DNA from: Escherichia coli
Lineage (GTDB): Bacteria; Pseudomonadota; Gammaproteobacteria; Enterobacterales; Enterobacteriaceae
DNA: 64,000 bases
Reading direction: 5' to 3' (one strand)
Assembly (NCBI RefSeq): GCF_044647545.1
Contig: NZ_CP172818.1
Notes under the pieces: model-generated
Told to the model about the DNA's origin: nothing
The model's database searches: none
The model's input: the letters and a program-made list of their open reading frames with translations, nothing else
In this document: piece by piece, positions 1 through 64,000 of the stretch
How positions within the stretch are numbered: the stretch's first letter is position 1
How the letters are laid out: the number at the start of each line of letters is the position of its first letter
Translations under genes and position numbers: made by a program

Positions 1-539
1 ATCACCGCCAGCACCAGCCCTTTTTTCAGGTTGAACTCTTCGGCTTTAATGCCCATTTTGCGCTCTTTCAACTGCCCGGCGCGAGTCACAATCCCTACAC
101 CAATCAGCGCCACCAGAACGCCGAGCAACGTCATGCGTCCGCCTTCGGTATTAATCAGAACATCGAAATTGCCGTTGATAATTGGCGTCATCAGCGTACC
201 AACAATCAACGTAATGCCAATGGCGATGCCAATTCCCATCGACATGCCGAGATAACGCATGGTCAGGCCGTAGTTGATATTACCGATCCCCCACATAGCG
301 CCGAACAGAAAAACAGGCAGCAGCGTAGAGAGACTAAACGAGCTGTAATACGCCCAGAAATTCGGTAGTAACAGGGCGCTGATGGCCCACGGCAGAATAA
401 TCCACGAAACAATCCCACCGACTGACCACATGGTTTCCCATGACCATTTTTTTACTTTTTTGAACGGCGCGTAAAAACAGGCTGCACTGGCCGCGCCGAT
501 CAAATGCCAAAATATCCCCATCGTAATCGCGTTACTCAT
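1..539 (-). CDS. rhaT: L-rhamnose:H+ symporter RhaT, N-terminal part; gene runs off the window start
   Basis: Reverse-strand translation from ATG at 539..537 reads [28 protein letters not shown]..., matching RhaT as recalled; open to coordinate 1. Confidence 0.85.
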
Positions 540-760
540 CTTCTTATCCTCATCATTTTTCGTCGCGTCACATCTCCGACGAGATGAGCATAAAAATCGT
601 GCTGTCGATTAACCTTTCGCCTGTTGCCGCCGTTGTCGATTTACTGGCAATCACGGCATTAAGTGGGTGATTTGCTTCACATCTCGGGCATTTTCCTGCA
701 AAACCATACCCTTACAAAAAGTACGGCATTGATAATCATTTTCAATATCATTTAATTAAC

Positions 761-766
761 TATAAT
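761..766 (+). promoter_or_regulatory. candidate -10 hexamer (TATAAT) of the sodA promoter
   Basis: Consensus TATAAT in AT-rich region about 57 bp upstream of sodA ATG. Confidence 0.35.
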
Positions 767-823
767 GAACCAACTGCTTACGCGGCATTAACAATCGGCC
801 GCCCGACAATACTGGAGATGAAT

Positions 824-1444
824 ATGAGCTATACCCTGCCATCCCTGCCGTATGCTTACGATGCCCTGGAACCACACTTCGATAAGCAGACCATGGAAAT
901 CCACCACACCAAACACCATCAGACTTACGTCAACAACGCCAACGCGGCGCTGGAAAACCTGCCAGAATTTGCCAACCTGCCGGTTGAAGAGCTGATCACC
1001 AAACTGGACCAGCTGCCAGCAGACAAGAAAACCGTACTGCGCAACAACGCTGGCGGTCACGCTAACCACAGCCTGTTCTGGAAAGGTCTGAAAAAAGGCA
1101 CCACCCTGCAGGGTGACCTGAAAGCGGCTATCGAACGTGACTTCGGCTCCGTTGATAACTTCAAAGCAGAATTTGAGAAAGCGGCAGCTTCCCGCTTTGG
1201 TTCCGGCTGGGCATGGCTGGTGCTGAAAGGCGATAAACTGGCGGTGGTTTCTACTGCTAACCAGGACTCCCCGCTGATGGGTGAAGCTATTTCTGGCGCT
1301 TCCGGCTTCCCGATTCTGGGCCTGGATGTGTGGGAACATGCTTACTACCTGAAATTCCAGAACCGCCGTCCGGACTACATCAAAGAGTTCTGGAACGTGG
1401 TTAACTGGGACGAAGCAGCGGCACGTTTCGCGGCGAAAAAATAA
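824..1444 (+). CDS. sodA: manganese superoxide dismutase
   Basis: ORF 818..1444 translates to [36 protein letters not shown]...; start set to ATG at 824 (206 aa). Confidence 0.97.
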
Positions 1445-1502
1445 TCATTTGCCGCCTGCTGCAATGAGGCGTTTACGCCGCATATCAGCTTAAAAAATGA
1501 AC

Positions 1503-1527
1503 CATCGCCAACGGCGGTGGTTTTTTT
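1503..1527 (+). terminator. rho-independent terminator downstream of sodA
   Basis: GC-rich hairpin ccatcgcc-aacg-gcggtgg followed by T7 run. Confidence 0.7.
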
Positions 1528-1703
1528 GTGATCAATCTCAAAATAAAAACAATGATCCGATAAAAATAAAACAGTGTTTCAATTGATGTGGTTTTGATCA
1601 CTTTTATTGATCAAATGAATGTTTATCTTCGTTTCCATCAACACTGATGCTCCGTTGAGGAATGACGCATCAGCCCTTAAAAATATGCCGACAGGTGATG
1701 GAA

Positions 1704-2687
1704 ATGCAGATAAAACGCTCGATTGAGAAAATCCCGGGGGGGATGATGCTCGTCCCGCTATTCCTTGGCGCACTGTGCCACACCTTCTCGCCGGGGGCGG
1801 GGAAATATTTTGGATCATTCACCAACGGGATGATTACCGGTACGGTGCCCATTCTGGCGGTGTGGTTTTTTTGCATGGGGGCGTCAATAAAATTAAGCGC
1901 GACGGGAACGGTATTGCGTAAATCCGGTACGCTGGTGGTAACAAAAATTGCCGTCGCGTGGGTGGTTGCGGCAATTGCCTCGCGCATTATTCCGGAACAT
2001 GGTGTTGAAGTTGGATTCTTTGCCGGACTTTCAACGCTGGCGCTGGTGGCGGCGATGGATATGACCAACGGCGGACTTTACGCTTCCATCATGCAGCAGT
2101 ACGGCACAAAAGAAGAAGCTGGGGCATTTGTGTTGATGTCATTGGAGTCCGGGCCGCTCATGACGATGATTATTCTGGGCACTGCCGGGATTGCCTCGTT
2201 TGAACCGCATGTTTTCGTCGGCGCAGTATTACCGTTCCTGGTGGGCTTTGCCCTTGGGAACCTTGACCCTGAATTACGAGAATTTTTCAGCAAAGCGGTG
2301 CAGACGCTGATTCCATTCTTTGCCTTCGCGCTGGGCAATACCATTGATTTGACTGTAATTGCCCAGACAGGTTTGCTGGGGATCCTGTTGGGTGTGGCAG
2401 TAATTATCGTGACCGGTATTCCGTTGATTATCGCCGATAAATTTATTGGCGGTGGCGATGGCACTGCCGGAATTGCCGCTTCCAGTTCCGCAGGGGCCGC
2501 GGTAGCGACACCTGTGCTGATTGCAGAAATGGTGCCTGCGTTTAAACCGATGGCTCCGGCAGCAACTTCGCTGGTCGCGACGGCGGTCATTGTGACTTCG
2601 ATTCTGGTGCCAATTCTTACCTCTATCTGGTCACGTAAAGTCAAAGCCAGAGCGGCGAAAATCGAAATTTTAGGTACGGTGAAATAA
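1704..2687 (+). CDS. kdgT: 2-keto-3-deoxygluconate permease
   Basis: ORF 1662..2687; internal start [24 protein letters not shown]... at 1704 gives 327 aa matching KdgT. Confidence 0.93.
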
Positions 2688-2835
2688 ACCTGCTTCCTTA
2701 ATCCCCACAGCCGGATGAACTAACGTTCGTCCGGTTTGCTATTGAGCTCCTGCCTGGATACATACCGCGAAAACAGCACGCCTGACATAAAATAAATATG
2801 GTCTAATGGGGAAATTTCTCGTGGAGAGGGAACAG

Positions 2836-3510
2836 ATGCGATATCCGGTTGATGTATACACAGGCAAGATTCAGGCTTATCCCGAAGGCAAACCCAGCGC
2901 AATTGCCAAAATCCAGGTTGATGGTGAGTTGATGCTGACGGAGCTGGGGCTGGAAGGTGACGAGCAGGCGGAGAAAATGGTTCACGGCGGGCCAGACAGA
3001 GCGCTGTGTCATTATCCTCGTGAGCACTATCTCTACTGGGCGCGGGAATTTCCGGAACAGGCGGAGTTGTTTGTTGCGCCTGCGTTTGGTGAAAATCTCT
3101 CAACCGACGGTCTGACGGAAAGTAATGTTTATATGGGCGATATTTTCCGCTGGGGAGAGGCATTAATTCAGGTCAGCCAGCCGCGCTCGCCTTGCTATAA
3201 ACTCAATTACCATTTTGATATCAGCGACATAGCGCAGTTGATGCAAAACACGGGTAAAGTGGGGTGGTTGTATAGCGTAATTGCACCAGGGTTGGTATCT
3301 GCTGATGCGCCACTGGAGTTGGTTTCCCGTGTCAGTGATGTGACCGTGCAGGAGGCTGCCGCCATCGCATGGCATATGCCGTTTGATGACGATCAGTATC
3401 ACCGTTTACTCTCCGCCGCCGGGTTATCGAAAAGCTGGACGCGGACGATGCAAAAGCGCCGACTGAGCGGCAAGATCGAAGATTTTTCCCGCCGGTTGTG
3501 GGGAAAATAA
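2836..3510 (+). CDS. yiiM: MOSC-domain protein YiiM (6-N-hydroxylaminopurine resistance)
   Basis: ORF 2806..3510; start at ATG 2836 (MRYPVDVYTGKIQAYPEGK...) gives 224 aa. Confidence 0.92.
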   Translation: MRYPVDVYTGKIQAYPEGKPSAIAKIQVDGELMLTELGLEGDEQAEKMVHGGPDRALCHYPREHYLYWAREFPEQAELFVAPAFGENLSTDGLTESNVYMGDIFRWGEALIQVSQPRSPCYKLNYHFDISDIAQLMQNTGKVGWLYSVIAPGLVSADAPLELVSRVSDVTVQEAAAIAWHMPFDDDQYHRLLSAAGLSKSWTRTMQKRRLSGKIEDFSRRLWGK

Positions 3511-3520
3511 CCCCCGGAGT

Positions 3521-3610
3521 GTAGGCCTGATAAGACGCTATGAGCGTCGCATCAGGCATCCTGCTCAAATGCCGGATGCGGCGTAAACGCCTTATCCTGC
3601 CTACAATGCG
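3521..3610. repeat. REP/BIME palindromic units in yiiM-cpxA spacer
   Basis: gcctgataagacgc...gcgtcgcatcaggc and gccggatgcggcgtaaacgccttatcc, typical REP sequences. Confidence 0.8.
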
Positions 3611-3614
3611 GAGT

Positions 3615-4988
3615 TTAACTCCGCTTATACAGCGGCAACCAAATCACCAGCCGTAAACCGCCCAGCGGGCTGTCTTCTGCTTTAACCCAGCCGCGATGCT
3701 GCTGAATGGCGGTTTCAACAATCGCCAGCCCCAAACCTGTACCGCCAGATTCACGATCGCGTGCTTCATCGGTACGATAGAACGGACGGAAAATCTGTTC
3801 GCGATCTTCCGGGCTAACGCCAGGACCATCGTCGTCCACCGTAATGGTGATACCGTCTTTATCTACCGCAAAGCCCACTTCAATCTTCGTATGGGAATAA
3901 CGCAGAGCATTACGAACAATGTTTTCCAGCGCACTTTCCAGGGCGTTCGGATTGCCGTACAGCGGCCACGGCCCAGGCGGGAAGTTAACTGTCAACGACT
4001 TGCCCATTTGCTCGGCTTCGAACGCCGCGTTATCCAGCACTTCACTCCACAACTGATTGGCTTTGATGGTCTCGCTAACCAGCGCGTTTTTTTGCTGATT
4101 ACGTGACATCACCAACAGGTCGTTAATCATGCTGTCCAGACGTTGCGCTTCGGTTTCAATACGCTCCAGTTCCTTGCTTTCACCGCTACGACGGCGCAGT
4201 AACGCCGTACCCAGTTGTAGACGCGTCAGCGGGGTGCGCAGCTCGTGAGAGATATCAGAAAGCAGACGCTGCTGAGAGGTCATCATGCGCTCCAGCGCGG
4301 TGACCATCTGGTTAAAACTGGCACCAGCGGCAAGGAATTCCTGTGGCCCCGCTTCAAGTTCCGGGTGCTGGCGTAAGTTTCCCTGGGCAACTTCATCGGC
4401 AGCGTTTTTCAGCTTACGCGCCGGTTTTGCCAGACTCCAGGCCAACCACAACAGAAGCGGCGTACTGACCAACATGGTGACAATCAGCAGTAATAGCGGG
4501 CGGTCAAACAGTAAGTTAATGAAATCGGATTGAGAACTGCTGGCCGGACGAATCAGATAAAGTTGGTAATTATCTTCGCCATCACGCACGGAGAACGGAC
4601 CGACCAGTTCCACGCGGCCATACTTTTTCTTCTGCGGATGATCGGCGTTATCGGCCTGACCAATAAAGTTACGAATGATCTGCATTTCGCTGCGTTCAGC
4701 GCCGATCACGCGGCCTTCGGTGGTCACCAATAACAAACGCTGTCCTGGCGGTGCCCACTTATCAATCGCCCGGAACAGACGCCGCCACCACATTAAATCA
4801 TTGGGCGGATCGTTCGCCAGCTCCGCTTCGACATGCTGCTCAATCATCAGACCCTGACGCTGTTCGCTATCCAGAAGCTCGGTCATCTGGCGTGAATCGA
4901 GCTTGGGTAACATCAAAACCAACATCAACACCAGCGCCAGCGTCAGCCAGAAGATGGCGAAGATGCGCGCGGTTAAGCTGCCTATCAT
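3615..4988 (-). CDS. cpxA: envelope-stress sensor histidine kinase CpxA
   Basis: 457-aa ORF MIGSLTARIFAIFWLTLALVLML... with HAMP/HisKA/HATPase sequence features. Confidence 0.97.
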   Translation of the reverse strand: MIGSLTARIFAIFWLTLALVLMLVLMLPKLDSRQMTELLDSEQRQGLMIEQHVEAELANDPPNDLMWWRRLFRAIDKWAPPGQRLLLVTTEGRVIGAERSEMQIIRNFIGQADNADHPQKKKYGRVELVGPFSVRDGEDNYQLYLIRPASSSQSDFINLLFDRPLLLLIVTMLVSTPLLLWLAWSLAKPARKLKNAADEVAQGNLRQHPELEAGPQEFLAAGASFNQMVTALERMMTSQQRLLSDISHELRTPLTRLQLGTALLRRRSGESKELERIETEAQRLDSMINDLLVMSRNQQKNALVSETIKANQLWSEVLDNAAFEAEQMGKSLTVNFPPGPWPLYGNPNALESALENIVRNALRYSHTKIEVGFAVDKDGITITVDDDGPGVSPEDREQIFRPFYRTDEARDRESGGTGLGLAIVETAIQQHRGWVKAEDSPLGGLRLVIWLPLYKRS

Positions 4989-5683
4989 GAAGCAGAAACC
5001 ATCAGATAGCCGCGACCACGCAAGGTTTTAAACCACGGGTGACCATCTTTACGATCCGGCAGTTTACGACGCAGGTTGGAAATGTGCATATCAATAGCGC
5101 GGTCGAAAGGCGTCAGGCGTTTGCCCAGCACTTCCTGGCTTAAATGCTCACGGGAAACCACCTGACCCAGATGCTGTGCCAGCAAATAGAGCAGGGTAAA
5201 CTCAGTGCCGGTTAACTCCAGCGTTTGCCCGTCGAAGCTGGCTTCCTGACGGCCTGGATTCAGCACTAAGGCATCAACTTCCAGTGTCGGTGAACCGTTG
5301 TCGTTGTTTTGCTGTTGCTCGCTCCAGTGCGAACGGCGCAGGATCGCGCGAATACGTGCCACCAGCTCACGATCATTAAACGGTTTCGGGAGATAGTCAT
5401 CTGCGCCCAGCTCAAGGCCGAGAACGCGATCAAGTTCACTGCCGCGCGCCGTCAACATAATGACAGGCGTCTGGTGTGTCTGGCGAAGTGCTTTTAATGT
5501 GTCGATACCATTTTTCTTCGGCATCATTACATCAAGCAAAAGTAAATCAATGCTGTCGTCCAGAAGATCAAGCGCCTGTTCCCCATCGTGGGCAACAATC
5601 ACGTTGAAGCCTTCCATCTCGAGCAGCTCCTTTAATAGGGAAGTCAGCTCTCGGTCATCATCAACTAACAGGATTTTATTCAT
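4985..5683 (-). CDS. cpxR: envelope-stress response regulator CpxR (OmpR family)
   Basis: 232-aa ORF MNKILLVDDDRELTSLLKELLEMEGFNV...; 4-bp overlap with cpxA start. Confidence 0.97.
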   Translation of the reverse strand: MNKILLVDDDRELTSLLKELLEMEGFNVIVAHDGEQALDLLDDSIDLLLLDVMMPKKNGIDTLKALRQTHQTPVIMLTARGSELDRVLGLELGADDYLPKPFNDRELVARIRAILRRSHWSEQQQNNDNGSPTLEVDALVLNPGRQEASFDGQTLELTGTEFTLLYLLAQHLGQVVSREHLSQEVLGKRLTPFDRAIDMHISNLRRKLPDRKDGHPWFKTLRGRGYLMVSAS

Positions 5684-5738
5684 TGTTTAAATACCTCCGA
5701 GGCAGAAATTACGTCATCAGACGTCGCTAATCCATGAC

Positions 5739-5753
5739 TTTACGTTGTTTTAC
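5739..5753 (-). promoter_or_regulatory. CpxR box (GTAAA-N5-GTAAA) in cpxR/cpxP divergent promoter
   Basis: Reverse complement of tttacgttgttttac is GTAAAACAACGTAAA, matching the CpxR consensus. Confidence 0.75.
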
Positions 5754-5832
5754 ACCCCCTGACGCATGTTTGCAGCCTGAATCGTAAACTCTCTATCGTT
5801 GAATCGCGACAGAAAGATTTTGGGAGCAAATG

Positions 5833-6333
5833 ATGCGCATAGTTACCGCTGCCGTCATGGCCTCAACGCTGGCAGTCAGTTCATTAAGCCACGCTGCTGA
5901 AGTCGGTTCAGGCGATAACTGGCATCCGGGTGAAGAACTTACGCAGCGCAGTACGCAGAGCCATATGTTCGACGGCATAAGTTTAACCGAACATCAGCGT
6001 CAGCAGATGCGAGATCTTATGCAACAGGCCCGGCACGAACAGCCTCCTGTTAATGTTAGCGAACTGGAGACAATGCATCGCCTTGTCACCGCAGAAAATT
6101 TTGATGAAAACGCTGTGCGCGCACAGGCAGAAAAAATGGCGAATGAGCAAATTGCTCGTCAGGTTGAGATGGCAAAAGTCCGCAACCAAATGTATCGCCT
6201 GTTAACGCCGGAGCAGCAAGCGGTTTTAAACGAGAAACATCAACAACGAATGGAGCAGTTGCGCGACGTGACGCAATGGCAAAAAAGTTCATCGTTGAAG
6301 CTATTGAGTAGTAGCAACTCACGTTCCCAGTAG
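5833..6333 (+). CDS. cpxP: periplasmic Cpx pathway inhibitor/adaptor CpxP
   Basis: ORF 5830..6333; start at ATG 5833 ([24 protein letters not shown]...) gives 166 aa. Confidence 0.95.
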
Positions 6334-6336
6334 TAA

Positions 6337-6400
6337 ACCCTGTTTTCCTTGCCATAGACACCATCCCTGTCTTCCCCCACATGATGTGGGGGTTTTTTTT
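6337..6400 (+). ncRNA. cpxQ: candidate CpxQ sRNA (cpxP 3' UTR-derived)
   Basis: 3' UTR of cpxP ending in hairpin cccccacatgatgtggggg + T8; CpxQ is known to be processed from this UTR; exact 5' end not determinable here. Confidence 0.5.
6374..6400 (+). terminator. rho-independent terminator of cpxP
   Basis: Perfect hairpin cccccacat/atgtggggg followed by T8. Confidence 0.85.
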
Positions 6401-6481
6401 ATCCTCAATTTGCCTGCTGCTTAATGTATTGCAGATGATTTGCTTCCGTTATACTACCGTCAGTTGATAGCGGGAGTATTT

Positions 6482-7384
6482 ATGAATCAATCTTATGGAC
6501 GGCTGGTCAGTCGGGCGGCGATTGCTGCGACGGCGATGGCTTCGCTGCTATTGCTGATTAAAATTTTTGCATGGTGGTATACCGGGTCGGTGAGTATTCT
6601 CGCCGCGCTGGTGGATTCGCTGGTGGATATCGGCGCGTCGTTGACGAATTTACTGGTGGTGCGATATTCCCTGCAACCTGCCGACGATAATCACTCGTTT
6701 GGTCACGGTAAAGCTGAGTCCCTCGCGGCGCTGGCGCAAAGTATGTTTATCTCCGGTTCGGCACTATTCCTGTTTTTGACGGGTATTCAACATCTGGTAT
6801 CTCCAACACCGATGACAGATCCAGGCGTCGGGGTTATCGTGACAATTGTGGCGCTAATTTGTACGATTATCCTTGTCTCGTTTCAGCGGTGGGTGGTGCG
6901 CCGGACGCAAAGCCAGGCGGTGCGGGCTGATATGCTACATTACCAGTCTGATGTTATGATGAACGGCGCAATTCTGCTGGCGCTGGGGTTGTCCTGGTAC
7001 GGCTGGCATCGCGCCGATGCTCTGTTTGCATTGGGAATCGGCATCTATATTTTATATAGCGCGTTACGCATGGGATATGAGGCGGTACAGTCATTACTGG
7101 ATCGCGCATTGCCTGATGAAGAACGGCAAGAAATTATTGATATCGTGACTTCCTGGCCGGGTGTTAGCGGCGCTCACGATCTTCGCACGCGGCAGTCAGG
7201 GCCGACCCGCTTTATTCAGATTCATTTGGAAATGGAAGACTCTCTGCCTTTGGTTCAGGCACATATGGTGGCGGATCAGGTAGAGCAGGCTATTTTACGG
7301 CGTTTTCCGGGATCGGATGTGATTATCCATCAGGACCCCTGTTCCGTCGTACCCAGGGAGGGTAAACGGTCTATGCTTTCATAA
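6482..7384 (+). CDS. fieF: ferrous-iron/zinc efflux pump FieF (cation diffusion facilitator)
   Basis: ORF 6440..7384; start at ATG 6482 ([25 protein letters not shown]...) gives 300 aa. Confidence 0.95.
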
Positions 7385-7564
7385 TCAGTATAAAAGAGAG
7401 CCAGACCCGCATTTTGTGTATAAAATACCGCCATTTGGCCTGACCTGAATCAATTCAGCAGGAAGTGATTGTTATACTATTTGCACATTCGTTGGATCAC
7501 TTCGATGTGCAAGAAGACTTCCGGCAACAGATTTCATTTTGCATTCCAAAGTTCAGAGGTAGTC

Positions 7565-8527
7565 ATGATTAAGAAAATCGGTGTGTTGACAAGCGGCGGT
7601 GATGCGCCAGGCATGAACGCCGCAATTCGCGGGGTTGTTCGTTCTGCGCTGACAGAAGGTCTGGAAGTAATGGGCATTTATGACGGCTATCTGGGTCTGT
7701 ATGAAGACCGTATGGTACAGCTAGACCGTTACAGCGTTTCTGACATGATCAACCGTGGCGGTACGTTCCTCGGTTCTGCGCGTTTCCCGGAATTCCGCGA
7801 CGAGAACATCCGCGCCGTGGCTATCGAAAACCTGAAAAAACGTGGTATCGACGCGCTGGTGGTTATCGGCGGTGACGGTTCCTACATGGGTGCAATGCGT
7901 CTGACCGAAATGGGCTTCCCGTGCATCGGCCTGCCGGGCACTATCGACAACGACATCAAAGGCACTGACTACACTATCGGTTTCTTCACTGCGCTGAGCA
8001 CCGTTGTAGAAGCGATCGACCGTCTGCGTGACACCTCTTCTTCTCACCAGCGTATTTCCGTGGTGGAAGTGATGGGTCGTTATTGTGGCGATCTGACGTT
8101 GGCTGCGGCTATTGCTGGTGGCTGTGAATTCGTTGTAGTTCCGGAAGTTGAATTCAGCCGTGAAGACCTGGTAAACGAAATCAAAGCGGGTATCGCGAAA
8201 GGTAAAAAACACGCGATCGTGGCGATTACCGAACATATGTGTGATGTTGACGAACTGGCGCATTTCATCGAGAAAGAAACCGGTCGTGAAACCCGCGCAA
8301 CTGTGCTGGGCCACATCCAGCGCGGTGGTTCTCCGGTGCCTTACGACCGTATTCTGGCTTCCCGTATGGGCGCTTACGCTATCGATCTGCTGCTGGCAGG
8401 CTACGGCGGTCGTTGCGTAGGTATCCAGAACGAACAGCTGGTTCACCACGACATCATCGACGCTATCGAAAACATGAAGCGTCCGTTCAAAGGCGACTGG
8501 CTGGACTGCGCGAAAAAACTGTATTAA
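7565..8527 (+). CDS. pfkA: 6-phosphofructokinase I
   Basis: ORF 7469..8527; start at ATG 7565 ([25 protein letters not shown]...) gives 320 aa. Confidence 0.97.
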
Positions 8528-8583
8528 TGATTTCGGAAAAAGGCAGATTCCTTTAGCCTGAAACCGATGACAGAAGCAAAAAT

Positions 8584-8682
8584 GCCTGATGCGCTTCGCT
8601 TATCAGGCCTACATGAATTCTGCAATTTATTGAATTTGCAAACTTTTGTAGGCCGGATAAGGCGTTCGCGCCGCATCCGGCA
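8584..8682. repeat. REP palindromic units in pfkA-sbp spacer
   Basis: gcctgatgcgcttcgcttatcaggcctac and gtaggccggataaggcgttcgcgccgcatccggca. Confidence 0.8.
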
Positions 8683-8846
8683 TGGACAAAGCGCACTTTG
8701 TCAGCAATATGAGGTGGATTTCTTCCGCCTTTTTAATCCCTCAACATATACCCGCAAGTTATAGCCAATCTTTTTTTATTCTTTAATGTTTGGTTAACCT
8801 TCTGGCACGCTTTGCTCATCACAACACAACATAAGAGAGTCGGGCG

Positions 8847-9836
8847 ATGAACAAGTGGGGCGTAGGGTTAACATTTTTGCTGGCGGCAACCAGCGTTATG
8901 GCAAAGGATATTCAGCTTCTTAACGTTTCATATGATCCAACGCGCGAATTGTACGAACAGTACAACAAGGCATTCAGCGCCCACTGGAAACAGCAAACTG
9001 GCGATAACGTGGTGATCCGTCAGTCCCACGGTGGTTCAGGCAAACAAGCGACGTCGGTAATCAATGGTATTGAAGCTGATGTTGTCACTCTGGCTCTGGC
9101 CTATGACGTGGACGCAATTGCGGAACGCGGGCGGATTGATAAAGAGTGGATCAAACGTCTGCCGGATAACTCCGCACCGTACACTTCCACCATTGTTTTC
9201 CTGGTGCGTAAAGGCAATCCGAAGCAGATCCATGACTGGAACGATCTGATTAAACCGGGTGTTTCGGTGATCACGCCTAATCCGAAAAGCTCTGGTGGCG
9301 CGCGCTGGAACTACCTGGCTGCCTGGGGCTACGCGCTGCATCACAACAACAACGATCAGGCAAAAGCACAGGATTTTGTTCGGGCACTGTATAAAAACGT
9401 CGAAGTTCTGGATTCTGGCGCGCGCGGCTCCACTAACACTTTTGTCGAGCGCGGAATTGGCGATGTACTGATCGCCTGGGAAAACGAAGCTCTGCTGGCA
9501 GCGAATGAACTGGGGAAAGATAAATTCGAAATCGTCACGCCGAGTGAGTCTATCCTCGCAGAGCCAACCGTGTCGGTGGTCGATAAAGTGGTCGAGAAAA
9601 AAGGCACCAAAGAGGTGGCGGAAGCCTACCTGAAATATCTCTACTCGCCAGAAGGTCAGGAAATTGCCGCGAAAAACTACTACCGTCCGCGCGATGCTGA
9701 GGTGGCGAAAAAGTACGAAAATGCGTTTCCAAAGCTGAAGTTATTCACCATTGATGAAGAGTTCGGCGGCTGGACGAAAGCGCAAAAAGAGCATTTTGCT
9801 AACGGCGGTACGTTCGATCAGATCAGCAAACGCTGA
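8847..9836 (+). CDS. sbp: periplasmic sulfate-binding protein
   Basis: 329-aa [44 protein letters not shown]... Confidence 0.96.
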
Positions 9837-9858
9837 TTTCTCCAGGATAATTATCAAA

Positions 9859-9887
9859 CCCGGTGGTTTCTCGCGACCGGGTTTTTT
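9859..9887 (+). terminator. rho-independent terminator of sbp
   Basis: Hairpin cccggtggtttctcgcgaccggg followed by T6. Confidence 0.8.
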
Positions 9888-9942
9888 ATTTGTCACGATT
9901 TTGCGTTACCCTTGCATCTCTTTGAGGTACAGGGAAAAAAAG

Positions 9943-10698
9943 ATGAAAAAAGCGGGTCTTCTTTTTTTGGTGATGATAGTTATCGCCGTTGTGGCTGCCG
10001 GTATTGGTTACTGGAAATTAACCGGTGAAGAGTCGGATACATTACGTAAGATTGTCCTTGAGGAATGTTTGCCCAATCAGCAGCAAAATCAAAATCCTTC
10101 GCCATGTGCGGAAGTCAAACCCAACGCCGGATACGTGGTTTTAAAAGATCTTAATGGCCCACTGCAATATCTGTTGATGCCAACGTATCGTATTAACGGT
10201 ACTGAAAGTCCTTTGTTGACCGATCCTTCAACGCCGAACTTCTTTTGGTTGGCCTGGCAGGCGCGTGATTTTATGAGCAAAAAATACGGCCAGCCGGTTC
10301 CCGATCGCGCGGTTTCTTTGGCAATCAACTCTCGCACCGGGCGTACGCAAAACCATTTTCATATTCATATTTCTTGTATTCGTCCTGATGTGCGCGAACA
10401 GCTGGATAACAATCTGGCGAACATCAGTAGCCGCTGGTTGCCACTGCCAGGTGGTTTGCGTGGGCATGAGTACCTGGCGCGTCGGGTAACGGAAAGCGAA
10501 CTGGTACAACGCAGCCCATTTATGATGCTTGCAGAAGAAGTGCCTGAGGCGCGGGAACATATGGGAAGCTACGGGCTGGCGATGGTACGGCAGAGTGATA
10601 ACTCATTTGTATTGCTGGCGACACAACGAAATCTACTGACGCTGAACCGTGCTTCAGCCGAAGAAATCCAGGATCATCAGTGTGAGATTTTGCGTTAA
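9943..10698 (+). CDS. cdh: CDP-diacylglycerol pyrophosphatase
   Basis: ORF 9751..10698; start at ATG 9943 ([24 protein letters not shown]...) gives 251 aa. Confidence 0.94.
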
Positions 10699-10720
10699 GG
10701 CGAAGAGTTAAGGAAAGTAA

Positions 10721-10743
10721 GTGCCGGATATGAAATCCGGCAC
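10721..10743. terminator. hairpin between convergent cdh and tpiA (probable bidirectional terminator)
   Basis: gtgccgga-tatgaaa-tccggcac, 8-bp stem, in 54-bp convergent spacer. Confidence 0.6.
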
Positions 10744-10752
10744 CTGCCAGAC

Positions 10753-11520
10753 TTAAGCCTGTTTAGCCGCTTCTGCAGCTTTAACGATCACGGCGAAAGC
10801 GTCAGCTTTCAGAGAAGCACCGCCAACCAGCGCGCCGTCGATGTCTGGCTGAGCAAACAGTTCTGCAGCGTTAGACGCGTTTACAGAGCCGCCGTACTGG
10901 ATGATCACTTGTTCAGCGATGTTAGCGTCAACTTTAGCAATGTGGTCACGGATGAATTTGTGAACAGCCTGTGCCTGAGCCGGAGTTGCAGATTTGCCAG
11001 TACCGATTGCCCATACGGGTTCGTAAGCGATAACCGCACCTTCGAATGCCGCAGCACCCTGAGTTTTCAGTACCGCGTCGATCTGACGTGCACAAACTTC
11101 TTCAGTTTTGCCCGCTTCGTTTTCCGCTTCGGTTTCACCGATGCACAGAACCGGAGTCAGACCCTGCTCTTTCAGCACCGCGAATTTTTTCGCGATCAGT
11201 TCGTCAGACTCTTTGTGGTAAGTACGACGTTCAGAGTGGCCGATGATGATGTACTGTGCGCCGATGTCTTTCAGCATAGCAGCAGAGGTTTCACCGGTGA
11301 ATGCGCCGGACAGGTTCAGGTCCACGTTTTGCGCACCCAGCATGATGTGGCTGCCTTCAGCTTCGCGCTTCGCCATATCGATGTACATTTCCGGTGGTGC
11401 GATTGCAACCGCACAGCCAGCAACACCTGCCAGCTCTTTACGCAGGTTAGAAACCAGCTCGTGAACCATGTGGCGGCTGCCGTTCAGTTTCCAGTTACCC
11501 ATCACTAAAGGATGTCGCAT
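10753..11520 (-). CDS. tpiA: triosephosphate isomerase
   Basis: 255-aa [35 protein letters not shown]... Confidence 0.97.
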
Positions 11521-11627
11521 TTTAATTCTCCACGCTTATAAGCGAATAAAGGAAGATGGCCGCCCCGCAGGGCAGCAGGTCTGTGAAACAGTATAGAGAT
11601 TCATCGGCACAAAGGCTTTGCTTTTTG

Positions 11628-27299: not shown

Positions 27300-27908
27300 T
27301 TACCACGAAAACAGCGGCCATTCTTTGGCGACTGTGGTGAGTTGTGGCGCATCGAAAACGGCTTGTGGCGAGACCACCGTTTCCTCAAGCGGGATATTTT
27401 TGCCGTAGCGTTCTTTGAGCTTCGTCTGAACCAGCGGGTTACTAAGATCGAACTCTTTCAACTTCTGCTGTTCACCTACGCGCATCCCCAGCGCATTCTG
27501 GTAAACTTTCCACACCACTTCCGAACAGTACTGGCGATCGTCGCTCCATGAGAAGCTGAAATCATACGGTTTGCCGAGATAACGTTTTGCCGTTTGCGCC
27601 AGTTTTTGCTGTTGTTCAACACTCAGTCCGCCTTCAACGCGGCGAACAACGTACTTACCCTTTTCACCATGGGCGATCCACTGCTTGAGCGGGGTGTATT
27701 TCACCGGGCCGACCGCTTCAAAAACGTAGGGCTTTTTGTTGCGTATCACCAGCATACCGGTGTGGCTGTAATCGGAATGGGTCGCCAGTTGGATCGCTTT
27801 ACTTTGCGATGAGCGAGAGATCTGAAAGATGATGTCGCCGGTTTGTGGTTGCCAGGCAAATGCAGGCACAGAAACCAGCAGGCCGGGGATCAGTAGCCTG
27901 ATTTTCAT
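27300..27908 (-). CDS. yiiX: putative peptidoglycan peptidase / lipid-binding hydrolase YiiX
   Basis: 202-aa ORF MKIRLLIPGLLVSVPAFAWQPQTGDIIFQISRSSQSKAIQLATHSDYSHTG... with signal peptide. Confidence 0.9.
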   Translation of the reverse strand: MKIRLLIPGLLVSVPAFAWQPQTGDIIFQISRSSQSKAIQLATHSDYSHTGMLVIRNKKPYVFEAVGPVKYTPLKQWIAHGEKGKYVVRRVEGGLSVEQQQKLAQTAKRYLGKPYDFSFSWSDDRQYCSEVVWKVYQNALGMRVGEQQKLKEFDLSNPLVQTKLKERYGKNIPLEETVVSPQAVFDAPQLTTVAKEWPLFSW

Positions 27909-27926
27909 AGTTAAACGTCCATGTAT

Positions 27927-27957
27927 GAAAAAAGCGGCTGGTTAACTCCGCGCCGCT
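27927..27957 (-). terminator. candidate rho-independent terminator of metJ
   Basis: Reverse strand hairpin agcggc-(13 nt loop)-gccgct followed by T6, just downstream of metJ stop. Confidence 0.5.
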
Positions 27958-27967
27958 CTTTTCCGTT

Positions 27968-28285
27968 TTAGTATTCCCACGTCTCCGGGTTAATCCCCAT
28001 CTCACGCATGATCTCTTTTGCCGCTTCCGGGATTTCGTCGCTGCGCTCTTTACGCAGGTCGGCATCATCCGGCAGAGGTTGCCCGGTAAAGGCATGCAGA
28101 AACGCTTCGCACAGCAGCTCGCTGTTGGTCGCGTGACGCAGGTTGTTCACCTGACGACGCGTGCGTTCATCGGTGAGGATTTTTAACACCTTAAGAGGAA
28201 TGGAAACCGTAATCTTTTTGACTTGTTCACTCTTCTTGCCGTGCTCAGCGTATGGGCTGATATATTCGCCGCTCCATTCAGCCAT
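27968..28285 (-). CDS. metJ: methionine repressor MetJ
   Basis: ORF 27968..28423; start at ATG 28285 ([35 protein letters not shown]...) gives 105 aa. Confidence 0.96.
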
Positions 28286-28473
28286 GAGATACTTAATCCT
28301 CTTCGTCAATAAATTGAGACCAGACCACACAGTTAATGTGGGTACTGACCGTAAACCCGCATAGTTTACCGTACAGGCGTTACCGTGACATCGTGTAATG
28401 CACCTGTCGGCGTGATAATGCATATAATTTTAACGGCTATTTGAGATTTGCTCAATCTATACGCAAAGAAGTT

Positions 28474-28506
28474 TAGATGTCCAGATGTATTGACGTCCAT
28501 TAACAC
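28474..28506. promoter_or_regulatory. tandem MetJ boxes in metJ/metB divergent control region
   Basis: agatgtcc-agatgtat-tgacgtcc-attaacac, tandem 8-bp repeats resembling the met box AGACGTCT. Confidence 0.7.
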
Positions 28507-28561
28507 AATGTTTACTCTGGTGCCTGACATTTCACCGACCAAGCCCAGGGAACTTCATCAC

Positions 28562-29722
28562 ATGACGCGTAAACAGGCCACCATCGCAGTGCGTAGCGGG
28601 TTAAATGACGACGAACAGTATGGTTGCGTTGTCCCTCCCATCCATCTTTCCAGCACCTATAACTTTACCGGATTTAATGAACCGCGCGCGCATGATTACT
28701 CGCGTCGTGGCAACCCAACGCGCGATGTGGTTCAGCGTGCGCTGGCAGAACTGGAAGGCGGTGCCGGTGCCGTACTTACTAATACCGGCATGTCCGCGAT
28801 TCACCTGGTCACTACCGTCTTTTTGAAACCTGGCGATCTGCTGGTTGCGCCACACGACTGCTACGGAGGTAGCTATCGCCTGTTCGACAGCCTGGCGAAA
28901 CGCGGTTGCTATCGCGTGTTGTTTGTTGATCAAGGCGATGAACAAGCATTACGGGCAGCGCTGGCAGAAAAACCCAAACTGGTACTGGTAGAAAGCCCAA
29001 GTAATCCATTGTTACGCGTCGTGGATATTGCGAAAATCTGCCATCTGGCAAGGGAAGTCGGGGCGGTGAGCGTGGTGGATAACACCTTCTTAAGCCCGGC
29101 ATTACAAAATCCGCTGGCATTAGGTGCCGATCTGGTGTTGCATTCATGCACGAAATATCTGAACGGTCACTCAGACGTGGTGGCCGGCGTGGTGATTGCT
29201 AAAGATCCGGACGTTGTCACTGAACTTGCCTGGTGGGCAAACAATATTGGCGTGACGGGCGGCGCGTTTGACAGCTATCTGCTGCTACGTGGTTTGCGAA
29301 CGCTGGTGCCGCGTATGGAGCTGGCCCAGCGCAACGCGCAGGCGATTGTGAAATATCTACAAACCCAGCCGTTGGTGAAAAAACTGTATCACCCGTCGCT
29401 GCCGGAAAATCAGGGGCATGAAATTGCCGCGCGCCAGCAAAAAGGCTTTGGCGCAATGTTGAGTTTTGAACTGGATGGCGATGAGCAGACGCTGCGTCGT
29501 TTCCTGGGTGGGCTGTCGTTGTTTACGCTGGCGGAATCATTAGGGGGGGTGGAAAGTTTAATCTCTCACGCCGCAACCATGACACATGCAGGCATGGCAC
29601 CAGAAGCGCGTGCTGCCGCCGGGATCTCCGAGACGCTGCTGCGTATCTCCACCGGTATTGAAGATGGCGAAGATTTAATTGCCGACCTGGAAAATGGCTT
29701 CCGGGCTGCAAACAAGGGGTAA
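28562..29722 (+). CDS. metB: cystathionine gamma-synthase
   Basis: ORF 28448..29722; start at ATG 28562 (MTRKQATIAVRSGLNDDEQYGCVVPPIHLSSTYNF...) gives 386 aa. Confidence 0.97.
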   Translation: MTRKQATIAVRSGLNDDEQYGCVVPPIHLSSTYNFTGFNEPRAHDYSRRGNPTRDVVQRALAELEGGAGAVLTNTGMSAIHLVTTVFLKPGDLLVAPHDCYGGSYRLFDSLAKRGCYRVLFVDQGDEQALRAALAEKPKLVLVESPSNPLLRVVDIAKICHLAREVGAVSVVDNTFLSPALQNPLALGADLVLHSCTKYLNGHSDVVAGVVIAKDPDVVTELAWWANNIGVTGGAFDSYLLLRGLRTLVPRMELAQRNAQAIVKYLQTQPLVKKLYHPSLPENQGHEIAARQQKGFGAMLSFELDGDEQTLRRFLGGLSLFTLAESLGGVESLISHAATMTHAGMAPEARAAAGISETLLRISTGIEDGEDLIADLENGFRAANKG

Positions 29723-29724
29723 AA

Positions 29725-32157
29725 ATGAGTGTGATTGCGCAGGCAGGGGCGAAAGGTCGTCAACTGCATAAATTTGGTGGCAGTAGTCTGGCTGATGTGA
29801 AGTGTTATTTGCGTGTCGCGGGCATTATGGCGGAGTACTCTCAGCCTGACGATATGATGGTGGTTTCCGCCGCCGGTAGCACCACTAACCAGTTGATTAA
29901 CTGGTTGAAACTAAGCCAGACCGATCGTCTCTCTGCGCATCAGGTTCAACAAACGCTGCGTCGTTATCAGTGCGATCTGATTAGCGGCCTGCTACCCGCT
30001 GAAGAAGCCGATAGCCTCATTAGCGCTTTTGTCAGCGATCTGGAACGCCTGGCGGCGCTGCTCGACAGCGGTATTAACGATGCGGTGTATGCGGAAGTGG
30101 TGGGCCACGGTGAAGTGTGGTCGGCGCGCCTGATGTCTGCGGTACTTAATCAACAAGGGCTGCCAGCGGCCTGGCTTGATGCCCGCGAGTTTTTACGCGC
30201 TGAACGCGCCGCGCAGCCGCAGGTTGATGAAGGGCTTTCTTACCCGTTGCTGCAACAGCTACTGGTACAACATCCGGGCAAACGTCTGGTGGTGACCGGG
30301 TTTATCAGCCGTAACAACGCCGGTGAAACGGTGCTGCTGGGGCGTAACGGTTCCGACTATTCCGCGACACAAATCGGTGCGCTGGCGGGTGTTTCTCGCG
30401 TAACCATCTGGAGCGACGTCGCCGGGGTATATAGCGCCGACCCGCGTAAAGTGAAAGATGCCTGCCTGCTGCCGTTGCTGCGTCTTGATGAAGCCAGTGA
30501 ACTGGCGCGTCTGGCGGCCCCCGTTCTTCACGCCCGTACTTTACAGCCAGTATCCGGTAGTGAAATCGACCTGCAACTGCGCTGTAGCTACACGCCGGAT
30601 CAAGGTTCCACGCGCATTGAACGCGTGCTGGCTTCCGGTACTGGCGCGCGTATTGTCACCAGCCACGATGATGTCTGTTTGATTGAGTTTCAGGTGCCTG
30701 CCAGTCAGGATTTCAAACTGGCGCATAAAGAGATCGACCAAATCCTGAAACGTGCTCAGGTGCGCCCACTGGCGGTTGGCGTACATAACGATCGCCAGTT
30801 GCTGCAATTTTGCTACACCTCGGAAGTGGCCGATAGTGCGCTGAAAATTCTCGACGAAGCGGGATTACCTGGCGAACTGCGCCTGCGTCAGGGGCTGGCG
30901 CTGGTGGCGATGGTTGGGGCGGGCGTAACCCGTAACCCGCTGCATTGCCACCGCTTCTGGCAGCAACTGAAAGGCCAGCCGGTCGAATTTACCTGGCAGT
31001 CCGATGACGGCATCAGCCTGGTGGCAGTACTGCGCACCGGGCCGACCGAAAGCCTGATTCAGGGTCTGCATCAGTCCGTCTTTCGCGCGGAAAAACGCAT
31101 CGGCCTGGTATTGTTCGGCAAGGGCAATATCGGTTCCCGCTGGCTGGAACTGTTCGCCCGTGAGCAGAGCACGCTTTCGGCGCGTACCGGCTTTGAATTT
31201 GTGCTGGCAGGCGTGGTGGACAGCCGCCGCAGCCTGTTGAGCTATGACGGGCTGGACGCCAGCCGCGCGTTAGCCTTCTTCAACGATGAAGCGGTCGAGC
31301 AGGATGAAGAGTCGCTGTTCCTGTGGATGCGCGCCCATCCGTATGATGATTTAGTGGTGCTGGACGTTACCGCCAGCCAGCAGCTTGCTGATCAGTATCT
31401 CGATTTTGCCAGCCACGGTTTCCACGTCATCAGCGCCAACAAACTGGCGGGAGCCAGCGACAGCAATAAATATCGCCAGATCCACGACGCCTTCGAAAAA
31501 ACCGGGCGTCACTGGCTGTACAATGCCACTGTCGGTGCGGGTTTGCCGATCAACCATACCGTGCGCGATCTGATCGACAGCGGCGATACCATTTTGTCGA
31601 TCAGTGGGATCTTCTCTGGCACGCTCTCCTGGCTGTTCCTGCAATTCGACGGTAGCGTGCCGTTTACCGAGCTGGTGGATCAGGCGTGGCAGCAGGGCTT
31701 AACCGAGCCTGATCCGCGTGATGACCTTTCCGGCAAAGACGTGATGCGCAAGCTGGTGATTCTGGCGCGTGAAGCGGGTTACAACATTGAACCGGACCAG
31801 GTGCGTGTTGAATCACTGGTGCCAACCCATTGCGAAGGTGGAAGCATCGACCATTTCTTTGAAAATGGCGATGAACTTAATGAGCAGATGGTACAACGGT
31901 TGGAAGCGGCCCGTGAAATGGGGCTGGTGTTGCGCTACGTGGCGCGTTTCGATGCCAACGGCAAAGCGCGAGTAGGCGTGGAAGCGGTGCGAGAAGACCA
32001 TCCGCTGGCATCACTACTACCGTGCGATAACGTCTTTGCCATCGAAAGCCGCTGGTATCGCGACAACCCGCTGGTGATCCGCGGGCCAGGTGCAGGGCGC
32101 GATGTCACCGCCGGGGCGATTCAGTCGGATATTAACCGTCTGGCGCAGTTGTTGTAA
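29725..32157 (+). CDS. metL: bifunctional aspartokinase II / homoserine dehydrogenase II
   Basis: 810-aa ORF MSVIAQAGAKGRQLHKFGGSSLADVKCYLRVAGIMAEY...; 2-bp spacer after metB. Confidence 0.97.
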   Translation: MSVIAQAGAKGRQLHKFGGSSLADVKCYLRVAGIMAEYSQPDDMMVVSAAGSTTNQLINWLKLSQTDRLSAHQVQQTLRRYQCDLISGLLPAEEADSLISAFVSDLERLAALLDSGINDAVYAEVVGHGEVWSARLMSAVLNQQGLPAAWLDAREFLRAERAAQPQVDEGLSYPLLQQLLVQHPGKRLVVTGFISRNNAGETVLLGRNGSDYSATQIGALAGVSRVTIWSDVAGVYSADPRKVKDACLLPLLRLDEASELARLAAPVLHARTLQPVSGSEIDLQLRCSYTPDQGSTRIERVLASGTGARIVTSHDDVCLIEFQVPASQDFKLAHKEIDQILKRAQVRPLAVGVHNDRQLLQFCYTSEVADSALKILDEAGLPGELRLRQGLALVAMVGAGVTRNPLHCHRFWQQLKGQPVEFTWQSDDGISLVAVLRTGPTESLIQGLHQSVFRAEKRIGLVLFGKGNIGSRWLELFAREQSTLSARTGFEFVLAGVVDSRRSLLSYDGLDASRALAFFNDEAVEQDEESLFLWMRAHPYDDLVVLDVTASQQLADQYLDFASHGFHVISANKLAGASDSNKYRQIHDAFEKTGRHWLYNATVGAGLPINHTVRDLIDSGDTILSISGIFSGTLSWLFLQFDGSVPFTELVDQAWQQGLTEPDPRDDLSGKDVMRKLVILAREAGYNIEPDQVRVESLVPTHCEGGSIDHFFENGDELNEQMVQRLEAAREMGLVLRYVARFDANGKARVGVEAVREDHPLASLLPCDNVFAIESRWYRDNPLVIRGPGAGRDVTAGAIQSDINRLAQLL

Positions 32158-32178
32158 TTTCAGTACTCTAAAATGCCC

Positions 32179-32227
<49 letters not shown>

Positions 32228-32245
32228 GCATGTATTTGAACGGCG

Positions 32246-32274
32246 TTTAAAATGGTTTTAAATGAAACTATAAT
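32246..32274 (+). promoter_or_regulatory. promoter-like element TTTAAA-N17-TATAAT facing the T-depleted tract
   Basis: Perfect -10 hexamer TATAAT at 32269..32274 with TTTAAA 17 bp upstream; no evidence of use. Confidence 0.3.
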
Positions 32275-32377
32275 GCGGTAACGATAGGTATTGAAACGCG
32301 TGATGAAATTAAATGCTACAACGTTATACGACGAACTCAAAGGCAAGGTGATTTGACTTCCTGATCACGAAGTGTTC

Positions 32378-32925
32378 CGGCCCGGCAGCCAAAAGGGGGG
32401 AAAAAGCGGCGCGGAAAAAAAAAAAGCGGGAGGGGAAAGGGGGGATAACCGGGGAGCAAAGGCGGCGAAAGCGAAAAACAAAACGCAAACCCACAAACGG
32501 AGGGGGGCGAAAGGAGAACAAAAAGAAAAGGCGAAAGAAAAAAACGCAAAACCAACGCGACGAGGAAGGCCCAACCGGCAAAAAAAAAAGCAACGACGGA
32601 AAAAAAAGTGAGAAGTGGCAACAAACGGCGCGCAACGCGAAAAAACGTCAGGAACGCCCCAGGAAGGGGTGAGCGGGGCGGGGGGGAAAAACCACCACGC
32701 AACAGCGCGGGAGCCGGGGGGGAGAGGCGCCACACAAACGAAGAAGAAGGGAAAAAAAAAAGGAGGGGGGAGAAAGGAAAAGGGAAAAAAGAACGACACA
32801 ACGGGGGCGGGGAAACAAGAACCAAAGAGCGCCAAAACAGGAAGGACACAAGGAAAGCGCGTAAACAAGGGCGGATACAAACAAACGGAAACCACAGAGA
32901 ACAGACAAGGAGGAAAAAAAAACCA
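32378..32925 (+). repeat. T-depleted low-complexity tract (A/G/C only, about half A)
   Basis: Only 7 T in about 548 nt by direct count; many G3-G7 and A5-A10 runs; all six frames open because stop codons cannot occur. Confidence 0.9.
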
Positions 32926-33229
32926 ATAAAGTACGTGTTGAGTTGATTTTCATTTGTTTGTTACCCAGTTGATTTTGCATATCCAGTATTCGGCCTACGC
33001 GAGGGCGCAGGCCGAATCAGATGTCTTACAACAACAATCCGGTGCGACACGTTGTTTTTCGAAGAAGCCCAGGGTCCGTGTTCAGAATAACAGCAAAAAG
33101 GGGGAGGGGATGCGGCACAAAAAAAATCTTTTATCGCCTCTAATTAAGATGAAGTTTTTTCAACTTCCCTGATTTTTCCTCACCATCATTGGTCATTTTT
33201 CGGTTGACGCCCCTCGGCTTTTCCTTCAT

Positions 33230-33270
33230 CTTTACATCTGGACGTCTAAATGGATAGATGTTCACAACAC
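33230..33270 (+). promoter_or_regulatory. metF promoter with MetJ boxes
   Basis: acatctggacgtctaaatggatagatgttcac contains tandem met-box-like octamers including gGACGTCT; putative -35 ttgacg at 33205..33210. Confidence 0.65.
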
Positions 33271-33301
33271 AACATATAACTACAAGCGATTGATGAGGTA
33301 A

Positions 33302-34195
<894 letters not shown>

Positions 34196-34469
34196 ATAGT
34201 GTGGCTTTTGTGAAAATCACACAGTGATCACAAATTTTAAACAGAGCACAAAATGCTGCCTCGAAATGAGGGCGGGAAAATAAGGTTGTCAGCCTTGTTT
34301 TCTCCCTCATTACTTGACGGATATGAAGCTAAAACCCTTTTTTATAAAGCATTTGTCCGAATTCGGACATAATCAAAAAAGCTTAATTACGATCAATTTG
34401 ATCTACATCTCTTTAACCAACAATATGTAAGATCTCAACTATCGCATCCGTGGATTAATTCAATTATAA

Positions 34470-36704
<2,235 letters not shown>

Positions 36705-36712
36705 TCTGACCT

Positions 36713-36754
36713 TCTTCAGCGACTGCCTTTCAGGCAGTCGCTGAAGTTTCTTTA
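36713..36754 (+). terminator. rho-independent terminator of katG
   Basis: Long perfect hairpin cttcagcgactgcc-tttc-aggcagtcgctgaag followed by tttcttt. Confidence 0.85.
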
Positions 36755-36797
36755 CCGGCGTATAGTGTCCACAGGAAAACTACACACTGGATCTCTC

Positions 36798-37703
36798 ATG
36801 TCTGCCGCAGGAAAGAGCAACCCACTGGCAATCAGTGGCCTGGTTGTGCTCACACTTATCTGGAGTTATAGCTGGATTTTCATGAAGCAAGTCACCAGCT
36901 ACATCGGTGCCTTCGACTTTACCGCCTTACGCTGCATTTTCGGCGCTCTCGTTTTATTCATCGTCCTTTTATTACGTGGTCGCGGAATGCGCCCGACACC
37001 GTTTAAATACACCTTAGCCATTGCCCTGTTACAAACCTGCGGGATGGTCGGCCTGGCGCAGTGGGCGCTGGTCAGCGGAGGAGCGGGGAAGGTGGCAATC
37101 CTGAGCTATACCATGCCGTTCTGGGTGGTGATTTTCGCCGCGTTGTTTCTCGGTGAACGCCTGCGACGTGGGCAATATTTCGCGATTCTGATTGCCGCTT
37201 TCGGCTTATTTTTGGTGTTGCAGCCGTGGCAACTCGATTTCTCTTCGATGAAAAGCGCCATGCTGGCAATCCTCTCCGGTGTGAGTTGGGGGGCGAGCGC
37301 GATTGTTGCTAAACGTCTGTATGCCCGCCATCCGCGCGTGGATTTATTGTCGCTAACATCCTGGCAGATGCTGTATGCGGCGCTGGTGATGAGCGTGGTC
37401 GCTTTACTGGTGCCGCAACGTGAAATTGACTGGCAACCCACCGTGTTCTGGGCGCTGGCCTACAGTGCGATTCTGGCGACAGCGCTGGCGTGGAGCTTAT
37501 GGTTGTTTGTATTGAAAAACTTGCCTGCCAGTATTGCCAGCTTAAGCACACTGGCCGTTCCCGTTTGCGGCGTACTCTTTTCCTGGTGGCTGCTCGGTGA
37601 GAATCCGGGGGCCGTTGAAGGTAGCGGTATTGTGCTGATTGTGCTGGCACTGGCGCTGGTGAGCCGTAAGAAAAAAGAAGCTGTCAGTGTAAAAAACATC
37701 TGA
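36798..37703 (+). CDS. yijE: EamA/DMT-family inner-membrane transporter YijE (reported cystine exporter)
   Basis: ORF 36765..37703; start at ATG 36798 ([30 protein letters not shown]...) gives 301 aa. Confidence 0.9.
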
Positions 37704-37729
37704 ATTTTTTCTTCATGTGGGGCGATCGC

Positions 37730-38347
37730 TTATTTAACAAAATACCGATAGTGCCCCACCATCCGCCAGCTAAACAGCACGTCTTCTTCCTGCGCGCCTG
37801 CGCCAATGTTATGTATCACCAGCGGCGTACCGTCGCGGGCGAAGCCATCTGACACCACCCCAATATGTGCCAGCCCGTTATCTAATCGCCAGGAGACAAT
37901 ATCGCCCGATTGATAGTCACTGGGGTTCTTGCTGGTGGGGCGTGTTTTATCGTGGCGGGTAAACCAGGTTTCCAGATTAGGCACCCGACGGTGATCGATG
38001 TTGCTGTCCGGGCGCTTTAACTGCCATTTTTGCGGGTACGCAGCAAAATTCTTCGCCATATCTTCGTGCACCAGTTTCTGCAAATCGACCTTCTGGCTGC
38101 GCAATGCACGGATCACCACATCGGAACATACGCCGCGTTCTTGCGGGACATCACCGCCAGGATAGGTAAGCTGCACATACGCCGGATCGTAAAATAGCGT
38201 GCTGCCGATTTGCTGTCTGGCACCGTCTGCGATGGCAAGGTTGGTGTTGGCCTGGATCTGTACCACGGTTGGTGGAACGGCGGGAGATTTTAAGGAGTGG
38301 CTGGTAAATGCCGTTAGCAGGCTGACCAGCACCAGTGAAGCTTTCAT
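37730..38347 (-). CDS. yijF: DUF1287-family secreted protein YijF
   Basis: 205-aa ORF MKASLVLVSLLTAFTSHSLKSPAVPPTVVQIQ... with signal peptide. Confidence 0.9.
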   Translation of the reverse strand: MKASLVLVSLLTAFTSHSLKSPAVPPTVVQIQANTNLAIADGARQQIGSTLFYDPAYVQLTYPGGDVPQERGVCSDVVIRALRSQKVDLQKLVHEDMAKNFAAYPQKWQLKRPDSNIDHRRVPNLETWFTRHDKTRPTSKNPSDYQSGDIVSWRLDNGLAHIGVVSDGFARDGTPLVIHNIGAGAQEEDVLFSWRMVGHYRYFVK

Positions 38348-38490
38348 CTGGTTCGTCCGTGAAAATAAGAGTCACAGATTCGACCTTCCGGGCTAACGAT
38401 TGTTCTGTAGAGAAAATGTCCAGAAGCGGATAAAAAATTCCTGAACAACGTGGGAGTTTCAGACATAACTATAAAAATCTCAACACCCCT

Positions 38491-38565
38491 TTGGGAGAGA
38501 GTCAGGGTGAGGAGGAACAGGCCAGCTCCGGGGCGAATAATCACCCTCACCCCGACCCTCTCCCT
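38491..38565. repeat. imperfect inverted repeat in yijF-gldA spacer
   Basis: gggagagagtcagggtgagg at 38491..38510 pairs with ccctcaccccgaccctctccc at 38545..38565 across a ~34-nt loop; family not identified. Confidence 0.5.
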
Positions 38566-38657
38566 GAAAGGGCGAGGGGGAAAAACATGCCCGCAGTGAC
38601 GAGTGAGCCACTTTGCCTGATCTCAAACTCCCGGACAAGCCGGGAGTTTGGAGTAGG

Positions 38658-39761
38658 TTATTCCCATTCTTGCAGGAAACGCTGGCCATACTGGTCGGCT
38701 ACCAGCAGTGCGGCGTAAACCTGATCTGGCGTTGCACCGCCTGGCATGTTGTGAATGGTTTCACCTTCTGCACATGCCGCTTCTGCCACAATTCGCATTT
38801 TCGCCGGGACATCTTCTTTAATATCCAGTTGAGCGAGCGTTATTGGCAAACCTACCGCATGGCTAAGCGCAGCTACGGTTTCGATTTCCTCCACCGGCGC
38901 GTTTTCCAGAACCAGCTGCGTCAGCGTACCGAATGCCACTTTTTCACCATGATAATAGTGATGCGCGTCCGGGATAGCGGTCAGGCCGTTATGTACCGCG
39001 TGTGCCGCCGCCAGCCCGCCGCTTTCAAAACCAACACCGCTCAAATAGGTGTTCGCTTCAATCACGCGTTCCAGCGCCGGAGTCACTACATGCTGTTCGG
39101 CGGCAAGCATCGCTTTTTCGCCTTCTTCCAGCAGAGTGTTGTAGCACAGTTCTGCCAGTGCCAGCGCCGCCTGGGTGCACTTGCCGCCCGCCATGGTGGT
39201 CGCGCCGCTACGAGAGCAAGCACGCGCTTCAAACCAGGTTGCCAGCGCATCGCCGATACCCGCCGCTAACAGACGTGCAGGTGCGCCAGCGACGATTTTG
39301 GTGTCGACAATGACCATATTCGGGTTATTTGGCAACAGCAGATAGCGGTCAAACTCACCCTCATCGGTGTAGATAACAGACAATGCGCTGCATGGTGCAT
39401 CGGTAGAGGCGATAGTCGGTGCGATCGCTACCGGAACACCCATGAAATGTGCCAGTGCTTTGGCAGTATCGAGGGTTTTTCCGCCACCGATACCGAGAAT
39501 TGCGCCACACTGCGCAGTCTCCGCGATGCCACGCAGACGGTCGATCTCATTTTGCGAACATTCACCGCCAAACGGCGCAATTTCTACTACCAGTCCAGCA
39601 TCTTTAAAACTTTTCTCGACAGTGGATTGAGCAAAACCTAAAACAAATTTGTCACCCACCACTAACCAGCGTTCTGCCAGCGGCTTCAGGTATTCGCCCA
39701 GACGATTAATCACATCAGCGCCCTGGATGTATTTACCCGGTGATTGAATAATGCGGTCCAT
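38658..39761 (-). CDS. gldA: glycerol dehydrogenase
   Basis: ORF 38658..39800; start at ATG 39761 ([32 protein letters not shown]...) gives 367 aa. Confidence 0.96.
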
Positions 39762-39771
39762 AATTGCTCCT

Positions 39772-40434
39772 TTAGAGATGAGTAGTGCCAAATGCGGCAT
39801 TCCAGTCGTTTTCGAACTTCTCTATAGCTGACTCTACCGCAGGGGTGTTGAGCATTTGTTGCGCTACATCTAAGGGCAGGGTGATGGATTCACATCCTGC
39901 CAGTAAACAGTCCAGCGCCTGACGCGGCGTTTTAAAGCTGGCTGCCAGCACCATGCTTTCTGGCGCGTGCATTTCCAACAGCGCTTGCAGCTCCTGAACC
40001 GTACGAATGCCGTCCCCGCCCTGGGCGTCGACGCGGTTAACATACGGAGCAACATATTTTGCCCCTGCCAGCGCGGCTAATAACCCTTGTGCGGCGCTAT
40101 ATACAGCGGTGCCAAGTGTAGTAATACCCTCTTTTTTCAGCATTTTAATGGCGGCAAGACCTTCGGAAGTTACCGGGATTTTCACCACAATGCCCGGAAT
40201 GGCGTCGCGCAGGCGCTTCGCTTCTTCCACCATACCCTGCGCGTCACGACTCATGGTCTGAGCAAACAAAATACCCTCATCACCAATCGCTTTTTGCAAA
40301 CGCGGCAGCACTTCCCAGATGGACTCCTTGCTGGCCGCGATAATGCTCGGGTTAGTTGTCACCCCGGCAATCGGGAATATGCGTGCCAGACGTTCGACTT
40401 CTGCGACGTTAGCGGTGTCCAGATACAGTTCCAT
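39772..40434 (-). CDS. fsaB: fructose-6-phosphate aldolase 2
   Basis: 220-aa [45 protein letters not shown]... Confidence 0.95.
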
Positions 40435-40445
40435 GATGTTTCCTT

Positions 40446-42947
40446 TTACAGTTCCAGTTCATGTTGCAGCAGGCTGGCGATAGCGTCGGCAGAGGCGGCG
40501 TTAACCAGCGCGTTACGGAATTCTTCGTGCATGATGCGACGAGCGAGGCGCGAGAAAATGCGCATGTGCTGATCGCCCGCAGCGTGTTTGTTCAGGGTTA
40601 ACATAATGATGAATTGCGCTTCATCATCGCCCCAGCGCACCGGCGCTGCCAGACGCGCCACGCTGATGGTGGATTGCTCAATGTGTTCTGATTTGCTGTG
40701 GGGAATGGCAAAACTAAAGCCCAGACCGGTAGAGAAAACGGCCTCGCGCGCCCACAAGTCGGCTTCCAGTTTACGCGGATAGCGACAGCGGCCCGCCAGC
40801 AGCAGGTTATCGGTCATGCCTTTGAGCACTTCTTCTTTGCTGCGCCAGTCGCTTTCCAGTGTGATGCACTCGGCGGTGACCAGCGGGGCGTCCTGTTGGG
40901 TCATGCGGAATTGCGCCAGCAGGTGTTCCACTTCTAGCGAAGTACGGCAGGCCATTGCCTGGTTGAGCAACTGGCGGCACTCACGGCTATCAAGTTGCGC
41001 CATTCGCGCTTTCGCCGCCGGAATTGACGGTGCGCTCATGCTCAGCTCATCCAGCCCTAAACCGACCAGCAATGGCAGCACGGAACCTTTCGCTCCCAGT
41101 TCACCGCACAGACCAATCCATTTGCCCTGGCGATGCACCGCCTGCACGGCGTAATCGAGCGCCCGCAAGAATGCTGGATTCAGGCTGTTATAGTGACGAG
41201 TAACCTTAGCGTTATCGCGATCCACTGCTAGCAGATATTGCGTCAGGTCATTACTACCGATACTAAAGAAATCAATCTCTTCGCAGCATTGATCGATGAT
41301 GAACATCACCGACGGCACTTCCAGCATGATGCCGAGCTGGATCTTCTCATCAAACGGAATGTGTTCGTTACGCAGTTGCTGTTTGGCTTCCGCCAGTTTT
41401 TCTTTTACCCATAAGATCTCTTCCATTGAAGAGATCATCGGGATCATAATTTTCAGGCTGCCGTGAGCGGAGGCACGGAGAATCGACCGTAGTTGTGTGG
41501 TAAATAACGACGCGTACTCTTCATAAATACGCACGGCGCGATAACCGAGGAACGGGTTTGCCTCTGCGGGAATGTTCAGATAATCAACGGGTTTGTCACC
41601 GCCAATATCCATAGTGCGCACAATAATGCTGCGTCCGTTGGCGGACTCCAGCGCCTGACAAAAAATGTTGTACAGCTCGCTTTCGCCCGGTGCACTGGTG
41701 CGATCCATATAGAGCATTTCAGTGCGGAATAAACCAACGCCTTCCGCACCATTGCCGAATGCGGCCTGCGCTTCCACGGAGTGAGCGATGTTAGCAGCAA
41801 TTTCAATGCGGATACCGTCAGCAGTACGGGCTTGTTGGGTCAGCCAGACACGCTGTTGCTCACGCAGAGCGTCCTGTACGCGGGCTTCTTGCTGATAATA
41901 ACGGGCCACGGATTCCCCTGGCTCAACCACAATCGCCCCTGCGTTGCCGTCGATATAAATCGTTTGATGCTGCCACGGAGTGAGGGCATCAATATCCACA
42001 CCAACCAGCGTCGGAATGTTGAACGAACGGGCAAGGATCACCGTATGTGAGGTGGTGCCGCCGCTTTTGAGCAACAATCCTTTGAGGTGATTTTTATCCA
42101 GTTCGAGGAACTGGCTGGGGGTCAGTTCATCAGCCATACAAATGGCGGGCTGCGTCAGTTTGCCCGGTGCCGGGAAGCGTTGCTCACCGTAGATTTGCTG
42201 GAGTAACTGGAAGCAGACGTCGCGTACGTCCAGGGCACGTTCTTGCAGGTAGCTGCTGCTGGAACGGGCGAACTCTTCGCAGAAGTGGTGTGCACTGGCA
42301 ACAATCGCTTCGGCACAGCTTAATCCGGCGCTGACACCTGCCAGTAAATGTTCGCGCAGGGAAGTATCGCCAGCCAGGGATCGGTGCGCTTCCAGAATCG
42401 CGCTGGTAGCACCGTCGCTATCCAGCAGACGAAACTCTATGTTTTTCAGTACCAGCGTCAGACCGTTTTCCAGTGCGGATTGTTCGGCGTCAACGCCTTT
42501 GGCTGCGGGAAGATTACCCAGCGCATTGAGATCTAAAGAAGAGATCGGCGTCAGAATGCCGCCTGCGCTACCGCTGCACACGGTGCGGGCACGGATAATT
42601 TGCGGATTCAGATTGGTCAGTGAAACCGGCAGTGGTTCCAGTTCGTCAGATTTTACTTCCGCCAGCGGTGCGTCGCAGTGGGGGAATTCATCGCGCAGCC
42701 ATTGGCTTAAACGCTGGTGCGCTTCCTGTTCGTCGGCCCCGGAAATCAGTAACTGGCAGTTATCGCCCACCAGCGTATCGGTGCCAATCAGCGCAAGGGC
42801 GCTTTTGGCGTTGCCCTTGCGGTCAGTGCGCAGGTTATGCCACTCAATTTGTGATGAAAAAGTATTACACAGCGTTTCAACGTGGCTTGCCGGACGCGCA
42901 TGGACGCCGTTAGGTAGCTCACAAATAAATTCCACAATCAGGGCCAT
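40446..42947 (-). CDS. ptsA: multiphosphoryl transfer protein PtsA/FrwA (EI-like, HPr-like and EIIA-like domains)
   Basis: 833-aa [33 protein letters not shown]... carrying HPr-like N-terminus and PEP-utilizing enzyme region. Confidence 0.93.
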
Positions 42948-43255
42948 TGCCTTTCTCCCGGTACGGTTTTCTGTTTACAGGATAAGAGCGCACGGCAACG
43001 GCCTACCATGTGACAAATCTGCCAAAAGCTGGACAAATGTAATGTAACCGTCAATTTGCGACGCGTCTCACAAGACGCCGTTTTGCGGTGTACTTCCGGA
43101 TTATCGCAAGTTATGAGGCGGATCGCATTTTTGTACTGATATTACAAAAGTCCAGTAAATGGCCTTTTTATCCACTGTTTGCTCCGCCTGCGATTGCCTA
43201 TTGTTTCTTCCATCAAAAATATGGACATGGGCTTTCGCAAGCCCGGGAGCAGCTT

Positions 43256-44335
43256 ATGAATGAGTTGGTGCAGATCCTGAAAAATACTCGTCAGCATTTA
43301 ATGACGGGCGTTTCACACATGATTCCCTTCGTGGTATCGGGCGGTATTTTGCTGGCGGTTTCCGTCATGTTGTATGGCAAAGGCGCAGTGCCGGATGCCG
43401 TCGCCGATCCGAATCTGAAAAAACTGTTTGATATCGGCGTTGCAGGTTTGACGCTGATGGTGCCTTTCCTCGCCGCTTACATCGGTTATTCCATTGCAGA
43501 GCGTTCTGCGCTGGCTCCGTGCGCTATCGGTGCCTGGGTTGGTAACAGCTTTGGTGCGGGCTTCTTTGGTGCACTGATCGCCGGGATTATCGGCGGCATC
43601 GTGGTGCATTACCTGAAGAAAATTCCGGTGCATAAAGTTCTGCGCTCGGTGATGCCCATCTTCATCATTCCGATCGTCGGCACACTGATTACCGCAGGCA
43701 TCATGATGTGGGGTCTGGGCGAGCCTGTAGGGGCGTTGACCAACAGCCTGACTCAGTGGCTTCAGGGGATGCAGCAGGGCAGCATTGTTATGCTGGCGGT
43801 GATCATGGGTCTGATGCTGGCGTTCGATATGGGTGGTCCGGTTAACAAAGTGGCCTATGCCTTCATGCTGATTTGCGTTGCTCAGGGTGTATATACCGTG
43901 GTGGCCATTGCTGCCGTGGGTATTTGTATCCCGCCGCTGGGGATGGGGTTGGCGACGCTGATTGGTCGTAAAAATTTCTCCGCAGAAGAGCGCGAAACCG
44001 GCAAAGCGGCGCTGGTGATGGGGTGCGTTGGGGTTACTGAAGGGGCGATTCCTTTCGCCGCTGCCGATCCGTTACGTGTCATTCCTTCCATCATGGTCGG
44101 TTCTGTTTGTGGTGCGGTAACTGCGGCACTGGTCGGTGCACAGTGCTATGCAGGCTGGGGTGGTCTGATTGTGCTGCCGGTGGTTGAAGGCAAGCTGGGT
44201 TATATCGCAGCAGTGGCTGTCGGAGCAGTGGTGACGGCTGTTTGTGTGAACGTGCTGAAAAGTCTGGCGCGTAAAAATGGGTCTTCGACTGATGAAAAAG
44301 AAGACGACCTGGATTTGGATTTTGAAATTAATTAA
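43256..44335 (+). CDS. frwC: fructose-like PTS permease EIIC component
   Basis: ORF 43088..44335; start at ATG 43256 (MNELVQILKNTRQHLMTGVSHMIPFVVSGGILLAV...) gives 359 aa. Confidence 0.93.
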   Translation: MNELVQILKNTRQHLMTGVSHMIPFVVSGGILLAVSVMLYGKGAVPDAVADPNLKKLFDIGVAGLTLMVPFLAAYIGYSIAERSALAPCAIGAWVGNSFGAGFFGALIAGIIGGIVVHYLKKIPVHKVLRSVMPIFIIPIVGTLITAGIMMWGLGEPVGALTNSLTQWLQGMQQGSIVMLAVIMGLMLAFDMGGPVNKVAYAFMLICVAQGVYTVVAIAAVGICIPPLGMGLATLIGRKNFSAEERETGKAALVMGCVGVTEGAIPFAAADPLRVIPSIMVGSVCGAVTAALVGAQCYAGWGGLIVLPVVEGKLGYIAAVAVGAVVTAVCVNVLKSLARKNGSSTDEKEDDLDLDFEIN

Positions 44336-44349
44336 TTGAGGAACGAGCC

Positions 44350-44670
44350 ATGACGAAAATTATTGCAGTAACCGCGTGTCCATCTGGTGTTGCCCATACC
44401 TATATGGCGGCAGAGGCGCTGGAAAGTGCCGCGAAAGCGAAAGGCTGGGAAGTGAAAGTAGAAACCCAGGGCTCGATTGGTCTGGAAAATGAACTGACTG
44501 CGGAAGACGTGGCGAGCGCCGATATGGTGATTCTGACCAAAGATATCGGCATCAAGTTTGAAGAGCGTTTTGCTGGCAAGACCATCGTGCGCGTCAACAT
44601 CAGCGACGCGGTAAAACGCGCTGATGCCATTATGAGCAAAATTGAAGCTCACCTGGCACAAACCGCTTAA
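44350..44670 (+). CDS. frwB: fructose-like PTS EIIB component
   Basis: 106-aa ORF MTKIIAVTACPSGVAHTYMAAEALESAAKAKGWEVKVETQGS... Confidence 0.94.
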   Translation: MTKIIAVTACPSGVAHTYMAAEALESAAKAKGWEVKVETQGSIGLENELTAEDVASADMVILTKDIGIKFEERFAGKTIVRVNISDAVKRADAIMSKIEAHLAQTA

Positions 44671-44678
44671 GTTCTTAT

Positions 44679-44696
44679 CCCGCCCGTAAGGGCGGG
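44679..44696 (+). terminator. hairpin after frwB (possible attenuator/terminator, weak T-run)
   Basis: cccgccc-gtaa-gggcggg followed by ttcgctttccc. Confidence 0.35.
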
Positions 44697-44720
44697 TTCG
44701 CTTTCCCACAGGAGTTCCTC

Positions 44721-47018
44721 ATGACGAATCGTATCTCTCGCCTCAAAACTGCACTGTTTGCCAATACCCGTGAAATCTCGCTGGAGCGGGCGCTGCTTTA
44801 TACCGCCAGCCATCGGCAAACCGAAGGCGAACCGGTGATATTGCGCCGGGCGAAAGCAACAGCGTATATCCTTGAACATGTTGAAATTTCGATTCGTGAT
44901 GAAGAACTGATTGCCGGTAACCGCACCGTAAAACCACGCGCCGGGATTATGTCGCCGGAAATGGACCCTTACTGGCTGCTGAAAGAGCTGGATCAATTCC
45001 CGACGCGTCCGCAGGACCGCTTTGCTATCAGCGAAGAAGATAAACGTATCTACCGCGAAGAGTTGTTCCCGTACTGGGAAAAACGTTCGATGAAAGATTT
45101 CATTAACGGGCAGATGACGGATGAAGTAAAAGCCGCGACCAGCACGCAGATTTTCAGCATCAACCAGACGGATAAAGGCCAGGGGCACATTATTATTGAT
45201 TACCCGCGCCTGCTGAATCACGGGCTGGGTGAGCTGGTAGCGCAAATGCAGCAACATTGTCAGCAACAGCCGGAGAATCACTTTTATCAGGCCGCGTTGT
45301 TACTGCTGGAAGCCTCGCAGAAACACATTTTGCGTTACGCCGAACTGGCGGAAACGATGGCGGCAAACTGCACAGATGCCCAGCGTCGCGAAGAGCTGCT
45401 GACTATTGCGGAGATCTCCCGCCATAACGCGCAACATAAGCCGCAGACGTTCTGGCAGGCGTGCCAGTTATTCTGGTACATGAACATCATTCTGCAATAC
45501 GAATCCAACGCCAGTTCGCTGTCTTTAGGGCGCTTCGACCAGTATATGTTGCCGTTCTATCAGGCATCTTTAACCCTGGGCGAAGATCCGGCGTTCCTGA
45601 AAGAACTGCTCGAATCTTTATGGGTGAAATGCAACGACATCGTGCTGTTGCGCTCCACCAGCAGCGCGCGTTATTTCGCCGGTTTCCCGACCGGCTATAC
45701 CGCACTGCTCGGCGGTTTAACCGAGAATGGACGTAGCGCGGTGAACGTGCTTTCGTTCCTCTGCCTCGATGCTTATCAAAGCGTGCAATTACCGCAACCG
45801 AACCTCGGCGTGCGCACTAACGCCTTGATCGACACGCCGTTCCTGATGAAAACCGCAGAAACCATTCGCCTCGGCACCGGTATTCCGCAAATCTTTAACG
45901 ATGAAGTGGTAGTGCCAGCGTTCCTCAACCGTGGCGTTTCGCTGGAAGATGCGCGCGACTATTCCGTAGTGGGCTGTGTGGAATTATCTATTCCCGGCAG
46001 AACCTACGGTCTGCATGACATTGCGATGTTTAACTTGCTGAAAGTGATGGAAATCTGCCTGCATGAAAATGAAGGCAATGCTGCGCTGACTTATGAAGGT
46101 TTACTGGAGCAGATCCGCGCCAAGATCAGCCACTACATCACCCTGATGGTTGAGGGCAGCAATATTTGTGATATCGGCCATCGCGACTGGGCACCTGTAC
46201 CGCTACTCTCGTCTTTTATCAGCGATTGTCTGGAAAAAGGCCGCGATATTACCGATGGCGGTGCGCGTTATAACTTCTCCGGCGTACAGGGGATCGGTAT
46301 CGCCAACCTGAGCGATTCTCTCCATGCGTTGAAAGGTATGGTTTTTGAGCAACAGCGTTTAAGTTTTGACGAATTGCTGTCGGTATTAAAAGCCAACTTC
46401 GCAACGCCAGAAGGCGAAAAAGTCCGTGCTCGCTTAATTAACCGCTTCGAGAAATACGGTAACGATATCGACGAGGTGGATAACATCAGCGCCGAACTGT
46501 TGCGCCACTACTGCAAAGAAGTGGAAAAATACCAGAACCCGCGCGGCGGTTACTTCACGCCGGGATCGTATACCGTTTCTGCTCACGTCCCGTTGGGATC
46601 GGTGGTTGGCGCGACGCCAGACGGTCGTTTTGCCGGAGAACAGCTGGCAGACGGCGGCTTGTCACCCATGCTGGGCCAGGACGCACAAGGGCCAACGGCG
46701 GTACTGAAGTCAGTCAGTAAGCTCGATAATACGCTGCTGTCTAACGGTACGTTGCTGAACGTGAAATTCACTCCGGCGACCCTGGAAGGTGAAGCGGGAT
46801 TACGCAAACTGGCCGACTTCTTACGGGCGTTTACCCAGCTTAAGTTGCAGCATATTCAGTTTAACGTGGTGAACGCCGACACGTTGCGGGAAGCGCAACA
46901 GCGCCCACAAGATTATGCCGGGCTGGTGGTGCGCGTTGCCGGATACAGCGCCTTCTTTGTCGAATTGTCGAAGGAGATCCAGGATGACATCATCCGCCGG
47001 ACAGCGCATCAGCTGTAA
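44721..47018 (+). CDS. pflD: glycyl-radical enzyme (pyruvate formate-lyase paralogue) PflD
   Basis: 765-aa ORF MTNRISRLKTALFANTREISLERALLYTASHRQTEGEPVI...; C-terminal glycyl-radical motif region RVAGYSAFF. Confidence 0.95.
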   Translation: MTNRISRLKTALFANTREISLERALLYTASHRQTEGEPVILRRAKATAYILEHVEISIRDEELIAGNRTVKPRAGIMSPEMDPYWLLKELDQFPTRPQDRFAISEEDKRIYREELFPYWEKRSMKDFINGQMTDEVKAATSTQIFSINQTDKGQGHIIIDYPRLLNHGLGELVAQMQQHCQQQPENHFYQAALLLLEASQKHILRYAELAETMAANCTDAQRREELLTIAEISRHNAQHKPQTFWQACQLFWYMNIILQYESNASSLSLGRFDQYMLPFYQASLTLGEDPAFLKELLESLWVKCNDIVLLRSTSSARYFAGFPTGYTALLGGLTENGRSAVNVLSFLCLDAYQSVQLPQPNLGVRTNALIDTPFLMKTAETIRLGTGIPQIFNDEVVVPAFLNRGVSLEDARDYSVVGCVELSIPGRTYGLHDIAMFNLLKVMEICLHENEGNAALTYEGLLEQIRAKISHYITLMVEGSNICDIGHRDWAPVPLLSSFISDCLEKGRDITDGGARYNFSGVQGIGIANLSDSLHALKGMVFEQQRLSFDELLSVLKANFATPEGEKVRARLINRFEKYGNDIDEVDNISAELLRHYCKEVEKYQNPRGGYFTPGSYTVSAHVPLGSVVGATPDGRFAGEQLADGGLSPMLGQDAQGPTAVLKSVSKLDNTLLSNGTLLNVKFTPATLEGEAGLRKLADFLRAFTQLKLQHIQFNVVNADTLREAQQRPQDYAGLVVRVAGYSAFFVELSKEIQDDIIRRTAHQL

Positions 47019-47862
47019 CGTTGTGGAAACGCGCCGCGATGATGTGGCGCGCATTTTCAACATTCAGCGTTATTCACTGAATGACGGCGAGGGCATTCGT
47101 ACGGTGGTCTTTTTTAAAGGCTGTCCGCATCTTTGCCCGTGGTGTGCTAATCCGGAGTCGATCTCCGGCAAAATCCAGACTGTACGCAGAGAGGCGAAAT
47201 GTCTGCACTGTGCGAAATGTTTGCGTGATGCGGATGAATGCCCCTCCGGTGCGTTTGAACGGATTGGTCGCGATATCAGCCTTGACGCTCTGGAACGGGA
47301 AGTGATGAAAGATGACATTTTCTTTCGCACGTCCGGCGGCGGCGTCACGCTTTCTGGCGGCGAAGTGTTAATGCAGGCGGAGTTTGCTACCCGTTTTTTA
47401 CAGCGGCTGCGGTTGTGGGGCGTGTCATGCGCCATTGAAACCGCCGGAGACGCGCCAGCCAGCAAGCTGTTACCGCTGGCGAAATTGTGCGATGAAGTGT
47501 TGTTCGATTTAAAAATTATGGACGCGACTCAGGCGCGGGATGTGGTGAAGATGAACCTGCCACGCGTGCTGGAGAATCTGCGTTTGCTGGTGAGTGAGGG
47601 CGTCAACGTGATCCCGCGTTTACCGCTGATCCCTGGTTTCACGCTCAGCCGGGAGAATATGCAGCAGGCGCTGGACGTGCTGATCCCGCTGAATATCAGG
47701 CAGATCCATCTGTTACCGTTTCATCAGTACGGCGAACCGAAATACCGCCTGCTGGGGAAAACATGGTCGATGAAAGAGGTGTCTGCGCCGTCGTCAGCCG
47801 ATGTGACAACGATGCGCGAAATGGCAGAACGGGCCGGATTTCAGGTTACCGTGGGAGGTTAA
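46984..47862 (+). CDS. pflC: glycyl-radical enzyme activating protein (radical SAM) PflC
   Basis: ORF 46915..47862; start at ATG 46984 (MTSSAGQRISCNVVETRRDDVARIFNIQRYSLNDGEGIRTVVFFKGCPHLCPWC...) gives 292 aa; overlaps pflD end. Confidence 0.93.
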   Translation: MTSSAGQRISCNVVETRRDDVARIFNIQRYSLNDGEGIRTVVFFKGCPHLCPWCANPESISGKIQTVRREAKCLHCAKCLRDADECPSGAFERIGRDISLDALEREVMKDDIFFRTSGGGVTLSGGEVLMQAEFATRFLQRLRLWGVSCAIETAGDAPASKLLPLAKLCDEVLFDLKIMDATQARDVVKMNLPRVLENLRLLVSEGVNVIPRLPLIPGFTLSRENMQQALDVLIPLNIRQIHLLPFHQYGEPKYRLLGKTWSMKEVSAPSSADVTTMREMAERAGFQVTVGG

Positions 47863-47863
47863 A

Positions 47864-48205
47864 ATGGCATACCTGGTGGCAGTAACCGCCTGCGTAAGCG
47901 GCGTGGCGCATACTTATATGGCGGCGGAACGGCTGGAAAAGTTGTGCCAGTTAGAGAAGTGGGGCGTCAGCATTGAAACTCAGGGCGCGCTGGGAACGGA
48001 GAATCGTTTAGCGGACGAGGATATCCGTCGGGCGGATGTTGCTCTGTTGATTACGGATATCGAGCTTGCCGGTGCCGAGCGATTTGAACATTGCCGCTAC
48101 GTGCAATGCAGCATCTACGCTTTCCTGCGTGAGCCGCAGCGGGTGATGAGCGCGGTACGCAAAGTGCTTTCTGCGCCGCAGCAAATCCATCTTATTCTGG
48201 AGTAG
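47864..48205 (+). CDS. frwD: fructose-like PTS EIIB component 2
   Basis: 113-aa ORF MAYLVAVTACVSGVAHTYMAAERLEKLCQLEKWGVSIETQGALG... Confidence 0.94.
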   Translation: MAYLVAVTACVSGVAHTYMAAERLEKLCQLEKWGVSIETQGALGTENRLADEDIRRADVALLITDIELAGAERFEHCRYVQCSIYAFLREPQRVMSAVRKVLSAPQQIHLILE

Positions 48206-49043
48206 TCGGTTTTTCTGTCAGTTGGCTGTGGTACTGCCGACGATATTCCGACGGTGAGCGTTCGGTATTTTTACGAAACAGACGGCAGAAGTAGTTGCTG
48301 TCGACAAAGCCGCAGGCGTGCGCCACTTCTTTTACCTTCAGGTCATAGCCTTTCAATAACGTCTTAGCGTGCTCCAGTCGCGTGTGATTCAGGTATTCGT
48401 TAAAACCAATGGCCCCCGTTTTTTGAAACAGGTGCGAGAGGTAATTTGGCGAAATATAGAATGCCTGTGCGACAGATTCGCGGGTAAGCGCGGAGGCATA
48501 GCGTTCGTCGATATAATCGCGAATAGCTTCGAATAGAGCCTGGCTACGTGAGGCGGTCTGGATTTGGCTGCCGAGCAAATCGCGGCAGTGGCTAAGCAGG
48601 CTGGCGACGATAAGCCTTGCCGTTTGCTGCTCCTGCGACTGCATTTGCATTTCATTGAGCGTTTGTAGCAGAAAAGAACCTATGCGTGGGCCGCGTCGGG
48701 CGACGTGTTGCTTCGCCAGATTTTGATATTGTTTGCCATCCCATTGCACGACGCTGAAGCCGAGTTGCTGTTTGCCAAACAGCACGCTAAAGGTCGTGGC
48801 GGGGGCTTGCCATTGTGGAAAATTCCAGCCACCAGCGGGAACGTACAGCACATCGCCGGGAACTAACGTTGCTCCAGCGCCGGTATCAACAAACTCACCT
48901 TCCAGCACAATTTCCAGTCGTGGAAAATCGACCTGATACGCAAGATCGGGCACCGGGCCGTTGCTGCTGGCAAAGTAAATCTGGCGCAGGGACAGCGGGC
49001 CGTTGATCAGGCGGGAGAGCAGATAGCTGACGTCGTGATACAT
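48192..49043 (-). CDS. yijO: AraC-family transcriptional regulator YijO
   Basis: 283-aa ORF MYHDVSYLLSRLINGPLSLRQIYFASSNGP... with C-terminal AraC-type HTH; 14-bp convergent overlap with frwD. Confidence 0.9.
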   Translation of the reverse strand: MYHDVSYLLSRLINGPLSLRQIYFASSNGPVPDLAYQVDFPRLEIVLEGEFVDTGAGATLVPGDVLYVPAGGWNFPQWQAPATTFSVLFGKQQLGFSVVQWDGKQYQNLAKQHVARRGPRIGSFLLQTLNEMQMQSQEQQTARLIVASLLSHCRDLLGSQIQTASRSQALFEAIRDYIDERYASALTRESVAQAFYISPNYLSHLFQKTGAIGFNEYLNHTRLEHAKTLLKGYDLKVKEVAHACGFVDSNYFCRLFRKNTERSPSEYRRQYHSQLTEKPTTPE

Positions 49044-49190
49044 GTTATTCCCTTAGCTATGTAGACGGGAAAACAGTAACTGGCATTATGAAAAAAGGCC
49101 ACCTGAAAAGTGTGGCCTGAGGGGAGTGCGATGTAAACATTGCGGCAGATCGCATCCGGCAAATAGCGCCAGACGCGATACAAAGGTCAT

Positions 49191-50924
49191 TTACTGATTA
49201 CCTACCTGATCGCCATACGGCAGAGTGTCGTAATCGATCAGCGCATTTTTCTTGTACGGATTACCAATCCAGCGGGTGGTTTCTTTGAACTGCGGGTTCA
49301 CCACTGAACGGGTTGGATCGTAACCGTCGTAAGATAAGCCCGCCAAATCTGACCAGGTGTGGATCAGTTCCGCAAGGCTGTATTTACGATCAACATCCTG
49401 CGAGAAATCACGCGGATGAGTCGCTTGCCATTTTTCTGACGTCCACAGCAGGAACGGAATGGTGTACATATGACGCGTCGGGTTGTCCTCATTACGCCCC
49501 TGGGTTTTATGCGGCGGCGTGTCGTAAACCTCTTCACCGTGGTCAGAGAAGTAAACCAGGAATCCGTTCGGGTCTGCCGCTTTAAAGTCTTTAATCAGGC
49601 TGGCAACCACATGATCGTTATACAGGTTAGCGTTGTCATAATCGTTATATGACTCCAGCTCTTCCGCGTTTAACCCCGGCGGGACATGATCGGTATTGCC
49701 ATCAAACTTGCCCTGATTTTCCGGGTAGCGGTATTTGTATTTGATATGCGTACCCAGCAGATGAACGATGATCAGTTTCTTCGGTGCCGGGTCCTTCAGC
49801 ACTTCCTGGAACGGCTTCAGCACGTTGGTGTCGTATTCACGCGCACTCTGCGTACGTTGCTGGTTCATGTAGTACTGCTTGTCGGTCTGGCGCGAAAATA
49901 CCGTCAGCATGGTATTGCGGGCGGTCATCGTCTGCTGGTTGGTGATCCAGAAGGTTTTATACCCCGCCTGTTTCATCATGTTCATCAGCGACGGCTGTGT
50001 CAGGTACAGGTCCGGGTTCTTTTCATTGGCAAAGGTCAGCGCCTGTTGCAGGATTTCAATGGTGTACGGACGAGACGTAACCACGTTATTAAACACGGTC
50101 AGATTCGGATCGGTTTTATGCAGTGCATCCAGCTCCGGCGTGGTTTCACGCGGATAACCGTACAGACTCATGCGGCCACGCTGGGTCGACTCGCCAATCA
50201 CCAGCACTAAAGTGCGCGGTTCGTTACCCGATTCATCTTTGAAATTCGCCAGCGGCGGCAAGGCATTATTTTCATTCAGTAGCTTTGTTAGCGAGTTTAG
50301 TTGCTGACGATACTGATAATAGCCGGTCAGGAATTGCCACGGTGCGGCAGGCTCCATACGCGATGCCAGGTTATCCAACGCTTTCTCAAATGGCTTGTTT
50401 TTGATAAACGTATTCATGGCGATCGGATGCAGAATCAAGCCATAAAGTAGGGCAAAAGAGACAACATAACGCCACGGCTTTGGAATATAGACCGGGCGCA
50501 GGCGTGTCCACAGCAGAACTGCCACCGCCGTATAGGCCAGCGCGATAAGCACAATTTTCAGGCTGAAATACTGGCTTAAATACTCGCTGGCTTCGTTGGT
50601 GTTGGTTTCAAACATCACAAACAGAACGCTCTGCGAGAACTCCTGACCGTAGATGACGTAGTAGCACAGCGCCGCCAGAGAGGCCGCCCATAGCACCACG
50701 CCGATCACTGCGGCAATAATTTTAATCCGCTTCGGAAAGAGGAATGCCGGGATCAACCACAGCGAACTGAATAACAGCGAGTCGCGAATGCCGTTAGTGC
50801 CACTATAACCACTGATGTAAATAATGGCCTGTAGCAGAGTAGAGAAAAACCAAAAGTAGAGCAGTGCCCAACCCAAGGCTTTCCAGCTAAAAAGGGGTTT
50901 AGCCTGGACTTCTGTGGAATGCAT
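49191..50924 (-). CDS. eptC: phosphoethanolamine transferase EptC (LPS core modification)
   Basis: ORF 49191..50969; start at ATG 50924 (MHSTEVQAKPLFSWKALGWALLYFWFFSTLLQ...) gives 577 aa. Confidence 0.94.
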   Translation of the reverse strand: MHSTEVQAKPLFSWKALGWALLYFWFFSTLLQAIIYISGYSGTNGIRDSLLFSSLWLIPAFLFPKRIKIIAAVIGVVLWAASLAALCYYVIYGQEFSQSVLFVMFETNTNEASEYLSQYFSLKIVLIALAYTAVAVLLWTRLRPVYIPKPWRYVVSFALLYGLILHPIAMNTFIKNKPFEKALDNLASRMEPAAPWQFLTGYYQYRQQLNSLTKLLNENNALPPLANFKDESGNEPRTLVLVIGESTQRGRMSLYGYPRETTPELDALHKTDPNLTVFNNVVTSRPYTIEILQQALTFANEKNPDLYLTQPSLMNMMKQAGYKTFWITNQQTMTARNTMLTVFSRQTDKQYYMNQQRTQSAREYDTNVLKPFQEVLKDPAPKKLIIVHLLGTHIKYKYRYPENQGKFDGNTDHVPPGLNAEELESYNDYDNANLYNDHVVASLIKDFKAADPNGFLVYFSDHGEEVYDTPPHKTQGRNEDNPTRHMYTIPFLLWTSEKWQATHPRDFSQDVDRKYSLAELIHTWSDLAGLSYDGYDPTRSVVNPQFKETTRWIGNPYKKNALIDYDTLPYGDQVGNQ

Positions 50925-51106
50925 AGTAAGAACCTGTCTTGAAAAAAATATCGCCGAATGTAACGACAATTCCTTAAGGATATCTGAAGGTGTATTCAGA
51001 ATTTGAATAAAATGCAGACAGAAATATATTGAAAACGAAGGTGTTAGAACAGAAGTATTTCAGAAAACCCTCGCGCAAAAGCACGAGGGTTTGCAGGAGA
51101 GGAAGA

Positions 51107-53758
51107 TTAGCCGGTATTACGCATACCTGCCGCAATCCCGGCAATAGTGACCATTAACGCCTGCTCGACGCGAGGATCCGGCTCATGGCCTTCTTTTTCT
51201 GCCTGGCGGGAGCGGTGCAGCAACTCGGCCTGCAATACGTTCAGCGGGTCGGTGTAAATATTCCGTAGCTGAATAGACTCTGCAATCCACGGCAGATCGG
51301 CCATCAGATGGGAATCGTTGGCAATCGCCAGCACCACTTTGATGTCTTCTTCTTGCAGATTGCGTAACTCTTTACCTAACGGCCACAGTGCTTTGTCTAC
51401 CAGACGTTGATCATAGTATTCCGCCAGCCACAGGTCTGCTTTGGCGAAGACCATCTCCAGCATGCCGAGACGCGTCGAGAAGAATGGCCAATCGCGGCAC
51501 ATGGCTTCCAGTTCGCTCTGCTTGCCATCTTCGACCACTTTTTGCAGCGCCGTACCTGCACCCAGCCAGGCGGGGAGCATCAGGCGGTTTTGTGTCCAGG
51601 CAAAAATCCACGGAATGGCGCGCAGTGACTCGACGCCGCCGGTCGGGCGACGTTTCGCCGGACGTGAACCCAACGGCAGTTTGCCCAGCTCTTGTTCCGG
51701 CGTAGCGGAGCGGAAGTACGGCACAAAATCTTTGTTTTCACGTACGTAGCCACGGTAGAGATCGCAGGAGATGACTGACAGTTCATCCATAATGCGACGC
51801 CAGCTCTCTTTCGGCTCAGGTGGTGGCAGCAGGTTGGCTTCCAGAATCGCCCCGGTGTACAGCGACAGGCTGCTGACGGTGATTTCTGGCAGACCATATT
51901 TAAAGCGGATCATCTCGCCCTGTTCAGTCACGCGCAGGCCACCTTTCAGGCTTCCTGGCGGTTGTGACAGCAGCGCCGCATGGGCAGGTGCGCCGCCGCG
52001 ACCAATGGAACCGCCGCGACCGTGGAACAACGTCAGCTCAATACCCGCTTTTTCGCAGGTTTTGATTAATGCATCCTGTGCCTGATATTGCGCCCAGGAA
52101 GCTGCCATCACCCCCGCATCTTTTGCTGAGTCGGAATAGCCAATCATCACCATCTGTTTGCCCTGAATCAGGCCGCGATACCAGTCGATATTCAGCAGCT
52201 GGGTCATGACATCGTTGGCGTTGTTCAGGTCATCGAGGGTTTCAAACAGCGGAGCAACCGGCATCGCAAACCCGATACCCGCTTCTTTCAGCAGCAGGTG
52301 GACAGCCAGCACGTCGGACGGCGTTTTCGCCATCGAGATCACGTAGGCGGCAATGGAGCCTTGCGGCGCTTCGGCAATCACCTGGCAGGTATCGAGCACT
52401 TCGCGCGTTTCGGCGCTTGGTTGCCAGTTGCGCGGCAGAAGCGGACGTTTGGAGTTCAGTTCGCGGATCAGGAACGCCTGTTTGTCGGCCTCTGACCAGC
52501 TTTCGTAGTCGCCGATACCGAGGTAGCGGGTCAGCTCGCCCAGCGCTTCGGTATGGCGGGTGCTCTCCTGACGGATATCAATACGGACCAGCGGTACGCC
52601 GAAACATTTCACGCGGCGCAGGGTGTCGAGCAGATCGCCGTTGGCGATAATACCCATGCCACACGCCTGAAGTGACTGGTAGCAAGCGTAGAGCGGTTCC
52701 CACAGTTCTTCGTTTTGTGTCAGCAGGCCTTCTGGTTTTGGCAGTTCTTCGCCTTTCAGGCGCGCTTCCAGCCATGCCTGTGTCGCCATCAGGCGAGAAC
52801 GCAGGTTTTTCATCAGATAGCGATACGGTTCTGCGGCACCTTCTTCGCCAACCAGCGCCAGCAGTTCAGGGGTCGCTTCAACCATCGACAGTTCAGAAAC
52901 CAGCACCTGAATATCTTTCAGGAACAGATCGGTGGCTTTCCAGCGACTGAGCAGCAGGACGTGGCGGGTGATATCGGCAGTGACGTTCGGGTTGCCGTCG
53001 CGGTCACCGCCCATCCACGAGGTAAAACGGACCGGAACAAATTCGACGGGCAGTTTGTAGCCGAGATTCTCTTCCAGTTGTTCGTTCAGTTCGCGCAGGT
53101 AATTCGGTACGCCTTGCCACAGGCTGTTTTCTACTACGGCAAAGCCCCATTTGGCTTCATCTACCGGGCTTGGACGCAGCTTACGGATTTCATCGGTATG
53201 CCATGACTGGGCGATCAACTGGCGCAGGCGGCGCATCAGCTGGTTGTGTTCGTAGTCAGCGATATCTTTGTTATCGAGCTGTTTTAAGCAGGCGTTCACT
53301 TCCACCATTTTGTGGATCAGTGTACGACGGGTAATTTCGGTTGGGTGAGCCGTGAGGACCAGTTCCAGCGACAGCGATTCCACTGCTTTTTTGATGGTGT
53401 CTTCGCTCAGTTCCGGCTGGTTTTTCAGTTTACGCAGGGTGCGGGCGATCACTTCCGGGTTGCTGGCAGCTTCGCCTTTCGGCGAAATGCTGTGGTATTG
53501 CTCGGCGGTGTTGGCCAGGTTCAGGAATTGACTAAACGCACGCGCAACGGGCAGCAGCTCGTCGTTCGACAAATTTTGTAAGGTGGTGAGCAACTCCTGG
53601 CGGTTAGCATCATTGCCAGCGCGTGAAGATTTGGACAACTTACGGATAGTTTCTACGCGTTCAAGAATGTGTTCTCCTAACGCATCCTTGATGGTTTCTC
53701 CCAGCACTTTGCCGAGCATACTGACATTACTACGCAATGCGGAATATTGTTCGTTCAT
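51107..53758 (-). CDS. ppc: phosphoenolpyruvate carboxylase
   Basis: 883-aa [44 protein letters not shown]... Confidence 0.97.
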
Positions 53759-54008
53759 ATTACCCCAGACACCCCATCTTATCGTTTGATAGCCCTGTAT
53801 CCTTCACGTCGCATTGGCGCGAATATGCTCGGGCTTTGCTTTTCGTCGTCTTTTATAAAGCCACGTAAAAGCGGTGACGTCAAATGCTGCGAAATCGCTT
53901 CAGCAAACGAATAAATAGCAGGAATTTACGCCATTAAATTCACGACGCTTTAAATAAGCGTAACTTATGGGAATGTTAAAAAATCGCCTCGAGTAACACC
54001 AAAGGTGT

Positions 54009-54047
54009 AGGTCGGATAAGATGCGCAAGCATCGCATCCGATGGCCT
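54009..54047. repeat. REP unit between ppc and argE
   Basis: ggtcggataagatgcgcaagcatcgcatccgatggcc palindromic REP-like sequence. Confidence 0.75.
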
Positions 54048-54052
54048 ACGTT

Positions 54053-55204
54053 TTAATGCCAGCAAAAATGGTGAATCACCTGGGTGATCAGTTCGCGGGT
54101 GGGCTTGATAAACCGTGTTTCCAGATATTCATCAGGTTGATGAGCCTGATTAATTGAGCCAGGGCCCAGAACCAGCGTCGGGCATAACGTTTGAATAAAC
54201 GGCGCTTCGGTACAGTAATTCACCACTTCGGTCTTTGCTCCTAGCAATTTCTCAACTACTTCAACCAGTTGATGATTTGGCGGGCATTCATAGCCAGGGA
54301 TCGGTGGATGCAGCTCGTCGACCGTCAGACGACCCGGCCAGCGTTCGCTCACCGGAGCCAGCGCATCGTTGAGTAGGCCATTAAGTTCATTGAGTGTCAT
54401 GCCCGGCAGCGGACGAATATCCATATGCAACTCACAGCAAGCACAAATACGGTTAGAAGCGTCGCCACCGTGAATATGCCCGAGGTTGAGCGTGGGGTAT
54501 GGCACGGTAAACGCTTCATAGTGATAGCGTTCTTTCAGGTTATCGCGCAATTGCAAAATATGCCCGATGGCGTCGTGCATCAGTTCGATAGCGTTAACTC
54601 CGCGTGCTGGATCGCTGGAGTGGCCCGACTGGCCCATAATTCGAATGGCATTTGAGATGTGACCTTTATGCGCGCGTACCGGTTGCAGCGACGTTGGCTC
54701 GCCAATGATGGCGCAATCCGGGCGCAGGGCGGTAGTTTCGGCAAAATAACGCGCTCCGGCCATACTGGTTTCTTCATCGGCAGTCGCCAGAATGTAGAGC
54801 GGTTTTGCAAGCTTCGTGACGTCGACATCGCGTAGCGCATCAAGGATAAACGCAAAAAAGCCTTTCATGTCGGCGGTGCCTAAGCCGTAAAGCTTGCCGT
54901 CATGCTCCGTCAGTGTAAACGGATCGCGCGTCCAGCGTCCGTCATCAAATGGCACCGTATCGGTATGCCCCGCCAGCAACAAACCGCCAGCCCCCTGTCC
55001 GGTACTTGCCAGCATATTAAATTTGTTGCGAGTTCCTGGCACAGGCTGCACTTCCACATTGAAGCCTAAATCTTTAAACCAGTCCGCCAGCAGAGTGATT
55101 AAATCTGCATTGCTTTGATCGAGTGCCTCTTCCGTGGCGCTTATTGAAGGTGTGGCAATCAGAGCACGGTAAATCTCGATAAATGGCGGTAATTTGTTTT
55201 TCAT
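54053..55204 (-). CDS. argE: acetylornithine deacetylase
   Basis: ORF 54053..55243; start at ATG 55204 ([36 protein letters not shown]...) gives 383 aa. Confidence 0.96.
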
Positions 55205-55228
55205 TGTTGACACACCTCTGGTCATGAT

Positions 55229-55270
55229 AGTATCAATATTCATGCAGTATTTATGAATAAAAATACACTA
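55229..55270. promoter_or_regulatory. ARG boxes (ArgR operators) in argE/argCBH divergent promoter
   Basis: tatcaatattcatgcagtatttatgaataaaaatacac contains two adjacent 18-bp elements resembling the ARG box TNTGAATWWWWATTCANW. Confidence 0.7.
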
Positions 55271-55357
55271 ACGTTGAGCGTAATAAAACCCACCAGCCGT
55301 AAGGTGAATGTTTTACGTTTAACCTGGCAACCAGACATAAGAAGGTGAATAGCCCCG

Positions 55358-56362
55358 ATGTTGAATACGCTGATTGTGGGTGCCAGCGGCTACGCTGGCG
55401 CAGAGCTAGTGACCTATGTAAATCGCCATCCGCATATGAACATAACCGCTTTGACTGTTTCAGCGCAAAGCAATGATGCGGGAAAGTTAATCTCCGATTT
55501 GCATCCGCAGCTAAAAGGCATCGTTGATCTGCCGTTGCAGCCGATGTCGGATATCAGCGAGTTTAGCCCAGGGGTGGACGTGGTGTTTCTCGCCACCGCC
55601 CATGAAGTTAGCCACGATTTAGCGCCGCAATTTCTTGAAGCCGGCTGCGTGGTGTTCGACCTTTCCGGCGCGTTTCGTGTTAACGACGCCGCCTTCTATG
55701 AAAAATATTACGGCTTTACCCATCAATACCCGGAACTGCTGGAACAGGCAGCCTACGGTCTGGCGGAGTGGTGCGGTAATAAATTAAAAGAAGCGAACTT
55801 GATTGCGGTGCCAGGCTGTTATCCGACGGCAGCACAGCTGGCGCTGAAACCGTTGATTGATGCCGATCTTCTTGACCTCATTCAGTGGCCGGTGATCAAC
55901 GCTACCAGCGGCGTGAGCGGTGCAGGACGTAAGGCAGCGATTTCAAATAGTTTTTGTGAAGTTAGCCTGCAACCGTATGGCGTCTTTACCCATCGTCATC
56001 AACCAGAGATCGCCACACACCTCGGTGCTGACGTTATCTTCACCCCGCATCTGGGCAATTTCCCGCGCGGCATTCTCGAAACCATTACCTGCCGCCTGAA
56101 ATCGGGTGTGACCCAGGCGCAAGTCGCGCAAGTGTTACAGCAGGCGTATGCCCATAAACCGCTGGTGCGGCTGTATGACAAAGGCGTTCCGGCGCTGAAA
56201 AATGTCGTTGGGCTGCCATTTTGCGATATCGGGTTTGCCGTTCAGGGCGAGCATCTGATTATTGTGGCGACCGAAGACAACTTACTGAAAGGCGCGGCGG
56301 CACAAGCGGTACAGTGCGCCAATATTCGTTTCGGCTATGCGGAAACGCAGTCTCTTATTTAA
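55358..56362 (+). CDS. argC: N-acetyl-gamma-glutamyl-phosphate reductase
   Basis: 334-aa [46 protein letters not shown]... Confidence 0.97.
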
Positions 56363-56369
56363 GGGTGCA

Positions 56370-57146
56370 ATGATGAATCCATTAATTATCAAACTGGGCG
56401 GCGTACTGCTGGATAGTGAAGAGGCGCTGGAACGTCTGTTTAGCGCCCTGGTGAATTATCGTGAGTCACATCAGCGTCCGCTGGTGATTGTCCACGGTGG
56501 CGGCTGCGTAGTGGATGAGTTGATGAAAGGGCTGAATCTGCCGGTGAAAAAGAAAAATGGCCTGCGGGTGACGCCAGCGGATCAGATAAACATTATCACC
56601 GGAGCACTGGCGGGAACGGCAAATAAAACCCTGCTGGCATGGGCGAAGAAACATCAGATTGCGTCCGTAGGTTTGTTTCTCGGTGACGGCGACAGCGTCA
56701 AAGTGACCCAGCTTGATGAAGAGTTAGGCCATGTTGGACTGGCGCAGCCAGGTTCGCCTAAGCTTATCAACTCCTTGCTGGAGAACGGTTATCTGCCGGT
56801 GGTCAGCTCCATTGGCGTAACAGACGAAGGGCAACTGATGAACGTCAATGCCGATCAGGCGGCAACGGCGCTGGCGGCAACGCTGGGCGCGGATCTGATT
56901 TTGCTCTCCGACGTCAGCGGCATTCTCGACGGCAAAGGGCAACGTATTGCCGAAATGACCGCCGCGAAAGCAGAACAACTGATTGAGCAGGGCATTATTA
57001 CTGACGGCATGATAGTGAAAGTGAACGCGGCGCTGGATGCTGCGCGCACGCTGGGCCGTCCGGTAGATATCGCCTCCTGGCGTCATGCGGAACAGCTTCC
57101 GGCACTGTTTAACGGTATGCCGATGGGTACGCGGATTTTAGCTTAA
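56370..57146 (+). CDS. argB: acetylglutamate kinase
   Basis: ORF 56337..57146; start at ATG 56370 ([34 protein letters not shown]...) gives 258 aa. Confidence 0.96.
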
Positions 57147-57206
57147 GTTTTGTTAGCCGGAGGCGCAGCTTTCCGGCATTGAATTTCAAAATAAGGAAAC
57201 AGAGTT

Positions 57207-58580
57207 ATGGCACTTTGGGGCGGGCGTTTTACCCAGGCAGCAGATCAACGGTTCAAACAATTCAACGACTCACTGCGCTTTGATTACCGTCTGGCGGAGC
57301 AGGATATTGTTGGCTCTGTGGCCTGGTCCAAAGCCCTGGTAACGGTCGGCGTGTTAACCGCAGAAGAGCAGGCGCAACTGGAAGAGGCGCTGAACGTGCT
57401 GCTGGAAGATGTTCGCGCCAGGCCACAACAAATCCTTGAAAGCGACGCCGAAGATATCCATAGCTGGGTGGAAAGCAAACTGATCGACAAAGTGGGTCAG
57501 TTAGGCAAAAAGCTGCATACCGGGCGTAGCCGTAATGATCAGGTAGCGACTGACCTGAAACTGTGGTGCAAAGATACCGTTAGCGAGTTGCTGACGGCTA
57601 ACCGGCAGTTACAATCCGCTCTGGTCGAGACCGCGCAGAACAATCAGGACGCGGTAATGCCAGGTTACACCCACCTGCAACGTGCTCAACCGGTGACGTT
57701 CGCGCACTGGTGCCTGGCTTACGTGGAGATGCTGGCGCGTGATGAAAGCCGCTTGCAGGATGCGCTTAAGCGTCTGGATGTCAGTCCGTTAGGCTGTGGC
57801 GCGCTGGCGGGAACGGCTTATGAAATCGACCGTGAACAGTTAGCTGGCTGGCTGGGCTTTGCTTCAGCGACCCGTAACAGTCTCGACAGCGTTTCTGACC
57901 GTGACCACGTGCTGGAACTGCTTTCTGCTGCCGCTATCGGCATGGTGCATCTGTCGCGTTTTGCTGAAGATCTGATTTTCTTTAACACCGGCGAAGCGGG
58001 GTTTGTCGAGCTTTCTGACCGTGTGACTTCCGGTTCATCATTAATGCCGCAGAAGAAAAACCCGGATGCGCTGGAGCTGATTCGCGGTAAATGCGGTCGG
58101 GTGCAGGGGGCGTTAACCGGCATGATGATGACGCTGAAAGGTTTGCCGCTGGCTTACAACAAAGATATGCAGGAAGACAAAGAAGGTCTGTTCGACGCGC
58201 TCGATACCTGGCTGGACTGCCTGCATATGGCGGCGCTGGTGCTGGATGGCATTCAGGTGAAACGTCCGCGTTGCCAGGAAGCGGCGCAGCAGGGTTACGC
58301 CAACGCCACTGAACTGGCGGATTACCTGGTGGCGAAAGGCGTACCGTTCCGCGAGGCGCACCATATTGTTGGTGAAGCGGTGGTGGAAGCCATTCGTCAG
58401 GGCAAACCGCTGGAAGAACTACCGCTCAGTGAGTTGCAGAAATTCAGTCAGGTGATTGGCGAAGATGTCTATCCGATTCTGTCGCTACAATCGTGCCTCG
58501 ACAAGCGTGCGGCAAAAGGCGGCGTCTCACCGCAGCAGGTGGCGCAGGCGATTGCTTTTGCGCAGGCTCGGTTAGAGTAA
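57207..58580 (+). CDS. argH: argininosuccinate lyase
   Basis: 457-aa [47 protein letters not shown]... Confidence 0.97.
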
Positions 58581-60904
58581 GAAATTTTCATCTACTAAAT
58601 TTGATCACCAACCAAAAATAGCACTTCCATATTCATTAATACCGTAAAATCAAGACCGACACGTTTACCAACAACACCAGATATTCAAAACATCAAAAAA
58701 AACATGGCAGAAGTAATTGAAAATAACCAAGGACGAAATCTCGGCACATTTAAAATGATTAATGCAATCGGATATGGGAGAATTAACATGCCATATTAAA
58801 TATTCTCGAAAAGTAGTCCGCTGCTTATCTAAAAGATCATTTCTCTTCAGAAGAAATTTTCAGCGATAACAGGAGCATGGAAGAATAATGGCAACTCCTC
58901 TCTTGAATGTAGAAGGGGACAAGACCCGTCAAGAGGTTAGCTATAACAGACAATAATATAATAATGAAAAATATTAAAGCAAAGTTTGATATTGACCAGA
59001 ACAAAATTTCGGTACCTTACAATAAACACCGTAAGCGGATATTGCCAAATCAGAGAGCGCACAATAAATGAACCGAAGAAGACTACGCAAATCATCAGAA
59101 AAATCAATTTAATCCAAAACTAATTCACCGCGATGCACCCCGTATCCAAAACATTTATCAATTCTGAAGAAAGAAGCATACTCGCGACGACCCCCAACCA
59201 AGAGGTCGGGCACGGAAGACCAGGAGAGGCGTCATAAAAGTATAAAGATAAAACACCAAATATACCAGAATATCAACGTATTAAGTGCGCTTCTAACGAA
59301 CATCTGATGCATGATATCCACAACCCCCGGACCCCGATCGAAGAGGCCCGTGAAGAGAAGAGCAAGACGACACATCCTCTTTAAGATGAAACATGCGAAG
59401 CGCGCTGTAACCCAGAAATGAATCAGTTTTGTTCGGCGAAGACTAAAAGACCGATCGGAACCGGAAATCTAAAACCTTACTCGGAATACAAGCAGTTGAT
59501 CGAAGAAAAGTATATCGATTTTATACCGAAGATGATTAAACCGCAGGCAATAATATCGGGATGAAACAAAATCCCGATCATGACACGCATCATCACCTAA
59601 CTCCCACGCACAGCCCTTCAGATATAACCACTGAGGATTATCCCCGTTCTTGAAGGTAGATCTCACGCTTCCAAACATACGGAATGTTATCGGCGGATTC
59701 ACAATATATGAAGTCATCCCGAATACCTGCCGCGCGAGGAAAACATATCACCAAGGCAAGCAATTAAGCGAAGAGCAGCCTATCAACAAAAATCGCACGA
59801 CGAATATCCATATAACCCGGATTACCTCCACGTACACAATCCAATATGGCATATCTTGGAAAGGACATAACAGTTCGCATAATCATTCACTTCAAACGCA
59901 TCTAATCCATTCATTCCCCTAAATATTTAAAAATGGATGCCGAACTTTCAACTACAGGAGCACAAGGAATAGCAACAAAAAAGGCTTGATCCGACACTAA
60001 TACCTGGCGCATCAATGAAGGTGGGAATCATCAATTCCATCGACCGTTCCTCAGTAATCCTTCAATCAAAAAGATCGTCGAAAGATACGAATGACCCCGA
60101 CTGAATTCCCCTCTCACCACTCGGAGATGGCACTTTTCCGTACACGGAATAACAGAACGCCCAACCAGTATCTGGATAGACAGCTTATCCACAAGAATAC
60201 TTAAAGACCCAAAAATAGAATTCGGGGCATTAATCCGTGCAGCAACAAAAAAACTGCAATCGATTAGCCGTATTATTACAATAACTATCGGTTTATTAAT
60301 TATGGAGGCGACAGTTAATTCCCCCGACCGAACCTAACACAGACTGGTAGGCGAAAAGAAAATTGGAGAGGAAGGATTATCGGAGATTTAACTCAGCGAC
60401 TGTTATCTCTGCGGTTATTCTGTCCCCATCGTTTTTAATAACGCATTTCGCTTTTTTCCTACACCCATTTGTCCCACTAATAGTTTTGGGCGGGGGCCTT
60501 TTATTCTCGGCAGCGATGCAGACATGAACAGAAATGATTAATGCTGATCGCCACGCTATTTAGACGCCGACCGGGCGGAGAAGCGGAGAACCGCCATTTA
60601 TTCCGGTGGGAGGAAGACCGAACAACGAACGGTATGGGCAGAAAGAACCCCCCCCACGGCCCAGGGGGTATTTTACACATCAATCGTGATCTGCCGCGCG
60701 CATGCCCCTGCAACACCTGTATTGAGATAGCTGCCGTTGATCTGGCTCGAAATATTGTCACACCTCGATTCCTTCCCCCATTAACTATTTTCACCCGAAA
60801 CTACGACCCGAAACCGTAAAACTATTCTTTAACCATTACACGTCTTCGTCAATCCCCCCCACCCACTTACTTTATCTCAACCTTTCTGCATTTTCCGGAA
60901 ACCA
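58581..60904. other. anomalous ORF-poor, A-rich intergenic insertion between argH stop and oxyS
   Basis: argH-oxyS spacer is 2385 bp here versus under 0.1 kb as I recall for K-12; no ORF of 60 aa or more in 58581..59468 or 59923..60500; plus strand about 40% A; right boundary approximate. Confidence 0.6.
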
Positions 60905-60965
60905 GGGGATTGCAGATTAACAAAATGGCTTCCATCGCCGGGATTCAAAACTTTGGCAAAAAAAA

Positions 60966-61074
60966 GCGGATCCTGGAGATCCGCAAAAGTTCACGTTGGC
61001 TTTAGTTATTCGAGTTGAGAAACTCTCGAAACGGGCAGTGACTTCAAGGGTTAAAAGAGGTGCCGCTCCGTTTC
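60966..61074 (-). ncRNA. oxyS: OxyS oxidative-stress small RNA
   Basis: Reverse complement reads GAAACGGAGCGGCACCTCTTTTAACCCTTGAAGTCACTGCCCGTTTCGAGAGTTTCTCAACTCGAATAACTAAAGCCAACGTGAACTTTTGCGGATCTCCAGGATCCGC with terminator hairpin and U-run, matching OxyS as recalled. Confidence 0.9.
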
Positions 61075-61169
61075 TGTGAGCAATTATCAGTCAGAATGCT
61101 TGATAGGGATAATCGTTCATTGCTATTCTACCTATCGCCATGAACTATCGTGGCGATGGAGGATGGATA
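61075..61169. promoter_or_regulatory. oxyR/oxyS divergent promoter region containing the OxyR binding site
   Basis: Position between divergent oxyS and oxyR; contains gatagggataatcgttcattgctattctacctatcgccatgaactatcgtggcgatgg with ATAG/CTAT-type OxyR contacts; exact footprint not resolved. Confidence 0.6.
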
Positions 61170-62087
61170 ATGAATATTCGTGATCTTGAGTACCTGGTGG
61201 CATTGGCTGAACACCGCCATTTTCGGCGTGCGGCAGATTCCTGCCACGTTAGCCAGCCGACGCTTAGCGGGCAAATTCGTAAGCTGGAAGATGAGCTGGG
61301 CGTGATGTTGCTGGAGCGGACCAGCCGTAAAGTGTTATTCACCCAGGCGGGAATGCTGCTGGTGGATCAGGCGCGTACCGTGCTGCGTGAGGTGAAAGTC
61401 CTTAAAGAGATGGCAAGCCAGCAGGGCGAGACGATGTCCGGACCGCTGCATATTGGTTTGATTCCCACGGTTGGACCGTACCTGCTACCGCATATTATCC
61501 CGATGCTGCACCAGACCTTTCCAAAGCTGGAAATGTATCTGCATGAAGCACAGACCCACCAGTTACTGGCGCAACTGGACAGCGGCAAGCTCGATTGCGT
61601 GATCCTCGCGCTGGTGAAAGAGAGCGAAGCATTCATTGAAGTGCCGTTGTTTGATGAGCCAATGTTGCTGGCTATCTATGAAGATCACCCGTGGGCGAAC
61701 CGCGAATGCGTACCGATGGCCGATCTGGCAGGAGAAAAACTGCTGATGCTGGAAGATGGTCACTGTTTGCGCGATCAGGCAATGGGGTTCTGTTTTGAAG
61801 CCGGGGCGGATGAAGATACACACTTCCGCGCGACCAGCCTGGAGACGCTGCGCAACATGGTGGCGGCAGGTAGCGGGATCACTTTATTGCCAGCGCTGGC
61901 TGTGCCGCCGGAGCGCAAACGCGATGGGGTTGTTTATCTGCCGTGCATTAAGCCGGAACCACGCCGCACTATTGGCCTGGTTTATCGTCCTGGCTCACCA
62001 CTGCGCAGCCGCTATGAGCAGCTGGCAGAGGCCATCCGCGCAAGAATGGATGGCCATTTCGATAAAGTGTTAAAACAGGCGGTTTAA
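61170..62087 (+). CDS. oxyR: LysR-family oxidative-stress regulator OxyR
   Basis: ORF 61140..62087; start at ATG 61170 ([44 protein letters not shown]...) gives 305 aa. Confidence 0.97.
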
Positions 62088-63470
62088 GCCATTTAGCGCA
62101 GCTACCCGATAGGCTTCCGCCATCGTCGGGTAGTTAAAGGTGGTGTTGACGAAGTACTCAATAGTGTTGCCGCCACCTTTCTGTTCCATAATCGCCTGAC
62201 CGATATGAATAATTTCGGCAGCGCGCTCGCCAAAGCAGTGAATACCCAGAATCTCTTTTGTTTCCCGATGGAACAAAATTTTCAGCGTGCCCACGTTCAT
62301 GCCGACGATTTGTGCACGTGCCAGATGTTTAAACTGGGCGCGGCCCACTTCATATGGCACTTTCATCGCGGTTAGCTGCTGTTCGGTTTTGCCCACAGAG
62401 CTGATTTCCGGGATGGTGTAAATGCCGGTAGGGATATCTTCAATCAGATGTGCGTTGGCTTCACCTTTCACCAGCGCTTGCGCGGCAATGCGCCCCTGGT
62501 CATAGGCTGCCGACGCCAGGCTCGGATAACCAATCACGTCGCCCACCGCGTAAACGTGCGGCTGTGCGGTCTGATACATGCTGTTGACCTTCAGCTGTCC
62601 GCGACTGTCAGTTTCCAGCCCAATGTTCTGTAACGCCAGCGAATCGGTATTACCGGTGCGACCGTTGGCATAGAGCAGACAGTCAGCTTTCAGTTTTTTA
62701 CCCGACTTCAGATGCATGATCACACCGTCGTCACAGCCTTCGATCTTCTCGTACTCTTCGTTGTGACGAATCACTACGCCACTGTTCCAGAAGTGATAGG
62801 AGAGAGAATCTGACATCTCTTGATCGAGAAACGCCAACAGCCGATCGCGGGTGTTGATCAGATCCACTTTTACATCCATACCGCGGAAGATCGACGCATA
62901 TTCACAGCCGATCACTCCAGCACCATAGATAAGTACATGGCGCGGTTCGTGGTGCATGCTAAGAATTGAGTCGCTGTCGTAAATGCGTGGATGGGTGAAA
63001 TCAACATCTGTTGGATGATATGGACGAGAGCCGCAGGCAATAACAAATTTTTCAGCGGTTAGTGTTTCAACGCTGCCGTCCGGGCAATCCAGCGCCAACG
63101 TATGCTCGTCAACAAAGCGAGCGTTCCCCTGCAATATTTCACAGTGATTACGTTCGTAAAATCCCTGACGCATGCGCGTTTGTTGGTTAATCACGTTATC
63201 GGCATGGTTAAGGATATCGGCAAAAGAAGAGCGGAGCAGTCGGGAATGGTCGCTGTATAGTGGGTTTTGATTAAATTCTATAATGCGGCTGACGGCGTGA
63301 CGGAGAGCTTTCGACGGGATGGTGCCCCAGTGGGTGCAACCGCCGCCAACATTTTGATAACGCTCGATAACTGCGACGCGCGCACCTTGCTTAACCAGGC
63401 CCATTGCAGCGCCTTCGCCGCCGGGGCCGGAACCTATTACTATGGCATCGTAATCGTAGGAATGTGGCAT
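62070..63470 (-). CDS. sthA: soluble pyridine nucleotide transhydrogenase
   Basis: 466-aa [57 protein letters not shown]...; 18-bp convergent overlap with oxyR. Confidence 0.97.
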
Positions 63471-63803
63471 GGTAGGGCTTACCTGTTCTTATACATAAAA
63501 GCAACAGAATGGTAACATTTTATCGCGGGTAAGCCAATTGATCCCCGTCATTTATCTGGCTATATCGTGAGCGGCCTTTGCTTTGTCTGTTTCTTACTTT
63601 TGACCTGAACGTTTTATTGGATTTTTATCGACGATACTCTCCGTTTAAGCGGCAGGTTTCCGTTGTACGTAAAAGAACCGGCCAAAGAATTGCAGTAAAT
63701 ATGTTTTATTGCGTTACCGTTCATTCACAACACTGGAGCAATCCAGTATGTTCATTCTCTGGTATAGTGCCAGCAGTACTTTTGGCAAGGATTCAGACAT
63801 CGT

Positions 63804-64000
63804 GATGGGCGTAAGAGCGCAACAAAAAGAAAAAACCCGCCGTTCGCTGGTGGAAGCCGCATTTAGCCAATTAAGTGCTGAACGCAGCTTCGCCAGCCTG
63901 AGTTTGCGTGAAGTGGCGCGTGAAGCGGGCATTGCTCCCACCTCTTTTTATCGGCATTTCCGCGACGTAGACGAACTGGGTCTGACCATGGTTGATGAGA
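63804..64000 (+). CDS. fabR: TetR-family fatty-acid biosynthesis regulator FabR, N-terminal part; gene runs off the window end
   Basis: Translation from ATG 63804 reads [65 protein letters not shown]; an in-frame upstream ATG at 63747 ([19 protein letters not shown]) is an alternative start. Confidence 0.88.

Follow-up and report, generated by a model that had tools for sequence, protein, structure and literature searches.

The stretch of DNA analyzed here (64 kb, from here on called the window) is part of an E. coli chromosome in which the genes follow one another in the order yiiM-cpxA-cpxR-cpxP-fieF-pfkA. The open reading frames of cpxA (3615..4988), which encodes a sensor histidine kinase of 457 amino acids, the same length as that encoded by b3911 in MG1655, and of cpxR (4985..5683), which encodes a response regulator of 232 amino acids (counterpart of b3912), are located on the minus strand. 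The open reading frame of cpxP (5833..6333; 166 amino acids; MG1655 annotation), with the stop codon TAG at 6331..6333, is located on the plus strand. None of the three proteins differs from its K-12 MG1655 counterpart in a single amino acid, and the cpxP gene differs from that of MG1655 in one nucleotide. When called mechanically, the cpxP reading frame begins at 5830 rather than at 5833 (tandem ATG ATG; 167 versus the annotated 166 amino acids), a choice of start that has no bearing on the findings described below.

The intergenic region between cpxR and cpxP contains on the minus strand, at 5739..5753, a direct repeat resembling a CpxR box (GTAAAACAACGTAAA). The consensus GTAAA-N5-GTAAA is what we take to be the established CpxR site, and a motif scan of the 64-kb window found the perfect motif at this position only. 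The CpxR box placed here by the initial annotation is real.

Searches of the window against Rfam at the gathering threshold revealed two REP-type repeat elements bordering the cpx-fieF-pfkA block, namely naRNA4 (CssrE) at 3524..3601 and ES036 (CssrF) at 8605..8646, both on the minus strand. They also revealed the OxyS sRNA at 60965..61074 (minus; 139.5 bits), the ClpQY (hslVU) promoter element at 22298..22355 (minus) and the L31 ribosomal-protein leader at 26967..27019 (plus), all three as expected for this region of the E. coli chromosome.

CpxQ and its terminator

The 3' UTR of cpxP comprises 67 nucleotides from 6334 to the last T, slightly more than the roughly 65 nucleotides after the stop codon given in the initial annotation, and it ends, as stated there, in a T8 terminator, the T8 extending exactly from 6393 to 6400. 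The T run is preceded by the inverted repeat CCCCCACAT (6374..6382) and ATGTGGGGG (6384..6392), a perfect 9+9 palindrome with a 1-nt spacer (G6383). This had been described as a perfect 9-bp hairpin. The palindrome is perfect indeed, but a stem of 9 bp is sterically impossible because only the single base G6383 lies between the two arms. RNAfold and a terminator scan agree on a stem of 8 bp (6374..6381 with 6385..6392), the 3-nt loop UGA and the U8 at 6393..6400. The intrinsic terminator thus delineated (6374..6400, plus strand) is likely also the 3' module to which Hfq binds; in the predicted fold the hairpin and the U8 are compatible with such a module.

CpxQ of E. coli K-12 and Salmonella Typhimurium was reportedly described in 2016, by Chao and Vogel and by Grabowicz and coworkers. 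In the RefSeq record of K-12 MG1655 the ncRNA gene cpxQ (b4716) has a length of 58 nt and starts 10 nt past the cpxP coding sequence, which corresponds to 6343..6400 on the plus strand of the window. Alignment of this 3'-UTR-derived sRNA with b4716 revealed identity in 57 of 58 positions, the lone mismatch being at 6384 in the terminator loop (A in the window, C in K-12), and alignment with the Salmonella sequence identity in all 58, the cpxP 3' UTR of Salmonella being 100% identical over 6336..6400. The cpxP 3' UTRs of Klebsiella and Citrobacter also match the window to 100%. The base at 6384 is the sole difference from K-12 CpxQ and is structurally neutral; A is found not only here and in Salmonella but also in Klebsiella and in the attP cores of the phages discussed below. 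Since its allele is identical to that of Salmonella, the CpxQ of the window equals in sequence the RNA that was used to establish the mechanism.

The positions of functional importance fit this assignment. Bianco et al. reported CpxQ to have 58 nt and constructed a C5G/C6G/U7A mutant (10.1101/271551), and Schilder and Görke reported that the first nucleotide of CpxQ is a U and that U7 pairs with nhaB (PMC10250213). Mutational data demonstrate base pairing of C5, C6 and U7 with cfa and nhaB (10.1101/271551, PMC10250213). With 6343 as position +1, a U is found at 6343 and C, C and U at 6347..6349, and the length to the last U is 58 nt. According to the review literature, CpxQ is cut out by RNase E close to the stop codon and depends on Hfq (PMC9438474), and the targets known are nhaB, skp, agp, ydjN, fimA and cfa (PMC9438474, PMC5736990).

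From the MG1655 coordinates and the landmarks U+1 and C5/C6/U7 we infer that G6342 and U6343 are the two bases flanking the RNase E cleavage site. The 9-nt spacer between the stop codon of cpxP and the 5' end of CpxQ is then UAAACCCUG (6334..6342). The sequence around the inferred cut, CCCUG-UUUU, is conserved in most Enterobacterales among the matches listed, and the U-rich UUUU lies 3' of the cut. The site CUG/UUUU differs from the RNase E consensus RN/WUU (10.1101/271551) in having a U at −2 where the consensus has a purine. A promoter scan found no sigma-70-like promoter inside the 3' end of cpxP.

The 58-nt RNA is predicted to fold with −17.4 kcal/mol (z = −2.7 versus shuffles) into a small hairpin and the terminator hairpin, with the 5' end left free. 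Unpaired in the minimum free energy fold is the 5' region 6343..6355 (UUUUCCUUGCCAU), which includes C5 C6 U7. The small hairpin predicted by RNAfold (6356..6372) has the stem AGACA/UGUCU (6356..6360 with 6368..6372) and the loop CCAUCCC. Its five pairs are invariant in the species comparison, among the matches listed, save for one A-U to G-U change, so that conservation speaks neither for nor against the pairing.

The initial annotation had described the cpxP 3' UTR as consistent with the CpxQ sRNA, which the two alignments and the published landmarks bear out, and had called the sequence apparently intact, naming divergence in the seed or terminator region as refuting evidence; in the alignments no such divergence was seen. 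It had bounded the feature at 6334 and 6400, of which the end is right, but the mature sRNA of 58 nt starts at 6343 and not at 6334. Judged by the alignments, the stretch behind cpxP is the already well-studied CpxQ, an assignment that is correct but ordinary, and the known facts about CpxQ itself are unchanged by the present analysis. For the window it means that the Cpx envelope-stress module, also annotated initially as complete, is so at the level of the sequence, with CpxA, CpxR and CpxP 100% identical to those of K-12, the CpxR box in place and the non-coding arm included.

Conservation in Enterobacterales

With the 67-nt UTR as query, 4,189 E. coli records matched at 99% identity or more and another 1,235 at 95–99%. 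The arrangement of cpxP, UTR and terminator recurs in 5,425 of the 5,426 complete genomes of E. coli and, downstream of a cpxP homologue, in at least 118 other species of the Enterobacterales; therefore the feature is not due to chance.

The other species come from a scan in which each species was represented by a single genome and the degenerate core CCTTGCCANNGNCN{2,5}TCCCTGTCT served as the pattern; it yielded at least 120 loci. The pattern fixes 19 of the first 30 positions of CpxQ, so that apparent conservation in this part is inflated and lost or diverged cores are invisible to the scan. Among the matches listed, 119 of 120 loci are real and belong to Enterobacteriaceae, Erwiniaceae, Yersiniaceae, Pectobacteriaceae, Hafniaceae, Morganellaceae and Budviciaceae-like taxa. 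The one in Pseudomonas sp. CFII64 (L075), which has neither a terminator nor a cpxP, is a chance match and was excluded. Plasmid-borne copies of cpxQ, which matches from Salmonella, "Pseudomonas sp. A2" and Citrobacter had seemed to indicate, were also excluded, since the sequences are pieces of chromosomes filed as plasmids. Several PLSDB "plasmid" records (L003, NZ_CP039131.1; L004, NZ_LN868945.1; L006, L007 and L008) are chromosomal fragments or whole chromosomes, and the 51-kb "Pseudomonas sp. A2 plasmid" carries a sodA-cpxAR-cpxP-fieF-pfkA region of the Klebsiella type.

At 114 loci among the matches listed a CpxP-like open reading frame precedes the UTR on the same strand, with about 38–98% amino acid identity to CpxP. 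The UTR is more conserved than this coding sequence: nucleotides 1–30 of CpxQ, 19 of them fixed by the pattern, are identical to those in the window in 112 of the 118 species among the matches listed, and the 5' region corresponding to 6343..6355 is invariant in 117 of them. The complete 58-mer of the window is the commonest exact CpxQ sequence among the species representatives listed (26 of 118). The terminators, on the other hand, come in 59 sequence versions, which between them use 28 different stems (118 sequences among the matches listed). When folded one by one, every version forms 5–9 G+C-rich pairs followed by at least six T; the mean z was −4.7, and only 12 of 11,800 shuffles folded equally well. 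Analysis of covariation with MAFFT and RNAalifold on 62 unique CpxQ sequences did not recover the terminator, the stems of unequal length being misregistered; all it yielded was the small hairpin, from whose invariant pairs nothing can be learned.

In Proteus mirabilis (L006, 2417..2565) the stop codon of cpxP lies approximately 84 nt before the 5' end of CpxQ, the spacer consisting of AGTA repeats rich in stop codons. Nucleotides 1–31 of its CpxQ are as in E. coli, but its terminator (GCCCCTC/GAGGGGC) has no sequence similarity to that of E. coli.

A hairpin followed by T8 is needed by any monocistronic gene, and the segment could accordingly be regarded as a mere 3' UTR with terminator that has no role as regulatory RNA. 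The conservation pattern is the opposite of that of a plain terminator, the 30 nt before the terminator being identical in the 112 of 118 listed species and the terminator varying freely. Moreover, the sequence is that of the experimentally characterized CpxQ, for which a stable 58-nt RNA and derepression upon mutation of the seed have already been published, both for K-12 and for Salmonella. We consider such a plain terminator very improbable. In the genomes compared, the seed part is constrained in sequence and the terminator in structure only, and since the seed sequence is fixed while the terminator sequence varies but always folds, the pattern bears the mark of an sRNA that acts by base pairing.

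The attachment site of P2-like phages

The 3' end of cpxQ has a second function. The 47 nt at 6357..6403 are identical to the attP core that is located next to the int gene in phage Wphi, and thus constitute the attB core of P2-like phages of the Wphi type. In the alignment with Wphi attP the core comprises nucleotides 15–58 of CpxQ plus ATC, that is the 3' two-thirds of cpxQ and 3 nt beyond. A circular 32-kb P2-like element carries the 3' 42–44 nt of CpxQ adjoining its integrase gene, 45 nt being identical. At least 55 phage records are 99% or more identical over the matched part, which in most among the matches listed is 44 nt long; P2-like phages carrying the core include Wphi, L-413C, fiAA91-ss and FSL SP-004. 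Alignment with K-12 revealed that the site in the window is empty.

How the site looks when occupied can be seen in the lysogen E. coli S9. Its attL consists of cpxP, an intact cpxQ and then an integrase gene directed at cpxQ. At its attR, the phage gene ogr, which has a terminator of its own, is followed by a phage arm, the 47-nt core and fieF. The uninterrupted junction is present in 4,591 of the 5,425 complete E. coli genomes and absent in 834 (15%), and in H101, a sampled genome with an interrupted junction, the break is exactly at 6357.

Among the approximately 100 species representatives with enough DNA downstream, 15 of the matches listed (L011, L017, L021, L024, L031, L037, L051, L060, L067, L083, L088, L097, L119, L127 and L130) have on the minus strand, directed at cpxQ, an integrase similar to that of Wphi (50–84% identity), 137–285 nt past the end of the match to the core pattern and approximately 110–260 nt beyond the terminator. 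Photorhabdus, Erwinia, Rosenbergiella and Acerihabitans are among them, and in these genera the terminators, and with them the att cores, are unlike that of E. coli. The presence of integrase genes at cpxQ in species with different terminators suggests that the cores are matched to the host. Apparently, P2-like phages use the 3' end of cpxQ across the Enterobacterales in this manner.

That phages integrate between cpxP and fieF has been known for long. In the genome of E. coli W, published in 2011, the insertion site of the P2-type prophage Wphi1 is listed as "cpxP-fieF" and the sites of the other P2-type prophages as "cyaR RNA" and "rybB ncRNA" (PMC3032704); the listing predates the description of CpxQ. 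The integration site of Wphi had also been identified previously (PMC3448106), and in Salmonella Infantis a 31.7-kb insertion between fieF and cpxP, the prophage ΦESI, has been reported (2026 preprint). In the titles and opening parts of abstracts of the papers listed that mention both CpxQ and prophages we found no statement that the att site overlaps cpxQ. From the alignment of the cores, the long-known "cpxP-fieF" integration site is the 3' two-thirds of cpxQ. Counting cyaR and rybB, three att sites of P2-type phages in E. coli thus coincide with genes of small RNAs.

One might now ask whether the sequence is conserved because it serves as attB, or because it has repeatedly been replaced by the att copies of phages, rather than because of a function of the sRNA. 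That dozens of P2-like phages have an attP core identical to 6357..6403 would favor this, as would the integrase found there in about 15% of the E. coli genomes and in 15 of about 100 species representatives among the matches listed. However, nucleotides 1–14 of CpxQ, which lie outside of the att core, are equally conserved; use as attB therefore does not explain the conservation of CpxQ. The site is empty in most genomes, and Photorhabdus, Proteus and Yersinia keep the seed part, yet differ in the terminator and thus in the att core. Because in these genera the seed is unchanged while the core differs, the phages appear to follow the host sequence and not the reverse. That phages account for the conservation has, in our estimate, hardly any probability.

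The 3' 44 nt of cpxQ, which every P2-like phage of the Wphi type carries as attP core, contain the small hairpin together with the CCAUCCCUGUCU region and the terminator, and their duplicate at attR is present in about one in seven E. coli genomes. The idea that the copy in attP or attR serves as 3' UTR and terminator of ogr is weakened by the finding that ogr has its own terminator and terminates upstream of the core. At the attL of E. coli S9 (L009, 3601..4767) the C-int operon is transcribed towards cpxQ, with no obvious terminator on the minus strand in between. It is conceivable that in lysogens antisense transcription from C-int reads through cpxQ and the 3' end of cpxP. Whether by transcription of the att copy or by such antisense RNA at attL, a feed of lysogeny into the Cpx regulon is pure conjecture, which we regard as improbable. 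If true, the product could be a truncated mimic of CpxQ, a sponge for Hfq or an antisense RNA, and the effect would be new.

Hrs1, the proposed mechanism and related RNAs

Rfam 15 has no family for CpxQ, and a search at the gathering threshold gives nothing at the locus. The best match in a permissive search was RF02628 (Hrs1), which scored 44.5 bits (E = 1.4e-7; gathering score 56.4) over 6328..6400 of the minus strand; other matches in the same search, such as those to NsiR1, RyhB and OmrA-B, are chance look-alikes of the terminator. Hrs1 of Erwinia amylovora was reportedly described by Zeng and Sundin in 2014. It is a 74-nt Hfq-regulated RNA whose gene has cpxP and fieF as neighbors and the same orientation as these two, and it ends in a rho-independent terminator (PMC4070566). 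With these properties of hrs1, Hrs1 is the Erwinia orthologue of CpxQ. The RF02628 consensus opens with A7 and then a hairpin, as a terminator does when written in reverse complement, and in Erwinia persicina and E. aphidicola (L058, 5697..5771; L059, 1298..1373) the model matches with 72.8–82.7 bits, above the gathering score, antisense to cpxP and cpxQ. Probably, RF02628 was modelled on the wrong strand. The sub-threshold score of E. coli CpxQ is explained by the strand of the model and its narrow seed of Erwinia sequences and not by a lack of homology.

A functional RNA encoded by the minus strand, which the Rfam model by its orientation and its matches here and in the two Erwinia species would imply, is the least probable of all, there being practically no chance for it when the model starts with the complement of a terminator, hrs1 itself is co-oriented with cpxP and fieF, no T run follows the hairpin on the minus strand of the window, and the K-12 annotation and all of the literature on CpxQ put the RNA on the strand of cpxP.

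In the RefSeq (PGAP) genomes of E. coli sampled, no feature is annotated under the match to cpxQ, and among the records inspected only the curated one of K-12 has the gene. The annotation pipelines skip cpxQ because Rfam lacks a CpxQ family and apparently has Hrs1 on the wrong strand. Automated annotation thus overlooks the non-coding arm of the Cpx response, a gap in Rfam that could easily be corrected.

It is almost certain that 6343..6400 is an intact copy of CpxQ, the RNA that in the literature is driven by Cpx and released by RNase E, and that 6357..6403 is at the same time an empty attB of the Wphi type. We propose the following mechanism, for which the sequence features are those of the window and the functions those given in the literature. 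Phosphorylated CpxR would bind to the box at 5739..5753 and drive the transcription of cpxP, which would stop at the hairpin and U8 of 6374..6400. RNase E would then cleave between G6342 and U6343, 9 nt past the stop codon, releasing an RNA with a 5'-monophosphate that should be protected by Hfq. The single-stranded 5' part with C5 C6 U7 and the conserved CCAUCCCUGUCU would pair with the mRNAs of nhaB, skp, agp, fimA, ydjN and cfa, which would thereby be repressed. CpxQ would thus represent the non-coding arm of the Cpx response to inner-membrane stress. Integration of a phage at 6357..6403 would rebuild an intact cpxQ at attL.

With CpxQ of K-12 and Salmonella the RNA of the window shares the locus, the strand, the length of 58 nt, the 5' end, the architecture of the terminator and the cpxAR-cpxP context. 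Hrs1 has in common with CpxQ the sequences CCUUGCCA and AUCCCUGUCU, the position between cpxP and fieF, the co-orientation and the terminator, but differs in being annotated with 74 nt and in having its Rfam model on the complementary strand. As attachment site, cpxQ resembles cyaR and rybB (P2-type phages), ssrA (Fels-2/SopEPhi) and tRNA genes (186/HP1), in all of which a small-RNA gene contributes its 3' part, terminator included, to the att core, and, as with the tRNA genes, integration restores the intact gene at attL, which is seen in E. coli S9. As an sRNA, CpxQ is like SdhX, NarS, GlnZ, SroC and processed MicL, the 5' ends of which are also generated by RNase E near a stop codon and which likewise have the terminator in common with the parent mRNA and depend on Hfq (PMC9438474). 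It is unlike these in its parent mRNA and its regulon: the source of CpxQ is monocistronic, and CpxQ is probably made without a promoter of its own.

Follow-up and report, generated by a model that had tools for sequence, protein, structure and literature searches.

A T-depleted tract between metL and metF in an Escherichia coli genome sequence is very probably a corrupted copy of an ordinary accessory gene

A tract of 548 nt that almost entirely lacks T on the plus strand, located at positions 32378-32925 of the 64,000-nt stretch of Escherichia coli DNA analyzed here (hereafter the window), is, as judged from sequence alignment, a T-stripped and compressed copy of an ordinary E. coli gene, formed mostly via deletion. 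Comparison with near-identical genomes makes it very probable that the tract represents sequence corruption or a consensus artefact, that is, a data fault rather than a biological element of the organism's DNA. An earlier, sequence-only reading of the window had named corrupted sequence as a possible origin, and this is the option that the evidence presented below supports.

A direct count of the tract gave 249 A (45%), 186 G, 106 C, and 7 T, the last at positions 32446, 32609, 32616, 32648, 32670, 32862, and 32876. At the window T frequency of 0.24, the probability of encountering seven or fewer T in 548 nt is 4e-54, or ~1e-48 with a generous correction for multiple tests. Sliding composition revealed an AT skew of 0.91-0.98 and a GC skew of ~0.3, as well as a minimum of 4 T per 300 nt compared with a window median of 72; the tract is the sole site of the 64 kb at which any base falls below 15 per 200 nt. 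It contains 12 A-runs of at least 5 nt and 17 G-runs of at least 3 nt. Across the six frames together five stop codons were seen where ~51 would be expected, and overlapping ORFs of 79-176 aa occupy all six frames, with K/R/G/E-rich translations on the plus strand and F/P/L/S-rich translations on the minus strand. The compositional part of the sequence-only reading therefore stands up well: our recount agrees with its figure of 7 T in ~548 nt, the strand is indeed about half A with G exceeding C and many runs of both A and G, the sliding-window check that it proposed again singles out the tract, and the low-complexity translations bear out its view that base composition, not coding, accounts for the six-frame ORFs. 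Two of its statements need qualification. Stop codons, which it held to be impossible on either strand, are strongly depleted but present, and the strand asymmetry is real but the polypurine/polypyrimidine character is not, as the tract is only 79% purine and 19% C. The triplex and G-quadruplex potential that it raised is weak given these C interruptions, and the question falls away if no such DNA exists.

We next consider where the tract sequence comes from. Global alignment of window positions 32100-33320 with the intact locus of strain FDAARGOS_497 (L001) showed the tract to be collinear with the 3'-terminal 911 nt of a metallophosphatase/5'-nucleotidase gene, through its stop codon, such that 911 nt have been reduced to 548 nt. 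Throughout the metL-metF spacer L001 is identical to the corresponding locus (L004) of strain 4973 (NZ_CP103468.1), which served as the comparison genome; in L004 coordinates the tract corresponds to ~8298-9209, or codons ~213-517 of the 517-aa protein. The LCS of the tract and the nucleotidase gene was 492/548, compared with 439 ± 3.3 for composition-matched shuffles (z ~16) and 424-425 for reversed or unrelated references. The tract keeps the native position, orientation, and base order of the gene. The fate of the reference bases in the alignment was as follows.

Reference T: 195 in the reference, 7 kept, 169 deleted
Reference C: 211 in the reference, 104 kept, 90 deleted
Reference G: 253 in the reference, 170 kept, 74 deleted
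Reference A: 250 in the reference, 210 kept, 39 deleted

In all, ~96% of the T, ~50% of the C, and ~27% of the G of the reference are missing from the tract, while A is nearly unchanged by raw count (249 in the tract vs 252 in the reference). Deletions of G and C are enriched beside T, and deletion blocks reach 15 nt; this indicates that the loss process is context-dependent, and it rules out independent per-base deletion as the sole process. Conversion of the deaminase or bisulfite type was likewise rejected, as it would substitute T to C or C to T, whereas the tract is shortened and has lost C. With 40% of its bases missing, the nucleotidase reading frame is destroyed and no frame encodes the protein.

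The tract is the most extreme part of a wider garbled zone at 32158-33154, which occupies 997 nt and replaces a 3.0-kb segment that is intact in strain 4973 (L004 6435-9444); 2.8 kb of this segment is a two-gene block bounded by the stop codons of metL and of the nucleotidase gene. The zone lies in the spacer between the metL stop (32157) and the metF start (33306), which measures ~1.15 kb in the window vs ~3.15 kb in strain 4973. The features of the locus, all given on the plus strand, are listed here.

29725-32157, plus strand: metL, intact, forming the left boundary; 100% identity to strain 4973 up to the stop codon
32158-32181, plus strand: junction remnant of 24 nt, TTTCAGTACTCTAAAATGCCCGGT, matching an internal piece of a 376-aa hypothetical gene (L004 ~6829-6851)
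32182-32224, plus strand: A43 homopolymer, a perfect run replacing ~1.3 kb of the reference (L004 ~6852-8140)
32225-32377, plus strand: middle of the nucleotidase gene (L004 ~8141-8297), moderately garbled, with T present and errors that are mainly deletions
32378-32925, plus strand: T-depleted tract, a collinear compressed copy of L004 ~8298-9209
32926-33154, plus strand: nucleotidase stop codon plus downstream intergenic sequence, lightly garbled, with 39 differences vs strain 4973 and FDAARGOS_497
33155-34196, plus strand: metF promoter region and CDS (ATG at 33306), intact, forming the right boundary; 100% identity to strain 4973 and FDAARGOS_497

The 24-nt remnant is preceded by an apparent 395-nt deletion, and it also resembles the start of the K-12-type "empty" spacer. 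Identity of 32225-32377 to the nucleotidase gene is ~85% over the part that BLAST could align, and from 33155 onward identity to both strain 4973 and FDAARGOS_497 jumps back abruptly to 100%. The A43 run belongs to the same corrupted zone as the tract; the sequence-only reading mentioned neither this run nor the full extent of the zone, nor two further garbled segments of the window that are described below. The tandem repeats that TRF detected at this locus were limited to the A43 run and a trivial 10-nt unit present twice; both lie upstream of the tract, and a repeat array or simple-sequence expansion was discarded on this basis. By inspection, a retro-copied polyadenylated transcript was also discarded, given that the A-run lies 5' rather than 3' of the sense-strand gene fragment.

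The metL-metF spacer is naturally variable, and at least three states occur in E. coli: a nearly empty spacer, as in K-12; a spacer that carries the 376-aa hypothetical gene together with the 517-aa metallophosphatase/5'-nucleotidase gene; and a spacer that carries a tsx-like gene and two nucleotidase genes. About a third of complete E. coli genomes (~1,840 of 5,426) have the nucleotidase-type spacer. The K-12-type "empty" spacer starts with a short remnant that resembles the hypothetical gene (TTTCAG...AATGCCCGG). The intact nucleotidase homolog, WP_000694759.1, is a 517-aa protein of periplasmic type with the Pfam domains Metallophos and 5_nucleotid_C; its gene shares locus, orientation, and base order with the tract, and differs from it in that no frame of the tract survives. 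The 376-aa hypothetical gene (L001 685-1815; L004 6397-7527) lies on the opposite strand and shares 37 nt with the 3' end of metL, and no Pfam hit is on record for it.

The garbled sequence does not correspond to any of these natural alleles. BLAST searches, in which the low-complexity filter may hide weak matches, returned no match to the tract in the 5,426 complete E. coli genomes, PLSDB plasmids, or INPHARED phages, in line with the earlier statement that it is unlike any E. coli element. The junction at 32136-32181 was also not found in the complete E. coli genomes (best match 89%), nor was the 235-nt segment at 32926-33160 (best match 84%), and a natural allele was rejected on these grounds. 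No partly T-depleted intermediate was present among the ~1,840 genomes with the nucleotidase gene. When 32160-32930 was searched against plasmids and phages, it matched solely a normal-composition 5'-nucleotidase fragment, which led us to reject a foreign or vector origin; the BLASTN check suggested in the sequence-only reading thus returned no artificial construct, but the comparison with genomes did recover the collinear native gene. In addition, 28 distinct translated ORFs taken from the garbled zones were all absent from a collection of ~15 billion predicted proteins, although this exact look-up is a weak test that depends on start codons.

Outside these zones the window is remarkably close to strain 4973. 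Identity is 100.000% over 1-23489, 23490-27291, 27299-32158, 33155-38463, and 60959-63547, and 38621-58580 differs solely by two junction deletions. There are zero substitutions over ~60 kb, compared with several hundred changes within the 1-kb garbled zone, and all differences are confined to 32158-33154, 38464-38620, 58581-60958, the two junction deletions, and one absent RHS/IS1 insertion. One junction deletion, at 49148, removes 1 nt (T) relative to strain 4973 at a point where K-12 has an extra REP-like insertion of 79 nt; the other, at 54041, removes 7 nt (CATTGTT) where K-12 has an extra REP-like insertion of ~300 nt. In the rpmE-yiiX spacer (27291-27299), the 7.4-kb RHS/IS1 block of strain 4973 is missing, as it is from K-12, and K-12-type empty-site sequence stands in its place; the strains may truly differ here, or a reference-guided build may have left out a long insertion.

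Two of the remaining deviations are themselves garbled. The patch at 38464-38620, between gldA and yijF, has lost every G over ~45 nt of strain 4973 sequence as well as a 9-nt block, and a few substitutions follow, while the flanks are 100% identical; the base dropped at 38464-38485 is therefore G, unlike the T dropped in the tract. At 58581-60958, between argH and oxyR, 2.38 kb stand for the 2.81-kb manD and MFS-transporter genes of strain 4973, with 64% identity to these genes, 35-45% A, mixed A-biased substitutions, and a longest ORF of at most 97 aa; the closest match to this segment in the 5,426 E. coli genomes reaches only 64.8%. Bases are retained in the order A>G>C>T in the tract and A>C>T>G at 58581-60958, with G-specific loss at 38464-38485, and no one platform error model known to us would predict these differing base losses. 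Every deviation from strain 4973 coincides with a breakpoint of collinearity with K-12 (32182|33150, 38463|38623, 49148|49150, 54041|54043, and 58604|60926). This coincidence does not prove that K-12 was used as a reference, because the deviating sites are also places where structural variation is naturally frequent.

The favored explanation, corruption of the sequence, accounts for these patterns in the following way. The anomaly derives from normal sequence at the same locus of near-identical genomes (strain 4973 and FDAARGOS_497), its divergence is limited to sharply bounded patches amid otherwise identical sequence, and it is not reproduced in the 5,426 E. coli genomes, in plasmids or phages, or in the 15 billion proteins. 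Sequence shared with a K-12-type backbone is perfect and inserted sequence is garbled, shortened, or missing, a pattern that fits a reference-guided or poorly supported consensus and not a cellular process. The corruption most likely arose during the building of the sequence rather than in the cell: the window behaves as would a consensus laid onto a K-12-type backbone, in which K-12-shared segments come out perfect, inserted segments (~2.8 kb) and variable intergenic patches would be badly reconstructed, and the 7.4-kb insertion would go missing. A plausible source would be a consensus that favors A and that was drawn from noisy or poorly aligned reads, or from a single read. The likeness to local assembly or consensus artefacts, such as unpolished insertions in reference-guided or hybrid long-read assemblies, is considerable; these too are perfect where the backbone or good reads provide support, and the zone around the tract is similarly garbled, shortened, and homopolymer-rich at an insertion, dominated by deletions, and followed by an abrupt return to 100% identity. 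The standard platform error profiles known to us differ from what we observe, however, in that they do not include the almost complete disappearance of one base across 550 nt, or a switch to another lost base at a second site (G at 38464-38485). Later file corruption or deliberate alteration is also possible and would yield the same picture.

One may postulate instead that the DNA is real and that templated, error-prone copying in vivo rewrote the accessory gene, for example by a reverse transcriptase or translesion polymerase that skipped adenines of the minus-strand template. The tract is templated and its loss is strikingly base-specific, as this scenario would have it, and adenine-specific infidelity occurs in diversity-generating retroelements (DGRs), which like the tract target one base (here A on the minus strand). 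We nevertheless regard such copying as very improbable. DGRs substitute bases, keep length, and need a reverse transcriptase and a template repeat, whereas the changes here are deletions that leave a copy 40% shorter: 911 nt have become 548 nt, and 169 of the 195 T (minus-strand A) were deleted rather than substituted. Annotation of the identical strain 4973 includes no reverse transcriptase or template repeat across this 64 kb, its genes in the region being housekeeping genes together with the Rhs/IS1 block that is missing from the window, and only one nucleotidase-like copy is present within window positions 12001-52000. Moreover, base biases differ at the two other garbled loci, 1.3 kb has given way to an A43 run, and a cell has no cause to follow the breakpoints of reference collinearity at which all of the sites fall. 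A broader version, in which all three garbled segments are physically present and reflect an unknown in vivo re-copying of accessory segments with base-specific skipping, appears slighter still; were the segments real, one candidate agent would be a polymerase, or a reverse transcriptase, skipping dA in the template, and the outcome would amount to targeted gene scrambling of a new kind.

The leading options of the sequence-only reading, namely a non-templated or biased polymerization product or inserted synthetic or vector DNA, strike us as barely credible. The extreme composition and the adjoining poly-A run would suit such an origin, but the tract follows the resident 5'-nucleotidase gene in order, at the place where that gene normally lies, with an LCS far above that of shuffled sequence, and this collinearity in our judgement refutes a non-templated or synthetic origin; in addition, no plasmid or phage matches the tract, and both of its boundaries grade into recognizable native sequence. 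The same collinearity tells against particular polymers. The poly-dA and random ssDNA made by reverse transcriptases of the AbiK/DRT type share strong strand asymmetry and A- and G-runs with the tract, as do H-DNA tracts, but a non-templated product (AbiK/DRT9-like or TdT-like) would not follow the resident gene, and the purine strand of H-DNA is uninterrupted or nearly so and usually forms a mirror repeat, whereas in the tract 106 C are scattered through a strand that is 79% purine. A functional nucleotidase is equally at odds with the data, as no frame is preserved and the ORFs of the tract are of low complexity, compared with the 517 aa of the intact homolog. Finally, a pseudogene left behind by natural decay of the accessory islet, akin to the short relic in the K-12 spacer, has next to nothing in its favor beyond the variability of this spacer, with its three or more natural states, and the short hypothetical-gene remnant kept by K-12-type genomes: no natural mutation spectrum is known to remove a given base to the extent of 96% through one-nucleotide deletions, the ~1,840 gene-carrying genomes hold no intermediate and match the adjacent 235 nt at 84% at best, and flanks with zero substitutions vs an intact-gene strain leave no time for decay. 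The absence of substitutions in the flanks against hundreds of changes of any kind within 1 kb excludes natural decay and implies that only a locus-targeted process could be real.

If the sequence is corrupted, as we believe, its consequences are chiefly a matter of data hygiene. At least three corrupted segments would give rise to spurious ORFs and to false leads to "novel elements", and the corruption would produce false calls of gene absence for the 5'-nucleotidase, the neighboring hypothetical gene, manD, and the MFS transporter. Other oddities of the same source sequence should first be compared with a close relative such as strain 4973. As biology the tract has no significance, and it would be of interest only if it were physically present; the underlying locus is an ordinary, known accessory islet between metL and metF that is misrepresented in the file.

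Follow-up and report, generated by a model that had tools for sequence, protein, structure and literature searches.

BoxC, which we take to have been first described at fabI (envM), was originally annotated in Escherichia coli K-12 as 33 copies of 51–59 bp, and the name PIT element reportedly came from the Maher laboratory in 2000. In a later description as a triplex motif, TMECO, Holder et al. (2015) equated the motif with what had been known first as BoxC and later as PIT, its pattern being CCCTCNCCCN3-6GGGNGAGGGN3GGGNGAGGG, that is, the blocks CCCTCNCCC-N3-6-GGGNGAGGG-N3-GGGNGAGGG (PMC4666352). Their analysis found 23 TMECO copies in K-12, every one of them intergenic, and five cases in which a type A unit (loop TTA) lies near a type B unit (loop CCG) on the opposite strand (PMC4666352). 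TMECO loci were described as unusually variable, the palindromic pairs often carrying small deletions with which a hairpin is still possible, and the argument for TMECO instability is correlative (PMC4666352). The K-12 sites of HPG1/HPG2 listed by Kaplan et al. (2016) include pairs at hrpB-mrcB, ygfF-gcvP and alx-sstT, as well as one unpaired copy next to fabI (PMC5100583). The equivalence of BoxC with TMECO and HPG rests on the statement of Holder et al. and on the copy beside fabI; the current K-12 record (NC_000913.3) carries no repeat features at the loci that we retrieved. The repeat described below is of this already known family, BoxC, also named PIT element, TMECO triplex motif and HPG1/HPG2 G-quadruplex motif.

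The yijF-gldA spacer and its repeat

The window, the 64-kb stretch of E. coli DNA analyzed here, contains a 310-bp spacer (38348–38657) that runs from the start of yijF, whose coding sequence occupies 37730–38347 on the minus strand, to the stop codon of gldA (38658). Both gene names, proposed for the neighbors of the spacer in an earlier note on this DNA, agree with annotated E. coli records. The 20-bp imperfect inverted repeat which that note described is present (20-nt arms at 38493–38512 and 38545–38564, 18 of 20 positions complementary), with 32 nt between the arms where about 34 nt had been given. Two copies of GGGAGTTT are likewise found, at 38452–38459 and 38642–38649, each one base away from its reported position (38453–38460 and 38641–38648), and the hairpin CTCCCGG-ACAAG-CCGGGAG exists at 38628–38646 (reported as 38629–38647), growing to a perfect 11-bp stem (38624–38634 with 38640–38650) around a 5-nt loop. 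As a direct repeat, GGGAGTTT alone is within chance, about 0.7 repeated 8-mers being expected per 310 bp by our estimate. It sits within larger repeats, namely an inverted repeat matching at 11 of 12 positions (38452–38463 with 38621–38632) and a direct repeat in which the full hairpin sequence, GGGAGTTT included, matches at 19 of 25 positions (38435–38459 and 38625–38649). The features of the locus are as follows.

38435–38459, plus strand: degenerate second copy of the hairpin (19/25 relative to 38625–38649), on the yijF side of the slot
38452–38463, plus strand: GGGAGTTTCAGA, host-side left border of the slot, 11/12 complementary to 38621–38632
38465–38621, no strand assigned: degraded BoxC composite (palindromic pair with conserved flanks), orthologous to a ~175-nt insert in 630 genomes
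38493–38512, plus strand: degenerate type A unit, the left arm of the inverted repeat in the earlier note, with two core mismatches; the full pattern fails here
38513–38543, no strand assigned: central spacer of the pair and loop of the long hairpin, conserved across E. coli composites
38544–38578, minus strand: intact BoxC/TMECO unit, type-B-like, an exact match to the published pattern
38579–38619, no strand assigned: right flank of the composite, delimited by alignment with K-12 copies and by the fold of the intact allele
38621–38632, plus strand: TCTCAAACTCCC, host-side right border of the slot, overlapping the 5′ arm of the hairpin
38624–38650, minus strand: perfect hairpin with an 11-bp stem and a 5-nt loop, 8 nt past the gldA stop

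The TMECO pattern has one exact match in the 64-kb window, the minus-strand unit at 38544–38578 (0 matches expected, 0 in 100 shuffles), which reads CCCTCGCCC-TTTCA-GGGAGAGGG-TCG-GGGTGAGGG and whose G-rich strand is the sense strand of gldA and yijF. Its plus-strand partner reads GGGAGAGAG-TCA-GGGTGAGG, with the C-rich block missing; in intact orthologues the plus unit is CCCTCTCCCC-TTT-GGGGAGAGGG-TTA-GGGTGAGGG. When the BoxC core is searched with up to three mismatches, just the two arms match in 64 kb, and 100 shuffles give no match, which puts the main repeat far outside chance expectation. Since one arm of the inverted repeat matches the pattern on the minus strand and the other is a degenerate plus-strand arm, the repeat recognized earlier is the interior of a BoxC palindromic pair; the 20-bp arms are real, but they belong to a composite of ~155 nt whose extent had been missed. 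The palindromic configuration is that of the published pairs: in intact orthologues the plus strand carries an A unit (TTA) and the minus strand, after 29 nt, a B-like one (TCG). The element lies wholly inside the 310-bp spacer and is intergenic, like the rest of the family.

The yijF-gldA repeat is a BoxC palindromic pair in partly degraded form, and we consider it probable that it is neutral or selfish, a structural repeat that serves no dedicated function locally. Two units of ~35 nt, each of three 9-nt blocks (CCCTCNCCC, GGGAGAGGG and GGGTGAGGG), occupy opposite strands ~30 nt apart, the pair being embedded in a composite of ~155 nt here and ~175 nt when intact, which as single-stranded DNA or RNA folds up into a single long hairpin. 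The window copy shares with BoxC/TMECO/HPG the three-block sequence, the intergenic position, the multiple copies and the inverted A/B pair, and its pair architecture matches that at hrpB-mrcB, fepB-entC, gcvP-ygfF and alx-sstT in K-12; like those of the family, it is prone to mutation and partial deletion between strains. It differs in several details: the loop of the type B unit is TCG rather than the published CCG; the type A unit lacks the C block and has GAG for GGG and TCA for TTA; the conserved unit is ~155 nt (~175 nt intact), compared with the 35–56 nt usually quoted; and in K-12 itself gldA-yijF is not a BoxC site, REP being found there instead.

Alignment with K-12 supports the larger composite. 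The intact gldA-yijF composite aligns over ~180 nt with the copies at gcvP-ygfF, alx-sstT and fepB-entC, and hrpB-mrcB carries a shorter version, K-12 copies having been verified at five loci. The aligned copies share the central spacer and the flanks on both sides, and the K-12 pairs have the same type A/type B layout as the intact gldA-yijF orthologues. Among E. coli composites the central spacer is kept as GGAACAGGCCAGC.CCGG.GCGAATATTTA, and it varies freely in other taxa; the right flank contains GAGCCACTTT (38605–38614), in intact copies the pairing partner of AAAGTGCTC in the left flank. Far from being a single, unconserved copy, the sequence has many relatives: a 191-nt query containing the intact type A unit finds related places in 5,424 of 5,426 E. 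coli genomes, with a median of 16 per genome and a maximum of 30, and a 159-nt composite query finds a median of 4. The two medians fit the published 23–33 short copies together with a handful of long ones.

The earlier note had called the repeat a small extragenic repetitive element other than REP, and had named REP, ERIC/IRU, boxC and RSA as families for comparison; both the general description and the exclusion of REP are borne out, and BoxC is the one of the four that fits exactly. The REP consensus, which we take to be GCCKGATGCGRCG...CGYCTTATCMGGCCTAC, has its sole match in the window at 3521–3557, and none in the spacer. REP/BIME elements resemble BoxC in being intergenic and palindromic and in lying just after a stop codon or terminator, and they occupy the same slot in alternative alleles; the BoxC pair also recalls the paired inverted arrangement of REP doublets (REPINs). 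There is, however, no sequence similarity between them, BoxC consisting of G/C homopurine-homopyrimidine blocks, and we know of no RAYT-type transposase associated with BoxC. What we presume to be the ERIC central core, AAGTAAGTGACTGGGGTGAGCG, has no match in the 64-kb window with up to three mismatches; ERIC/IRU and RSA are, like this element, intergenic repeats (127–152 bp) with few copies per genome. RSA, a 150/151-bp unit with six copies in K-12 (PMC5172473), is compatible with the composite in length and low copy number, the two traits compared.

Occupants of the slot and state of this copy

The composite fills a variable slot of the yijF-gldA spacer. A REP pair occupies this slot in 4,592 of 5,426 complete E. 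coli genomes (85%), and an intact BoxC pair, giving a 330-bp spacer, in 630 (12%). BL21 and K-12 have an unrelated insert of two REPs between GGGAGTTTCAGA and TC(TC)AAACTCCC, with a spacer of 274 bp; in E2348/69 the loop of a REP at this slot contains IS1397, an insertion sequence that targets REP loops, and at least one strain has a bigger REP cluster. A single slot beside a terminator hairpin can thus hold a REP pair, REP with IS1397, or a BoxC pair, according to lineage. This is a hot slot, lying directly downstream of the gldA stop and its hairpin and, on the other side, ~118 nt ahead of the start codon of yijF.

REP and BoxC alleles have the same flanks around the slot, with no difference in either GGGAGTTT copy, in the hairpin or in GGGAGTTTCAGA; the right-hand GGGAGTTT copy is the 3′ arm of the 38624–38650 hairpin. 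Because they are common to both alleles, the GGGAGTTT copies and the hairpin are host sequence and not BoxC ends, so that the earlier reading of the GGGAGTTT pair as the boundary of the element does not hold: it is kept in the 85% of genomes with a REP pair. For the same reason, namely that both copies also surround the REP allele, GGGAGTTT is ruled out as a target-site duplication. A possible homology of the left flank CAACGTGGGAGTTTCAGAC to the alx-sstT locus was also considered; 69 of 1,000 shuffles score equally, and the left flank was therefore dropped as a part of the element.

A comparable polymorphism is seen after gcvP, where in K-12 the BoxC composite and ygfF directly follow the gcvP terminator, and where ~44% of genomes lack both the composite and ygfF and have a REP-containing spacer instead. 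The variability of the gcvP and gldA loci agrees with the report of Holder et al. that TMECO loci are unusually variable. An empty site was sought at gldA-yijF and at gcvP and none was found, the alternatives being a REP pair in the one case and the absence of ygfF with a REP-containing spacer in the other; because these alleles carry other sequence, they offer no clean filled/empty comparison.

The window copy differs from the intact allele in a narrow interval. Compared with two genomes that encode an identical YijF protein, it has one SNP in 3.4 kb of flank (3.6 kb compared) and 26 differences, all inside 38465–38621. The changes are one-sided: every G of the 31-nt stretch GGGTGATAACGTATAAAAAGTGCTCGAACAG is missing, as is the C-rich block CCCCCTCT, the type A unit and loop have a few substitutions, and the type B unit and the next 40 nt are unchanged. 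The minus-strand unit is intact, the plus-strand unit is without its C block and has point changes, and the imperfection in the left arm of the inverted repeat is private to the window sequence. In single-stranded DNA folds, the intact gldA-yijF allele reaches −46.5 kcal/mol (z −4.8) as a single long hairpin closed by the host-side GGGAGTTT/AAACTCCC pairing, and the K-12 gcvP copy reaches −51.9 kcal/mol (z −6.4), compared with −31.0 kcal/mol (z −2.4) for the window copy.

These clustered private changes are either local decay of a mutated palindromic TMECO or a base-calling or compression artefact at a strong hairpin. That the left half reflects an error of sequencing or base calling, and that the locus really has the canonical intact 330-bp allele, is possible, though we lean against it. 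It would account for the confinement of the changes next to a nearly invariant flank, for the loss of the GGGTGATAACGTATAAAAAGTGCTCGAACAG Gs and of CCCCCTCT, the latter within a tight local hairpin, and for a right half that is the same as in the canonical allele. Four other BoxC-allele genomes, moreover, are only 1–3 SNPs apart; the complete genomes nearest to the window, at 99.6%, are ST648-like strains; the 310-bp spacer of the window is absent from all 5,426 complete E. coli genomes, where the best match is 92% and the variant junction does not occur; and that junction has no match in metagenome contigs, compared with 11 for the canonical junction. On the other side, the long open reading frames elsewhere in the window are intact and nothing there points to poor quality, and mutated or partly deleted TMECO pairs are commonly real (Holder et al., 2015; PMC4666352); this copy resembles the palindromic pairs with small deletions reported there. 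The question concerns the state of this copy and not its family identity. The private changes are either a case of structure-induced decay or a warning that strong hairpins yield errors that are then read as degenerate repeats.

Relatives in other phyla and mobility

A scan of one genome per species with the pair core, GGGTTAGGGTGAGGG-N15-45-CCCTCACCCCNNCCCTC, recovered at least 120 stretches. Among the matches listed are Enterobacter, Leclercia, Superficieibacter, Serratia, Pseudomonas, Polaromonas, Variovorax, Azospirillum and Methylomonas, many alphaproteobacterial MAGs, Planctomycetota, including the complete genome of Limnoglobus roseus, and MAGs of Lentisphaerae, Anaerolineae and Syntrophobacterales.

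In these sequences the three 9-nt blocks keep every letter, in Enterobacteriaceae as in Alpha- and Betaproteobacteria, Planctomycetota, Lentisphaerae and Anaerolineae. Blocks outside the search pattern are also kept among the matches listed: of 118, 109 have GGGAGA on the 5′ side and 76 have both outer stems, and in the same set the loops and the central spacer vary across taxa. The lack of covariation implies that the sequence itself is constrained, and more than an RNA helix alone, and letter-for-letter identity of 9-nt blocks across distant phyla is hard to square with pure neutrality; it may point to recognition of the specific sequence or to a constraint on DNA structure. The cross-phylum matches lie in shorter open frames than random positions do (median 744 versus 1,299 nt), a crude test and, in G+C-rich genomes, a weak one.

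Serratia oryzae has a MITE of 175–177 bp with the BoxC pair as its core and terminal inverted repeats of 19 bp (TAATGCTnnTCAGTTAAG); among its 11 scorable copies, 7 have target-site duplications of 11–13 bp, inside terminator-like hairpins. The E. coli composite is similar in length (~175 nt), in its BoxC-pair core, in its fold into a single long hairpin, which includes the outer AAAGTGCTC/GAGCCACTTT pairing, and in its place beside or inside terminator hairpins, which it directly adjoins at both gldA and gcvP; it is also polymorphic for presence and absence. These likenesses raise the possibility, on the whole an unlikely one, that the element is a fossil MITE, with the BoxC pair as its structural core, whose insertion took place beside or within the gldA terminator hairpin. 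Against such an origin, the window and other E. coli copies have imperfect internal pairing only, with neither clean terminal repeats nor a definable target-site duplication; the flanks here form an inverted and not a direct repeat and are common to the REP allele; the alternative alleles hold other sequence in place of an empty site; and the E. coli flanks have no visible homology to the Serratia element. Holder et al. likewise saw no link to a transposon, phage or plasmid (PMC4666352).

A broader reading, and one that we offer with still more reserve, is that BoxC pairs form the conserved core of a very widespread, sequence-specifically recognized MITE- or REPIN-like module that homes to terminator hairpins. 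Were this true, the gldA-yijF copy would be a fossil insertion, and the alternation of REP and BoxC would represent two elements competing for one hairpin target. In the reading that we favor for this locus, the element is a partly decayed BoxC pair, neutral or selfish and probably once mobile. As a finding for this window it is real but ordinary, and of little import; the cross-phylum block conservation together with the Serratia MITE suggests a route by which BoxC may have spread, ~30 years after the repeat was described.

Candidate roles at gldA and yijF

The spacer is strongly structured: the minus-strand RNA of 38440–38657 folds to −99.9 kcal/mol (z = −5.3), and the minimum-energy fold includes the 38624–38650 hairpin, which is conserved in all alleles. 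From its position, this hairpin is plausible as a gldA terminator or 3′-end hairpin with a weak U-tail, and it is the likeliest candidate marker of the gldA 3′ end; its tail reads TTTGAGAT, and a consensus terminator scan makes no call there. The single terminator-like call in the spacer (38603–38590, minus strand) falls within the element, on a weak stem of 5 bp, and is within chance expectation, and a scan of the spacer for sigma-70-like promoters found none. Neither a promoter nor a terminator or sRNA role is supported for the element itself, which would have no dedicated host function at gldA-yijF; its chief consequence may be local sequence instability, through hairpin or triplex formation in replication or repair.

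REP stabilizes upstream mRNA, and REP and BoxC swap in exactly one slot at this locus. The element lies <40 nt from the gldA stop on the transcribed strand, and the minus-strand fold is very stable. If gldA transcripts read through, the hairpin of the element could act as a REP-like barrier to 3′ exonucleases. Selection of the element as a 3′-end structure of gldA RNA, whether as terminator or as stabilizer against 3′-5′ exonucleases, doing the same job as REP, nonetheless seems improbable. Neither the short nor the long hairpin is followed by a U-tract, and the degraded copy is down by one third in folding energy, with no sign of compensation. The orientation of the element to its upstream gene is not the same at gcvP as at gldA and alx, which argues against a strand-specific RNA role. 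PIT/BoxC elements showed neither promoter nor terminator activity in the reporter tests cited in PMC4666352, and the same source describes a block to DNA polymerase in vitro only.

A DNA switch between duplex and hairpin/G-quadruplex or triplex, tuning yijF or gldA as was proposed for HPG1/HPG2, is less probable still. The intact G-rich unit does lie on the coding strand ~200 nt upstream of the yijF start, and in vitro TMECO oligonucleotides form a very stable triplex (PMC4666352) and HPG1/HPG2 oligonucleotides a G-quadruplex/hairpin (PMC5100583); triplex and G-quadruplex data come from these two sources, our computed folds being of Watson-Crick pairing only. DMS footprinting, however, gave no triplex in vivo (PMC4666352), K-12 copies show no pattern in their distance and orientation to genes (PMC4666352; PMC5100583), the spacer is without a sigma-70-like promoter, and the 12% of E. 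coli genomes with BoxC here stand against 85% with an unrelated REP pair.

The element is neither an sRNA nor a known cis-regulatory RNA: although it folds strongly on both strands, that it encodes a small regulatory RNA is barely credible, given that Rfam finds nothing in the spacer at the gathering threshold (best sub-threshold match 29.9 bits, threshold 78), the sub-threshold matches being generic long hairpins, that a promoter-like site and a U-tailed terminator are both absent, that its stems are invariant across taxa and not covarying, and that its orientation is not conserved from locus to locus. Permissive Rfam matches to eukaryotic miRNA-precursor and viral stem-loop models were rejected as reflecting a generic long hairpin. 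The name BoxC can now be attached to a structured repeat that had no annotation and that is no gene, riboswitch or sRNA, and the slot in which REP and BoxC replace each other is a compact natural system for testing the effects of repeats on mRNA 3′ ends and on local mutation.

Contents of the gldA-yijF slot and of the gcvP-bglA region

The 25-nt sequence of the hairpin that follows gldA occurs in the window as a direct repeat (38435-38459 and 38625-38649, 19/25 identical), and the two copies flank the variable gldA-yijF slot; both are common to the REP and BoxC alleles of the slot. In a derivative of E. coli O127:H6 E2348/69 (L007, a stretch of that genome, 1330-1400), the slot is occupied by a REP unit bearing IS1397 in its loop, where the junction reads GCCGGATACGGCGTGA joined to TGAACTGCACC..., and the gldA side is displaced. 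An extended REP cluster occupies the slot in E. coli 7_12_15B (L015, likewise a stretch of that genome, 420-600), in which the gldA-side sequence is different. This further allele, that of 7_12_15B, brings the number of states of the gldA-yijF slot to at least four.

At gcvP-bglA, the gcvP terminator of the K-12 lineage (L004 1461-2526) is directly followed by a BoxC composite and the ygfF gene. Approximately 44% of E. coli genomes have neither the BoxC composite nor ygfF at this position, and carry a 165-nt REP-containing spacer there (1412-1576 in the stretches L138 and L139).

BoxC pairs across phyla and in a Serratia MITE

The exact BoxC pair architecture, i.e. two units of three 9-nt blocks on opposite strands, was found in many phyla among the matches listed in a contig scan (stretches L018-L137). 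The loops of these pairs are variable and the 9-nt blocks invariant among the matches listed.

BoxC pairs among the matches listed, and tandem arrays of the pair
Proteobacteria: Alpha-, Beta- and Gammaproteobacteria
Planctomycetota: among them Limnoglobus roseus (complete genome)
MAGs: Lentisphaerae, Anaerolineae and Syntrophobacterales
L054 3425-3835, Planctomycetota MAG: tandem array of four units, 117-nt period
L078 2089-2618, Pseudomonas turukhanskensis: tandem array of three units

Contigs of Serratia oryzae J11-6 (L103-L119) carry a MITE of 175-177 bp that has 19-bp terminal inverted repeats (TAATGCTnnTCAGTTAAG ... CTTAACTGAnCnGCATTA) and the BoxC inverted pair as its core. Of the 11 scorable copies of this MITE, 7 show target-site duplications, 11-13 bp long, which are contained in terminator-like hairpins.

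Nearest genomes and other elements of the window

The complete genomes closest to window positions 30000-47000 are ST648-like (e.g. FDAARGOS_497), with an identity of only 99.6%; they cover 95% of this region in two pieces. The two pieces span 19,035 bp in the ST648-like genomes versus 17,001 bp in the window, implying an indel of approximately 2 kb somewhere within 30000-47000. Elsewhere in the window, a canonical REP unit overlaps one of several Rfam matches.

REP unit and Rfam matches in the window
3521-3557, minus strand: canonical REP unit, overlapping the naRNA4 match
3524-3601, minus strand: naRNA4 (nucleoid-associated ncRNA 4, REP-derived), Rfam, 78.9 bits
8605-8646, - strand: ES036 sRNA, Rfam gathering-level match
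22298-22355, - strand: ClpQY (hslVU) promoter element, Rfam gathering-level match
26967-27019, + strand: L31 ribosomal-protein leader, Rfam gathering-level match
60965-61074, minus strand: OxyS small RNA, Rfam, 139.5 bits

Follow-up and report, generated by a model that had tools for sequence, protein, structure and literature searches.

Gene organization and control regions

The window, a 64,000-nucleotide stretch of Escherichia coli DNA, bears a nine-gene locus that encodes a fructose-type phosphotransferase system (PTS), a glycyl radical enzyme with its activase, an aldolase, a dehydrogenase and an AraC-family protein. Genes were placed by the ORF listing and the RefSeq annotation, with the RefSeq names and coordinates taken from a genome 100% identical to the window. 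The features are as follows:

38658-39761, minus strand: gldA
39772-40434, minus strand: fsaB
40446-42947, minus strand: ptsA (833 aa)
42948..43255, no strand: divergent control region between ptsA and frwC (308 bp)
about 43006-43048, in the ptsA-frwC region: conserved block 1 (four-genus alignment)
about 43060-43078, in the ptsA-frwC region: conserved block 2, a GTGnGA-N5-CTCACA dyad (four-genus alignment)
about 43119-43206, in the ptsA-frwC region: conserved block 3 (four-genus alignment)
43256-44335, plus strand: frwC
44350-44670, plus strand: frwB
44679..44696, plus strand: hairpin CCCGCCC-GTAA-GGGCGGG (top terminator-like match, and fold)
44721-47018, plus strand: pflD (765 aa)
46984-47862, plus strand: pflC
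47864-48205, plus strand: frwD
48192-49043, minus strand: yijO

All nine ORFs are intact, start with ATG and have Shine-Dalgarno sequences, and the region was found in 5425 of the 5426 complete E. coli genomes at 95-100% identity. In E. coli K-12 this locus is b3945-b3953 (PflD/PflC with FrwCBD, PtsA, FsaB and GldA), with identical order and neighbours and only allelic differences. The locus is the ordinary, near-universal and already known frw/pflDC/fsaB/gldA region of E. coli; the initial annotation had likewise judged it a native system and not a new one. The gene identities, the gene order and the neighbours fsaB, gldA and yijO named there agreed with the ORF listing, RefSeq, Pfam and NCBIfam. 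The picture of a single string from ptsA to frwD holds for the genes and their placement but not for the string itself, since ptsA lies on the opposite strand, 308 bp from frwC. The locus comprises two divergent transcription units and a convergent regulator gene. On the minus strand, ptsA, fsaB and gldA are co-oriented with gaps of 11 bp (fsaB-ptsA) and 10 bp (gldA-fsaB), and PMC6643234 describes ptsA-fsaB-gldA as one operon activated anaerobically. On the plus strand, pflD and pflC overlap by 35 bp. A plasmid-borne locus was considered and rejected: of the "plasmid" records that bear it, one is an E. coli replicon of 4.9 Mb and the other a linear Salmonella fragment of 194 kb with chromosomal neighbours, which marks them as mislabelled chromosomes.

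Three blocks of the ptsA-frwC region are phylogenetically conserved. A simple promoter scan of this region gave no consensus sigma-70 promoter, which fits activator dependence. No inverted repeat was detected there at the thresholds of the repeat finder, so the dyad of block 2 is drawn from the cross-genus alignment only. An Rfam scan gave no RNA families inside 37.6-49.4 kb. The hairpin has a perfect, all-GC stem of 7 bp and lies within the 50-bp frwB-pflD spacer; Enterobacter keeps the stem, and Salmonella and Edwardsiella carry a REP-like insert at this place. It is probably an intra-operon element of RNA processing, RNA stability or partial termination. At the other end, yijO converges on frwD so that the 3′ ends overlap by 14 bp, an arrangement that PMC12288877 lists as a convergent excludon. 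YijO belongs to the AraC family (Pfam HTH_18 and HTH_AraC), and a convergent AraC gene is kept in all five genera compared (E. coli, Salmonella, Enterobacter, Edwardsiella and Vibrio). PMC9308461 assigns no function to yijO; we presume that its product is the regulator of the pathway.

The PflD/PflC pair and the Frw PTS

PflD carries the Pfam domains PF02901 (PFL-like, 703 bits) and PF01228 (Gly_radical, 108 bits) and has the hallmarks of a glycyl radical enzyme, namely a catalytic Cys419 and the RVAGY motif at 738-742 with the radical site at Gly741. The active-site motif at 418-421 is GCVE, with the thiyl Cys419 and Glu421; the CC motif was not found in PflD, its site reading G-C-V-E. On TIGR01255 (pyr_form_ly_1), the model of true pyruvate formate-lyase (PFL), PflD scored 119 bits, far below the cutoff of 994; the scores were 1349 bits on TIGR01774, for the PFL2/glycerol dehydratase subfamily (cutoff 678), and 1724 bits on NF007437, the PflD equivalog model (cutoff 1109). 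The best characterised PDB relative was 1R8W, a B12-independent glycerol dehydratase (E=1e-194), as compared with E=3e-33 for the true PFL 1H16. Judged by these motifs and scores, PflD is a dehydratase/eliminase-type glycyl radical enzyme and is kin to PFL at the superfamily level only. The earlier description of PflD as a PFL paralogue is thus borne out for the superfamily but not for the subfamily. Since PflD lacks the Cys-Cys pair and falls so far short of the PFL cutoff, its product name "formate C-acetyltransferase" is a misnomer.

PflB and PflA share with PflD and PflC the PFL-like and Gly_radical domains and a radical-SAM activase, but PflB has a Cys-Cys pair and cleaves a C-C bond with CoA. 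The Clostridium butyricum enzyme 1R8W, the closest characterised relative in fold and sequence outside the PflD/YbiW group, resembles PflD in its single catalytic Cys plus Glu and its C-terminal glycyl loop; propanediol dehydratase, CutC and HypD are related enzymes of the eliminase type. The substrate of 1R8W is a small vicinal diol from which water is eliminated, whereas that of PflD is a phosphorylated cyclic sugar ether whose ring C-O bond is cleaved, and the genomic contexts differ as well. A structure deposited as "Probable dehydratase PflD" (PDB 8YJO; 1728 bits) is 99% identical to the PflD of the window. Five substitutions separate the window protein from 8YJO/K-12 (S141N, A282T, L286Q, P290A and L384F, window to K-12), all outside the GCVE and RVAGY motifs. 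Structures of YbiW have also been deposited (PDB 8ID7 and 8YJN).

PflC is a radical SAM protein (Pfam Radical_SAM and Fer4_12; 629 bits on NF007483, cutoff 326) with the CX3CX2C motif at Cys47/51/54 and an auxiliary Cys cluster that starts at residue 73. These features mark it as the radical-SAM activase of PflD.

PtsA comprises, from the N- to the C-terminus, the Pfam domains HPr (7-84), EI (123-653) and EIIA_2 (690-829), the last of the Fru/Ntr type, and bears the phospho-site motifs of HPr (His16 in GVHARP), EI (His301 in GGTTSH) and EIIA (IPHSK). By its domain content PtsA is a private phosphorelay from PEP; RefSeq calls its gene "ptsP". FrwC is a membrane permease, an EIIC of the fructose family (720 bits on NF007787, cutoff 426; 300 bits on TIGR01427, cutoff 158). 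FrwB is a PTS EIIB (Pfam PTS_IIB, NF007783) with the phospho-accepting Cys10 in AVTACPSGVAHT, and FrwD is a second PTS_IIB paralogue, 44% identical to FrwB, with Cys10 kept; both match TIGR00829. The EIIC type, the EIIB cysteine, the EIIA_2 domain and the phospho-His motifs of EI and HPr together place the system in the fructose family. Each domain stated in the initial annotation (the EI/HPr/EIIA fusion, the fructose-type EIIC, the two EIIBs, radical SAM and AraC) was recovered with Pfam and NCBIfam. FruBKA and FryABC likewise have a fructose-type EIIC, an EIIB with an N-terminal Cys, EIIA_2 and fused HPr/EI-like modules. In the Frw system, by contrast, one EIIC gene and two EIIB genes stand separately among those of the radical enzyme pair, and its E. 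coli locus contains no 1-phosphofructokinase gene.

The module in other genera and its paralogue in E. coli

The module of PTS, radical enzyme, aldolase and AraC genes is kept in Salmonella and Enterobacter, where the same set includes the dehydrogenase. Edwardsiella has the module in a different chromosomal context and without an adjacent gldA, which indicates that the cassette does not depend on GldA being present. In Vibrio, in a sequence from a plasmid collection, PflD is 76% identical, the operon itself includes the gene for an Fsa-like aldolase (40% identical), and a glycerol dehydrogenase is encoded close by. The Vibrio locus additionally encodes Gfo/Idh/MocA and RmlD-like oxidoreductases, a SIS-domain protein, pfkB and manA. 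Its Gfo/Idh/MocA protein was rejected as a candidate 1,5-anhydrofructose reductase, being YvaA/YhhX-like and matching 2GLX at the family level only (E=1.5e-12). The best 120 matches of a word-indexed search were all from Enterobacteriaceae at no less than 89% identity, too close to provide independent evidence of synteny, so that the Vibrio locus is the useful mid-distance case. A second EIIB gene after the activase gene was also seen in Vibrio, Edwardsiella, Salmonella and Enterobacter.

In K-12 itself, YbiW, YbiY and FsaA, encoded side by side, are paralogues of PflD (37%), PflC (35%) and FsaB (70%). YbiW shares the GC[IV]E motif with PflD and, according to the literature, forms the same product from the C2 epimer of the PflD substrate. 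Unlike the locus in the window, the ybiW locus is devoid of a private PTS, an EI/HPr/EIIA fusion, gldA and an AraC regulator, and it carries the sugar phosphatase gene ybiV.

A probable route for 1,5-anhydromannitol

The initial annotation held the substrates of PflD and of the PTS to be undefined and called the cluster cryptic. A literature check showed that the former view is out of date, owing to the work of Ma et al. 2024 (J Am Chem Soc 146:26187, doi 10.1021/jacs.4c07718) as summarised in section 5.1 of PMC12441222. According to this summary, PTS systems, which it leaves unnamed, phosphorylate both 1,5-anhydroglucitol and 1,5-anhydromannitol; YbiW converts 1,5-anhydroglucitol-6-phosphate to 1-deoxyfructose-6-phosphate, and PflD opens the ring of 1,5-anhydromannitol-6-phosphate to give the same compound. 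The reaction is described there as glycyl-radical dependent and strictly anaerobic, and the pathway as able to support E. coli growth. With PflD activity and growth published, the label "cryptic" is no longer apt. We consider it highly probable that, within the anaerobic "radical-mediated glycolysis" that breaks down 1,5-anhydrohexitols, the locus represents the branch for 1,5-anhydromannitol. Against this reading stands the description of 1,5-anhydromannitol as non-physiological in mammals, since a natural source of the substrate in the gut is then not obvious. The full module (PTS, radical enzyme with activase, Fsa-type aldolase and hydroxyacetone/propanediol dehydrogenase) lies within 38658-48205.

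Under this scheme, phosphate would pass from PEP through the EI, HPr and EIIA domains of PtsA to Cys10 of FrwB and/or FrwD, and FrwC would translocate the sugar, which would arrive as 1,5-anhydromannitol-6-phosphate. The involvement of a PTS is itself published, and the assignment of this step to FrwCBD/PtsA in particular comes from linkage: the conserved interleaving with pflDC leads us to presume a dedicated 1,5-anhydromannitol transporter. PflC would then install the glycyl radical on Gly741 of PflD, whereupon a thiyl radical at Cys419, with Glu421 as the base, would drive ring C-O cleavage to 1-deoxyfructose-6-phosphate; the substrate and product are those published, and the three mechanistic residues are predicted from the sequence. 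FsaB is a fructose-6-phosphate aldolase 2 (350 bits on TIGR00875, cutoff 246), 70% identical to FsaA, whose gene adjoins ybiW-ybiY. GldA, encoded by the last gene of the ptsA-fsaB-gldA unit and annotated as NAD-dependent, matches Pfam Fe-ADH and NF047954, the bifunctional L-1,2-propanediol/glycerol dehydrogenase (752 bits, cutoff 700). We infer that FsaB splits 1-deoxyfructose-6-phosphate into glyceraldehyde-3-phosphate, which would enter glycolysis, and hydroxyacetone, which GldA would reduce to 1,2-propanediol, thereby regenerating NAD+. Ma et al. reportedly describe these two steps, and the roles proposed here draw on that work, the operon structure and the conserved linkage. The sugar or its phosphate is probably the signal to which YijO responds, and YijO may activate the divergent promoters under anoxia.

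On another reading, Frw might bring in a sugar other than that of PflD (for example fructose, another ketose or 1,5-anhydrofructose), with 1,5-anhydromannitol-6-phosphate made intracellularly or delivered by a different PTS, such as that for mannose or glucose, and Frw/PtsA serving mainly supply or regulation. Every Frw component belongs to the fructose PTS family, PtsA is tied to anaerobic fructose catabolism in an older report that PMC6643234 cites, the PMC12441222 summary gives the PTS no name, and the additional Vibrio enzymes (the oxidoreductases, SIS-domain protein, pfkB and manA) might together turn related sugars, or their phosphates, into one another. However, the EIIC and both EIIB genes are interleaved with pflDC in one unit that is kept in Enterobacteriaceae, Edwardsiella and Vibrio, and the Vibrio Gfo/Idh/MocA protein resembles 2GLX merely as a family member. 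Since the YbiW branch operates without a private PTS, the simplest role for the one in this locus is to supply the substrate of PflD, and import of a different sugar appears unlikely.

The RefSeq product names, the NF007437 and NF007483 descriptions and the Pfam superfamily shared with PflB would suit a PflD/PflC pair that really acts as a keto-acid formate-lyase (formate C-acetyltransferase, EC 2.3.1.54), a spare PFL that sits in a PTS operon by accident. The single Cys and Glu in place of the PFL Cys-Cys pair, the TIGR01255 score and the much weaker match to PflB structures than to glycerol dehydratase argue against it, as do the name "dehydratase" chosen by the 8YJO depositors and the different substrate given in the PMC12441222 summary, so that we regard it as exceedingly improbable. 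Decay of the locus to a cryptic remnant that no longer has a function in E. coli would agree with the historical label and with the lack of a consensus sigma-70 promoter in the control region. Nine intact ORFs with ribosome-binding sites, the near-universal presence at high identity, the sharply conserved non-coding blocks across four genera and the growth and enzyme phenotypes in PMC12441222 speak to the contrary; the conservation together with the published activity effectively refutes decay.

With 1,5-anhydromannitol as the favoured substrate, the result serves mainly to correct the record: the orphan status of the locus has ended, and it encodes part of the oxygen-sensitive fermentation of 1,5-anhydro-sugars (diet- and host-derived analogues of glucose and mannose) that was recently described for gut Enterobacteria. 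The PMC12441222 text mentions 1,5-anhydroglucitol as a clinical glycaemic marker and as a toxic precursor in G6PC3/GSD-Ib neutropenia. The public names (PflD as "formate C-acetyltransferase", PflC as its activase and PtsA as "ptsP") would mislead metabolic reconstructions.

The role of the second EIIB allows a further suggestion. As frwD always follows the activase gene and its 3′ end overlaps yijO, FrwD might act as a phospho-sensor of PTS flux that signals to YijO or to radical-enzyme activation, and not as a redundant transport part; we hold this to be quite improbable. If true, expression would follow the supply of sugar by way of the conserved operator blocks at 43006-43206 and of the transcript overlap between frwD and yijO.

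A minor observation, with no bearing on the transporter link, concerns three proteins (P0122, P0124 and P0126) from a search of a 50%-identity representative library for distant PflD orthologues. They scored below the PflD equivalog cutoff, and PTS or Fsa neighbours were not found on their short contigs; their specificity is probably different from that of PflD.

Layout and conservation of the frw-pflDC locus

Of the 5426 complete E. coli genomes, 5425 matched the interval 40446-48205 (7.76 kb) at 95-100% identity, and 5393 of these 5425 covered at least 80% of its length; in several clinical strains the match is 100%. The window is Escherichia coli chromosome, and a decaying cryptic locus is rejected on the conservation data. 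The gene layout was derived from the ORF listing together with the RefSeq annotation of a genome with identical sequence.

Genes of the locus (ORF listing and RefSeq annotation)
38658-39761, minus strand, gldA
39772-40434, minus strand, fsaB
40446-42947, minus strand, ptsA
43256-44335, plus strand, frwC
44350-44670, plus strand, frwB
44721-47018, plus strand, pflD
46984-47862, plus strand, pflC
47864-48205, plus strand, frwD
48192-49043, minus strand, yijO

Each of the nine ORFs is intact, with an ATG start codon and a Shine-Dalgarno sequence. The locus has yijF and katG as neighbours at one end, eptC and ppc at the other. The limits 40446-48205 set by the initial annotation coincide exactly with gene boundaries, and all the domains it named were recovered with Pfam and NCBIfam. 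Its gene identities hold; its description of the cluster is refined in two respects: ptsA lies on the strand opposite to frwC, the two genes diverging across 308 bp, and the domain order of the PtsA fusion is HPr-EI-EIIA. The ptsA, fsaB and gldA genes are closely packed, with gaps of 11 and 10 bp.

The phosphorylation sites of the PTS proteins are preserved: PtsA keeps the HPr histidine (GVHARP), the EI histidine (GGTTSH) and an EIIA histidine, and FrwB and FrwD, 44% identical, both keep the phospho-accepting Cys10. RefSeq labels ptsA as "ptsP", a symbol that belongs to another E. coli gene.

Four records filed as plasmids in PLSDB (NZ_CP141089.1, NZ_CP134663.1, NZ_OL790696.1 and NZ_CP051374.1) carry the locus. 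The E. coli ones are 4.8-4.9 Mb long, and the Salmonella one is linear, 194 kb, with metF-katG...ppc-argE neighbours. All are evidently chromosomal, whether whole or in fragments, and the apparent plasmid copies are therefore artefacts.

PflD chemistry and the proposed pathway

The active site of PflD reads G-C419-V-E421, the single Cys plus Glu being the dehydratase/eliminase signature in place of the Cys-Cys pair of pyruvate formate-lyase (PFL), and the glycyl loop is RVAG741Y. Among solved structures, the best agreement was with K-12 PflD itself (8YJO, "Probable dehydratase PflD"; 1728 bits, five substitutions), alongside the B12-independent glycerol dehydratase 1R8W (E=1e-194) and YbiW (8ID7, 8YJN; E=5e-143), while true PFL (1H16) gave only E=3e-33. 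With the curated PFL model TIGR01255 the score was 119 bits, where the cutoff is 994; PflD was above threshold with the models for the PFL2/glycerol-dehydratase subfamily and for the PflD equivalog. PflD is a member of the glycyl radical enzyme superfamily without being a pyruvate formate-lyase. A true formate-lyase role is rejected on motif, score and literature. PflC contains the radical-SAM CX3CX2C motif and an auxiliary Cys cluster.

The five differences from the window to K-12 8YJO are S141N, A282T, L286Q, P290A and L384F, none of them inside the GCVE or glycyl-loop motifs. The RefSeq/NCBIfam product names across 40446-47862 in identical genomes are misleading, PflD appearing as "formate C-acetyltransferase" and PflC as "[formate-C-acetyltransferase]-activating enzyme".

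The initial annotation considered the substrate of PflD undefined, a view to be overturned by a published demonstration of a defined one. That part is outdated: as the work of Ma et al. 2024 (J Am Chem Soc 146:26187) is summarized in section 5.1 of PMC12441222, the substrate is 1,5-anhydromannitol-6-phosphate (1,5-AM6P). According to the same summary, anaerobic degradation pathways exist for 1,5-anhydroglucitol and 1,5-anhydromannitol, in each of which a PTS first converts the sugar to its 6-phosphate; 1-deoxyfructose-6-phosphate is then formed by YbiW from 1,5-anhydroglucitol-6-phosphate and by PflD from 1,5-AM6P through cleavage, the reaction requiring a glycyl radical, and E. coli and other gut bacteria are able to grow on the sugar via the pathway (PMC12441222). 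The PDB entries 8YJO, 8ID7 and 8YJN are consistent with this account, and Ma et al. 2024 is cited in two further papers.

GldA matches the NCBIfam model for a bifunctional L-1,2-propanediol/glycerol dehydrogenase. Reportedly, in the abstract of Ma et al., FsaA/FsaB split 1-deoxyfructose-6-phosphate into glyceraldehyde-3-phosphate and hydroxyacetone, and GldA is said to convert hydroxyacetone to 1,2-propanediol. These roles are consistent with the operon structure. The ptsA-fsaB-gldA genes are described as a single, anaerobically activated operon in PMC6643234.

Taken together, the data are best explained by a scheme that we regard as quite probable as a whole. Phosphate would pass from PEP through PtsA EI, HPr and EIIA to Cys10 of FrwB/FrwD, and FrwC would import the sugar, arriving as 1,5-anhydromannitol-6-phosphate. 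PflD, activated by PflC, would open the ring through radical cleavage of a C-O bond, yielding 1-deoxyfructose-6-phosphate, which FsaB would split into glyceraldehyde-3-phosphate and hydroxyacetone; GldA would reduce the latter to 1,2-propanediol, with YijO as the presumed regulator. In this scheme the substrate of FrwCBD/PtsA and the role of YijO are inferred, and the alternative that Frw imports another sugar seems improbable.

The module in other loci and genera

In the paralogous K-12 locus, ybiW and ybiY adjoin fsaA (identities: YbiW/PflD 37%, YbiY/PflC 35%, FsaA/FsaB 70%), so the grouping of a radical enzyme with its activase and an Fsa aldolase exists in duplicate. In Salmonella and Enterobacter the entire katG...gldA-fsa-ptsA / frwCB-pflDC-frwD / yijO...ppc order is retained. 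Edwardsiella tarda ATCC 23685 (L003:5033-14389) has an fsa-ptsA / frwCB-pflDC-frwD / AraC block with PflD 92% identical, flanked by uvrC/pgsA and by an McrBC fragment plus ato genes; gldA is absent here, as are all of the E. coli flanking genes. Being at a different site, the block behaves as a cassette and looks like a horizontally moved one.

The module is also intact on the 519-kb replicon of Vibrio sp. THAF190c (L010:295-18346; PflD 76% identical), where a PtsA-type fusion diverges from the EIIC gene, followed by EIIB, radical enzyme, activase and a second EIIB, with a convergent AraC gene present. Between activase and second EIIB lie an RmlD-like NAD-binding protein and, inside the operon, an Fsa-like aldolase that shares 40% identity with FsaB. 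Nearby are genes for a Gfo/Idh/MocA oxidoreductase, HbpS-like and SIS proteins, pfkB, LacI, a glycerol dehydrogenase and manA. With these additions, the Vibrio variant may handle related sugars by a longer pathway. Its Gfo/Idh/MocA protein was considered as a 1,5-anhydrofructose reductase and set aside, the similarity not being specific. Conservation across genera supports a functional coupling of PTS, radical enzyme, aldolase and regulator.

A metagenome contig (ERZ16299706 NODE_2954; L007:6125-14895) bears in tandem two distinct glycyl radical enzymes, of 796 aa and 761 aa, each with its own activase; the adjoining genes encode a sugar ABC transporter, a regulator of the AraC type and a 623-aa protein that carries no annotation.

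Control regions, YijO and other elements of the window

In the divergent ptsA/frwC region (42948-43255), a four-genus alignment of E. coli, Salmonella, Enterobacter and Edwardsiella revealed three nearly invariant blocks, separated by freely variable sequence.

Features of the intergenic regions
~43006-43048, conserved block 1, ptsA/frwC control region
~43060-43078, conserved block 2, GTGnGA-N5-CTCACA dyad, ptsA/frwC control region
~43119-43206, conserved block 3, ptsA/frwC control region
44679-44696, plus strand, perfect 7-bp all-GC hairpin with GTAA loop, 50-bp frwB-pflD spacer

The blocks are candidate operator or promoter elements; a simple scan of the 308 bp found no consensus sigma-70 promoter. 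The frwB-pflD hairpin is followed by a weak T-tract. Its stem is kept in Enterobacter, changes being confined to the loop, and Salmonella and Edwardsiella have a longer REP-like insert in its place. The hairpin may determine how much PTS transcript is made relative to radical-enzyme transcript.

The convergent genes frwD and yijO share 14 bp at their 3′ ends (48192-48205), and the pair is named among convergent excludons in PMC12288877. The convergent AraC gene is kept in all five genera examined. YijO, which a 2022 survey (PMC9308461) still listed among transcription factors with no assigned function, is presumed to be the pathway regulator.

Elsewhere in the window, Rfam matches above the gathering score were those expected for this region of the E. 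coli chromosome, unrelated to the locus.

Rfam matches
3524-3601, minus strand, naRNA4
8605-8646, minus strand, ES036
22298-22355, minus strand, ClpQY promoter element
26967-27019, plus strand, L31 ribosomal-protein leader
60965-61074, minus strand, OxyS sRNA

Follow-up and report, generated by a model that had tools for sequence, protein, structure and literature searches.

A gene-poor block between argH and oxyS in an Escherichia coli chromosome record is an out-of-register overlay of a common manD–MFS island

What fills the space between argH and oxyS in this Escherichia coli chromosome record? Within the window, the 64,000-nt stretch of contig NZ_CP172818.1 that we analysed, the argH stop codon and the 3′ end of OxyS stand 2384 nt apart, and 2378 nt of that distance (58581–60958) are taken up by a block with hardly any coding potential. 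Only four ORFs of at least 60 aa lie inside it (82–97 aa, forming two pairs that overlap in antisense). Base composition is 35% A and 18% G for the whole block and reaches 39–45% A in its left part, whereas 60701–60900 is 34% C and 12% G. Scans for tRNA and tmRNA genes and tandem arrays came back empty, repeat scans gave no more than a weak internal echo spaced by about 270 nt, neither terminal inverted repeats nor a target-site duplication were present at the block, no ORF encoded a transposase or integrase, and OxyS itself was the sole Rfam match at E ≤ 1. An earlier note on this DNA, made from the letters alone, had described the enlarged spacing, the same four ORFs, an A-rich and G-poor left part giving way to a C-rich right end, and the lack of element features; our measurements agree with it on all of these. 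With no genes, no matches, an odd composition and a known sRNA beside it, such a block would pass as genomic dark matter in annotation and discovery pipelines.

Database searches found no natural copy of the block. Megablast of 58000–61500 against 5,426 complete E. coli genomes matched the flanks only, with no match to the insert at 85% identity or above. An exact 40-mer of the block was likewise absent from two large contig collections, GTDB representative genomes and JGI metagenomes, an exact look-up of two of its ORF products found neither on record, and a phage search returned no match. Plasmid records matched only where they were chromosome-sized and carried the same manD–MFS genes (mislabelled chromosomes), and a literature search on ManD yielded nothing relevant to the block. 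Sensitive blastn of the insert did match 1,869 genomes, always at an island of manD and a major facilitator (MFS) gene and at best at about 65% identity.

This island is an ordinary occupant of the locus. About one third of complete E. coli genomes carry the manD–MFS island or its remnant between argH and oxyS. In IMT16316 (NZ_CP023815.1) and many others it encodes an intact D-mannonate dehydratase (manD, 405 aa, WP_000690928.1) and an intact MFS transporter (336 aa, WP_022646390.1), and WP5-S18-ESBL-08 (NZ_AP022161.1) holds the identical island, 2813 nt long and intact. Degraded versions also occur: FDAARGOS_1285 has a truncated manD pseudogene plus the MFS transporter, JS01 a partial MFS gene only, and PT62 an IS1 insertion in the island. 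In the island-less strain C4, argH and oxyR are separated by 266 nt, with the oxyS terminator about 65 nt past the argH stop. The locus is a known polymorphic one, and a larger spacer there is not unusual in itself. The earlier note's premise that any spacer beyond about 60 bp is anomalous goes too far, since intact 2.8-kb islands are common here.

The block shares much with the intact island and differs from it in telling ways. It lies at the same site, between the argH stop and the oxyS terminator, within flanks that are 100% identical, and at least 96% of its bases derive from the island. However, it is 2378 rather than 2813 nt long, has lost both island ends, holds no intact manD (405 aa) or MFS (336 aa) ORF, its largest being 97 aa, and runs in two registers instead of one.

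Column by column, the block superposes two copies of the island that are out of register, with gaps. Dot-plot scans of the insert against the island gave two parallel diagonals over the full length, about 276–287 nt apart. We modelled this with a Viterbi path in which each window base may match the island base in register A or in register B. The two registers together explained 2173 of the 2378 bases, with a longest perfect run of 304 nt, while each alone explained about 57% (colinear identity about 57–62% per register). The registers are unrelated to each other, at 23–28% identity. Decoys in which one or both registers were swapped for reversed or shuffled island sequence performed far worse: one decoy register brought the explained fraction to 75% with longest runs of 33–37 nt, and two brought it to 63% and 23 nt. 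When columns could be skipped, 2293 of 2378 bases (96.4%) fitted over the whole block, a lower bound from fixed-lag models that leave about 4% of positions unexplained.

The overlay can be followed from edge to edge (Table 1). Both registers open at the first base of the block, and the motif GAAATTT is present at both island start points (~2398 and ~2675). The island's first 92 nt (2306–2397) are missing, and the first 24 nt of the block resemble a K-12-type spacer (local alignment score 23, against a null maximum of 19). The stretch over manD and its upstream region is the clearest: 99.9% of its bases follow the column rule, with one mismatch, no insertion, perfect runs of 139/139, 124/124 and 139/139, and 19 skipped columns, 13 of them G/T pairs. 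In the noisier zone that follows, register A by itself explains 93 of the 127 bases. For the stretch that spans the 3′ part of manD and the MFS gene, models with a fixed lag fit at least 219/228, 166/170, 250/270 and 320/354 bases.

Table 1. Features of the argH–oxyS locus and other damaged sites in the window (window coordinates; island positions where given)
Feature	Position	Strand	Details
argH CDS	57207–58580	+	ORF, 457 aa; intact left flank; last base is the left edge of the block
Overlay start	58581–58642	+	57/62 bases fit at lag 275; registers begin at island ~2398 and ~2675
Overlay of manD upstream region and manD	58643–59605	+	Constant lag 276; 962/963 bases equal column c or c+276
Noisier transition zone	59606–59732	+	Lag 276 to ~286; 117/127 fit at lag 276; 12 columns skipped
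Overlay of manD 3′ part and MFS gene	59733–60754	+	Lag 282–288; runs 46/46, 27/27, 74/74, 140/140, 97/97
Single-register thinned MFS copy	60755–60918	+	Island 4609–4882, 110 bases dropped; C-rich, G-poor end
Near-exact MFS gene interior	60919–60958	+	Island 4890–4930; 97.6% identity over 41 columns, 1 gap
Small ORF	59469–59717	-	ORF listing
Small ORF	59650–59922	+	ORF listing
Small ORF	60501–60794	-	ORF listing
Small ORF	60541–60819	+	ORF listing
OxyS sRNA gene	60965–61074	-	Rfam RF00035, 139.5 bits, E 3e-30, full length 1–110; intact right flank
oxyR CDS	61170–62087	+	ORF, ATG at 61170; RefSeq annotation of identical sequence in relatives; intact
Corrupted stretch, metL–metF interval	32159–32927		769 nt in place of the natural 2778-nt island
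Corrupted intergenic stretches	32930–33160 and 38465–38621		Deletions mainly of G and T; changes toward A and C
1-nt deletion	49149		Relative to WP5-S18-ESBL-08
Differences from WP5-S18-ESBL-08	32930–33160; 38460–38625; 1-nt deletion 49149; 7-nt deletion 54042		Direct comparison

At its right end the block passes into a single register. There the longest common subsequence with the island covers 162 of 164 bases, against 125 ± 3.6 for 20 control island pieces, so that this stretch reads as an MFS copy from which bases have been removed. Losses depend strongly on the base, with 74 of 93 dropped for G, 25 of 73 for T, 7 of 63 for C and 4 of 45 for A. Put as survival against a gap, A is kept in 91% of cases, C in 89%, T in 66% and G in 20%. 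After 60958 the sequence skips the last 188 nt of the island (4931–5118) and resumes at the oxyS terminator. The retained island range is thus 2398–4930, and the edges of the block are short stretches like the two halves of a K-12-type spacer.

Where the two registers disagree, the choice of base follows a rule that is strong yet not absolute. A wins 78% of A/C, 74% of A/G and 86% of A/T columns; C wins 80% of C/G and 58% of C/T columns, and G wins 55% of G/T columns. Among the 24 possible base orders the alphabetical one fits best, but applied as a deterministic rule it accounts for only about 80% of the informative columns. Giving each base one weight fails as well, for the win rates are non-transitive: C beats G in 80% of contests while C versus T and G versus T are near even, and the gap beats G while T beats the gap. 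Neighbouring choices are not autocorrelated (z 0.8), both registers are used about equally, and we found no dependence of the choice on flanking bases, codon phase or region, which rules out an autoregressive or otherwise context-dependent generator. No third register within the island acts as a tie-breaker. Permutation or sorting of the island is also ruled out, as the block has more A than its source.

The features that made the block look novel are by-products of this overlay rule. An A of the island tends to be written twice, once per register, and G and T lose most contests, which makes the block A-rich and G-poor; G is deleted where one register remains, which makes the right end C-rich and G-poor. 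The lack of ORFs has the same origin, and the block itself has no function. Superposition also explains a weak echo spaced by about 270 nt, in which the insert matches itself at 43.3% when shifted by the register lag and at 26.7 ± 1.1% for control shifts. It explains, too, why tblastn matches the same window DNA to two different parts of ManD and likewise to two parts of the MFS protein, always as fragments of 23–46% identity in several frames and two registers.

The sequence around the block is that of an unremarkable natural strain. Positions 1–25000 of the window are 100% identical to WP5-S18-ESBL-08 and other genomes, and 28083–32158 and 60959–64000 show no difference from WP5-S18-ESBL-08. 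The argH side, up to 58580, is 100% identical to both FDAARGOS_1285 and WP5-S18-ESBL-08. Between 32928 and 58580, 69 alignment columns differ from WP5-S18-ESBL-08, all in four places. The closest relatives of the window are ST648-type E. coli such as WP5-S18-ESBL-08 and IMT16316, whose argH–oxyS interval contains the intact island. Natural divergence is incompatible with a block that differs by about 40% while its flanks are 100% identical.

The record carries at least four further stretches of like corruption. The heaviest lies between metL and metF, where the natural island, 2778 nt long, encodes a hypothetical protein and a metallophosphatase/5′-nucleotidase. The sequence written in its place contains a run of 43 consecutive A and a stretch of about 500 nt in which T makes up 1–2%; a two-register split against the natural island failed here, and this stretch is scrambled more heavily than the argH–oxyS block. 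The intergenic stretch at 38465–38621 reaches at best 91.8% identity to any natural sequence, and the 7-nt deletion at 54042 has no contiguous allele in 5,426 genomes. All damage falls in strain-variable or repeat-like non-coding places and is shared with no natural genome.

We conclude, with high confidence, that the sequence of the block, as it stands in the record, is not biological DNA but the ordinary 2813-nt manD–MFS island corrupted in silico. Neither replication nor recombination, repair or mutation picks base by base between two registers of a single-copy locus, which points to a product of data processing. In each column the base comes, independently, from one of two island copies lying 276–287 nt out of register; A is favoured most, C next, and then G and T, and some columns, the majority of them G/T pairs, are skipped. 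Once the leading copy ends, the remaining copy competes with a gap and loses 80% of its G. Column independence, the gap as a competitor, the spacer-like anchoring of the edges and the restriction of damage to variable non-coding sites together suggest that mis-registered sequences were merged, or a consensus of them taken, column by column, possibly with an island-less template involved. Assembly polishing would be one candidate source, a reference-guided or multi-genome consensus that drew on an island-less template another, and a scramble, deliberate or generative, a third. We read the generating step from the sequence alone and assign it to no specific software. Of the three origins that the earlier note had proposed, an assembly or synthetic artefact is the one that the two-register overlay of the resident island upholds. 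The real locus in the organism almost certainly has the ordinary argH–manD–MFS–oxyS–oxyR arrangement.

The nearest parallels would be superimposed templates and mis-registered consensus, which arise in mixed Sanger traces after a heterozygous indel, in mis-polished assemblies and in misaligned multi-genome consensus. They share with the block two shifted templates, a base-dependent preference, joint column drops and independent calls. The 2.3-kb span, however, exceeds any single Sanger read. Noisy long reads are a poor fit as well: bases foreign to the island are nearly absent from the block, which argues against noisy raw reads as input. Some points count against the overlay artefact itself. 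The island is single-copy and offers no obvious reason for a two-register pile-up, the observed win rates match neither a simple tie-break nor single base weights, and about 4% of positions fall outside the fixed-lag models.

Could the scramble be physically real, a man-made sequence cloned into the chromosome? In favour, the overlay follows its rule cleanly, and it takes the place of the island precisely from the argH stop to the oxyS terminator. Yet similar corruption occurs at several unrelated intergenic sites, among them deletions of 1 nt and 7 nt and a poly-A run of 43 nt followed by T-free sequence, and this scatter resembles a processing artefact rather than a design. We found no cloning scars, markers or vector sequence, and we consider a construct very unlikely.

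Natural decay of a manD–MFS pseudogene by ordinary mutation and small deletions is highly improbable. Decay would account for the derivation of the block's bases from the island and for colinearity in each register, and real decayed variants exist at this site in FDAARGOS_1285, JS01 and PT62. These share with the block their locus and the loss of coding capacity, but they arose by clean deletions and insertions and remain about 97–100% identical to the island elsewhere, in one register. Decay would leave one colinear register with unrelated mismatches, and such mismatches should fit an unrelated second register about 25–30% of the time; the block instead runs in two registers throughout, and in its clearest stretch essentially all mismatches fit the second one (962/963 columns fit). 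Perfect runs of up to 304 nt, against 23–37 nt in controls, are equally foreign to decay, and the substitutions spare A, whereas G and T change to each of the other bases. With flanks 100% identical to those of intact-island relatives, about 40% divergence had no time to build up and the block is out of line with its own surroundings; no other genome holds an intermediate. In FDAARGOS_1285 the flanks are 100% identical to the window, but its island variant is only about 65% identical to the block, again along two diagonals. The earlier note's suggestion of a decayed, horizontally acquired remnant therefore holds for ancestry, which does lie in the accessory manD–MFS island, and fails for the process, as the two-register and G-loss pattern is not natural decay.

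Known hypermutation systems fare no better. Diversity-generating retroelements (DGRs) mutate at template adenines, and cytidine deaminases give only G>A or C>T changes. Like the block, both yield strongly biased changes relative to a template copy; neither yields a second register. DGRs are ruled out here, since A is the base that changes least (390 of 447 aligned A retained), and so is deaminase hypermutation, since G is replaced by A, C and T about equally and T by A, C and G. We regard it as exceedingly improbable that the block is physically present and was made by some other biological process that interleaves two registers base by base and deletes guanines. Extreme template switching or a repair pathway acting on the manD–MFS island would be an example of such a process.

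A large non-coding RNA locus was among the earlier note's proposals; in the form of a structured RNA, or of any other new functional non-coding element, we give it next to no probability. In its favour are the length of the block, its few ORFs, its strand-asymmetric composition and its place beside an sRNA gene. But nothing beyond OxyS matched an Rfam family, and folding against dinucleotide shuffles revealed no excess stability (z +0.46 and +0.60 for the strands and segments tested). No homologue of the block turned up in E. coli or GTDB representative genomes, in metagenomes, or in plasmids and phages, which leaves no basis for covarying pairs, and its bases come from two protein-coding genes through an overlay rule that fully accounts for the composition and ORF-poverty. 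The large Rfam ncRNAs OLE, GOLLD, ROOL and HEARO resemble it only in kilobase scale and ORF-poverty; the block lacks their covariance-model matches, excess structure and homologues. A new mobile element or foreign DNA between argH and oxyS has an equally negligible chance: although the site is a hotspot of integration and variation and the block begins exactly at the argH stop codon, it bears none of the inverted repeats, target duplication, transposase or integrase of an insertion sequence, transposon or integrative element, matches no phage and no genuine plasmid, and is already accounted for by the resident island in at least 96% of its bases.

Recognising the block as known island sequence overlaid by a rule averts a false discovery at this locus and flags the record as a whole. 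Novel features from strain-variable or intergenic parts of the record should be distrusted until they are checked against reads. The test, which asks whether two shifted copies of the sequence found in relatives at this site account for every base, with decoy registers as control, can be reused as a screen for such artefacts. Elsewhere in the window, the rpmE–yiiX junction (27292–27298) shows the natural RHS-less arrangement, an uncorrupted contrast to the damaged sites.

The manD-MFS island, which encodes ManD and an MFS transporter, is polymorphic in E. coli at the argH-oxyS site (loci L001, FDAARGOS_1285; L003, JS01; and L004, IMT16316; hits H1-H40), occurring in intact, manD-truncated, MFS-only and IS1-disrupted forms. 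With the scrambled insert as query, 1,869 of 5,426 complete genomes matched, the remaining genomes having a short spacer or falling below search sensitivity. In the window, corruption of this block ends 6 nt short of the 3' end of OxyS.

The 65-nt K-12-type spacer TGGCTTATCGCCGGGCTTTTTTATGGCA (1582-1650 of L008, a locus with the short spacer) resembles a piece of the MFS-gene interior, TGGCTTCCATCGCCGGGATTCAAAACTTTGGCA, in the intact island of L004, and its initial 24 nt are similar to island sequence near L004 2398. Deletion of the island may have left this spacer behind as a scar; alternatively, the resemblance may be due to chance.

Features of the window (window coordinates unless another locus is named)
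Feature	Coordinates	Strand	Details
rpmE-yiiX junction	27292-27298		
Scrambled metL-metF block	32159-32927		immediately 3' of the metL stop
Poly-A run	32182-32224		43 nt, within the metL-metF block
Island-like stretch	32287-32388		~100 nt, 85.6%
Region upstream of metF	32930-33160		intergenic
yijF-gldA region	38465-38621		intergenic
yijO-eptC deletion	49149		intergenic; T lost (1 nt)
ppc-argE deletion	54042		intergenic; CATTGTT lost (7 nt)
Spacer-like MFS piece	L004 4890-4930		corresponds to window 60919-60964
OxyS	60965-61074	(-)	Rfam, 139.5 bits; intact, full length

A second block, between metL and metF, is more heavily scrambled than the one at argH-oxyS. Its poly-A run is followed by ~500 nt of A/G/C sequence in which T makes up only 1-2%. 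The closest natural genomes carry at this site a 2778-nt island encoding a hypothetical protein and a bifunctional metallophosphatase/5'-nucleotidase, to which the block shows likeness only over the short stretch listed in the table. An attempted two-register decomposition of the block gave no fit.

Smaller intergenic corruptions were also observed. Upstream of metF they are patchy, and comparison with otherwise identical natural genomes revealed numerous deletions of 1 nt, in most cases a G or a T, together with changes toward A (for example, natural CTATAGAGAAAT became CACAAAAAAAAT). The region between yijF and gldA, in which repeat-like sequence is present, has lost stretches of 5 nt and 9 nt and, at several sites, a single G or C, and it also shows G>A and T>C substitutions; the top identity of 38380-38700 to any of the 5,426 genomes is 91.8%. 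The yijO-eptC and ppc-argE deletions each stand against otherwise 100% identical genomes, and the ppc-argE deletion allele was found as contiguous sequence in no complete E. coli genome.

The 5.5-7.3-kb RHS/IS1 island of the closest ST648-type relatives is missing from the window at the rpmE-yiiX junction. Its absence looks like a genuine structural difference rather than corruption, because the junction sequence is of the natural RHS-less type, differing from that of strain GF131 by 1 base.

Follow-up and report, generated by a model that had tools for sequence, protein, structure and literature searches.

A composition switch between argH and oxyS in an Escherichia coli sequence lies within a single corrupted copy of the manD-MFS island

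The interval between argH and oxyS measures 54 nt in Escherichia coli K-12 but 2,384 nt in the sequence studied here, a stretch of 64,000 nt that we refer to as the window. What fills this interval, and does the change in base composition within it, at about 60400, mark a joint between pieces of different origin? A preliminary description of the same DNA had taken the latter view, proposing that the block is composite, with more than one origin, and not one degenerated gene, and had named different artefact processes as the other possibility. Our data show that the block at 58581-60918 is a single-origin copy of the strain's own manD-MFS island, in its native allele. We consider it very probable that this copy reached its present state through non-biological corruption. 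The genes that frame the block are all intact:

57207..58580, plus strand: argH, a 457-aa open reading frame (ORF) whose stop codon is the left edge of the corrupted block
60965..61074, minus strand: the small RNA OxyS (Rfam RF00035, 139.5 bits, E 3e-30), the right edge of the block
61170..62087, plus strand: oxyR, with its ATG at 61170 and its ORF end at 62087, following the annotation of the identical reference; given for context only

The locus beneath the block and its single origin

Most of the window can be compared directly with the genome of FDAARGOS_497 (NZ_CP033850.1), which served as our reference. Positions 1-27291 differ from it by 1 mismatch, 27299-32158 and 60959-64000 are 100% identical to it, and 32928-58580 shows 99.7% identity, with argE-argH at 99.8%. 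In FDAARGOS_497, ST648 and Nissle 1917, the space between argH and oxyS is occupied by manD, encoding a D-mannonate dehydratase of the enolase superfamily, and by a gene for an MFS transporter. This locus is polymorphic, the island being present in 1,866 of 5,426 complete E. coli genomes and absent from K-12. The manD-MFS accessory island that underlies the block is an ordinary one, found in many non-K-12 E. coli. A search of the literature on ManD in E. coli returned nothing useful.

When the block was compared by megablast with the 5,426 complete genomes, the sole match was a stretch of 40 nt (60919-60958) within a gene annotated as MFS transporter, found in 1,866 genomes. Sensitive blastn, followed by pairwise alignments to the island, gave one collinear place for 58678-60760, which is 89% of the block, at 64.2% identity (E about 1e-62; 139 genomes). 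This high-scoring segment pair (HSP) spans manD and the MFS gene and runs across position 60392, where the composition switches, and the pairwise alignments agree with it. Identity of the block to the island is about 64-70%, manD maps to approximately 58964-60149, and the MFS gene starts at about 60215. Some 83 nt of the reference spacer directly after argH are absent from the block. For the first 24 nt after argH, megablast extension had raised a K-12-like origin, which we rejected, as the reference spacer minus its G/T-rich pieces fits these positions better. The remaining end of the block continues the same MFS gene: 60755-60918 is a 98% subsequence of its next 278 nt, with a longest common subsequence (LCS) of 161 of 164 nt, where shuffles reach 125±2.4 and randomly drawn genomic pieces 127±3.7.

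These alignments refute the proposal of more than one origin, in which the sequence left of about 60400 and that to its right would come from different sources. A composite insertion would account for the significant compositional change point at 60392. It would also account for the outcome of the separate BLAST of the right part that the preliminary description had suggested: on its own, this part gave no match at E<=1e-5 in our "distant" search of E. coli genomes and plasmids. The missing stand-alone match is, however, explained by the low identity of this part, about 70% over 360 nt, in a search of a 28-Gb database, and pairwise alignment places it in the MFS gene. Moreover, a single HSP crosses the switch, which coincides with no boundary of a gene or element but falls some 175 nt into the MFS gene, and the 98% subsequence tail belongs to the same gene. 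One database match covering the block was the observation that the preliminary description itself had set against its composite reading, and 58678-60760 together with the tail amounts to just that. Two different sources are thus exceedingly improbable. The wording "rather than a single degenerated gene" in the preliminary description is about half correct: the degradation is indeed unlike natural decay, but what is degraded is one two-gene locus and not several pieces.

The block also carries the marks of a particular allele. The 276-nt deletion in the MFS gene that distinguishes FDAARGOS_497 from Nissle is common to the block, and at the sites separating the F-type (FDAARGOS_497) from the Nissle allele, the block agrees with F-type, Nissle and neither at 47, 7 and 16 sites, respectively. 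Retention at these diagnostic sites, 67%, equals the block-wide identity. This equality implies that no extra real divergence lies underneath the damage, and that the damage is later than the F-type allele.

Little coding capacity is left. The longest ORF in the block has 97 aa, each frame contains 33 to 44 stops, and none of the block ORFs matched Pfam, whereas the reference proteins match MR_MLE_N/C and MFS_1 (1e-46, 7e-34, and 1e-42). Mismatches in manD are spread evenly over codon positions 1, 2 and 3 (33, 35 and 30%; p = 0.32), and the MFS gene is likewise flat (p = 0.55). The similarity to the reference at the protein level, 23-45%, is confined to short pieces that lie dispersed among the three frames. 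The block is a copy of the island, and it is not a pair of functional manD and MFS genes.

The same observations bear on the idea that the block is a distant natural manD-MFS homologue, recombined from another genus and then inactivated. A nucleotide identity of 64% would be typical of inter-genus orthologues. Third codon positions, however, are not enriched in mismatches, the protein similarity is low and broken up over the three frames, and the block carries both the 276-nt deletion and the diagnostic single-nucleotide polymorphisms (SNPs) of the F-type E. coli allele. We regard this origin as having almost no probability.

The composition switch and three error regimes

If the block has one source throughout, the switch in composition has to arise from what happened to that source. 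Alignment to the reference island resolves the block into three error regimes, followed by a short stretch in which the island is nearly unaltered:

58581..60391, plus strand: regime I, comprising, in corrupted form, the left spacer, manD and the opening ~175 nt of the MFS gene, from the collinear alignment
60392..60749, plus strand: regime II, in the same MFS gene, from the change point and the substitution spectrum; the stretch previously described as C/T-richer
60750..60918, plus strand: regime III, where the MFS gene is corrupted by deletion only, from the LCS and the alignment to the reference
60919..60958, plus strand: a near-perfect stretch of the MFS gene, 40 nt with one 1-nt gap, from megablast and alignment

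Beyond 60958, a clean 189-nt deletion takes the 3' end of the MFS gene together with the spacer up to the oxyS terminator.

Regime I, measured over 58605-60391, has 33.7% mismatch and few indels, with a transition/transversion ratio (Ts/Tv) of 0.50, and 45% of its substitutions are to A. Complementary changes occur at unequal rates, differing by up to approximately 10-fold (T>A at 0.207 versus A>T at 0.025, and G>C at 0.185 versus C>G at 0.019), and a reference A is retained in 88-90% of cases, while G and T are retained in about 50%. Regime II has a similar Ts/Tv (0.57), about 31% mismatch and almost no indels, and the substituting bases are more evenly shared (A.25, C.31, G.28, T.16). In regime III, about 278 nt of reference are squeezed into 164 nt, with approximately 115 nt dropped and just 19 substitutions and 3 insertions in the alignment. 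The loss depends on the reference base, amounting to 71% of G, 33% of T, 30% of C and 19% of A.

The composition of the block follows these regimes. We segmented 58581-60918 by maximum likelihood, with 300 permutations as the null. The strongest break falls at 60392, with a log-likelihood ratio (LLR) of 18.9, compared with a permutation maximum of 12.8 (n=300). The frequencies of A, C, G and T are 0.38, 0.23, 0.18 and 0.21 to its left and 0.24, 0.29, 0.20 and 0.27 to its right, so that C+T rises from 44% to 56% and A falls from 38% to 24%, and over 60300-60600 the AT skew drops from between +0.2 and +0.4 to between -0.08 and -0.17. The change to C/T-richer sequence at about 60400 noted in the preliminary description is thereby borne out. 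A second break, at 60750, is weaker and lies inside the null range (LLR 8.6; null maximum 10.4), and beyond it G makes up 10% of the sequence. The FDAARGOS_497 reference has no matching shifts: its A content goes from 0.24 to 0.19 to 0.17, and its G content reaches up to 0.34 where that of the window is 0.10. The switch at 60392 is a change of error mode, not of source, with the spectrum passing from A-ward substitutions to balanced substitutions and then to G-biased deletions. The other possibility raised at the outset, that different artefact processes produced the block, is supported by this sequence of spectra.

The homopolymer runs of the right part can be traced to the reference in the same way:

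60648..60655, plus strand: C8 run, derived in the alignment from reference CGCGGC by three G>C changes and two extra C's
60664..60668, plus strand: G5 run, reference GGGG plus one
60854..60860, plus strand: C7 run, reference CCTCCTCGCC minus T, T and G

Each C run consists of C's that became adjacent when G or T was lost, or of G's turned to C. Both C runs had been located exactly in the preliminary description, and they exceed chance expectation: two C runs of at least 7 within 60400-60918 (519 nt) were reached in 0.16% of 20,000 mononucleotide shuffles, and the 55.4 kb of clean window sequence contain only 2 G/C runs of at least 7. The G5 run, previously placed at about 60665..60669 and described as facing the C runs, does exist, although one base off, but the implied pairing does not stand. 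The C8/G5 hairpin has a predicted energy of -14.3 kcal/mol (z = +0.73), and 156 of 200 shuffles were at least as stable. In a search of 57500-62000 against Rfam at E<=1, OxyS was the sole match. With a fold not above shuffles and no Rfam match besides OxyS, we discarded the reading of this part as a structured RNA or hairpin. The C8/G5 pair forms no structure, and the block has no function.

Damage elsewhere in the window and biological explanations

The block is one of several damaged segments. Across 52 kb compared with FDAARGOS_497, all differences lie within 3.5 kb for which K-12 has no homologue, or at the edges of these segments, while 48,466 nt of K-12-homologous sequence contain zero differences in their interiors, synonymous and intergenic sites included. 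One such segment, 32159-32927, begins with a run of 43 A's (A43), followed by about 500 nt with hardly any T. It aligns with the 5'-nucleotidase gene of the reference as a copy whose degradation is progressive and which re-locks near the gene end, and its deletions comprise 167 T, 92 C, 75 G and 42 A. This sequence was found in no complete E. coli genome searched. In a further segment, 38464-38620, a strain-specific intergenic element shows G dropout at its start.

A divergence of about 35% beside tens of kilobases with zero differences is not one that accumulated naturally. This is the main difficulty for natural pseudogene decay, in which an inactivated island would have drifted neutrally, the block representing an intermediate towards the clean deletion seen in K-12. 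Such a course would fit a block that is collinear with both genes and has lost its ORFs, at a locus that is polymorphic among complete genomes (1866/5426) and absent from K-12. Yet the divergence stands against 0-0.3% in the adjacent tens of kilobases, the Ts/Tv of 0.5 comes with a strand asymmetry of up to 10-fold, and regime III drops 71% of its G's with almost no substitutions. By comparison, the difference between the natural F-type and Nissle alleles of the island is 3%, made up of 70 transitions and 18 transversions (Ts/Tv 3.9). Natural relics in E. coli and Shigella resemble the block in that an accessory locus has lost its reading frames, but they show changes of a few percent, IS insertions or deletions, and transition-rich, strand-symmetric spectra, none of which is seen in the block. 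In addition, the equal retention at diagnostic and other sites dates the damage after the F-type allele, the 5,426 complete E. coli genomes hold neither the block nor any intermediate, and the same damage, including the A43 run, recurs in other accessory patches. Neutral decay is, in our judgment, very unlikely.

A second biological explanation is localized hypermutation in vivo, natural or engineered, by a deaminase fusion, an error-prone polymerase or a diversity-generating retroelement. It could explain sharp edges against perfectly conserved flanks and a strand-asymmetric spectrum. The individual agents, however, fit poorly. A deaminase would be expected to cause transitions only (C>T / G>A), whereas here transversions account for 65% of the changes and regime III is one of deletions. 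A diversity-generating retroelement targets A, the base that is best preserved here (88-90%). No reverse transcriptase lies nearby, the block has no ORF longer than 97 aa, and the genes on either side are argH and oxyR. Hypermutation would also have had to hit several accessory patches, unlinked and spread over 30 kb, with every core gene spared, and we know of no in vivo mechanism that produces base-specific deletions and homopolymer junk. Hypermutation of this kind is highly improbable.

The block would be biologically remarkable only if the scrambled sequence were physically real. A conservation-aware process would then have hypermutated acquired segments or deleted bases from them while sparing core genes, a proposition that we hold to be extremely unlikely. 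The segments concerned would be manD-MFS, the 5'-nucleotidase island and strain-specific intergenic elements. Taken together, all the biological rivals retain a very small share of the probability.

A probable technical origin of the damage

We therefore return to non-biological corruption of the native manD-MFS island, which we consider very probable, and for which we infer a technical cause. The block would have about the quality of a raw single-pass read, or a worse one, or would have been degraded in silico by some other route. Sequence shared with common E. coli came out free of errors, and the remainder very poorly. Up to 60392, G, T and C are replaced mostly by A; balanced substitutions follow; and from about 60750 it is mainly bases, above all G, that are dropped.

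Two candidate processes may be considered. In the first, a backbone would have been polished by a reference or by short reads, and the insertions filled with a raw single-molecule read. In this scenario, the changes of regime would reflect changes in signal quality or in the read. Known error rates are similar in level. Raw first-generation nanopore reads have been reported with 38.2% error (PMC4691839), and another study of raw nanopore reads gives 67.4% accuracy, with 24.2% mismatch, 7.5% insertions and 8.3% deletions (PMC5093776). The error of the block, about 33-38%, dominated by mismatches and blind to genes and codons, is comparable with that of raw MinION reads of the R7 era. Indels in regimes I and II, though, are rarer (about 3-5% each) than the 7.5% and 8.3% of the latter study. 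A raw long-read artefact would furthermore need an extra step of selective polishing for its errors to be confined to accessory segments. To our knowledge, no sequencing platform shows 71% G dropout, near-total loss of T or a run of 43 A's.

In the second candidate process, a generative or lossy reconstruction would have skipped characters, drifted to homopolymers and re-locked onto familiar sequence. By general resemblance, the window may be likened to the output of such a process: it is perfect on common E. coli sequence and poor on accessory DNA, and it appears to decay progressively and then to re-lock. Jumps at short shared words, such as that from TTTGGCA to the K-12-like GGCAAAAAAAAGCGG, would fit such a process, and so would the mixture of K-12-like and F-type (FDAARGOS_497-type) words over a few nucleotides at the metL junction. 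Free generation, on the other hand, would be unusual in keeping exact strain-specific SNPs over tens of kilobases. Raw-read filler and generative or lossy reconstruction thus stand as two candidates, neither of which we favour.

The block was also sought outside complete E. coli genomes. Two exact k-mers from it were absent from GTDB representative genomes and JGI metagenomes, and six products of its ORFs were absent, by exact look-up, from a collection of 15 billion proteins. Since k-mer and protein look-ups of this kind find exact matches only, absence from these public collections is weak evidence.

For users of the sequence, these results have value mainly as quality control. The window consists of a faithful E. 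coli backbone in which several accessory stretches are corrupted, and findings made in 58581-60958, 32159-33154 and 38464-38620 are best taken as noise over known genes and not as a new element. Should the window derive from a deposited assembly, the entry gives a false picture of an intact manD-MFS locus and needs re-polishing.

Edges of the argH–oxyS block

The corrupted argH–oxyS block, a scrambled copy of the manD and MFS-transporter island that the close relative FDAARGOS_497 carries intact, is bounded by two clean deletions, the right one of which recreates a K-12-like GGCAAAAAAAAGCGG at its junction:

58580/58581, left deletion: about 83 nt of reference spacer, including the hairpin GCTCCCCTGAAAATGGGGAGC, gone right after the argH stop
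60958/60959, right deletion: 189 nt gone, comprising the 3' end of the MFS gene plus the spacer that precedes the oxyS terminator

Altered stretches between metL and metF

The stretch at 32159-32927 had no match among complete E. coli genomes. Its 769 nt represent a compressed form of a single reference feature:

Reference island of 2.8 kb, corresponding to window 32159-32927: genes for a hypothetical protein and a metallophosphatase/5'-nucleotidase

The stretch aligns to the 3' part of the 5'-nucleotidase gene with T's deleted, the degradation being progressive. It includes a run of 43 A's (32182-32224), followed by about 500 nt that are nearly T free, and its overall base composition is 46% A, 29% G, and 8% T. 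Immediately 3' of the metL stop, window 32150-32182 reads TAATTTCAGTACTCTAAAATGCCCGGTA, in which the K-12-like words TAATTTCAG and CCCGGTA are mixed at the scale of a few nucleotides with a word from FDAARGOS_497; the word TTCAGTACTCTAAAATGCCCG in this segment stands 395 nt further on in FDAARGOS_497.

For a patch (32937-33154) within the strain-specific spacer upstream of metF, the highest identity to any complete genome was 90.9%. This patch differs from FDAARGOS_497 at 35 places, counting mismatches and indels together, and its end coincides exactly with the return of K-12 homology (33150).

Intergenic differences at other K-12 homology breaks

Between yijF and gldA, where K-12 has a different, REP-like sequence, the window carries a strain-specific intergenic element (38464-38620) with 26 differences from the reference. 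These differences are mostly G's dropped at its start, with, for example, GGGTG and GCCCCCTCT lost, and identity is regained after the damaged start. Two small deletions relative to FDAARGOS_497 each lie exactly at the edge of a K-12 homology break, in REP-type intergenic regions:

49148: deletion of 1 nt (T)
54041: deletion of 7 nt (CATTGTT)

Candidate natural variation

The MFS transporter gene occurs in two lengths in the loci compared:

Nissle 1917 locus (L001), 3907-5190: MFS transporter gene, 1,284 nt
FDAARGOS_497/ST648-type reference locus (L002), 11255-12262: MFS transporter gene, 1,008 nt

Relative to the Nissle 1917 gene, the shorter form has an internal in-frame deletion of 276 nt. 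Although RefSeq continues to list this form as an intact coding sequence, it may have lost its function naturally. The window also lacks the 7.4-kb rhsC/IS1 region found between rpmE and yiiX in FDAARGOS_497, having in its place the K-12-like empty-site sequence TGGTCGT (27292-27298). The strains may truly differ here, or the absence may belong to the same reconstruction artifact. The first 27.3 kb are otherwise identical to FDAARGOS_497, with a sole mismatch at position 2803 that is probably a genuine SNP.

Follow-up and report, generated by a model that had tools for sequence, protein, structure and literature searches.

The convergent oxyR-sthA junction of Escherichia coli: an 18-bp coding overlap and the transcript ends around it

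When two convergent genes leave no DNA between them, where do their transcripts end, and does the shared sequence couple their expression? The question is raised by oxyR and sthA in a 64,000-nucleotide stretch of Escherichia coli DNA (hereafter the window), for which a preliminary description had reported an overlap of their coding ends and had drawn consequences for transcription from it. Here we describe the overlap, its conservation among relatives, and the transcript ends on both strands.

Two genes sharing their last six codons

oxyR (61170..62087, + strand) encodes a 305-aa LysR-type peroxide sensor and stops at TAA 62085-62087, while sthA (62070..63470, - strand) encodes the 466-aa soluble pyridine nucleotide transhydrogenase and stops at TAA 62072-62070; both stops lie where the preliminary description had placed them. 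According to the window sequence and its list of open reading frames, the genes share the 18 bp TTAAAACAGGCGGTTTAA (62070..62087, read on both strands). On the + strand the junction reads ...GTG TTA AAA CAG GCG GTT TAA, which gives the OxyR end ...V L K Q A V stop, and on the - strand it reads TTA AAC CGC CTG TTT TAA, which gives the SthA end ...L N R L F stop. The two frames are codon-aligned: within the overlap, every codon of oxyR pairs with exactly one codon of sthA as its reverse complement, and both TAA stops stand opposite a TTA leucine codon of the other gene. Intergenic DNA between oxyR and sthA is zero, and the earlier remark that no space for a terminator exists between the genes is correct.

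Comparison with the reference annotation returned the same 18-bp overlap: on 100% identical DNA (NZ_CP033850), RefSeq/PGAP gives oxyR the coordinates 6171-7088 and sthA 7071-8471 within the retrieved locus. Over 61000-64000 the window has 0 mismatches to this RefSeq E. coli chromosome, in keeping with the claim that the arrangement is native. A megablast search with 61000-63600 found the oxyR/sthA region in 5425 of 5426 complete E. coli genomes, several of the matches being 100% identical. Both overlapping frames are real protein-coding genes by their RefSeq names, Pfam domains, and PDB matches. Clusters of homologs bear the name OxyR and contain PF00126 and PF03466, the OxyR PDB entries 1I69/1I6A span residues 87-305, and SthA aligns with PDB 9n4y (a soluble transhydrogenase) through residue 466. 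In RefSeq and in all homologs oxyR starts with MNIRDLEY, at position 61170; an in-frame ATG at 61140, 10 codons upstream of this annotated start, extends the mechanically called ORF to 315 aa. The oxyR-sthA overlap is confirmed as real.

The arrangement is also already known, in that it is annotated, catalogued, and conserved, and it is standard in most enteric bacteria. As a feature type, convergent coding overlap is common, and dnaQ-rnhA is the classic convergent overlapping pair. In the E. coli reference genome, 663 adjacent gene pairs overlap, 75 of them convergently (Huvet & Stumpf 2014, PMC4161906). oxyR-sthA resembles the convergent overlapping pairs of that study in being two bona fide opposite-strand genes that share their 3' ends, and in having an overlap that is short, arisen by movement of a stop codon, and kept among relatives. 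With its codon-aligned antisense frame and stops that are leucine codons of the partner, it differs from them in nothing essential. A run of six shared codons is itself unremarkable, because a codon-aligned antisense ORF continues until the partner uses TTA, CTA, or TCA.

Conservation of the junction and codon choice

We compared the junction across 80 species loci that encode close relatives of OxyR, drawn from Enterobacteriaceae and Pantoea. Among these Enterobacteriaceae/Erwiniaceae loci the overlap measures 18 bp in 73/80, 27 bp in 6/80, and 9 bp in 1/80. In the six loci with a 27-bp overlap, CAA or CAG replaces the oxyR TAA and the reading frame closes 9 nt later, at a back-up in-frame stop that corresponds in the window to TAG at 62094..62096 (+ strand), the antisense of sthA Leu459 (CTA).

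The codons of sthA bear the imprint of these stops. In 72/78 species Leu462 is written TTA or CTA, which read TAA and TAG on the opposite strand, compared with a share of 5.7% at the other sthA leucine codons. Leu459, opposite the back-up stop, has the second highest share (45/78), and every other leucine site is at or below 23%. A rare leucine codon is thus kept at residue 462 because it is the antisense of the oxyR stop. Within the junction, conservation is highest in the 18-bp block, which has a mean column identity of 0.959 versus 0.774 for the oxyR-only codons just upstream, and conservation of sthA third codon positions is 0.914 inside the overlap versus 0.791 outside it; this conservation results from the double coding constraint. 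Common as such overlaps are, the prevalence of the 18-bp length and of TTA/CTA at Leu462 shows that the one at oxyR-sthA has nevertheless been maintained.

The constraint is carried unequally by the two proteins. The SthA tail LNGLNRLF* is found in 75/78 species; the OxyR tail is widely variable. Structures of distant bacterial OxyR proteins align only to about residue 290 of E. coli OxyR, and the last ~15 residues are not conserved outside enterics. The final LKQAV of OxyR is an exact antisense reading of the sthA N-R-L-F-stop codons. These comparisons show the SthA C-terminus to be the constrained partner and the OxyR tail to be a poorly conserved appendage.

We also examined more distant junctions, using OxyR homologs and the contigs that carry them. 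Serratia and Edwardsiella have the 18-bp overlap, and Morganella morganii has a 4-bp overlap, TTAA (locus L085, 3409-3412), in which both stops interlock in a palindrome. In Plesiomonas (locus L086) the genes are separated by a 98-bp spacer with a GC-rich hairpin inside it, and in Pragia sthA is absent from the site. On the simplest reading, a spacer between the convergent genes would have been lost within the Enterobacterales, after which oxyR would read into the antisense of the last sthA codons until the reverse complement of an sthA leucine codon supplies a stop. The OxyR tail LKQAV would be the antisense of SthA NRLF-stop because oxyR reads on in this manner. What the present comparison adds to a known arrangement is limited to new details: the rare-codon signature at Leu462, the series from spacer to 4 bp to 18 bp, and a modest covariation in a stem-loop that is described below.

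Several features of the distant loci were recorded along the way. The M. morganii oxyR frame differs from that of E. coli relative to sthA. The Plesiomonas spacer holds a perfect GC hairpin, GCGTGCAGC-N6-GCTGCACGC (hairpins at L086 3352-3374 and 3458-3482), and a terminator-like hairpin followed by UUUUU lies on the sthA strand inside Plesiomonas oxyR, near the codons in which the E. coli sthA transcript ends. Upstream of oxyR in Edwardsiella, Pragia, and Plesiomonas (loci L083, L084, and L086) are divergent genes for a peroxiredoxin-glutaredoxin hybrid and a pyridine-nucleotide disulfide oxidoreductase, not oxyS/argH. In Pragia, where sthA is absent, fabR directly follows oxyR, and BrxR-like and cas1 genes are nearby. 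Two metagenome gene calls (P0001 and P0003, 447-449 aa) contain a 99-100% identical OxyR, one of them with Pfam PF05698; wrong calling or fusion of ORFs on short contigs is the probable explanation.

Transcript ends inside the partner gene

On neither strand did a consensus scan of 60800-63800 find an intrinsic terminator at or near the junction; its one clear hit was that of oxyS, with weak sites elsewhere. Since there is no intergenic DNA, the 3' UTR and terminator of each gene lie inside its partner. The mapping of 3' ends by which the preliminary description had proposed to check the overlap is already published for K-12 MG1655 (PMC7815308), and it covers the sthA end as well as Rho regions on both strands. 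We moved these MG1655 positions to the window by their offset from the sthA stop, the local sequences being one synonymous SNP apart.

The dominant Term-seq 3' end of sthA is at MG1655 4159345 (-), classified as "primary sthA, antisense oxyR" (Adams et al. 2021, PMC7815308), with 78428 and 54987 reads in two conditions (PMC7815308 supplementary file 1). This end corresponds to window position 62025, 45 nt beyond the sthA stop and inside oxyR codons, so that the sthA 3' UTR (62025..62069, - strand) lies wholly within oxyR. A stem-loop, GGCCAUCC-N10-GGAUGGCC (62031..62056, - strand), ends 5 nt before the transcript does. It has an 8-bp GC-rich stem and a folding energy of -15.1 kcal/mol (z -2.6), and it is followed on the - strand by UCUGCCAGCUG / UCUGCC, without a U tract. 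Further downstream, a Rho termination region antisense to oxyR was mapped with bicyclomycin at 4159015 (-), with a Rho score of 5.8 and p 6e-31 (PMC7815308 supplementary file 2). In the window this read-through region (61695..61876, - strand) consists of a C-rich, G-poor stretch antisense to oxyR followed by the peak at ~61695, ~375 nt beyond the sthA stop. On the - strand the C:G ratio is ~1.0 immediately past the stem and reaches 1.5-2.0 only at 61876-61726, 150-300 nt farther along.

This configuration resembles a described class of Rho-terminated mRNAs, which acquire sharp 3' ends after a stable stem-loop without a U tract through exonuclease trimming (Dar & Sorek 2018, PMC6061677). Likewise, the steady-state 3' end of sthA (62025) falls immediately downstream of a stable stem-loop, 5 nt past it and with no U tract. 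A bicyclomycin-sensitive region and C-rich RNA are found farther downstream. sthA differs from the class in that its stem-loop and putative Rho loading region are inside the coding sequence of another gene and also encode OxyR residues. We infer that a Rho-terminated sthA mRNA is protected at its 3' end by the stem-loop at 62031-62056. On this model, the ribosome would leave at each stop, Rho would load on the untranslated antisense RNA and terminate transcription, and exonucleases would trim the sthA transcript back to the stem-loop.

For oxyR the end is more diffuse. PMC7815308 lists no dominant + strand Term-seq 3' end for this gene; its end is a broad Rho region, antisense to sthA, at 4159509 (+), with a Rho score of 5.1 and p 3e-16 (PMC7815308 supplementary file 2), and its position is approximate. 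The peak corresponds to ~62189, 102 nt beyond the oxyR stop. The presumed oxyR 3' UTR (62088..62189, + strand) runs through the last ~34 sthA codons and contains two tandem hairpins, at ~62100-62135 and 62136-62180, the second of which ends in CUGUUCCAU at 62189. These 102 nt fold with -37.6 kcal/mol (z -4.3), a value reached by 0/200 shuffles. The SMRT-Cappable-seq supplements make no mention of either oxyR or sthA.

We considered conservation of the hairpins past the oxyR stop as evidence for a selected structure and rejected it as such. Across aligned species, hairpin 2 is paired at 99.2% on the + strand versus 88.6% on the - strand, and its three glycine codons end in a purine in 1/230 cases versus 23% elsewhere. 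However, in a per-site codon control many other sthA glycine codons are also at 0-5%. The conservation of hairpin 2 was set aside as well, in that its variable sides are third positions changeable by transition only, with zero two-sided changes.

Taking both strands together, the earlier proposal of shared termination within coding sequence stands in one part and falls in the other. Termination does occur within coding sequence, with the sthA end 45 nt inside oxyR and Rho regions inside both genes. It is not shared, as the two ends differ (62025 on the - strand versus ~62189 on the + strand) and no bidirectional intrinsic terminator was seen. The mature oxyR and sthA RNAs would be complementary over ~165 nt (62025-62189).

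The stem-loop at 62031-62056 was examined for signs of selection in 79 aligned species. Three of its 8 pairs have changed on both sides, in 8 cells in total: 5 species carry G-C in place of A-U, 2 carry U-A in place of C-G, and 1 carries A-U in place of G-C. An Asp-to-Asn replacement in OxyR is the price of one of these compensatory changes. None of 500 shuffles reached 8 doubly changed cells (0/500), although the covariation comes from few, partly related lineages and fits either strand equally. Counts of G-U wobble were tried as a strand discriminator and dropped, with 93.7% paired on the - strand versus 94.3% on the + strand and no separation. RNAalifold returned the stem-loop as the sole consensus in 71 Enterobacteriaceae after 8 lineages without it had been removed, a partly circular selection, and did not recover it with all 79 sequences of the 3' UTR or over the full 199 columns. 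Pantoea, Serratia, Edwardsiella, and Morganella lack the stem-loop; since most of these lineages retain the overlap, the stem-loop is not required for it. Thus, the stem-loop is probably selected within Enterobacteriaceae and is not essential to the overlap. RNAalifold also produced a small hairpin at ~62005-62019 (- strand), GCUGCU-CAU-AGCGGC, just past the sthA 3' end. Its changes from CGC..GAG to CGT..GAA in oxyR codons follow clades, for example Citrobacter, and its covariation is probably phylogenetic signal.

We read the locus as an ordinary ancestral tail-to-tail junction of two real genes, each with its 3' UTR and terminator inside the partner, and we give this account as a whole a probability of roughly 80%. 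The contrary view that the overlap is an artefact of annotation, with one gene ending earlier or later, could appeal to the lack of conservation of the last ~15 OxyR residues outside enterics and found no other support. Neither oxyR nor sthA has an earlier in-frame stop, however; both ORF ends are conserved across at least 80 species, SthA homology reaches the last residue, the E. coli OxyR crystal constructs reach residue 305, and the rare-codon signature at Leu462 shows selection for an oxyR stop at exactly this place. We rejected an artefact on the conserved ends, the SthA homology, and the Leu462 signature, and regard its probability as next to nil. Another departure from our reading takes the stem-loop at 62031-62056 for an intrinsic (Rho-independent) terminator, possibly bidirectional, in place of a processing or protection site. 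Its stable 8-bp GC-rich stem would suit such a role, as would the sharp and abundant sthA 3' end, the flanks of the stem (AUUUCGAU following it on the + strand, CGAAAU preceding it on the - strand), and the Plesiomonas hairpin with UUUUU in nearly the same oxyR codons on the - strand. On the - strand, however, the stem is followed by UCUGCCAG and no U tract, the consensus scan is negative there, and a region sensitive to bicyclomycin is located downstream; on the + strand the hairpin precedes the oxyR stop and would be unwound by ribosomes, and no + strand 3' end is listed there. The chance that the stem-loop is an intrinsic terminator is, in our estimate, slim.

The junction could also be a functional convergent excludon, in which transcription of one gene lowers its partner through polymerase collision or through RNase III cleavage of the ~165-nt duplex, coupling OxyR to the NADPH-consuming SthA. 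Expression of oxyR is weak and largely constitutive, which counts against such coupling. In favor of it, 3' regions that are complementary follow from the mapped ends, conservation of the junction is strong, and oxyR-sthA is among 165 convergent excludons of MG1655, seen in at least 50% of 58 transcriptomes (PMC12288877). Like the other pairs that ExcludonFinder collected (PMC12288877), these are neighboring opposite-strand genes with overlapping transcripts, but the defining outcome of convergent excludons is mutually exclusive expression or RNase III processing, whereas the MG1655 entry for oxyR-sthA was made by overlap of RNA-seq transcript coverage alone (PMC12288877). Complementary 3' ends are produced by 276/370 convergent E. 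coli operons (75%), with a mean overlap of 286 nt (Conway et al., PMC4161252); since most convergent operons overlap, transcript overlap here is the rule and no evidence of regulation. The conservation of the junction is explained by the double coding constraint. Literature searches did not turn up any paper that tests interference between oxyR and sthA, or cleavage by RNase III, functionally. We therefore think a functional excludon unlikely, and the transcriptional interference between oxyR and sthA that the preliminary description took the overlap to imply is only an inference, which as written overreached. A stronger version would make the Enterobacteriaceae-specific stem-loop a selected dual-purpose element that, besides coding for OxyR, determines where sthA mRNA ends and how stable it is, with the ~165-nt complementarity tying SthA output (conversion of NADPH to NADH) inversely to oxyR transcription in a true regulatory excludon; this we hold to be quite unlikely.

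Read as an ordinary junction of two genes, the locus has little significance beyond housekeeping, and the window carries the native oxyS-oxyR-sthA locus unaltered. It offers a textbook example of paired genes that constrain each other's codon choice, with a rare sthA leucine codon held by the oxyR stop, of a 3' UTR and stem-loop embedded within the coding sequence of a neighbor, and of Rho termination in place of a missing intergenic terminator. Peroxide sensing and NADPH economy would be linked if the overlap were regulatory.

The locus around the junction

The gene order around the overlap is the native oxyS-oxyR-sthA-fabR arrangement. The OxyS small RNA (60965-61074, - strand) is intact, matching Rfam RF00035 at full length with 139.5 bits; it is divergent from oxyR as in K-12, and its intrinsic terminator lies at 60984-60966. 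The preliminary description held that the arrangement was preserved despite a nearby insertion. Preservation holds, with oxyS, oxyR, and sthA untouched. The neighboring stretch, upstream of oxyS, is not a simple insertion; it is instead a form of a manD/MFS island that varies among strains, with ~65% identity to that island and no ORFs.

Among 5426 E. coli genomes, no near match to this argH-oxyS stretch (58581-60964) was found. Over 89% of its length it can be aligned, at 64.8% identity, with the island of manD and an MFS transporter, which occupies the same site in 139 genomes, some of them with flanks 100% identical to the window. The stretch contains no ORF longer than 97 aa and many in-frame stops, shows a net deletion of 445 nt, and has a GC content of 0.37-0.45. 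Its substitution spectrum is strand-asymmetric and A-biased, with 128 T>A versus 20 A>T changes. The first divergent base is the one immediately following the argH stop, and the divergence ceases 7 nt short of the oxyS 3' end. The stretch looks unnatural or artificially degraded, not like the product of natural decay.

Follow-up and report, generated by a model that had tools for sequence, protein, structure and literature searches.

The upstream ATG of Escherichia coli fabR as a probable annotation artefact, with a conserved promoter-like block inside the supposed N-terminal extension

The upstream ATG of E. coli fabR at position 63748, from which a FabR protein of 234 amino acids is annotated, is very probably an annotation artefact, and it is judged so because a conserved fabR promoter appears to lie inside the supposed N-terminal extension. 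In the explanation that we regard, taken whole, as highly probable, fabR would be transcribed from its own sigma-70 extended -10 promoter, TGGTATAGT (63760-63768), which has a poor -35 element and which corresponds to codons 5-7 of the 19-codon extension in the long annotation. Transcription would start near 63775, so that the normal mRNA would lack ATG 63748, and ribosomes would bind the sequence AAGGA (63787-63791) and initiate at a tandem GTG-ATG (63802/63805). The resulting FabR would have 216 or 215 residues and an N-terminus like that of the rest of the family, and the 234-residue form would owe its existence to an ATG that arose by chance in a part of the sthA-fabR spacer specific to Escherichia. 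The long-start problem of fabR is an ordinary one that was largely documented by a 2014 re-annotation and a 2016 profiling study. What is added here is its likely cause, i.e., a conserved fabR promoter within the supposed extension, and the narrowing of the question to GTG versus ATG.

The fabR frame, its annotated lengths and the FabR family

The 3' end of the window (the whole stretch of 64,000 nucleotides that was analysed) contains oxyR (61140-62087, + strand), sthA (62070-63470, - strand) and the 5' part of fabR, of which the first 66 codons are present before the window end cuts the coding sequence. The 530 bases from 63471 to 64000 are the same in E. coli strain 7/2 (100% identity) and have matches in 5,425 of 5,426 complete E. 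coli genomes. The fabR frame is open from 63673, the preceding stop being the TAA at 63670-63672, and it holds three in-frame starts, with the GTG located immediately 5' of the second ATG. The features of this frame are the following:

63748-63750, + strand: ATG1, start of the 234-aa form, annotated in NC_000913.3 and judged non-functional
63748-63801, + strand: supposed N-terminal extension, 18 codons to the GTG and 19 to ATG 63805
63802-63804, + strand: GTG start candidate (216-aa form), the PGAP start, invariant in 80 of 80 Enterobacteriaceae loci
63805-63807, + strand: ATG2 start candidate (215-aa form), the 'new initiation' site in tetracycline ribosome profiling (TetRP)
63802-64000, + strand: fabR coding sequence (TetR-family repressor), from NF008402 and Pfam matches and annotation

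An earlier reading of this DNA, made from the sequence alone, had placed two candidate ATGs for fabR at 63747 and 63804, 19 codons apart. The frame, the peptide strings of both starts and the distance between them hold, but each coordinate is one base low (63747 reads TAT and 63804 reads GAT), and GTG 63802 was absent from its list of starts. A frame that is open for 44 codons is expected to contain such an upstream ATG by chance in about half of cases, and the observation of two ATGs is thus statistically unremarkable. The same reading was correct, though incomplete, in saying that both lengths occur in reference annotations, as three lengths have in fact been used. The 234-aa form is that of b3963 in NC_000913.3 (NP_418398.3, start 4161067, which is ATG 63748), and its sequence is that of the UniRef entry named FABR_ECOLI (UniProt); the 216-aa form is that of PGAP-annotated RefSeq genomes, in which the start is GTG 63802; and the 215-aa form is that of U00096.3 of 2014, with the start at 4161124, i.e., ATG 63805 (PMC4909307). 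Each of the three occurs on at least 1,000 contigs in the public protein collection. The 234-aa form stands in the 2026 version of NC_000913.3 (locus extract 1068-1772) despite the 2014 start of U00096.3 at ATG 63805, and the curated K-12 start of fabR appears to have been moved back to the long form after 2014.

The presence of the long form in the MG1655 RefSeq record and in UniProt counts against the artefact reading and in favour of two alternatives. In the first, ATG 63748 would be the only true start in E. coli and the downstream signals would be internal. In the second, both ATGs would be used and FabR would exist as two isoforms, one of 234 aa and one of 215/216 aa, the longer from transcripts starting 5' of 63748.

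The FabR family itself bears on this choice. The gene product scores 413.9 bits against the NCBIfam FabR equivalog model NF008402 (cut-off 151), positions 1-206 of which align to residues 19-224 of the 234-aa form, residue 19 being encoded by the GTG codon. It contains the helix-turn-helix of TetR proteins (Pfam PF00440, TetR_N, residues 41-77 of the 234-aa form) and a C-terminal ligand domain (PF21943, TetR_C_46, residues 106-205), and the gene order sthA (divergent)-fabR-yijD-trmA is found in E. coli, Plesiomonas, Proteus, Dickeya, Tatumella and the locus P0022. Zhang, Marrakchi and Rock are said to have described in 2002 that FabR binds the fabA and fabB promoters and represses them. DesT (3LSJ), the only solved homologue, matches residues 22-217 of the 234-aa form (E = 6.9e-30), with its residue 4 aligned to residue 22. 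Most representatives with 37-68% identity have the N-terminus M-x-x-R-A-(E/Q)-(Q/K)-K, 0-1 residue from ATG 63805, and other Enterobacterales orthologues begin MGVRAQQ, MMGVRAQQ, MSNNIGIRAKQ or MTAGRIMGVRAQQ; the 19-residue tail occurs in none of the other Enterobacterales orthologues examined.

Small shifts of the start are seen in some of these relatives. Dickeya (locus extract about 960-1020) has a strong TAAGGAG for an ATG located six codons 5' of the MGVR position, and Proteus (extract about 960-1020), Morganella and Arsenophonus have Ile or Thr in place of the Met of MGVR, with the start 2-5 codons further 5'. From one family to another, the N-terminus of FabR is thus displaced by a few residues.

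Conservation of the supposed extension and a predicted promoter within it

The comparison set consists of 80 Enterobacteriaceae loci and 6 loci of more distant Enterobacterales (86 in all), and conservation is expressed as the frequency of the commonest base per column in the 77 distinct Enterobacteriaceae sequences. The codon ATG 63748-63750 scores 0.58. Conservation is 0.994 for the block (C)TCTGGTATAGTGCC (63757-63771), 0.985 for the Shine-Dalgarno block around AAGGA (63784-63795) and 1.0 for GTGATG (63802-63807), against about 0.70-0.71 in the sequences between blocks (63731-63756 and 63772-63783). The GTG-ATG pair is present in all 80 Enterobacteriaceae loci. ATG 63748, on the other hand, is found only in Escherichia loci of the E. 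coli clade (E. coli, E. whittamii and two further Escherichia spp.), and in E. albertii an insertion of 1 nt places its equivalent out of frame. In most other genera the frame is interrupted by a stop 9 or 12 codons 5' of ATG 63805 (Salmonella, Klebsiella, Kluyvera, Raoultella, Yokenella, Trabulsiella, many Citrobacter and others), and indels of 1-2 nt occur in the extension between genera. The extension has no codon periodicity (0.90/0.83/0.87 at codon positions 1/2/3), in contrast to the fabR coding sequence (0.99/0.99/0.82). Across these loci the extension with both starts is not kept as coding sequence, and from the comparison it is best read as a non-coding 5' flank that carries the promoter and the leader.

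This pattern speaks against two FabR isoforms. ATG 63748 is indeed kept in E. coli, and with a single exception the 5,425 genomes have 98% identity or more over the region, but identity within the species is uninformative on the start because the whole region is equally similar, and the codon is not conserved even within Escherichia. Moreover, the extension would form a hydrophobic tail (MFILWY...) that is present in no homologue.

Within the near-invariant block, the following elements are predicted:

63757-63771, + strand: near-invariant block (C)TCTGGTATAGTGCC, of which TCTGGTATAGTGCC itself occupies 63758-63771
63760-63768, + strand: predicted extended -10 element TGGTATAGT, with TG at 63760-63761 and the hexamer TATAGT at 63763-63768
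63773-63777, + strand: predicted transcription start, most likely A63775 (MG1655 about 4161094), placed from the spacing to the -10 element

The block contains a match to the extended -10 element, TGnTATAGT, in which a TG is located one base 5' of a near-TATAAT hexamer. The element agrees with the consensus TGnTATAAT at all but one of the 8 specified positions; its hexamer TATAGT matches the -10 hexamer at five of six, the TG occupies -15/-14, and there is a purine at the expected +1. The -35 region matches at two of six positions, and extended -10 promoters need no good -35 element. The pattern TGnTAnnnT is found in 85 of the 86 Enterobacterales loci, 39-59 nt 5' of the equivalent of ATG 63805, the Plesiomonas locus being the sole exception, and TGTTATAGT, TGATATAGT, TGATATATT or TGGTATATT stands at a comparable distance in Pantoea, Dickeya, Tatumella, Proteus and the locus P0022. 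In the 80 Enterobacteriaceae the motif lies 43, 44 or 45 nt before ATG 63805 (40 nt in one locus) and falls in all three reading phases (17, 27 and 35 loci), so that the region would read L-W-Y-S-A in E. coli and F-S-G-I-V-P in Enterobacter. A motif that occupies three frames across genera is conserved as DNA and not as peptide. In addition, TGNTATAVT occurs only three times in the window, both strands counted, and the maintenance of so rare a motif 33 nt before the start across a bacterial order is not attributable to chance. Conservation and consensus together thus point to the block as the fabR promoter, of the sigma-70 extended -10 type. Transcription usually starts 6-8 nt downstream of the -10 hexamer. 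The start predicted in this way, an A near 63775 that follows the hexamer by six bases, is downstream of ATG 63748, and the normal mRNA would therefore not include that codon.

A promoter scan tool did not list this promoter, which is explained by the -35 match of only two of six positions. Its sole listed hit was instead TTCACA-17-TATGTT (63724-63752), a result that counts against the proposed promoter. Nevertheless, the start predicted for this hit, near 63759, is also downstream of the A of ATG 63748, and under either predicted promoter ATG 63748 would be off the mRNA. The scan hit also fits an alternative in which the conserved block TCTGGTATAGTGCCAG is a transcription-factor operator, or an RNA hairpin (CTGGTA/TGCCAG) in a longer leader, the promoter being located further upstream. 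The partial dyad symmetry of the block, which was flagged as a stem-loop, and the existence of a second conserved block upstream, CATTCACAA (63722-63730), are in line with this idea. However, Salmonella, Lelliottia, Yokenella and Superficieibacter lack a complete stem yet have TGnTATAGT intact, the positions without variation coincide exactly with those that define an extended -10 element (TG, TA...T) and are maintained in distant families, and the TATGTT hexamer of the scan hit is poorly conserved (roughly 0.4-0.8 per position). We consider an operator or hairpin highly unlikely and retain the extended -10 promoter as the reading of the block.

Several features of the region surrounding the predicted promoter were noted. 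A small inverted repeat, CTGGTA TAG TGCCAG (63759-63773), which was flagged as terminator-like, coincides with the -10 block; since its pairing is broken in several genera in which the -10 positions are intact, the repeat is read as incidental. The discriminator (63769-63774) is G+C-rich (GCCAGC), with its first three bases conserved, and G+C-rich discriminators are typical of ppGpp-sensitive promoters. The upstream block CATTCACAA, which reads GTAAACAATCATTCACAA in other genera, has a conservation of 0.94 across Enterobacteriaceae; at 33 nt 5' of the -10 hexamer it is too far away to be its -35 element, and a role as a regulator site or as an UP-like element is conceivable. Autoregulation through the conserved blocks was considered and dropped, as an informal comparison gave no resemblance to AGCGTACACGTGTTAGCT, which we take to be the FabR palindrome of fabA and fabB. 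An Rfam search of 63400-64000 returned nothing meaningful. As for published transcription starts, neither fabR nor its coordinates occur in the accessible portions of the text of the Shigella M90T TSS tables, Cappable-seq and Kim 2012, and the accessible portion of SMRT-Cappable-seq gives b3963 a per-gene count alone.

Ribosome-binding sites and initiating ribosomes

The three starts were scored with a ribosome-binding site (RBS) model that combines the hybrid to the 3' end of the 16S rRNA, a spacing penalty and a start-codon term:

ATG 63748, + strand: CUGGAG, hybrid -5.6 kcal/mol, aligned spacing 7, total -6.1 kcal/mol
GTG 63802, + strand: AAGGA, hybrid -5.2 kcal/mol, aligned spacing 7, total -4.6 kcal/mol
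ATG 63805, + strand: AAGGA, hybrid -5.2 kcal/mol, aligned spacing 10, total -4.0 kcal/mol
63787-63791, + strand: Shine-Dalgarno sequence AAGGA, common to GTG 63802 (10-nt gap) and ATG 63805 (13-nt gap)
63732-63747, + strand: hairpin ACTGGA-GCAA-TCCAGT of 6 bp found by scan, containing the GGAG of ATG1

The opinion of the sequence-only reading that neither start has a strong Shine-Dalgarno match was too pessimistic, given the -5.6 kcal/mol of the GGAG and the -5.2 kcal/mol of the AAGGA. RBS scoring, which it had named as a check, does not exclude ATG 63748, as this start is no worse than the others. Indeed, ATG 63748 has the best raw score of the three, which counts against the artefact reading and for ATG 63748 as the only start, and the GGAG located 9 nt 5' of it (63735-63738) would be usable by a long isoform. 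This GGAG is, however, buried in the hairpin, and its unpaired probability in a hypothetical long leader is 0.26. The exclusion of ATG 63748 comes from transcription, conservation and profiling rather than from the RBS score.

Published profiling of initiating ribosomes is available from TetRP, which covers three samples and the growth conditions of one study and in which fabR is row 58 of Table S2 (PMC4909307). At the downstream site (shift +57, ATG) the reads are 47.9/32.7/43.2, and at the 2006-annotated start, which is ATG 63748, they are 0/0/0 (PMC4909307). The table gives a second initiation candidate at shift +54, which is the GTG, and no N-terminal peptide for fabR; starts one codon apart are not separated by the method, and such cases were set aside by the authors (PMC4909307). 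In this study, initiating ribosomes were thus present at the downstream site and absent from ATG 63748. No mention of fabR occurs in the accessible portions of the TRAINSPOTTER supplements or of the main text of the Ribo-RET preprint.

Comparative, family-model and profiling evidence together contradict the earlier presentation of the two ATGs as equally open alternatives. All of this evidence also opposes ATG 63748 as the sole start, which would in addition require a conserved promoter-like block and a conserved Shine-Dalgarno sequence inside a coding sequence for no reason; despite its RBS score and the current curated MG1655 annotation, this possibility is extremely unlikely. The use of both ATGs finds some support in 536-type strains, in which the 3' end of a same-strand gene lies just 50 nt upstream. 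ATG 63748 could also become part of an mRNA in 536/ST131-type strains by read-through from the upstream symporter gene, which weighs against the artefact reading as well. With no TetRP reads at ATG 63748, an unconserved codon and a buried GGAG on the other side, we regard two isoforms as very unlikely. There is similarly little chance, and in our judgement slightly less, that E. coli, unlike all other enterobacteria, produces a minor FabR isoform extended by a hydrophobic tail of 19 residues. Such an isoform might arise on transcripts from upstream of the main promoter (in B2-type strains, for instance, by read-through from the gene of the citrate-proton symporter), or alternatively under conditions outside those sampled by ribosome profiling, and, if it existed, its tail would alter the localisation or the activity of the repressor.

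With ATG 63748 set aside as a very probable artefact, the choice lies between GTG 63802 and ATG 63805, which the RBS model scores as a near tie. In favour of the GTG, the 13-nt gap between AAGGA and ATG 63805 is unusually long compared with the 4-8 nt found in Pantoea, Tatumella, Dickeya and Proteus, and the GTG is invariant in Enterobacteriaceae with six variable bases preceding it. In favour of the ATG, it is the sole start codon at that place in Pantoea (AGA ATG), Plesiomonas (TAT ATG) and the locus P0022 (ATT ATG), and AUG is the stronger initiation codon. On balance, the chance that GTG 63802 is the start used seems slightly better than even and that of ATG 63805 somewhat below even, and both may be used. 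The tryptic N-termini of the short forms are GVR or MMGVR, and N-terminal proteomics is therefore poorly suited to them.

Neighbouring observations, significance and comparison with known systems

The spacer between sthA and fabR holds part of another gene. Positions 63662-63698 are the last 37 nt, with the stop TAA (63696-63698), of the gene of a citrate-proton symporter. Strain 536, E. whittamii and E. albertii have this gene intact between sthA and fabR, where it is accompanied by one for an M20 aminoacylase. A matching breakpoint is found in about 1,500 of 5,425 genomes of E. coli. With the remnant in the window and the intact gene in relatives, the strain of the window and K-12 thus carry the remnant of a deletion. 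A different observation concerns RM13322 (NZ_CP050498.1, extract 3302-4109), in which about 800 nt of C-runs and AT-runs extend from just after the fabR -10 element into yijD with no gene annotated; this stretch has the appearance of an assembly fault and not of a natural loss of fabR.

The significance of the fabR start lies mainly in curation, and the understanding of FabR and of the regulation of unsaturated fatty-acid synthesis is unchanged. In the K-12 reference record and in UniProt, the first 18-19 residues of FabR are most likely never made, and the error is passed on from the 234-aa entry to structure models, expression constructs, proteomics databases and promoter annotations.

The closest known cases are the re-annotated N-terminal extensions of K-12 (EcoGene/U00096.3 2014; Nakahigashi et al. 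2016, PMC4909307), to which fabR itself belongs. Its 2006 start was found to be 57 nt too far upstream, with an initiation signal only at the downstream site (PMC4909307). The present analysis differs from that study in that the promoter within the extension was not pointed out there, and the situation differs from the 2014 revision in that the 2026 NC_000913.3 and UniProt are on the long form and PGAP is on a third start, the GTG.

The predicted fabR promoter resembles extended -10 (TGn) sigma-70 promoters in its TG, its hexamer, its weak -35 element and its +1 purine. Unlike characterised promoters of this type, that of fabR is assigned from conservation and consensus.

At the protein level, the chain of DesT of Pseudomonas aeruginosa (3LSJ/3LSP/3LSR) begins at the position that matches the GTG codon. 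DesT is an acyl-CoA-sensing repressor of the TetR family that is homologous to FabR and has different targets; being a different regulator, it is not direct evidence on the E. coli start codon.

Lastly, the presence of two in-frame starts with Shine-Dalgarno-like sequences in one open frame recalls infB, clpB and mrcB. In these genes both starts are on the same mRNA and both products are detected. In fabR, by contrast, the upstream start is predicted to be off the mRNA, has no ribosome signal and is unconserved.
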